DNA of 13,195 nucleotides, taken from Pseudonocardiales bacterium (GTDB lineage: Bacteria > Actinomycetota > Actinomycetes > Mycobacteriales > Jatrophihabitantaceae). How positions within the stretch are numbered: the stretch's first letter is position 1; each line of letters begins with the position of its first letter. Under the pieces are notes generated by a model. That model searched no databases. It worked only from the letters and a program-made list of their open reading frames with translations, and was not told the origin of the DNA. The position numbers were made by a program, and so were the translations under genes. Location of the stretch: positions 1-13,195 of the forward strand of contig JAODNL010000578.1 of the NCBI GenBank assembly GCA_025465405.1, given 5' to 3'. This document shows positions 1 to 13,195 of the stretch, piece after piece.

Positions 1-1
1 C

Positions 2-232
2 GTCGAGGACCCCATCGAGATGCAGCGCCTCGCCGACGCGCTGCCCGTCGAGAGGGCGGCCAGCCGCTTCATCGTGTCCGACGACCCCGAGGAGCACGTC
101 GACTCGATCAAGCGCTACCTCGACCTCGGCTTCACGCATCTCGTCTTCCATGCGCCCGGCCCGGACCAGGAGCGATTCCTGCGCGCCTACGGCCAGGAGA
201 TCCTGCCGCGACTGCGCACCCTCACGACGTAG
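2..232 (+). CDS. LLM-class F420-dependent oxidoreductase (luciferase-like monooxygenase / F420-dependent glucose-6-phosphate dehydrogenase family), C-terminal fragment; the 5' end lies outside the window
   Basis: The translation ...SDDPEEHVDSIKRYLDLGFTHLVFHAPGPDQERFLRAYGQEILPRLRTLTT matches the conserved C-terminal block of Fgd/LLM F420 enzymes. The frame is open back to position 2 and stops at TAG 230-232. Codon usage is typical of the genome. Confidence 0.65.
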   Translation, partial: VEDPIEMQRLADALPVERAASRFIVSDDPEEHVDSIKRYLDLGFTHLVFHAPGPDQERFLRAYGQEILPRLRTLTT

Positions 233-287
233 CGCTCGCCACGTGCCGACATGGCCACGGTGCCGGCTCCGAATCCGTCTGACGGGC

Positions 288-1076
288 TCAGGCCTGCTGT
301 GGCCCGCGTTGCCGGGTTCGCCGACGTCCTGCGAAGAGTCTCGCGGACAGCGTTACTGCTACTGCGGCGAGGCTGGCTGCGCGCCTCGTCCAGTCGGGTG
401 GAGCGCTGTCCCAACAGGCCATGAACAGGTAGCCCATTCCGATGAAGGCACTTCCCCATGCTACGGCGTGCGCACCGTTGACGAGGGCGAACATCCGGTA
501 GGAGACAGCGGAACCCGCTCGCGGGTCACCCGTCATCGCGTGAAGTGATGTCCATACCCGGCGACGCAGGGAAGTCCGCGGTTGCCATTCAGACCGCAGC
601 TTCGCCAGCCGTGCGCCGAAGCGGCGGCGAAGCAGGTATCCCGCGTTGTCGGAGGCGATGATCCAGCAGATGCCTCCGAGCATGGGCAGCCACAGACTGA
701 GGTGCTGCTGGAAGCCCAGGATGCCGCACAGGGCGCTGCCGCTGCGTCTGACGCCGGGTGGCGCGATGCGGGACGTCGTTCGCTTCGCCCCGGTCGTCAT
801 CGGCGTGGTGATCTGAGGGCTGAGCTTCGCGGGTGGGCAGTGCCGGCTGCTGTTCACGCAGCGGCGCACCTCGGGCGTAGCGTGGCGCTGGGCCGAGGGG
901 ACGACCGGCTCGTCGGCGTCGAGCAGGCCGCGCATCCCGGAGGCCAGCCAGAGACTGACGACCTCATCCCGACACGCCTCGCAGATCGTCAGGTGTGCGC
1001 GGACCGCGTGACTACCGCGTGGTCCCAGGGCATTCAGGACGAACGCGCCCACCCAGATCTGCATGTGGCACGTCAT
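288..1076 (-). CDS. Membrane-anchored anti-sigma factor with ZAS (zf-HC2) zinc-finger domain
   Basis: Within the 318-aa minus ORF, VRAHLTICEACRDEVVSL is an H-x3-C-x2-C motif, with Cys/His (MTCH) about 24 residues upstream. This is the zf-HC2/ZAS signature. Three hydrophobic segments follow: LCGILGFQQHLSLWLPMLGGICWIIA, MFALVNGAHAVAWGSAFIGMGYLF and AASLAAVAVTLSARLFA. Around 601-660, per-position GC is 85% at the third position of this frame and 55% at the second, which favours the minus strand over the antisense ORF 582..1346. The start is set at ATG 1076 (residue 57 of the ORF), which keeps the MTCH ligands and avoids a 104-nt overlap with the upstream gene. Codon bias weakens toward the 3' end, so the exact end and integrity are uncertain. 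Confidence 0.5.
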   Translation of the reverse strand: MTCHMQIWVGAFVLNALGPRGSHAVRAHLTICEACRDEVVSLWLASGMRGLLDADEPVVPSAQRHATPEVRRCVNSSRHCPPAKLSPQITTPMTTGAKRTTSRIAPPGVRRSGSALCGILGFQQHLSLWLPMLGGICWIIASDNAGYLLRRRFGARLAKLRSEWQPRTSLRRRVWTSLHAMTGDPRAGSAVSYRMFALVNGAHAVAWGSAFIGMGYLFMACWDSAPPDWTRRAASLAAVAVTLSARLFAGRRRTRQRGPQQA

Positions 1077-1140
1077 GCGCTCGTCTGCCTTCGGCACTGG
1101 GTGGCCATGTCTGTATTCACGGATCGCGGTCGGCAAACGC

Positions 1141-1614
1141 TCAATATTGGGACGGCGACGCGCCGACCGTCGGCAGGGTGGGGAGGGTGTTGTCGATTTC
1201 GTACCGCGCGGCCGGGCGCCGCGGTTGGATACGCCACGCGGCAAGTAGCACGATCAGGGATTCGGTGGAGATCGCGGCGACGCCGAGTGAGCAGTTCCAG
1301 TTTCCGACGTCGAGGGAATCTGTCGGCAGTCCGGTGGTGCGGCTGAGTACGTAGGCGAGAAGGGCGCCGCCGGCGATGGCGCTGGTCAGGGCCCAGACGA
1401 GCCGTCCGGGCAAAGTCAGCAGCATCGCGGCGGCGAGCACGGCCGCCACGACGAGCACAAAGTATCCGGAACCGATCACCGGGGTGGCTTGCAGGGTGCT
1501 CGGCAGATCAACGATATGGATGACCGCCACTGCCGTCAGGGCGATCGCGGCGGCGCCTCGAGTGAGGTGCTCGGACGGGATCCGCTCGAGGTGTTCGGGT
1601 TGCAGCGTGGGCAT
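1141..1614 (-). CDS. Small integral membrane protein (about 4 TM helices), function unknown, co-operonic with the ECF sigma factor
   Basis: 157-aa ORF with four hydrophobic helices (AAAIALTAVAVIHIV; VIGSGYFVLVVAAVLAAAMLLTL; LVWALTSAIAGGALLAYVL; SLGVAAISTESLIVLLAAW). A strong RBS AGGAGAG sits 5 nt before ATG 1614. Third-position GC is about 90% in this frame (1381-1440). It starts 34 nt after the sigma stop. Confidence 0.6.
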   Translation of the reverse strand: MPTLQPEHLERIPSEHLTRGAAAIALTAVAVIHIVDLPSTLQATPVIGSGYFVLVVAAVLAAAMLLTLPGRLVWALTSAIAGGALLAYVLSRTTGLPTDSLDVGNWNCSLGVAAISTESLIVLLAAWRIQPRRPAARYEIDNTLPTLPTVGASPSQY

Positions 1615-1648
1615 GATCTCTCCTGTCGGGCAAGGGAATGGCTACGGC

Positions 1649-2161
1649 TCAGGTCAGGCGGCGCGAGTCCAGTTGCCGCCGGAGTTGGCAGAGCGCGTAG
1701 TGCAGACGCGAGCGTGCGGTTCCGGCCGGCACACCGAGCCGAGCCGCGGTGACATGCATCGGGATGCCGAGGAAGAAGGTCTCGACCAGGATCTGCTGGT
1801 GCGGCGGGGAGAGCTGTCGCATGGCGTCGAGGAGAATGGTCCGGTCGACCAACTGGTCGAGCCCGCCGTCGACGAACGCTTCGACGGTAGGTTCCGCGTC
1901 GCTCAGCATCGGCCGGGCCTGCGCCGCGCGAGTGGCATCGATGAGCAGCCGCCGGGTCACGCGGAGCAGCCAGGCCCGCACCGGGCGCTCGTCTTCGAGC
2001 AGCCCGGGCAGGTGGCGCCAAGCCCGCAGGAACGTCTCCTGGACGATGTCCTCCGCGCGCCCACGGTCCTGCGTGAAGCCCTCGGCGTAGGCCAGCAGTG
2101 CCTGGCCGTGTTCGGCGTACAGCACCTTGATCGCCTCATCGGCGTTCGGTTTGCTCAGCAT
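1649..2161 (-). CDS. ECF (sigma-70 family, group 4) RNA polymerase sigma factor
   Basis: Region 2 (VLYAEHGQALLAYAEGFTQDRGRAEDIVQETFLRAWRHL) and region 4 HTH (LSPPHQQILVETFFLGIPMHVTAARLGVPAGTARSRLHYALCQLRR) are both present. The start is placed at ATG 2161 (M13 of the listed ORF). The 12 upstream codons (2162-2197) are an AT-rich perfect palindrome with GC3 about 30%, which is not coding-like. Confidence 0.85.
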   Translation of the reverse strand: MLSKPNADEAIKVLYAEHGQALLAYAEGFTQDRGRAEDIVQETFLRAWRHLPGLLEDERPVRAWLLRVTRRLLIDATRAAQARPMLSDAEPTVEAFVDGGLDQLVDRTILLDAMRQLSPPHQQILVETFFLGIPMHVTAARLGVPAGTARSRLHYALCQLRRQLDSRRLT

Positions 2162-2197
2162 GTCTACTAACACGCTTAGTAGACGCGATACGTTCAA
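2159..2197 (-). promoter_or_regulatory. 39-bp promoter/operator cassette, copy A (minus-strand sense TTGAACGTATCGCGTCTACTAAGCGTGTTAGTAGACATG), ending in the sigma-factor ATG
   Basis: 34/39 identical to copy B at 3701-3739 on the plus strand. It contains a TTGAAC -35-like hexamer and the dyad. Its terminal ATG is the sigma start codon, which suggests a leaderless transcript. Confidence 0.5.
2162..2184. promoter_or_regulatory. Perfect inverted repeat GTCTACTAA-cacgc-TTAGTAGAC (9+5+9), a putative repressor operator abutting the sigma-factor start codon. It is part of the 39-bp cassette 2159-2197.
   Basis: Read directly from the sequence. It is an AT-rich island in about 70% GC DNA. The same TCTACTA-N7-TAGTAG dyad recurs at 3715-3735. 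The TAC..A/T..GTA dyad style resembles BlaI/MecI/CopY-family operators. Confidence 0.6.
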
Positions 2198-2227
2198 CCA
2201 TCCGTCACCGGCGGGGTTCGGCGTCTG

Positions 2228-3235
2228 TCAACGCGGTGCGATAGCGGAAACCTGCTGGAAGGCACTGATCGGCCGCCGCACGGGTGGCTGTGTCGCGGCG
2301 ACCGCCGCCGGAGTCAGGGCGACGAGCAGCGGCATCAGCCCGAGCACAGCGACCGCGGCGCGGACCGTCCTGCGGCGCCGTGGACTCAGCGAGGCAGGCG
2401 GCAGCAGCAGCCGGCGGATCCTCGTCACGGTGTCACCGTCGGCCGCGGCGAGGGTGGCTGACGACGCGCTGACCGGGGCCAGGCCGGCTCGGGCCGTGGC
2501 CACGGCCACGATCGCCGTGGCGAGCGTCTCGGGATCGTGACTGCATGCGGCCAGGTCGTCAGCGTGCAATTCCAGCAGGCGGCGGACCTGACGCGGCAGG
2601 TCGCGCATGAACGGAAGTTCCGGCAGGGCGCGGCCGGCCAGCGCGGCGCCGGCGAGCAGGCGATGGTGCCGGGCGCCGAGGTGTGCCCGCTCGTGCGCGA
2701 GCACAGCAGCCAGCTGCGGGCCGGTGAGCAGTTCGATCGTGCCGCTGGTCAGGATCACGGTGTTCGTGCGGCCGGCCAGGCAATAGGCAGCTGGCTGCGG
2801 CTGGTCGAGGATCACCGCTTCGAGTTCGGCGGCTCGCCGACCGCACAGAATGAGCAGGGTGCGCTGACGGCGGCGCTCTGTCAGCCGGCTCCGGACGACC
2901 TGAAGTGATGCCCAGCCGACGCGGGCCGCTATCGCGCCCGACAGCGTCAGGCCGGCACCGGCGACCGCGGCGCCGCCCGGCGTCACGTAGGCGGCGCGGA
3001 GCCGCAGGATGCACGCGCCGAGCAGGTGGCTGAGCCCGCTCGAGAGTGCGGTGCCGGGCAGGGCGACGGTGAGCCCGGCGAGGAACAGTGCGGCCAGCAC
3101 CGACCATGCAGCGGCCAGCAGCAGCGTCGCGCCGAGCCGCGGTGCGCGCGCCAGCCAGCCGTCGTAGCGATGCGCGAGCCGGCCGAGCGCAAGGAGAATC
3201 GCCGCGTAGACCAGCAGCGCGGCGCCGACCGTCAC
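2228..3235 (-). CDS. blaR: M56-family zinc metallopeptidase, BlaR1/MecR1-like signal transducer lacking the C-terminal penicillin-binding sensor domain
   Basis: HEXXH motif (AVLAHERAHLGARHH) lies between hydrophobic helices, and there are N-terminal TM segments (VGAALLVYAAILLALG; LGATLLLAAAWSVLAALFLAGLTVAL). GTG start 3235-3233 overlaps the blaI TGA stop (GTGA), a classic coupling arrangement. The 335-aa length is too short for a PBP-like sensor domain. Confidence 0.8.
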   Translation of the reverse strand: MTVGAALLVYAAILLALGRLAHRYDGWLARAPRLGATLLLAAAWSVLAALFLAGLTVALPGTALSSGLSHLLGACILRLRAAYVTPGGAAVAGAGLTLSGAIAARVGWASLQVVRSRLTERRRQRTLLILCGRRAAELEAVILDQPQPAAYCLAGRTNTVILTSGTIELLTGPQLAAVLAHERAHLGARHHRLLAGAALAGRALPELPFMRDLPRQVRRLLELHADDLAACSHDPETLATAIVAVATARAGLAPVSASSATLAAADGDTVTRIRRLLLPPASLSPRRRRTVRAAVAVLGLMPLLVALTPAAVAATQPPVRRPISAFQQVSAIAPR

Positions 3236-3630
3236 CGCTTGGCCCGGCCACGCCGTTGGGTGAGCGCCACGTCCAGCGCGTGGGCCAGTGCCTTCGCGTC
3301 GTCGGCGTCGATGTGCTCGACGAACCGCGCCAGCGCACCAGCGCGATCCGTGCTGCTCTCCAGCGCGTCGTTCATCAACTGGGCGGCGTAGCTCTCCCGG
3401 GTGAGCGCGGCCGAGTAACGCCAGGCGCGGCCATCGCGTTTCCGGGTCAGCCAGCCCTTGCGGTGCAGGTTGTCCATCACGGTCATCACGGTGGTGTAGG
3501 CCAGCGGCCGCTCCGGCTGAAGCTCGAAGACCACGTCGCGCACCAGCCGAGATGCGTCCGCGTCCCACAACAGCTCCATGATCGCCGCCTCGAGCTCGCC
3601 GAACGGACGGAGCCGGCGCGATTCAGTCAC
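3232..3630 (-). CDS. blaI: BlaI/MecI/CopY-family winged-helix transcriptional repressor (penicillinase-repressor family)
   Basis: 132 aa with ELEAAIMELLW ... LAYTTVMTVMDNLHRKGWLTRKRDGRAWRYSA, the hallmark HTH/wing of BlaI-family repressors. GTG start at 3630 is preceded by GAGGGG 8 nt upstream. The gene is followed by an overlapping M56 peptidase gene. Confidence 0.85.
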   Translation of the reverse strand: MTESRRLRPFGELEAAIMELLWDADASRLVRDVVFELQPERPLAYTTVMTVMDNLHRKGWLTRKRDGRAWRYSAALTRESYAAQLMNDALESSTDRAGALARFVEHIDADDAKALAHALDVALTQRRGRAKR

Positions 3631-3700
3631 GACTGGTTCCCCTCACGCCAGATAGCACGCATTGTGGCACCCCGCCGTTCAATCGCGGGACGACCGGAGC

Positions 3701-3739
3701 TTGAACGTAGCGCATCTACTAGCCGTGTTAGTAGTCATG
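3701..3739 (+). promoter_or_regulatory. 39-bp promoter/operator cassette, copy B (TTGAACGTAGCGCATCTACTAGCCGTGTTAGTAGTCATG), in the divergent blaI / haloperoxidase-like intergenic region
   Basis: 34/39 identical to copy A. It contains the dyad CTACTAg-ccgtg-tTAGTAG (3715-3735). It ends in ATG 3737-3739, which is in frame with the downstream gene. It lies 49 nt upstream of the RBS-linked ATG 3788 and 71 nt upstream of the blaI GTG on the other strand. Confidence 0.5.
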
Positions 3740-3774
3740 TCGCGTGACCGACCAGAGTCGCGTGACCGAGCAGA
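3739..3774 (+). repeat. Tandem 18-bp direct repeat, GTCGCGTGACCGACCAGA / GTCGCGTGACCGAGCAGA (17/18 identical), between cassette B and the RBS of the haloperoxidase-like gene
   Basis: Read directly. Each unit contains an imperfect dyad, GTCGC/GTGAC. It is followed by CAGATC-GGA-GATCTG (3771-3785), an inverted repeat that includes the GGAG RBS. Confidence 0.55.
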
Positions 3775-3787
3775 TCGGAGATCTGTC

Positions 3788-5113
3788 ATGACTTCCAAGC
3801 CCCGCCGCGCCGCGAGCTCGCCACGGCCCAGGCTCGCAGCCGCGCTGGCAGCCATCGCCGTGATCGGTGCCGCATCCCTGACCGGTCCGGCGAGCGCGGC
3901 CGAACCCGCCGCGGCCAATGCCGTCGGGCCAGCCGCACGCAACGTGGTCGTCGAATGGAACCGGACCCTGCTGTCACTCGTGCAGACTCCCGGTGCGCAA
4001 CCGCCCACCGTCCAGCCCACCCGCGACTTCGCGATCATGAGCGCGGCCGTCTACGACGCCGTCGACGCGATCGACCCCGACCGCCCGCAGTACCTGCTTC
4101 ACCTCGCGGCGAGCCACCGCGCATCGCAGGACGCCGCGGCCGCGCGGGCGGCGCACGACGTGCTGACCGCGCTGTTCCCGAACTTCACGGCCCCGCTCGA
4201 TCAGCAGCTGACCGCCGACCTCGCCACCATCTCGTCGGGGCCGGCCCGAACCGCGGGCGTTCAGGTCGGGGCGCGGGCCGCGGCCGAGCTGCTGCAGACG
4301 CGGGCGACGGACGGCTCCGCCTCGCCGCCGCCGCCCTACCTGAGCACCGGCGCCGCGGGCGACTACCGGCCGACCGCTCCCGGATTCGCGGCGCCGGTGT
4401 TCACCCACTGGGGCGCGGTGACGCCGTTCGTGCTGCGCCGCGGCGACCAGTTCCGCCCCGCGCCGCCCGCCGTGCTGAGCAGCCCGGCCTACGCCGCCGC
4501 GATCAACGAGGTGAAGAGCCTCGGCCGGGACACGAGCGCCACCCGGACCGCCGAGCAGACCACCATCGGCAGGTTCTGGGCCGCCCCGGTGCAGAACTAC
4601 TGGAACGCCATCGCCGGGCAGGTGGTGCTCGCCCACCATGACGACACCGACTCCTCAGCGCGCACCTTCGCCCTGCTCGACCTCGGTCTGGCCGACGCCA
4701 CCATCGCCCTCTACGACGCCAAGTACACCTACCGGCTGTGGCGGCCGATCACCGCGATCCGCCTCGCCGGCACCGACGGCAACCCGCTGACCGCCGCCGA
4801 TCCGTCCTGGACGCCGCTGGCCACGACGCCGGCTGACCCGTCCTATCCCGGCGCGCACAGCACCCTGAGCGCGGCAGCGGCAACGGTGCTCACCGCCCGG
4901 TACGGCGACGATGTCTCTTTCACCGTCAGCTCGCCGACCCTGCCCGGCGTCACCCGCTCCTTCGGAAGCTTCCGCGCCGCCGCGACCGAAGCCGGGCTGA
5001 GCCGGATCTACGCCGGCATCCACACCCGCCTCGACCACGCGGCCGGCCTCACCCTCGGCGACCAGGCCGGCCAATACGCCCTCGATCACGCGCTCAGCCA
5101 TGACCAGCACTGA
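3788..5113 (+). CDS. Secreted PAP2-superfamily protein, vanadium-dependent haloperoxidase-like / acid phosphatase-like
   Basis: RBS GGAG sits 8 nt before ATG 3788. The N-terminus is a Sec-type signal peptide (MTSKPRRAASSPRPRLAAALAAIAVIGAASLTGPASA/AEP). The PAP2/VHPO tripartite motifs are present: K-x6-RP (KYTYRLWRP), a PSGH-like box (PSYPGAHS) and SR-x5-H-x3-D (SRIYAGIHTRLD). FWAAP...NYWNAIA is typical of the haloperoxidase-like branch. Confidence 0.75.
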   Translation: MTSKPRRAASSPRPRLAAALAAIAVIGAASLTGPASAAEPAAANAVGPAARNVVVEWNRTLLSLVQTPGAQPPTVQPTRDFAIMSAAVYDAVDAIDPDRPQYLLHLAASHRASQDAAAARAAHDVLTALFPNFTAPLDQQLTADLATISSGPARTAGVQVGARAAAELLQTRATDGSASPPPPYLSTGAAGDYRPTAPGFAAPVFTHWGAVTPFVLRRGDQFRPAPPAVLSSPAYAAAINEVKSLGRDTSATRTAEQTTIGRFWAAPVQNYWNAIAGQVVLAHHDDTDSSARTFALLDLGLADATIALYDAKYTYRLWRPITAIRLAGTDGNPLTAADPSWTPLATTPADPSYPGAHSTLSAAAATVLTARYGDDVSFTVSSPTLPGVTRSFGSFRAAATEAGLSRIYAGIHTRLDHAAGLTLGDQAGQYALDHALSHDQH

Positions 5114-5963
5114 CCGCCGGGCCGGCGCCACCTGGGCCGACATCGACGCTGAGGACGGTCAGCCTCACGGCGTGCTTCTGATCCACGGCCAGCCCGGCTC
5201 GTCGCTGATCTGGAACCGGGTCCGTCCCCTGCTACGCGATCGCGGTTTGCGGGTCATGGCGGTTGACCGGCCCGGCTACGGCCACACCGGCGGCGACGCC
5301 CTGAACCAACTCGACAACGCCGCGGCGCTTGCCCGGCTCCTCGACGAGCGGCACACCCCACCGGCGGTGATCGTCGGGCACAGCCTCGGCGCGGGCATCG
5401 CGTTGGCCCTGGCAGCCGCCGCACCGCACCACGTGCGGGCGCTGGTGCTCGTCGCTCCGGCCGCAGGGCCGGCCGCGATCACCGCGACCGACCGCGCACT
5501 TGCCGCGCGCGTCGTCGGCCCGTCGTTGAGCTGGCTCGGATTCCGGACGGCCGGCCTGCTGCTGCACATTCCGGTGCTGCGCCGCCGAATCCTCATCGGA
5601 CGCGCGGGCCTGAGCGCAACCGACGCCGAAGAAGTCGTTCGCCGCATGACCCCCGGCGACGTCTGGCGCAGCTTCACCATCGAGCAGCGGCACCTGGTGC
5701 GCGATGCCCATGAGCTTCAGCAACGATTGGACGCGATCCGCTGCCCGGTCGTGATCGTCGCAGGCACCCGCGACCGGATCGTCCGCCCCCGGGTCGCGGC
5801 CGCGGTGGCCGGACAACTGCCCGAGGCATGCCTCATCACGACCGACGCCGGTCATCTCATCCCGGTCGACGACCCCGACGCGGTCGTAGACGCTGTGCTC
5901 CGCGCACTTCGCCTGGACTACCGGAAATCCCTGTCACCTCGTTCGGGCCAGCGAAATGCCTGA
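5100..5963 (+). CDS. Alpha/beta-fold hydrolase
   Basis: HG oxyanion motif (LLIHGQPGS), nucleophile elbow GHSLG, and a late D/H region (ITTDAGHLIPVDDP). ATG 5100 overlaps the upstream stop by 14 nt. Confidence 0.8.
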   Translation: MTSTDRRAGATWADIDAEDGQPHGVLLIHGQPGSSLIWNRVRPLLRDRGLRVMAVDRPGYGHTGGDALNQLDNAAALARLLDERHTPPAVIVGHSLGAGIALALAAAAPHHVRALVLVAPAAGPAAITATDRALAARVVGPSLSWLGFRTAGLLLHIPVLRRRILIGRAGLSATDAEEVVRRMTPGDVWRSFTIEQRHLVRDAHELQQRLDAIRCPVVIVAGTRDRIVRPRVAAAVAGQLPEACLITTDAGHLIPVDDPDAVVDAVLRALRLDYRKSLSPRSGQRNA

Positions 5964-7488
5964 ACCTCCCGCGGCATCCGTCACCGCGCCCGCCGACCCC
6001 CCGACGCCGCACCGCGCGGAGCGAGCCGTGTTACCCACCGGTGCGCTGCGACGCACGAGTCGCCTCGTCGCGCTCCCGTTACGCCATGCCGCGCGAGCGG
6101 CTACCGCGGCCAGCCGGCTGTCGGGCACGACCACCGAGCAGGTCGCCGCCCGCAGCGCCGAGCAGGTGTTCGCCACGCTCGGCGAACTCAAGGGAGGTGC
6201 CGCGAAGCTCGGGCAGGCACTGTCGGTGTTCGAAGCTGGGCTGCCCGAGGAGGTCGCGAAGCCCTACCGGTCAGCACTGAGCCGGCTCACCGATGCCACG
6301 CCGGCCATGCCGGCCGCGGTCGCCCGTCGCGTGGTAGCGACCGATCTGTCACTCGCCTACGGGACGGAGTGGCGTAACCGGCTCGTGGACTTCGGCGATG
6401 CGCCCGCGGCCGCGGCATCGATCGGCCAGGTACATCGCGGGCGATGGCGCGATGATCGCGGCAACATCGTCGATGTGGCGGTGAAGGTGCAGTACCCGGG
6501 AGTGGCCAAGGCGCTGCGCTCTGACCTGCGCACCGCGCACATGCTGGGTCGGGTGATGGCTCATGTAACTGGACTCGACATTGCCGGGCTGACCGACGAG
6601 CTGGCAGCGCGGATGATCGATGAACTGGACTACGTTCGCGAGGGTCGCGCGCAGAGTCAGGTCGCGGCCGCGTTCTCCCCGCGCGTCCCGCGAGCCCTGT
6701 GTGTGGCCCGCGCTGAGGGGGTGCAGGAGCCGCCGGGCCGCACCAGCGTCGTCGTCCCGCGGGTGTACGCCGCGATGCCGCACGTGTTGGTGACCACCTG
6801 GCTGGATGGGACGCCGCTGACGGCACTGCTGGACGGCGGCACCGATTCCCTTCCCACGGACTGGCAGGAGCTCGCCCGCGACGACGCGGCAAATCTGGCG
6901 GCTCGGCTGATCGGCCACGCGGCGTATGCCCCAGCGGCCTGCTCCGGCTGGATGCACGCCGACCCGCACCCGGGCAATTTCCTGCTGCTGCCCGGTCGAC
7001 GCCTCGGCCTACTGGACTTCGGATCGGTCGCAGCGATGCCCGGTGGACCGCCGGAACCGCTGGGACAGCTGGCGGTCGCGGTACTGGCCGATGACGGCCC
7101 GAGCGCCCTTCGGTGGGCCCGACAGGCCGGTGCGCTGGCCCAGGACGCGGCGGTCGAACCCGACCTGCTCATCGAACTACTTCATCCGATAGTGGCCCCA
7201 ACGGCGCAAGACAGCTTCACCTACTCACCGTCCTGGTTACGCGCCCTTTTGACCCACCTCACCCAATCGCGTTTCGCCGCTGTCAGACGGGAATTGACGA
7301 CGCCGCTCGAGTACGCACTCATCTGGCGCGGGGTGCTGTCGGCCGGGGGCCTGTACGCCCAGCTCGGCGCGACCGTACCCAGCCGCGCCTTCGAAATGGC
7401 GTATTCGCCTGGATTCCGCCACGCCGCCCTGTCCGCCGATCGGCACGAAGAGCCGCGGCGGCACGACTACAAGGAGTTGAGGTCATGA
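5956..7488 (+). CDS. ABC1/UbiB (AarF) family atypical protein kinase
   Basis: The ABC1 N-terminal block is present: LGELKGGAAKLGQALS, followed by the ATP-binding stretch ASIGQVHRGRW...VAVKVQYPG. The catalytic region reads HADPHPGNFLL...LGLLDFG. ATG 5956 overlaps the hydrolase stop by 8 nt. Confidence 0.85.
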   Translation: MPEPPAASVTAPADPPTPHRAERAVLPTGALRRTSRLVALPLRHAARAATAASRLSGTTTEQVAARSAEQVFATLGELKGGAAKLGQALSVFEAGLPEEVAKPYRSALSRLTDATPAMPAAVARRVVATDLSLAYGTEWRNRLVDFGDAPAAAASIGQVHRGRWRDDRGNIVDVAVKVQYPGVAKALRSDLRTAHMLGRVMAHVTGLDIAGLTDELAARMIDELDYVREGRAQSQVAAAFSPRVPRALCVARAEGVQEPPGRTSVVVPRVYAAMPHVLVTTWLDGTPLTALLDGGTDSLPTDWQELARDDAANLAARLIGHAAYAPAACSGWMHADPHPGNFLLLPGRRLGLLDFGSVAAMPGGPPEPLGQLAVAVLADDGPSALRWARQAGALAQDAAVEPDLLIELLHPIVAPTAQDSFTYSPSWLRALLTHLTQSRFAAVRRELTTPLEYALIWRGVLSAGGLYAQLGATVPSRAFEMAYSPGFRHAALSADRHEEPRRHDYKELRS

Positions 7489-8024
7489 TGATCAAATCCA
7501 AGAGGCTGCCGCTGTATGTCGCCGGGGGCGCTGGCCTCAGCGCGCTGGCAGCGGTCTTCGGGCTGACGCTGACCCATTCCGGGCCGAGTGCCGCCGGGGT
7601 GACCGCGTCGCCCCCCTCGACCGTCGTACAGACCCGGGCCACCGCGCTCGGGCAGATCCTGGTCGACGCACAAGGCCGCAGCCTGTACCTGTTCGCCAAA
7701 GACACCGGGCCCGTCTCGACCTGCCAGGGCAGTTGCACCTCAGCCTGGCCGCCGGTGCCGGTGTCCGGTGCGCCGCACGCGGCCGGTACCGCGTCCGCGT
7801 CGGCGCTCGGGGTAATCGGCCGTTCGGGCAGCAGCCGGCAACTGAGCTACGCCGGGCATCCGCTGTACTACTTCGCCGGAGACCACAAGGCAGGACAGAC
7901 GAAGGGGCAGGCGCTGGACCAATTCGGCGCCAAATGGTTCGTCCTGAACCCAGCAGGAGCTGCGGTCGTCAACGCGCAGAGCAATGCCGGCAACAGCGGC
8001 GGTGGCGGCGGGTACGGCTATTGA
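7485..8024 (+). CDS. Secreted protein with tandem Yx(F/Y)xxD repeats (COG4315 / 'secreted repeat of unknown function' family)
   Basis: The true start is ATG 7485 (MMIKSKRLPLYVAGGAGLSALAAVFG signal peptide), with RBS AAGGAG 8 nt upstream and an ATGA overlap with the kinase stop. Two repeats are present, SLYLFAKD and PLYYFAGD, plus the family C..GSC..AWPP motif. The tail is Gly-rich. The upstream 124 codons of the listed ORF 7113.. overlap the kinase in another frame and are not coding. Confidence 0.7.
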   Translation: MMIKSKRLPLYVAGGAGLSALAAVFGLTLTHSGPSAAGVTASPPSTVVQTRATALGQILVDAQGRSLYLFAKDTGPVSTCQGSCTSAWPPVPVSGAPHAAGTASASALGVIGRSGSSRQLSYAGHPLYYFAGDHKAGQTKGQALDQFGAKWFVLNPAGAAVVNAQSNAGNSGGGGGYGY

Positions 8025-8052
8025 CCAGCCGTCCCGACCACAGGGACAGGTT

Positions 8053-8154
8053 ATGGCCTGGGCGCCGCTCGGCACCGCAGTGATCGTGTTTGCCACCTTG
8101 GGGGCCGCGCACGCTCGTGGTCTTTCCCTGGGCTCACGCCTCGACCTGAAATAA
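8053..8154 (+). CDS. Possible 33-aa single-TM micro-protein (MAWAPLGTAVIVFATLGAAHARGLSLGSRLDLK)
   Basis: ATG preceded by GGGACAGG. It encodes a hydrophobic helix and lies immediately upstream, in a different frame, of a flotillin gene that lacks its membrane hairpin. Too short to judge by codon statistics. Confidence 0.2.
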   Translation: MAWAPLGTAVIVFATLGAAHARGLSLGSRLDLK

Positions 8155-8182
8155 TCATCACTCGCTAAGGAGTAGTCCGGCC

Positions 8183-9526
8183 ATGTTGGGTTACCACGTT
8201 CCAGCGCCCGATGAGGCGATGCTGATCTCCGGAGGCAAGGCCAGGGGCTCCGACGCGCCGTTCCGCGTGGTGACTGGTCGAGGCGCCTATGCCGCGCCGA
8301 TGTTTCGCAAGGTGCGGTTCATCACCCTATCGATGTCGGAGTCCGAGGTGGAAGAGAACTGTGTGACCAAGCAGGGCATCGCGCTGAAGGTCAAGGCCGT
8401 CATCGCGTTCAAGGTAGGTAATGACACCGAGTCCATCGTCAACGCATCGCAGCGCTTCCTCTCCGACCAGTCCCAGATGTCGGTGCTCACGGGCCGGATC
8501 TTCTCCGGTCACCTTCGCTCGATCATCGGCTCGATGACCGTCGAGGAGATCGTCACCGAACGGCAGAAGCTGGCCTCCGAGGTGCTCGACGGATCCAAGG
8601 AGGAGATGGCCAAGATCGGTCTCACGGTCGATGCGCTGCAGATCCAGTCCATCGACGATATGGGGCTGGGGTACATCGCCGCGATGGCAGCGCCGCACAA
8701 CGCGGCCATCCAGCGAGCAGCGAAGGTCGCGGCGTCGCAGGCCGATCAGGCGGCCGCGGAGGCTCAGCAGGCATCCCTGCGCGCCCAGGCCGAGTACGTC
8801 CGCCAGACCGAGATGGTCCAAGCCCAGTACGCCGCCGATGTGGAGGGAGCGAAGTCCGCCGCGGCCGCCACCGCTGCGGCGGCGGCCCAGGAGTCGGCGC
8901 GCAACCAAGCCAACTACGAGGCCCAGACCGCAGTCACCCGGTCGAAGGCGACCCAGGTAGCTGCCGAGGCGCAGCAGGAGTCCGACCGCAACCAGGCCGA
9001 CTTTGCCCGCCAAACCGCGGTCGCGAAGGCCACGTTCGCAGCCGAAACCCAAGCGGCGCAAGCCAAAGCCGACCAGTCCGGACCGCTGGCCCACGCCGTT
9101 GCGCAGCAGCAGGTGATCGATGCCCAGACGGCCCTGGCCCAGCGGCAGGCCGAACTGGCCCGCCAGACGCTTGTATCCACCGTCATCCGCCCCGCAGAGG
9201 CCGACGCCGAAAGGGTGAAGATCCTCGCCGCAGCCGACGCGGAGCGGACCAAGATCCTGGCCGAGGCGGCTCAATCCCACAACCGCGTCGCACTCGACCA
9301 ACAGATCATCGCCCAACTCCCGCTCATCGTGGAGAAGGCCGCGCAGGGTCTCGCCGGCGCCCACTTGACGGTGCTCAACGGATCAGAAGGAGTGACGGAG
9401 ATCGTCTCGTCACTGGTCGGTCAGGGGGTAGCCATCCTGGACTCGATCAAGCAAGGCGTAGCCGGCTCCAGCGAAGCCACAGACCGCCGATCCACCTCGC
9501 CGACAATAAAAGGCATCACTAACTAG
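8183..9526 (+). CDS. Flotillin-like SPFH/band-7 domain protein (FloT/YuaG-like) with Ala/Gln-rich coiled-coil region
   Basis: RBS AAGGAG sits 11 nt upstream of the ATG. PDEAMLISGG...FSGHLRSIIGSMTVEEIVTERQKLASEV aligns with the FloT SPFH core. A long AQ/EA-rich coiled coil with three degenerate repeats follows. There is no N-terminal hydrophobic hairpin. Confidence 0.85.
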   Translation: MLGYHVPAPDEAMLISGGKARGSDAPFRVVTGRGAYAAPMFRKVRFITLSMSESEVEENCVTKQGIALKVKAVIAFKVGNDTESIVNASQRFLSDQSQMSVLTGRIFSGHLRSIIGSMTVEEIVTERQKLASEVLDGSKEEMAKIGLTVDALQIQSIDDMGLGYIAAMAAPHNAAIQRAAKVAASQADQAAAEAQQASLRAQAEYVRQTEMVQAQYAADVEGAKSAAAATAAAAAQESARNQANYEAQTAVTRSKATQVAAEAQQESDRNQADFARQTAVAKATFAAETQAAQAKADQSGPLAHAVAQQQVIDAQTALAQRQAELARQTLVSTVIRPAEADAERVKILAAADAERTKILAEAAQSHNRVALDQQIIAQLPLIVEKAAQGLAGAHLTVLNGSEGVTEIVSSLVGQGVAILDSIKQGVAGSSEATDRRSTSPTIKGITN

Positions 9527-9730
9527 GCACCCATAACACCTGCGTCCTGCGTGGTTACCTCATTGCCGTACCCACCGCCGAGGCAGGAAATGCGGCTCTA
9601 CTGACTAACTCGACCTGGCCGGTGCTCTCGGTCAGCACCGACTTGCCCCGGGTGCCGTTGCGGATGTCGCATCGAGATAGTCGCGCAACGATAGATCCGC
9701 CCGTGGCATCACGATGACCCAGTTGTCCTC

Positions 9731-9922
9731 GTGCTCTCCGGAGTCATTCACGGGCACGCCATTGCGTACTCCGTCGAGACCGACGAGCAGCAATTCTCGG
9801 TCAGCGCCTGGCGTCTTCGGTACGAACTTCGGTACCGCCTGATCCTCAGCGACGGCGACTACGAAGACCTGCCCGAACCCGCCCGCACCGATCCGCTTAC
9901 CAACGACCCCCCGAGCACCTAA
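9731..9922 (+). CDS. Hypothetical small protein (63 aa, GTG start), acidic C-terminus
   Basis: GC3 is about 81% in this frame versus about 68% for the overlapping minus-strand ORF 9632..9934. No recognisable motif. Confidence 0.3.
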   Translation: MLSGVIHGHAIAYSVETDEQQFSVSAWRLRYELRYRLILSDGDYEDLPEPARTDPLTNDPPST

Positions 9923-9932
9923 ATCCCCGGCC

Positions 9933-10145
9933 ATGCTCGCAGTGTGTAGCCGGGCCCGACCCGTCGATGGGTGCGGCTCGATGCGCCGGGCGCTCGTCCT
10001 GCGCGATGGAATCAGATCGAAGGATCGGTGCGGCGTGATTGAGGACGAGTCCCAGCAGCTCGTGGACGGGCACGACGTGATCGGCGGCTGGTGCCGGTGT
10101 CCGGCTCGCGGTGACGCGAGGGACATCGAGGTCAGGCCGCTGTAG
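9933..10145 (+). CDS. Hypothetical small Cys-containing protein (70 aa)
   Basis: GC3 is about 83%. It overlaps the 3' end of the convergent monooxygenase gene by 14 nt. No recognisable motif. Confidence 0.25.
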   Translation: MLAVCSRARPVDGCGSMRRALVLRDGIRSKDRCGVIEDESQQLVDGHDVIGGWCRCPARGDARDIEVRPL

Positions 10146-11256
10146 CGGCGACGGTCGACTGGTCGGCCGGCTGGGTGATCCGGTGGCGGTCCAGGTGCGT
10201 GATGATGTAGGCCGCGTCGCGTGCGACTCCCCACAGTGACGCCGATGCCAGCGCGAACTGGAATTCCAGTCCGATGAAGTACAGCCCGGTCACCCGGGTG
10301 GACACGCCGCGCGAGTGCACGGGGGTGCCGTGCTCATCGAAGGCCGTGTCGAGGTCAATCCACGGGAAGTCGTGCCGGTGGCCGGTGCACCAGATGACGT
10401 TGGTGACGTCGAGCACCTGACCGTTCTCGAGCTGCGGCAGCCCGTCCTGGACGCCGACGACGCGACCGACCCGCTTGACGCCGGCGTCGGCCAGCCACTT
10501 CGGCTTGACGCGGATCACCGGCGTTGCCTTACCGCGCATCCTCGGCGCTGCGCGGCGTCCCATCGGCGTGCGCAGGCACAGCACGTTGCGCTGCACGAAC
10601 CGCACGACACGAACCACGACTATCCGCGCAAACAACTTGTCTATATCGGGCGGGATGTGCGCCACCTTGGGCCCGGCCAGCCAGGTCGGATGCGACGGCA
10701 CGACATCCAGGCTAATGTCCGCGCCGGAGTTGCCGCCGCCGACGAGCAACACGCCTCCGGGCTGCAACTGAGCCGGGTTGCGGTAGCCCGACGAGTGCAG
10801 CTGCACGATGTGCTCGTCGAGGTCATCGGCGAAGGACGGCACCTTCGGCGCACCGTAGGAACCGGTCGCGACGATGACGTTGGACGCGGTGATCACGCCG
10901 TTCGACGTCGTGATGACGAACCGGTCGCCGGACTTCGTCAGCGCGGTCACGCGGACGTCGTTGCGCACCGGCAGGTCGTGGTGGGCGGCGTAGGCCTCGA
11001 GATAGTCGGCCATCTCGTCCTTGGTCGGCGCCAGGCTGCGTTGCGCCGTGAAGCGCAGGCCGGGCAGCTCGCAGTCACGGCGCGGCGTGAACAGCCGCAG
11101 CGAATCCCAGCGGCTGCGCCAGGCCTCACCTACCCGCGGATAGGCGTCCAGCACGACGAATTCGCGGCCGCGCTTCTTCAGCTCGTAGGCGGCGATGAGG
11201 CCGGCCTGGCCGCCCCCGATGACCACCGTCTCAATGTGTTCCGTGCTGCTGTTCAT
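10132..11256 (-). CDS. NAD(P)/FAD-dependent oxidoreductase, class B flavin-containing monooxygenase-like (CzcO-like)
   Basis: N-terminal FAD-binding GxGxxG (TVVIGGGQAGLIAAYEL) and a second dinucleotide-binding motif (VLLVGGGNSGADI). RBS GGGGGAG sits 6 nt before the ATG. Confidence 0.85.
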   Translation of the reverse strand: MNSSTEHIETVVIGGGQAGLIAAYELKKRGREFVVLDAYPRVGEAWRSRWDSLRLFTPRRDCELPGLRFTAQRSLAPTKDEMADYLEAYAAHHDLPVRNDVRVTALTKSGDRFVITTSNGVITASNVIVATGSYGAPKVPSFADDLDEHIVQLHSSGYRNPAQLQPGGVLLVGGGNSGADISLDVVPSHPTWLAGPKVAHIPPDIDKLFARIVVVRVVRFVQRNVLCLRTPMGRRAAPRMRGKATPVIRVKPKWLADAGVKRVGRVVGVQDGLPQLENGQVLDVTNVIWCTGHRHDFPWIDLDTAFDEHGTPVHSRGVSTRVTGLYFIGLEFQFALASASLWGVARDAAYIITHLDRHRITQPADQSTVAATAA

Positions 11257-11341
11257 GTCCGCTCCCCCAGTCGTATTCCTTGAGGAGGGACGCTAAGAGC
11301 AGCACCGCAGGCCCGGCATCCGAAGAAATACCCATTCGGGG

Positions 11342-12967
11342 TCACACCAGGTTGTGCTGGAACGCATACGCCGTCGCCGCCGACCGAGAGCCGACGTCGA
11401 GCTTGGCGAAGATGTTGCTCACATGCCGGTGCACGGTCTTTTCGCTCACGAACAGCTCGTCGGCGATCGCCCGGTTGCTCTTGCCGGCGGCGATCAGCCG
11501 CAACACCTGCACCTCGCGCAGCGACAGGCCACCCGCGATCGCTGCGGAAGACCGCTTGGACAGCTTCTGCACGAGCGCGAGGTCGGGCGCCGCGCCGAGC
11601 TCCTGGAAGACCCAGCGCGCCGCATCGAACTCCATCTCGGCGGTGTCCTCGTCGCCGAGCACGCGGCACGCCTCGCCGATGAGGACGCGCACCCGCGCGC
11701 CGTGATACGGCGCCTCGAGCTCCTGCCACTGCGTCCACGCCGACCGCAGGCAGCCCAGTGCCGTCGGCGCGTCGCCCTCGGCCAGCGTCACCGAGCCGTC
11801 GGCGTACTTGGCCGTCGCGCGCAACAACGGCACGTCGATCTGGTTGGCGATCGCGGCGAGTTCGTCAGCCGCCGCACGGGCTGCCGCCACCTGGCCGACG
11901 GCGAGTTCGATCTCGACCTGCGCGCCAAGCAGGCGTGCCCTCGCAACGACATCGGTCGTCTCGTCGAGCGCGCGGCGGATCGCGGCGGTCGCGGATTCGG
12001 TGTGGCCCTGCACGAGTCGCAGCAGCCCGAGGCCAGGCTGGGTCTCGTGACCATGCAGGCTTGCTTGCTTGTAGGCCGCCTCGGCGTCGGTGAAATCGCC
12101 GCGCAGCCGATGCAACTCGCCGAGCCGGTAGTACGCGTTGCCGAACGAGTGGCCGGCGGCATCGGCGAGCCAGTCGCGGGCGCGTTCGGCTTGGTCGTAC
12201 GCCTCGGGCCAGGCGCCGTGGAACGTGAGGATCTCGGCGCGGTGCACCAGGCAGTTGCCACGGTATGGGACCAGGTCGGGTTGCGCGTCGCACCAGCGTG
12301 TCAGCGCCGCCGTCCACTCCTGCGCGCGGCGGACCTCGAGGATCTGCTGGCACGACTCGATCGCCGCGCAGAACGCGAGACCCGCGACAAGCGGCGACAC
12401 GGTGCCGGCGTTGACCGCGACCATCACCTCGTCGAGTGACTGCAGCCCATCGCTTGCGCGGCCGAGCTGAATGAGGCACTGGCCGCGGCCCATCCGGCTC
12501 AGCGTCATGCCGTTGGCATCGCCCAGCCGGTCGGCATTGCGCCGGGCTTCTTCGAACATCTCCAACGCGGTGTCGTACTCGCCGGCGAACATGGTCCCGG
12601 CGGCCGTCTGCCCGAGGACGAACCACCGCGCCGGGCAGTCGAGGTTGTGCTCGTCGCAGAGCGCCTGAACGCGCGCCAACCATCCACCACCCAGCGCGAA
12701 TTCCCCGTTGGTGACGAGCGCGAACGAGCACCACGCCGCGGCCATCGCCGCGTTCTCGACTTCGCCCACCTCGAGATAAGTGGCGTGCGCGCGACTCCAC
12801 GCCTCGGTCGAGTCCTGGGCCTTGCCGATGCAATGCGCCGCGACGGCCAGCTGCTCGAGTTGCTGCGGGTCCAGCGGCTGATCGGCATCGGCCGCAACAA
12901 GGTGCGCGTACGCCTCGCCCCACGCACGCCGCGCGTAGGCATCGCCTGCCAGCTCCAATATCCCCAC
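11342..12967 (-). CDS. LuxR-family transcriptional regulator with N-terminal TPR-like helical repeat domain (no AAA/ATPase module)
   Basis: C-terminal LuxR HTH: LSLREVQVLRLIAAGKSNRAIADELFVSEKTVHRHVSNIFAKLDV. Upstream of it are about 450 aa of Ala/Leu-rich helical repeats. GTG start at 12967. It sits 85 nt upstream of the monooxygenase gene on the same strand. Confidence 0.8.
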   Translation of the reverse strand: MGILELAGDAYARRAWGEAYAHLVAADADQPLDPQQLEQLAVAAHCIGKAQDSTEAWSRAHATYLEVGEVENAAMAAAWCSFALVTNGEFALGGGWLARVQALCDEHNLDCPARWFVLGQTAAGTMFAGEYDTALEMFEEARRNADRLGDANGMTLSRMGRGQCLIQLGRASDGLQSLDEVMVAVNAGTVSPLVAGLAFCAAIESCQQILEVRRAQEWTAALTRWCDAQPDLVPYRGNCLVHRAEILTFHGAWPEAYDQAERARDWLADAAGHSFGNAYYRLGELHRLRGDFTDAEAAYKQASLHGHETQPGLGLLRLVQGHTESATAAIRRALDETTDVVARARLLGAQVEIELAVGQVAAARAAADELAAIANQIDVPLLRATAKYADGSVTLAEGDAPTALGCLRSAWTQWQELEAPYHGARVRVLIGEACRVLGDEDTAEMEFDAARWVFQELGAAPDLALVQKLSKRSSAAIAGGLSLREVQVLRLIAAGKSNRAIADELFVSEKTVHRHVSNIFAKLDVGSRSAATAYAFQHNLV

Positions 12968-13146
12968 GGGAGCTATTCTCGCCCCCTGCCACGACCTAGT
13001 CGGCGTCGCACGACGCGCGCCGGTGCCTCCCTTGCATGAAGAATCCGCGCCGACGCGGTTCGTGGCGGCCTCACCCTAAGCACCCGCGTGGCGCCTCGTC
13101 CGCAGCGGGCGTCACCACAGAATAGATAGGGCCAGAGACGGGAAGC

Positions 13147-13176
13147 CCCGCTCCTCAGCTCCTGCCGAGGAGCGGG
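13147..13176. other. Strong GC hairpin (10-bp stem CCCGCTCCTC / GAGGAGCGGG, 10-nt loop). Either a factor-independent terminator of a gene beyond the window or a leader structure upstream of the LuxR gene.
   Basis: Read directly. There is no U-tract, which is common in high-GC actinobacteria. Confidence 0.3.
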
Positions 13177-13195
13177 ACCCCAACGCCTGCGAGCC

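Follow-up and report, generated by a model that had tools for sequence, protein, structure and literature searches.

A SigL-like ECF sigma factor gene associated with blaI and a sensor-less BlaR-type protease gene in Actinobacteria: evidence for a candidate regulatory circuit

The blaI-blaR/sigma cluster and its products

The window, i.e., the whole stretch of 13,195 nucleotides analysed here (Pseudonocardiales bacterium, contig JAODNL010000578.1), had been described in an earlier note as carrying five clustered minus-strand genes, all of which were recovered in place. Together with the promoter elements discussed below and the plus-strand genes behind the second of these elements, they constitute the following features:

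288-1076, minus strand: ZAS protein, 262 aa, RslA-like anti-sigma domain (zf-HC2) plus orphan hydrophobic C-terminal domain
1141-1614, minus strand: four-helix membrane protein (4-TM), 157 aa, uncharacterised family, AlphaFold model
1649-2161, minus strand: SigL-like ECF sigma factor, 170 aa, ATG start (Pfam Sigma70_r2 and Sigma70_r4)
2164-2196, minus strand: P_sigma composite element; -35 TGAAC at 2196-2192, -10 CGTGTTAG at 2174-2167; dyad arms CTACTA (2182-2177) and TAGTAG (2169-2164), ending 2 nt before the sigma ATG
2228-3235, minus strand: blaR-like membrane gluzincin protease without sensor domain, 335 aa (Pfam Peptidase_M48, E 5e-11)
3232-3630, minus strand: blaI, BlaI/MecI/CopY-type winged-helix repressor, 132 aa (Pfam Penicillinase_R PF03965, E 2.5e-26)
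3652-3681, minus strand: P_blaI, sigma-type promoter without dyad arms; TGAAC at 3681-3677, 17-nt spacer, CGTGCTAT at 3659-3652
3702-3734, plus strand: second composite element; TGAAC at 3702-3706, dyad at 3716-3734, 2 nt before the ATG at 3737
3737-5113, plus strand: first gene, PAP2/vanadium-haloperoxidase-like secreted protein (PAP2, E 2.9e-9)
5100-5963, plus strand: alpha/beta hydrolase, overlapping the PAP2 gene (Abhydrolase_6, E 1.4e-26)
5956-7488, plus strand: ABC1/UbiB-type atypical kinase (PF03109, E 3e-38)
7485-8024, plus strand: Lipoprotein_15 (secreted repeat) protein (PF03640, E 1.4e-26)

The proposed GTGA overlap of blaI and the protease gene is borne out, with the GTG start at 3235-3233 lying on the blaI TGA at 3234-3232, and 66 nt separate the sigma ATG from the end of the protease gene, a distance put at about 67 nt earlier. 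When the suggested HMM check was run, Pfam profiles upheld the assignments for BlaI, the sigma factor and the ZAS protein. The best solved-structure match of BlaI is the Mycobacterium tuberculosis protein (2g9w, E 8.6e-19), and its recognition-helix stretch AYTTVMTV and wing GRAWRY are fully or almost fully conserved among 59 orthologues; the near-invariance of these DNA-reading parts is matched by that of the candidate operator. Phe103 aligns with the P1' residue Phe102 of Staphylococcus aureus BlaI.

With regard to the protease, the motifs HERAH (residue 181) and ELHAD (residue 222) have the same 41-residue spacing as H201EXXH and E242XXXD of BlaR1 (PMC9834060), and H181ExxH and E222xxxD are invariant across 35 homologues. 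As had been noted earlier, a C-terminal sensor domain is absent from its 335 residues. The protein is a gluzincin membrane protease of M48/M56 type: Pfam identifies Peptidase_M48 in the window protein and in all 35 homologues, Peptidase_M56 in 14 of these, while relatives are labelled "M56 family metallopeptidase" at NCBI. In a Foldseek search with the AlphaFold model (pLDDT 85), Ste24p and S. aureus BlaR1 rank highest, though as weak matches (E about 0.08-0.09).

The best PDB match of the sigma factor is M. tuberculosis SigL (6dv9_F, E 1.4e-29), while its score of 168 bits with the NCBIfam SigL-type model PRK09645 stays under the cut-off of 202. The 4-TM protein matches neither a Pfam nor an NCBIfam family; its 43 homologues, all named hypothetical, share His33, SRTTGLP and Glu118, and an AlphaFold model shows four helices (pLDDT 84). 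Its gene lies behind sigma in 11 loci and elsewhere stands under a separate composite promoter; the protein, of an uncharacterised family, is a probable regulon member. In the ZAS protein, the domain formed by residues 1-60 carries the motif H28-x3-C32-x2-C35 (zf-HC2 24.2 bits, cut-off 22.2) and has RslA as sole PDB match (3hug_B, E 0.003); the C-terminal domain lacks a Pfam match, and hydropathy gives moderate support for membrane location. With five homologues in 5.8 billion proteins and occurrence restricted to the window and loci L066 and L001, the ZAS protein is specific to the window's lineage. It falls outside the conserved system, and a recognisable anti-sigma domain is missing from most loci.

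By analogy with S. aureus, the protease would cleave BlaI. It had also been proposed to act on the membrane anti-sigma factor, which is pure speculation. The broader version of this idea, according to which the ZAS, the 4-TM or a type-B protein is attacked instead of or besides BlaI in the manner of site-1/site-2 proteases, we consider unlikely. A membrane-embedded protease is indeed encoded beside sigma and small membrane proteins, and a partner protein is plausible because the protease is devoid of a sensor domain. On the other hand, translational coupling of blaI and the protease gene is kept everywhere, BlaI retains the cleavage-site Phe, S. aureus BlaR1 cuts BlaI directly (PMC9834060), and the candidate partners differ by lineage and are non-homologous.

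Composite promoter elements and their conservation

The dyad that had been noted in front of sigma is real; it is not free-standing but embedded within a predicted SigL-type sigma-dependent promoter of the form TGAAC-N17-CGTGTTAG. The perfect dyad CTACTA-N7-TAGTAG occurs twice in the window (2164-2182 and 3716-3734; 0.01 expected by chance), and TGAAC-N16-18-CGTG has three matches including P_blaI (0.31 expected). The -10 element resembles that of M. tuberculosis P-sigL, CGTGTCAG (PMC6372665), and agrees with the experimentally defined SigL -10, C-G-T-G-N-C/A-A-G, save for position -9. The sigma mRNA is probably leaderless. The second element points away from blaI toward the divergent PAP2-hydrolase-ABC1-Lipoprotein_15 genes. 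Orthologues of the PAP2 protein bear VCPO_2nd and PAP2 domains, and its gene lies inside the sigma operon itself in L001 and L007; the hydrolase gene is syntenic in L001, L003 and L007.

The synteny survey suggested earlier revealed that adjacency of blaI-blaR and sigma is conserved in dozens of actinobacterial genomes. Loci retrieved via protease homologues (51-86% identity), in whose selection the DNA motif played no part and which are the only unbiased set, all contain a sigma ortholog beside blaI-blaR and the composite element. In a genome-wide scan the element was found in 106 genome stretches, compared with a rough estimate of about 0.3 expected; the pattern required TGAAC, both arms and CGTG, so that invariance of these parts within this set is circular. 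All but one of these stretches are labelled Actinomycetota or a lineage inside it, the cultured genera among them being Kribbella, Pseudonocardia and, through the protein search, Jatrophihabitans. The 139 distinct perfect elements include 49 in front of sigma, and 25 and 16 directly in front of Lipoprotein_15 and ABC1 genes, respectively; about nine more belong to a YceI-like protein, five to 4TM and three to PAP2 genes. At 46 of the 49 distinct sigma-type sites the ATG is offset by 2 from the element. blaI lies within 4 kb of 42 of the 49 sigma sites and is divergent at 35 of these 42, with a single common intergenic region of 62-262 nt. Judged from gene order, divergence is the usual layout and the same-strand cluster described earlier, while true for the window, is the exception, i.e., a rearranged variant.

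These data refute the reading that two modules without any relation came to lie side by side by chance, which we regard as extremely improbable. This reading could draw on the rarity of the window's same-strand order and on the rearrangement by which the window and L001 differ. The association recurs, however, in loci labelled as Jatrophihabitans, Kribbella, Pseudonocardia, Frankiales/Frankiaceae and Streptosporangiaceae, in several gene orders and always with the common element.

In 57 of 62 distinct upstream regions, blaI is preceded by a sigma-type promoter at a distance of 50-110 nt; in the window, L001, L005, L009 and L095 this promoter retains TGAAC-N17-CGTG and neither arm. When the genomes were scanned without requiring arms, the left arm was perfect at all 50 sigma sites and the arms were degenerate at all 33 blaI promoters. 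From this distribution the dyad arms appear separable from the promoter, since arm-less blaI promoters exist and sigma sites keep the left arm where blaI sites degenerate. Part of the dyad may nevertheless be a sigma contact instead of operator, because the right arm, TAGTAG, runs into the -10 and discriminator, resembling ...CAGTAAG of P-sigL, and many blaI promoters keep the inner CTA of the left arm.

A candidate regulatory circuit

Building on the gene identities, the composite element with its position and conservation, and the genomic associations observed here, we infer that the sigma factor uses the composite promoters and leaderless starts and that the signal is a membrane or envelope cue. 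The repressor would bind at the dyad. The reading we favour, and hold to be fairly probable, is a conserved actinobacterial circuit in which BlaI and a sensor-less BlaR-type protease control a SigL-like ECF sigma factor mainly by way of its transcription. The sigma factor would recognise promoters of the form TGAAC-N17-CGTG(T/A)TAG, and the inverted repeat (T)CTACTA-N7-TAGTAG(A), with arms of 6-7 bp, would overlay spacer and -10 at its own and most effector promoters, such that a dyad-bound BlaI dimer shuts out the sigma-carrying RNA polymerase. Once switched on by the cue, the protease would cut BlaI near Arg102/Phe103, the sigma promoter would open, and sigma would amplify its own expression via a leaderless mRNA. 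The regulon would comprise Lipoprotein_15, the ABC1/UbiB kinase, PAP2, the hydrolase and the 4-TM protein; YceI-like proteins and an FtsH paralogue would be further members in other genomes. blaI-blaR would be transcribed by sigma from a dyad-less or degenerate-dyad promoter, restoring repression. In the window's lineage, the sigma operon would have been relocated behind blaI-blaR, and an RslA-like zinc-binding anti-sigma factor added as a second, post-translational layer.

Strong conservation of synteny and of the DNA element backs the coupling of blaI-blaR to an ECF sigma gene put forward in the earlier note. The two-tier linear cascade envisaged there gives way to a feedback loop, as indicated by the sigma-type promoter in 57 of the 62 upstream regions of blaI. 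The start of the loop lacks an explanation if the only sigma promoter is both sigma-dependent and repressed, and the closer affinity of the protease to Pfam M48 than to M56, together with its weak structural match to BlaR1 (E 0.09), likewise speaks against the circuit.

We assign a rather low probability to the view that BlaI-BlaR is a mere member of the sigma regulon with BlaI targets elsewhere, the "dyad" being extended sigma recognition or the site of another, unlinked regulator, and sigma being controlled post-translationally via the small membrane protein encoded behind it or, in the window, via the ZAS protein. The sigma-type blaI promoters, the coincidence of the right arm with the -10/discriminator (M. 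tuberculosis P-sigL reads CGTGTCAGTAAG) and the inner CTA kept at many degenerate sites all fit this view, as do the RslA-like ZAS protein of the window and 24 loci with a 1-8 nt overlap between the sigma stop and the gene of a small membrane protein, as is typical of sigma/anti-sigma pairs. However, a perfectly symmetric 6-7 bp repeat in the spacer is not known to be required by ECF sigma factors, arm-less TGAAC-N17-CGTG promoters exist in the same genomes, and a divergent repressor with a palindrome in the common intergenic region (35 loci) is the classical repressor-target layout. In addition, no other conserved regulator was found in the examined neighbourhoods, and the N-terminal tails of the small membrane proteins are too short or variable for a known anti-sigma domain.

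Comparison with known systems

The circuit favoured here shares with BlaI/BlaR1 and MecI/MecR1 of S. aureus and Bacillus licheniformis, a type of pair familiar from penicillin resistance, a dimeric winged-helix repressor co-transcribed with a HEXXH plus EXXXD membrane gluzincin and a palindromic operator, here a candidate one, located between divergent genes. In S. aureus, cleavage of the repressor at the conserved Phe has been shown to cause derepression (PMC9834060); for the window's system we infer it. Unlike these systems, that of the window has neither a penicillin-binding sensor domain nor beta-lactamase or PBP2a as a target, and blaI comes before blaR. Its candidate operator is placed within promoters of an ECF sigma factor instead of housekeeping-sigma promoters, and the repressor/protease operon is apparently driven by that ECF sigma factor.

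Among relatives of solved structure, M. tuberculosis BlaI (Rv1846c) comes closest to the window's BlaI, and BlaR (Rv1845c) likewise lacks a sensor domain. Sala et al. (2009) reportedly found sigC in M. tuberculosis to be one of several BlaI targets, with a region common with blaC. The statement of the earlier note that no BlaI/BlaR-ECF coupling had been described holds insofar as no description of such a pair wired to an ECF sigma factor with the likely operator in its promoters was found in the searchable literature. It needs qualification, as the ECF sigma gene sigC has been reported to belong to the BlaI regulon of M. tuberculosis (PMC8265638), and sensor-less BlaR is already known from this organism (PMC9834060). 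The sigma factor here is SigL-like and not SigC-like, and for M. tuberculosis neither a composite sigma-promoter/operator nor sigma-dependent blaI-blaR transcription is described in the accessible literature.

SigL and RslA of M. tuberculosis are the best structural-database matches of the sigma factor and the ZAS domain, respectively, and in both systems the sigma gene is autoregulated, here as a prediction. They differ in that an RslA-like protein is absent from most loci and that, in the window, the 4-TM gene lies between sigma and the ZAS gene, whose product has an orphan C-terminal domain; the window's sigma factor stays under the cut-off of the SigL-type model. ECF39, whose transcription is directly regulated by a two-component system, and ECF32, another case of transcription-level control, resemble the present system in that sigma activity is set mainly by transcription of a sigma gene without an adjacent anti-sigma gene (PMC7826278). 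Here, the controlling device would be a proteolysed repressor instead of the two-component system of ECF39 and, unlike in both groups, effector promoters carry copies of the candidate operator as well.

Components of the locus

All five genes that the earlier note had placed on the minus strand are present, and the domain matches for blaI, the sigma factor and the ZAS protein are those it had claimed:

288-1076, minus strand: ZAS protein; H28-x3-C32-x2-C35; zf-HC2, 24.2 bits vs. 22.2
1141-1614, minus strand: 4-TM protein of no family; four predicted helices; conserved His33, SRTTGLP and Glu118
1649-2161, minus strand: ECF sigma factor, 170 aa; Sigma70_r2 (1.3e-15) and Sigma70_r4 (1.2e-8)
2228-3235, minus strand: BlaR-like protease, 335 residues; GTG start overlapping the blaI TGA (GTGA)
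3232-3630, minus strand: blaI; Penicillinase_R (PF03965), E 2.5e-26, 92.7 bits vs. a cut-off of 22.6

The PF03965 match comprises the N-terminal winged-helix DNA-binding domain of BlaI, and the nearest solved relative is BlaI from M. tuberculosis (2g9w, E 8.6e-19). Assignment as CopY was rejected because the protein contains no cysteine and reaches only 34.9 bits with TIGR02698 (cut-off 122). Phe103, preceded by Arg as P1 residue, is invariant in 59 orthologues and aligns with Phe102 of S. aureus BlaI, the P1' residue of the cleavage site. In S. aureus, cleavage occurs at Asn101/Phe102 in the C-terminal dimerisation helix (PMC9834060), and the window BlaI has the corresponding site, Arg102/Phe103, at which cleavage is predicted.

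In the loci examined, blaI and the protease gene are conserved as a pair, and the GTGA overlap in the window is indicative of co-transcription. The protease, whose closest named relatives are found in Jatrophihabitans, contains the gluzincin motifs H181ERAH and E222LHAD, both invariant in 35 homologues and separated by 41 residues exactly as are H201EXXH and E242XXXD in S. aureus BlaR1 (PMC9834060). The earlier description as a sensor-less M56 protease holds in two respects, as the gluzincin motifs are in place and no extracellular penicillin-binding sensor domain is present, the chain stopping ~20 residues past the last helix. The family name does not hold for the window protein, which matches only Peptidase_M48 in Pfam (E 5e-11); the Peptidase_M56 model (PF05569) is reached by 14 of the 35 homologues (best E 1.1e-6). 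PDB sequence searches with the single protease sequence and with a 35-sequence profile did not find BlaR1, the only match being HtpX (E 0.0016). When the AlphaFold model (pLDDT 85) was submitted to Foldseek, Ste24p came first, followed in ranks 2 and 3 by BlaR1 (8exq and 8exs), all weakly (E ~0.08-0.09; TM-score 0.35 for BlaR1 at E 0.09). "BlaR-like M48/M56 protease" is the safest label and the most that can be said.

The sigma factor consists of regions 2 and 4 only, within the ECF size range of ~170-200 aa. Its best PDB match is M. tuberculosis SigL (6dv9_F, E 1.4e-29), the next one scoring 1.3e-10. The nearest NCBIfam model is PRK09645, which we take to be the SigL-type model and which the library itself names "sigma-70 family RNA polymerase sigma factor"; with 168.2 bits vs. 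a cut-off of 202, the window protein is, judged by this score, a relative and not an equivalog.

Conservation of the locus and of a proposed composite promoter-operator element

Related loci were collected independently of any DNA motif, L001 via a homologue of the ZAS protein and the rest via protease homologues of 51-86% identity. In all of these protein-found loci an ortholog of the sigma gene adjoins blaI-blaR, so that the neighbourhood noted earlier for the window is borne out by relatives, and chance adjacency is excluded as an explanation. The sigma gene and blaI-blaR share one strand in L001, as in the window, they are divergent in L003 (Jatrophihabitans sp. DSM 45814), L005, L007, L116, L117 and L119, and in L006 the sigma gene lies downstream of the protease gene on the opposite strand. 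L006 also features tandem ECF sigma genes adjoining blaI-blaR (11026-12164), 60% and 27% identical to the window sigma, with a composite element in the intervening region, ahead of the closer ortholog.

This composite element combines an ECF-promoter layout, TGAAC-N17-CGTG, with a CTACTA-N7-TAGTAG dyad. In the window, with a GC content of ~0.65-0.74, perfect dyads occur at 2164-2182 and 3716-3734 (chance expectation 0.01), and there are exactly three TGAAC-N17-CGTG sites vs. 0.31 expected:

2164-2196, minus strand: sigma-type promoter with dyad, before the sigma gene
3702-3734, plus strand: sigma-type promoter with dyad, pointing away from blaI and facing the genes for PAP2, hydrolase, ABC1 and Lipoprotein_15
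3681-3652, minus strand: sigma-type promoter without either dyad arm, directly ahead of blaI

Aligned sites from the window and related loci read TGAAC, nine bases, (T)CTACTA, two bases, CGTG(T/A)TAGTAG, two bases, ATG; by this TGAAC-N17-CGTG geometry the inverted repeat spans the promoter spacer and the -10. The -35 boxes of SigL promoters are TGAAC(C). The SigL -10 has been experimentally defined as C-G-T-G-N-C/A-A-G, and P-sigL reads CGTGTCAG (PMC6372665); the -10 of the element, CGTGTTAG, is close to both. TGAAC-N17-CGTGTTAG stands immediately before the sigma gene as a predicted promoter, comparable to P-sigL and in the position expected for autoregulation. In all protein-found loci the element is present immediately before the sigma gene as well as before other genes.

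Further candidate signals were set aside. At 7177-7195 (plus strand), within the ABC1 gene and ~290 nt ahead of the start of Lipoprotein_15, there is a third dyad match with two mismatches; neither TGAAC nor CGTG accompanies it, and it is probably due to chance. A divergent housekeeping -10 (TACGTT) for blaI, overlapping the sigma -35 and weakly supported by base counts, was superseded because the sigma-type promoter was found nearer blaI. A generic sigma-70 promoter scan of the window found none, and the one terminator-like site in a generic terminator scan lies inside the protease gene; both scans were uninformative.

As a genome scan with the single protease sequence returned no relatives, the DNA pattern TGAAC-N9-CTACTA-NN-CGTG-N-TAGTAG was used instead, with one genome per species. 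It yielded 106 stretches vs. ~0.3 expected as a rough estimate (21 fixed bases, 596 Gb, both strands), all but one labelled Actinomycetota or a lineage within. Carriers include Kribbella, Pseudonocardia and Blastococcus as well as metagenome-assembled genomes (MAGs) labelled Frankiales, Frankiaceae, Jatrophihabitantaceae or Streptosporangiaceae; Kribbella karoonensis JCM 14304, Kribbella sp. GL6, Pseudonocardia kujensis (KCTC 29062), P. terrae, P. aurantiaca and, from the protein search, Jatrophihabitans sp. DSM 45814 are in culture. The lone exception, an Alphaproteobacteria-labelled MAG contig (L048, CAWGFH010000030.1) with an element followed by an ORF with the motif of the type-B membrane protein treated below, is probably mis-binned. 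Because TGAAC, both arms and CGTG were fixed in the pattern, their invariance is uninformative in this collection; the protein-found loci form the unbiased set.

Counted by the first gene downstream, 49 of 139 distinct elements stand before the sigma ortholog, 25 before a Lipoprotein_15 gene, 16 before an ABC1 gene, ~9 before a YceI-like gene, 5 before the 4-TM gene and 3 before the PAP2 gene. At 46 of the 49 sigma sites the ATG follows exactly 2 nt past the dyad, that is 5 nt past the -10, a spacing suggestive of a leaderless mRNA for sigma. The blaI gene lies within 4 kb of 42 sigma sites, most of the other seven being at a locus edge, and is divergent, at 62-262 nt, in 35 of these 42; the same-strand cluster described in the earlier note is not the usual layout.

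BlaI is the obvious candidate for binding the dyad, because no other regulator is conserved in the neighbourhoods of the related loci examined, because its gene usually shares an intergenic region with the palindrome, because studied members of the family bind palindromic operators as dimers according to two reports (PMC1935004, PMC7253601), and because hardly any variation is seen among 59 orthologues (54-86% identity) in its recognition helix and wing, in step with the invariance of the dyad half-sites, the helix sequence AYTTVM being common to the window and M. tuberculosis proteins. A candidate palindromic operator is present near the blaI operon and is conserved.

The relation between dyad and promoter was examined with an arm-free pattern, TGAAC-N17-CGTG(T/A)TAG, over all fetched loci (965 kb), which gave 225 distinct sites. 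The left arm is perfect at all 50 sigma sites and imperfect at all 33 blaI sites. A TGAAC-N16-18-CGT promoter is located 50-110 nt before the start codon in 57 of 62 distinct blaI upstream regions, where Jatrophihabitans-type loci, the window included, have neither arm and Streptosporangiaceae-type loci have degenerate arms. Within one and the same genome, promoters of sigma-dependent appearance thus include some that have the palindrome and others that lack it, and its preservation is best at the sigma gene. An operator placed over a promoter would give this picture if the sigma gene were strongly repressed and blaI weakly or not at all by its own product. There is overlap of the right arm with the -10 and discriminator, and the left arm frequently retains its inner CTA, so that sigma, too, may make contact with part of the repeat. 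This overlap fits an alternative in which BlaI-BlaR is merely a member of the regulon and the repeat serves either as an extended contact for sigma or as the binding site of a different factor; given the sigma-type promoters that lack the palindrome and the conservation of BlaI as sole regulator, we consider this alternative unlikely and prefer an operator for BlaI.

Membrane proteins and further genes

The ZAS protein had been described as a membrane anti-sigma factor. RslA (3hug_B, E 0.003), which is the anti-sigma factor of SigL, is its only PDB match, and three stretches of its Kyte-Doolittle hydropathy profile (maximum 1.39) are moderately hydrophobic, so that it may be membrane-anchored. 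Five homologues were found in 5.8 billion proteins, and among all fetched loci the protein is encoded only in the window, in the near-identical L066 and in L001; it is therefore a lineage-specific addition, a local extra rather than a core component. Its gene is not immediately beside that of sigma, the 4-TM gene intervening in the window and three genes in L001. Plausibly it is a true RslA-like partner of a SigL-like sigma factor, and by its distribution it is outside the conserved system, most members of which lack a recognisable anti-sigma factor.

In the ZAS protein, the last 150 residues (288-749, minus strand) form a moderately hydrophobic orphan domain without a Pfam match even at E 1, which also occurs as a stand-alone protein of 153 aa next to an Nramp gene (L002, 1930-2391). 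A relationship to DedA, suggested by the motif SDNAGYLLRRRFG, was not adopted, as no Pfam model was reached even at this threshold.

Two kinds of small membrane proteins follow the sigma gene, the 4-TM protein in 11 loci labelled Jatrophihabitans, Kribbella or Frankiales and the type-B protein in 24 Streptosporangiaceae-type loci, where its gene overlaps the sigma stop by 1-8 nt. The latter protein (L014, L018, L020, L116, L117, L119 and ~20 more loci) has four segments, conserved DLTRC and GF..Y.IPD motifs and no family; homology of the two was rejected at an hhalign probability of 0.2. In genomes with type-B proteins the 4-TM gene has its own composite promoter, so that the 4-TM protein looks like a regulon member, and the type-B protein is a possible unrecognised partner of sigma. 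Neither protein has a cytoplasmic region long or conserved enough for a known anti-sigma domain. That the protease acts on a membrane partner of sigma (the ZAS, 4-TM or type-B protein), in place of BlaI or alongside it, is unsupported, and we regard it as improbable; BlaI is retained here as the expected substrate.

Several neighbouring genes deserve mention. In L001 (7798-9946) the PAP2 and hydrolase genes stand between those for the 4-TM and ZAS proteins; in the window (3702-5963) they are found on the far side of blaI, in inverted orientation and behind a composite element of their own. A rearrangement has moved genes between the two promoter copies. A gene for an FtsH paralogue (AAA and Peptidase_M41) is found near blaI-blaR in L116 (5504-7446), where it stands directly behind a perfect composite element, as well as in L119 (7990-9930) and L117 (11378-12948), and these three loci also have YceI-like and MPAB_Lcp_cat genes that appear to belong to the regulon. 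In the window, 8183-9526 (plus strand) encodes a Band_7/flotillin-like protein with a long Ala/Gln-rich repetitive middle (AT skew 0.27 at 8501-9500), 92% identical to its L001 counterpart vs. 63% for sigma and 50% for the ZAS protein; its gene may be the last of the operon behind the second element. A C-terminal fragment, by eye of a luciferase-like oxidoreductase (20-232, plus strand), a flavin monooxygenase-like oxidoreductase (10132-11256, minus strand) and a large TPR-LuxR regulator (11342-12967, minus strand) are not conserved in related loci and have no evident link to the system.

Feedback model and known systems

In the reading that we favour with moderate confidence, BlaI would block sigma-dependent promoters, the BlaR-like protease would remove BlaI on a membrane cue, and sigma would then amplify itself, turn on the regulon and, by transcribing blaI-blaR, provide negative feedback. 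Of the two-tier cascade proposed earlier, the link between blaI-blaR and sigma is kept and conserved, and the cascade itself is redrawn as a feedback loop on a composite promoter-operator. In the window, read-through from the dyad-less blaI promoter over the 66-nt gap between the protease and sigma genes could supply basal sigma that primes the loop; the generic scan, itself weak evidence, found no terminator in this gap. More tentatively, and a shade below an even chance, we propose a widespread family of actinobacterial ECF sigma factors in which a BlaI/BlaR switch replaces the anti-sigma factor, all strongly read promoters carry the operator, destruction of BlaI fires the regulon and sigma resets BlaI/BlaR.

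ECF sigma factors are classified largely by the mode of their restraint, i.e., anti-sigma factors, extensions, kinases and two-component systems. If true, the proposal would add a new mode of control, a repressor that is removed by a dedicated membrane protease and whose operator lies inside the promoter motif of the sigma factor, and would give the sensor-less actinobacterial BlaR a role outside beta-lactamase, in membrane or envelope homeostasis, with a compact predicted regulon (Lipoprotein_15, ABC1/UbiB kinase, YceI-like protein, PAP2, hydrolase, small membrane proteins and FtsH paralogue). The composite element would be a clear-cut case, provided by nature, of a dual-input promoter, and the cultured carriers make the question directly testable. 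Full-text literature searches returned nothing relevant on coupling of BlaI/BlaR to an ECF sigma factor, and in the accessible literature we found no description of a conserved blaI-blaR/sigma locus, of sigma-dependent expression of blaI-blaR or of an ECF promoter motif with a BlaI-type operator across a whole regulon; the main text of the 2021 ECF reclassification makes no mention of a BlaI, BlaR, M56, M48 or peptidase context.

The individual parts are all of known kinds. S. aureus BlaR1 and the window protease agree in HEXXH/EXXXD spacing and differ in the penicillin sensor, which is absent from the latter; M. tuberculosis BlaR, like the window protease, has no sensor domain, and its signal and control are stated as unresolved (PMC9834060). 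Partial precedents are provided by sigC, reported as a member of the M. tuberculosis BlaI regulon (PMC8265638, citing Sala 2009), which connects BlaI to an ECF sigma gene, and by ECF39, which is controlled transcriptionally via a two-component system and without an anti-sigma factor (PMC7826278).

What the first reader, a model, noticed from the sequence alone, without database searches (positions are those of the whole stretch)
2159..3739. Duplicated 39-bp promoter/operator cassette links the ECF sigma operon and the divergent blaI / haloperoxidase-like promoters
Two copies of TTGAACGTA(T/G)CGC(G/A)TCTACTA(AG/GC)CGTGTTAGTAG(A/T)CATG (34/39 identical) occur 1.5 kb apart in opposite orientations. 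Copy A (2159-2197, minus) ends exactly in the start codon of the ECF sigma gene. Copy B (3701-3739, plus) sits between the divergently transcribed blaI and the secreted PAP2/haloperoxidase-like gene. Each contains the AT-rich dyad TCTACTA-N7-TAGTAG (a perfect 9+5+9 palindrome in copy A) inside about 70% GC DNA, plus a TTGAAC -35-like hexamer. The half-site style (TAC..A / T..GTA) fits BlaI/MecI/CopY-family operators, and a BlaI homolog is encoded in between. The simplest reading is that BlaI represses its own operon, the sigma operon and the secreted-enzyme operon from one shared, recently duplicated control element. The TGAAC...GTT spacing also loosely resembles ECF-type promoters. If that holds, the element is a sigma-dependent promoter gated by a repressor, i.e. 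AND-type logic. Both cassettes end in ATG. For the sigma gene this implies a leaderless mRNA.
Basis: partly seen in the sequence, partly recalled or inferred. Interest (0 to 1): 0.8.

Follow-up and report, generated by a model that had tools for sequence, protein, structure and literature searches.

The report
ECF promoter with embedded BlaI operator
The repeated 39-bp cassette is a promoter read by the neighbouring alternative sigma factor, with a palindromic binding site for the neighbouring BlaI repressor built into it. The same two-key switch controls a whole set of cell-envelope genes in many soil actinobacteria and does not appear in the literature I could search.

Summary
In detail: two inverted copies, 34/39 identical, none expected by chance.

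The cassette is not a recent local duplication. It is a regulon-wide element, TGAAC-N17-CGTGnTAG, matching the published promoter of M. tuberculosis SigL, which is the closest solved relative of the window's sigma. The window holds three such promoters.

The dyad TCTACTA-N7-TAGTAG(A/T) is laid over the spacer and -10 of the sigma and PAP2 promoters only. Its core, TACTA-N7-TAGTA, has the same half-sites and spacing as the conserved palindrome upstream of blaI in three mycobacteria. One relative carries a dyad with no -10 inside it.

An exact search for dyad plus -10 found at least 120 metagenome loci. In 102 of 112 unique sites the unqueried TGAAC sits at the right distance. The sites lie before the sigma gene, a small membrane protein, PAP2, ABC1 kinase, Lipoprotein_15 and others. 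In 40 of 42 sigma promoters the ATG sits 5-6 nt after the -10, so the mRNA is probably leaderless.

Best model: a sigma-dependent promoter gated by BlaI/BlaR, with sigma-driven blaI giving feedback. All binding and transcription steps are inferred.

The parts
2159..2197 (-). P_sig, a composite promoter-operator (copy A). The -35 TTGAAC is at 2197..2192, the -10 CGTGTTAG at 2174..2167, and the dyad TCTACTA-N7-TAGTAGA spans 2163-2183. The sigma ATG at 2161..2159 is the predicted leaderless start.
   Evidence: The orthologous sigma promoters in L001, L081, L082, L083 and L208 carry the same element. The ATG offset is conserved in 40 of 42.
1649..2161 (-). ECF sigma factor of SigL type, 170 aa.
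   Evidence: Pfam Sigma70_r2 and Sigma70_r4. The closest PDB chain is M. tuberculosis SigL, 6dv9_F, E=1.4e-29, against 1.3e-10 for the next. The best NCBIfam model is NF007227, at 168 bits, below its cut-off of 202.
1141..1614 (-). X, a 157-aa polytopic membrane protein co-transcribed with sigma. It has no family match. In relatives it is a regulon member, often with its own composite promoter.
288..1076 (-). Protein with a ZAS-type zinc-finger motif (HLTICEAC), a possible anti-sigma factor. It is found only in the window's closest relatives (L207, L208).
   Evidence: Pfam zf-HC2 E=2.9e-5. Weak NCBIfam anti-sigma hit. Translation. It is absent from L081-L083 and from the metagenome loci and present in L207 and L208.
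2228..3235 (-). BlaR-like membrane zinc protease, 335 aa, with an HERAH motif and no penicillin-binding sensor domain. Its start overlaps the blaI stop.
   Evidence: Pfam Peptidase_M48. It has the same architecture and size as the mycobacterial gene downstream of blaI, which is 306-321 aa with M48 and weak M56 hits.
3232..3630 (-). BlaI-family winged-helix repressor, 132 aa.
   Evidence: Pfam Penicillinase_R E=2.5e-26. The closest PDB chain is M. tuberculosis BlaI, 2g9w, E=8.6e-19. Both proteins read LAYTTVM at the stretch I take to be the start of the recognition helix.
3652..3682 (-). P_blaI, a third sigma-type promoter with no dyad. TTGAAC is at 3682..3677, followed by N17, then CGTGCTAT at 3659..3652. 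It drives blaI-blaR through a short leader that carries a GAGGGG Shine-Dalgarno sequence.
   Evidence: The window has 3 matches to TGAAC-N17-CGTGnTA against 0.10 expected. The equivalent blaI-directed promoters occur in L001, L081-L083 and about 30 metagenome loci.
3701..3739 (+). P_pap, a composite promoter-operator (copy B). TTGAAC is at 3701-3706, the -10 CGTGTTAG at 3724-3731, and the dyad TCTACTA-N7-TAGTAGT spans 3715-3735. An ATG at 3737-3739 lies at the predicted transcription start.
3788..7488 (+). Probable operon driven by P_pap: a secreted PAP2/haloperoxidase-like protein (3788-5113, in frame from 3737), an alpha/beta hydrolase (5100-5963) and an ABC1 atypical kinase (5956-7488), with overlapping stop and start codons.
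   Evidence: In relatives PAP2 and ABC1 kinase sit directly behind their own copies of the composite element, and the hydrolase follows sigma-X in L081.

Best explanation
The cassette is a composite control element.

(1) It is a promoter for the locally encoded SigL-type ECF sigma factor: -35 TGAAC, a 17-nt spacer and -10 CGTGnTAG. The window has three of these, in front of the sigma operon, of PAP2-hydrolase-ABC1 kinase, and of blaI-blaR.

(2) Two of the three (sigma and PAP2) also carry a 21-bp dyad, TCTACTA-N7-TAGTAG(A/T). It covers roughly -23 to -3 and so includes the -10. It is most probably the operator of the adjacent BlaI repressor, which when bound would keep the sigma-RNA polymerase off the promoter.

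(3) Transcription therefore needs both sigma present and BlaI absent. BlaI removal is presumed to follow cleavage triggered by the co-encoded sensor-less BlaR-type protease, in response to an unknown envelope signal.

(4) Sigma amplifies itself from a leaderless mRNA that starts at the A of its ATG. It also drives blaI-blaR from a promoter with no operator (window clade) or a weakened one (other clades), which gives negative feedback.

Shown: the sequence motifs, their positions, and their conservation and co-occurrence with the genes. Inferred: who binds what, the direction of regulation, the transcription start and the signal.
For: Promoter:
- TGAAC-N17-CGTGTTAG matches the published SigL consensus: -35 TGAACC and -10 CGTGTC (PMC2703886), refined to C-14 G-13 T-12 G-11 N C/A A-8 G-7, with 4-7 nt between the -10 and the start all functional (PMC6372665).
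- The window's sigma is far closer to SigL than to any other solved sigma.
- The window has exactly 3 matches against 0.10 expected. No sigma-70-type promoter is found in 2100-3850.
Of 112 unique sites, 102 have the unqueried TGAAC exactly 8 nt upstream and 6 have it 9 nt upstream.
- In 600 kb of related loci there are 212 such promoters. They sit before sigma, blaI, X, PAP2, ABC1 kinase, Lipoprotein_15, FtsH-like, YceI, DUF929 and MpaB genes.

Dyad as a separate operator:
- All 42 sigma-directed promoters have xxTACTA. None of about 30 blaI-directed promoters does. The four from the window clade (window, L081-L083) have no left half at all.
- L136 has a perfect TCTACTA-AGATTCG-TAGTAGA with no CGTG inside it, 10 nt upstream of the -35 of its blaI promoter.

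BlaI as the binder:
- blaI-blaR is adjacent in the window and in L001, L081-L083, and lies within 4 kb of the site in roughly 50 of the 120 metagenome loci; most of the other contigs are too short to tell.
- M. tuberculosis, M. immunogenum and M. moriokaense each carry one TACGAC-N5-GTAGTA (that is, TACGA-N7-TAGTA) 44-62 nt upstream of blaI. Only 1 match occurs in 870 kb of unrelated loci.
- The window BlaI and Mtb BlaI share the sequence LAYTTVM in the wHTH region.

Leaderless start: the ATG lies 6 nt after the -10 G in 39 of 42 sigma promoters and 5 nt after it in 1.
Against: - There are no experimental data for this system. Binding of BlaI to the dyad, and of the sigma to the promoter, is inferred from sequence alone.
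- In the wider metagenome clade the inner CTA of the left half is at least 93% conserved in nearly all promoters, including the blaI-directed ones. Part of the 'dyad' could therefore be an intrinsic promoter feature.
- The right half overlaps -10 positions (A-8, G-7) that SigL itself prefers, so its conservation does not discriminate.
- The published M. tuberculosis BlaI footprint paper (Sala et al. 2009) is not held. The link between the mycobacterial palindrome and BlaI binding rests on my recollection plus the conservation shown here.
- By strict analogy with SigL (6-nt spacer) the start would be the T, not the A, of the ATG. A 5-nt spacer is needed.
- A co-transcribed membrane protein (X, or an unrelated-looking 'Y' in 27 of 38 loci) and, in the window, a ZAS-motif protein may be anti-sigma factors. 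BlaI need not be the main control.
Confidence: 0.68

Rival explanations
1. The whole 39-mer, dyad included, is simply an extended promoter recognised by the sigma-RNA polymerase. No repressor binds it. The symmetry is a by-product of the -10 (TAG) plus a conserved spacer element (CTA).
For: Inner CTA and TAGTAG are conserved in almost all 81 unique non-query promoters of the wider clade. A-8 and G-7 belong to the SigL -10 consensus.
Against: - ECF sigma factors are not known to read the spacer (established knowledge).
- The symmetry extends over 7+7 bases.
- The conserved blaI-directed promoters of the window clade lack the left half entirely.
- A perfect dyad exists without the -10 in L136.
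- The same dyad geometry sits upstream of mycobacterial blaI genes where no TGAAC...CGTG promoter is present.
Confidence: 0.15
2. The cassette is a BlaI operator on ordinary (housekeeping-sigma) promoters, recently duplicated within this locus, from which BlaI represses its own operon, the sigma operon and the PAP2 operon.
For: The dyad resembles BlaI-family operators, and blaI lies between the copies.
Against: - No sigma-70-type -10 is present.
- The TGAAC and CGTG blocks are invariant across hundreds of sites.
- The element is ancient and regulon-wide.
- blaI has its own dyad-less promoter.
Confidence: 0.05
3. The cassette is a small mobile or repetitive palindromic element (MITE- or REP-like) that happens to lie in intergenic DNA. 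Alternatively, its dyad acts as an RNA hairpin, for example as an attenuator of read-through from blaR into sigma.
For: It is a short palindromic repeat present in many copies per genome (for example three in L167). Copy A lies downstream of blaR on the same strand.
Against: - It always points towards a gene, and in the sigma-directed copies sits at a fixed distance from the start codon.
- It occupies orthologous positions in distant genomes.
- RNA folding is no better than shuffles (z = -0.94 and -0.41).
- No U-tract follows the dyad, and the one terminator-like hit in 2100-3850 lies elsewhere, inside blaR at 3200-3219. There is no Rfam match.
- For leaderless genes the dyad lies upstream of the transcript.
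Confidence: 0.03

Closest known systems
M. tuberculosis SigL promoters (P-sigL, pks10, Rv1139c; SigL-RslA system)
   Same: The promoter architecture is the same: TGAAC(C) at -35, CG-TGn(C/A)AG at -10, and an autoregulated sigma gene. The window's sigma is closest to SigL among solved structures. The window clade also has a ZAS-motif protein downstream, as SigL has RslA.
   Different: - The base at -9 is T rather than C/A.
- The sigma scores below the NCBIfam subfamily cut-off and has 29-34% identity to mycobacterial relatives.
- No BlaI operator is reported in SigL promoters.
- The mRNA is leaderless.
- The regulon (PAP2, ABC1 kinase, Lipoprotein_15 and others) and the partner genes (blaI-blaR) are different.
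M. tuberculosis BlaI-BlaR (Rv1846c-Rv1845c) regulon
   Same: - Repressor family: 2g9w is the best PDB hit.
- A sensor-less M48/M56 protease lies immediately downstream.
- Palindrome geometry: TAC(G/T)A-N7-TAGTA.
   Different: - In mycobacteria the palindrome lies in front of blaI itself, and no ECF sigma gene is adjacent.
- Here it is embedded in the promoters of an ECF sigma and its targets, while blaI's own promoter lacks it (window clade) or has a degenerate copy.
- The outer bases differ: TCTACTA here against ATACGAC.
Staphylococcus/Bacillus BlaI-MecI-CopY operators (TACANNTGTA)
   Same: Dyad operators that overlap promoter cores, bound by winged-helix dimers that are inactivated by proteolysis. 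The CTAC core of the mecA half-operator (ATAAGACTACAT) resembles TCTACTA.
   Different: The spacing is different. There are 4 nt between CTAC and GTAG in mec, against 11 nt here. The canonical TACANNTGTA is absent.
ECF sigma factors controlled at the level of their own transcription (S. coelicolor SigE by CseBC; ECF203/TetR and ECF265/PadR predictions)
   Same: A separate sensor-regulator pair encoded next to the sigma gene governs its transcription (reviews PMC7826278 and PMC8999054).
   Different: - The regulator here is a BlaI/BlaR proteolytic switch. Neither BlaI, M56 nor M48 is mentioned in the main text of those two papers.
- The operator is present not only at the sigma gene but across the regulon.
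- The sigma in turn drives the regulator genes.

Membership tests
SigL-type ECF sigma-dependent promoter | -35 TGAAC(C) and -10 CGTG(N)(C/A)AG, separated by about 16-17 nt | tested here: met
   Three window sites match TGAAC-N17-CGTGnTA against 0.10 expected. Position -9 is T rather than C/A.
SigL-type ECF sigma-dependent promoter | Lies upstream of the cognate, SigL-like sigma gene (autoregulation) and upstream of other regulon genes | tested here: met
   The sigma is closest to SigL. 42 orthologous sigma genes carry the promoter. There are 212 promoters in 600 kb of related loci.
SigL-type ECF sigma-dependent promoter | Transcription depends on the sigma, and the start lies 4-7 nt after the -10 | not testable with these tools
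   This needs in vitro transcription, 5'-RACE or a sigma deletion. The only support here is the conserved 5-6 nt distance to the ATG.
BlaI/MecI/CopY operator, canonical firmicute form | Central palindrome TACANNTGTA within a 24-30 bp dyad | tested here: not met
   The sequence is TCTACTA-N7-TAGTAGA and contains no TACANNTGTA.
BlaI operator, actinobacterial form | Palindrome TAC(G/T)AC-N5-GT(A/C)GTA, as conserved upstream of mycobacterial blaI | tested here: met
   The core TAC(G/T)A-N7-T(A/C)GTA matches both window dyads and occurs once in each of L204-L206, just upstream of blaI. It occurs once in 870 kb of control loci. The bases flanking the core differ. That this palindrome is the footprinted BlaI site is recalled from Sala et al. 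2009, which I could not verify.
BlaI operator, actinobacterial form | A BlaI-family repressor and a BlaR-type protease encoded nearby | tested here: met
   for the window. for relatives.
BlaI operator, actinobacterial form | Specific binding by BlaI, and derepression on BlaI cleavage | not testable with these tools
   Needs EMSA or footprinting, ChIP, and a blaI deletion.
Leaderless mRNA | The start codon coincides with the transcription start, there is no Shine-Dalgarno sequence, and the distance from the -10 is fixed | tested here: inconclusive
   For sigma the ATG is 6 nt after the -10 G in 39 of 42 and 5 nt after it in 1 of 42, with no room for a Shine-Dalgarno sequence. The start itself is not mapped. 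For PAP2 the downstream ATG at 3788, which has a GGAG, is the more likely start.
MITE/REP-like repeat | Copies in variable orientation and position relative to genes, with target-site duplications | tested here: not met
   All copies point at a downstream gene, and the sigma-directed copies sit at a fixed distance from the start codon.

The most novel reading that the evidence does not exclude
A widespread actinobacterial signalling module in which an ECF sigma factor and a BlaI/BlaR proteolytic switch are wired into one activator-repressor loop. Every regulon promoter is a two-key element, with sigma recognition and the BlaI operator superimposed on the same 30 bp. Sigma activates itself and its own repressor. 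BlaI/BlaR, rather than (or in addition to) a classical anti-sigma factor, decides when the envelope regulon fires. The regulon includes a secreted PAP2/haloperoxidase-like enzyme, ABC1 kinase, FtsH-like protease and Lipoprotein_15 proteins. This would be a mode of ECF control absent from the two ECF classification and review papers I searched.
Probability: 0.45. Interest if true: 0.7.

Novelty: new variant of a known kind. Interest (0 to 1): 0.55.

Why it matters
ECF sigma factors and BlaI/BlaR switches are two of the main ways bacteria sense trouble at the cell envelope, and they are normally described as separate systems. Here they appear fused at the level of the promoter itself, in a form conserved across many uncultured and cultured soil Actinomycetota.

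If confirmed, this would:
- add a repressor-gated class to the known modes of ECF regulation;
- give sensor-less BlaR/BlaI pairs, which are common in actinobacteria and mostly unexplained, a defined output;
- supply a compact natural AND-gate promoter of about 40 bp that includes the start codon;
- define a regulon whose functions hint at lipid or envelope remodelling.

There is also a practical point. Gene callers routinely extend this sigma ORF to the TTG of its own -35 box, giving database entries of 182-194 aa against a true length of about 170 aa.

Tried and rejected
- The single genome-contig scan, made with the sigma protein, returned mostly distant paralogues. Only L001 was informative. 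Upstream regions of L002-L030 share no common promoter, so they could not serve as controls without BlaI.
- Sala et al. 2009 (the M. tuberculosis BlaI regulon and footprints) is not held. Papers citing it give no motif text. I replaced it with a direct comparison of three mycobacterial blaI upstream regions.
- A literature search on the sequence strings returned only irrelevant hits.
- No BlaI-, M56- or M48-linked ECF group appears in the main text of the ECF classification and review papers. Their supplements were not searched.
- An exact look-up of the window's BlaI found no record.
- L207 was unusable for the promoter because its first 122 nt are unrelated to the window, so the contig end is probably chimeric.
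- The RNA-structure reading, the sigma-70 promoter reading and the mobile-repeat reading were each considered and rejected.
- My ORF-picking heuristic for downstream genes mis-framed some high-GC genes. I therefore report only clusters confirmed by BLAST to window proteins or by Pfam.
Full report
**1. Observation**

Copy A is at 2159-2197 on the minus strand. Copy B is at 3701-3739 on the plus strand. They are 34/39 identical.
- The degenerate 39-mer has only these two matches in the window. None of 200 dinucleotide-preserving shuffles produced even one.
- The pair is the longest inverted repeat in the window and extends to 48 nt at 81%.
- The dyad CTACTA-N7-TAGTAG occurs exactly at these two places.
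- Window GC is 69.5%.

**2. Genes**

On the minus strand, from right to left:
- blaI (3232-3630, Penicillinase_R);
- a 335-aa BlaR-like M48 zinc protease with no sensor domain (2228-3235, its start overlapping the blaI stop);
- copy A;
- a 170-aa ECF sigma (1649-2161);
- a 157-aa membrane protein X with no family match (1141-1614);
- a protein with a ZAS motif, HLTICEAC (about 288-1076).

On the plus strand, after copy B:
- a PAP2/haloperoxidase-like secreted protein (3788-5113, in frame from 3737);
- an alpha/beta hydrolase (5100-5963);
- an ABC1 kinase (5956-7488).

The stops and starts of the plus-strand genes overlap, so they probably form one operon.

**3. The cassette is a SigL-type ECF promoter**

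Among solved structures the sigma is closest by far to M. tuberculosis SigL (E=1.4e-29, against 1.3e-10 for the next). The published SigL promoter is TGAACC at -35 and CGTGTC at -10 (PMC2703886). It was refined to C-14 G-13 T-12 G-11 N (C/A) A-8 G-7, with 4-7 nt to the start all functional (PMC6372665).

Both copies read TGAAC-N17-CGTGTTAG. A search for TGAAC-N17-CGTGnTA finds exactly three sites in the window against 0.10 expected. It reads TTGAAC-GGCGGGGTGCCACAATG-CGTGCTAT, points at blaI, has no dyad, and is followed by a short leader with a GAGGGG Shine-Dalgarno sequence. No sigma-70-type promoter is detected in 2100-3850.

**4. Relatives**

The genome-collection scan with the sigma protein gave one useful relative, L001, an Actinomycetota MAG with 50% identity. 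Protein searches showed that sigma and BlaI homologues share contigs in many metagenomes, in Pseudonocardiales MAGs, in Jatrophihabitans sp. DSM 45814 and in Kribbella spp..

In L001, L081, L082 and L083 the layout is blaR<-blaI, divergent from sigma. X and PAP2 follow sigma in L082, X and an alpha/beta hydrolase follow it in L081, and PAP2 follows it directly in L083. The intergenic region holds two divergent TGAAC-N17-CGTGTTA promoters:
- The sigma-directed promoter always carries the full dyad TCTACTA-N7-TAGTAG, followed by (C/T)ATG.
- The blaI-directed promoter has no left half in L081-L083 (GCTGCTG, GCCGCCG, TCCGCCG) and a degenerate one in L001 (TCCGCTA).

In the window PAP2 occupies the divergent position, and the sigma operon sits downstream of blaR with its own copy. 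A 96%-identical metagenome contig (L208) shares this arrangement.

**5. Regulon-wide distribution**

I ran an exact metagenome search for TCTACTANNCGTGTTAGTAG, which specifies the dyad and the -10 but not the -35.
- Of 112 unique sites with enough upstream sequence, 102 have TGAAC exactly 8 nt upstream of the dyad, which gives an N17 spacer. Six have it 9 nt upstream.
- The sites lie in front of sigma, X, PAP2 and many other genes. Several contigs carry two or three sites.
- Downstream genes confirmed by BLAST or Pfam include ABC1 kinase (28 sites), Lipoprotein_15 secreted-repeat proteins (28), an FtsH-like protease, YceI, DUF929, an MpaB/Lcp-type oxygenase, an ABC ATPase and SPFH.

Copies in other genomes are as similar to copy A or B (34-35/39) as A is to B. 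The element is therefore an old regulon motif kept by selection, not a recent local duplication.

**6. The dyad is separable from the promoter**

An unbiased scan for TGAAC-N17-CGTGnTA in 600 kb of related loci found 212 promoters.
- The 42 sigma-directed promoters all have xxTACTA as the left half.
- None of the roughly 30 blaI-directed promoters does. They read TGTTCTA, TACTCTA and similar.
- In the wider clade the inner CTA is at least 93% conserved in all classes, while the outer bases degrade. The blaI promoters there may be weak operators. This is also the main argument for the rival view that part of the dyad is promoter-intrinsic.
- Against that rival, the four window-clade blaI promoters lack the left half completely.
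- L136 carries a perfect TCTACTA-AGATTCG-TAGTAGA with no CGTG inside it, 10 nt upstream of the -35 of its blaI promoter.

**7. BlaI as the binder**

The classical BlaI/MecI/CopY core TACANNTGTA (PMC1935004) is not present. The M. tuberculosis footprint paper is not held. I therefore retrieved the blaI loci of M. tuberculosis, M. immunogenum and M. moriokaense.
- Each has one TACGAC-N5-GTAGTA, that is TACGA-N7-TAGTA, 44-62 nt upstream of the blaI ATG.
- The pattern TAC(G/T)A-N7-T(A/C)GTA matches the window dyads too. It occurs only once in 870 kb of unrelated sigma loci.
- The window BlaI is closest to M. tuberculosis BlaI (2g9w, E=8.6e-19). Both read LAYTTVM in the wHTH region.
- The mycobacterial loci also encode a 306-321-aa sensor-less M48/M56 protease directly downstream, like the window.

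My recollection that Sala et al. footprinted a TAC(G/T)AC-N5-GT(A/C)GTA motif fits these data but is unverified.

**8. Leaderless start**

In 39 of 42 sigma promoters the ATG begins 6 nt after the G that ends the -10, and in one it begins 5 nt after. This corresponds to a 5-nt or 4-nt spacer, within the range shown to work for SigL. Database gene models of 182-194 aa start at the TTG of the -35 or further upstream and are probably over-extended.

For PAP2 the picture differs. The ATG at 3737 is in frame, but a GGAG-preceded ATG at 3788 opens a twin-arginine-type signal peptide. PAP2 genes behind the same element start about 53-54 nt downstream of it in two of the four relatives; the predicted offsets in the other two are 12 and 26 nt.

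**9. Other readings**

- RNA folding of either cassette is no better than shuffles (z = -0.94 and -0.41).
- There is no Rfam match in the window.
- No U-tract follows the dyad, and the one terminator-like hit in 2100-3850 lies inside blaR, not at either dyad.
- The fixed orientation of all copies towards a gene, and the fixed distance of the sigma-directed copies from the start codon, argue against a mobile repeat.

**10. Model and caveats**

Best model (confidence about 0.68): SigL-type promoters carry a BlaI operator over the spacer and -10 at the sigma gene and its targets. Transcription then needs sigma present and BlaI removed, presumably through BlaR-triggered proteolysis in response to an unknown envelope signal. 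Sigma feeds back positively on itself. It feeds back negatively through blaI-blaR, whose promoter lacks the operator or has a weak copy.

Caveats:
- Nothing here has been tested experimentally.
- I cannot say the sigma lacks an anti-sigma factor. X follows it in the window clade. A translationally coupled 160-190-aa polytopic membrane protein with no family match ('Y') follows it in 27 of 38 other loci. The window clade adds a ZAS-motif protein.

**11. Novelty**

Each component is known: SigL-type promoters, actinobacterial BlaI/BlaR and leaderless mRNAs. The conserved superposition of the two recognition elements across a regulon is not mentioned in the main text of the ECF classification and review papers I could search. 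Neither is the linkage of an ECF sigma with BlaI/BlaR. Those papers list two-component systems and TetR- or PadR-type repressors as transcriptional controllers. I rate this a new variant of a known kind, of moderate-to-good interest and directly testable in cultured carriers.

Noticed in passing
window 3652-3682 (-): A third sigma-type promoter, TTGAAC-N17-CGTGCTAT, points at blaI. It has no dyad and is followed by a leader of about 15 nt with a GAGGGG Shine-Dalgarno sequence.
   Followed up: yes
window 3737-7488 (+): PAP2, alpha/beta hydrolase and ABC1 kinase have overlapping stop and start codons (5100/5113 and 5956/5963). They are probably one operon behind copy B. In relatives PAP2 and ABC1 kinase each have their own copy of the composite element.
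   Followed up: partly
window 288-1076 (-): This ORF has a ZAS-type HxxxCxxC motif (HLTICEAC), a zf-HC2 hit and a weak NCBIfam anti-sigma hit. It is present only in the closest relatives (L207, L208) and not in other carriers of the module.
   Followed up: partly
window 1141-1614 (-); L081 6568-7137; L082 6580-7014; many metagenome loci: X is a small polytopic membrane protein with no Pfam or NCBIfam match. It is co-transcribed with sigma in the window clade. Elsewhere it sits about 75-80 nt (predicted start) behind its own composite promoter.
   Followed up: partly
27 metagenome loci, e.g. L089, L090, L105, L132, L153, L166, L177: A different 160-190-aa polytopic membrane protein ('Y', no family match) overlaps the sigma stop codon by 1-20 nt. 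The translational coupling makes it a candidate unconventional anti-sigma factor.
   Followed up: no
L136 1428-1448: A stand-alone perfect dyad, TCTACTA-AGATTCG-TAGTAGA, with no -10 motif inside it, lies 10 nt upstream of the -35 of that contig's blaI promoter.
   Followed up: partly
L084 5368-5400; also L125, L134, L140, L143, L144, L148: In one class of targets the right half-site is repeated in tandem (TAGTAGATAGTAGAT). This suggests a third half-site or a second, overlapping operator.
   Followed up: no
Database entries P0002-P0120; window ORF 1649-2197: Many deposited models of this sigma are 182-194 aa, against about 170 aa for the version that starts at the conserved ATG. The 182-aa form starts at the TTG of the gene's own -35 box.
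   Followed up: partly
L207 1-122: The first 122 nt of this Pseudonocardiales MAG contig do not align with the window, although the rest is 96% identical. This is a probable chimeric contig end, and it gives the deposited sigma an unrelated N-terminus.
   Followed up: partly
window 8753-9022 (+): Three diverged 63-nt direct repeats (62-71% identical) lie inside the SPFH/flotillin-like gene (8183-9526). They presumably encode a repeated coiled-coil segment.
   Followed up: no
window 7177-7195 (+): A dyad-like sequence, CTACTTCATCCGATAGTGG, has 2 mismatches to the dyad pattern. It lies inside the ABC1 kinase gene with no promoter motif and is probably chance.
   Followed up: no
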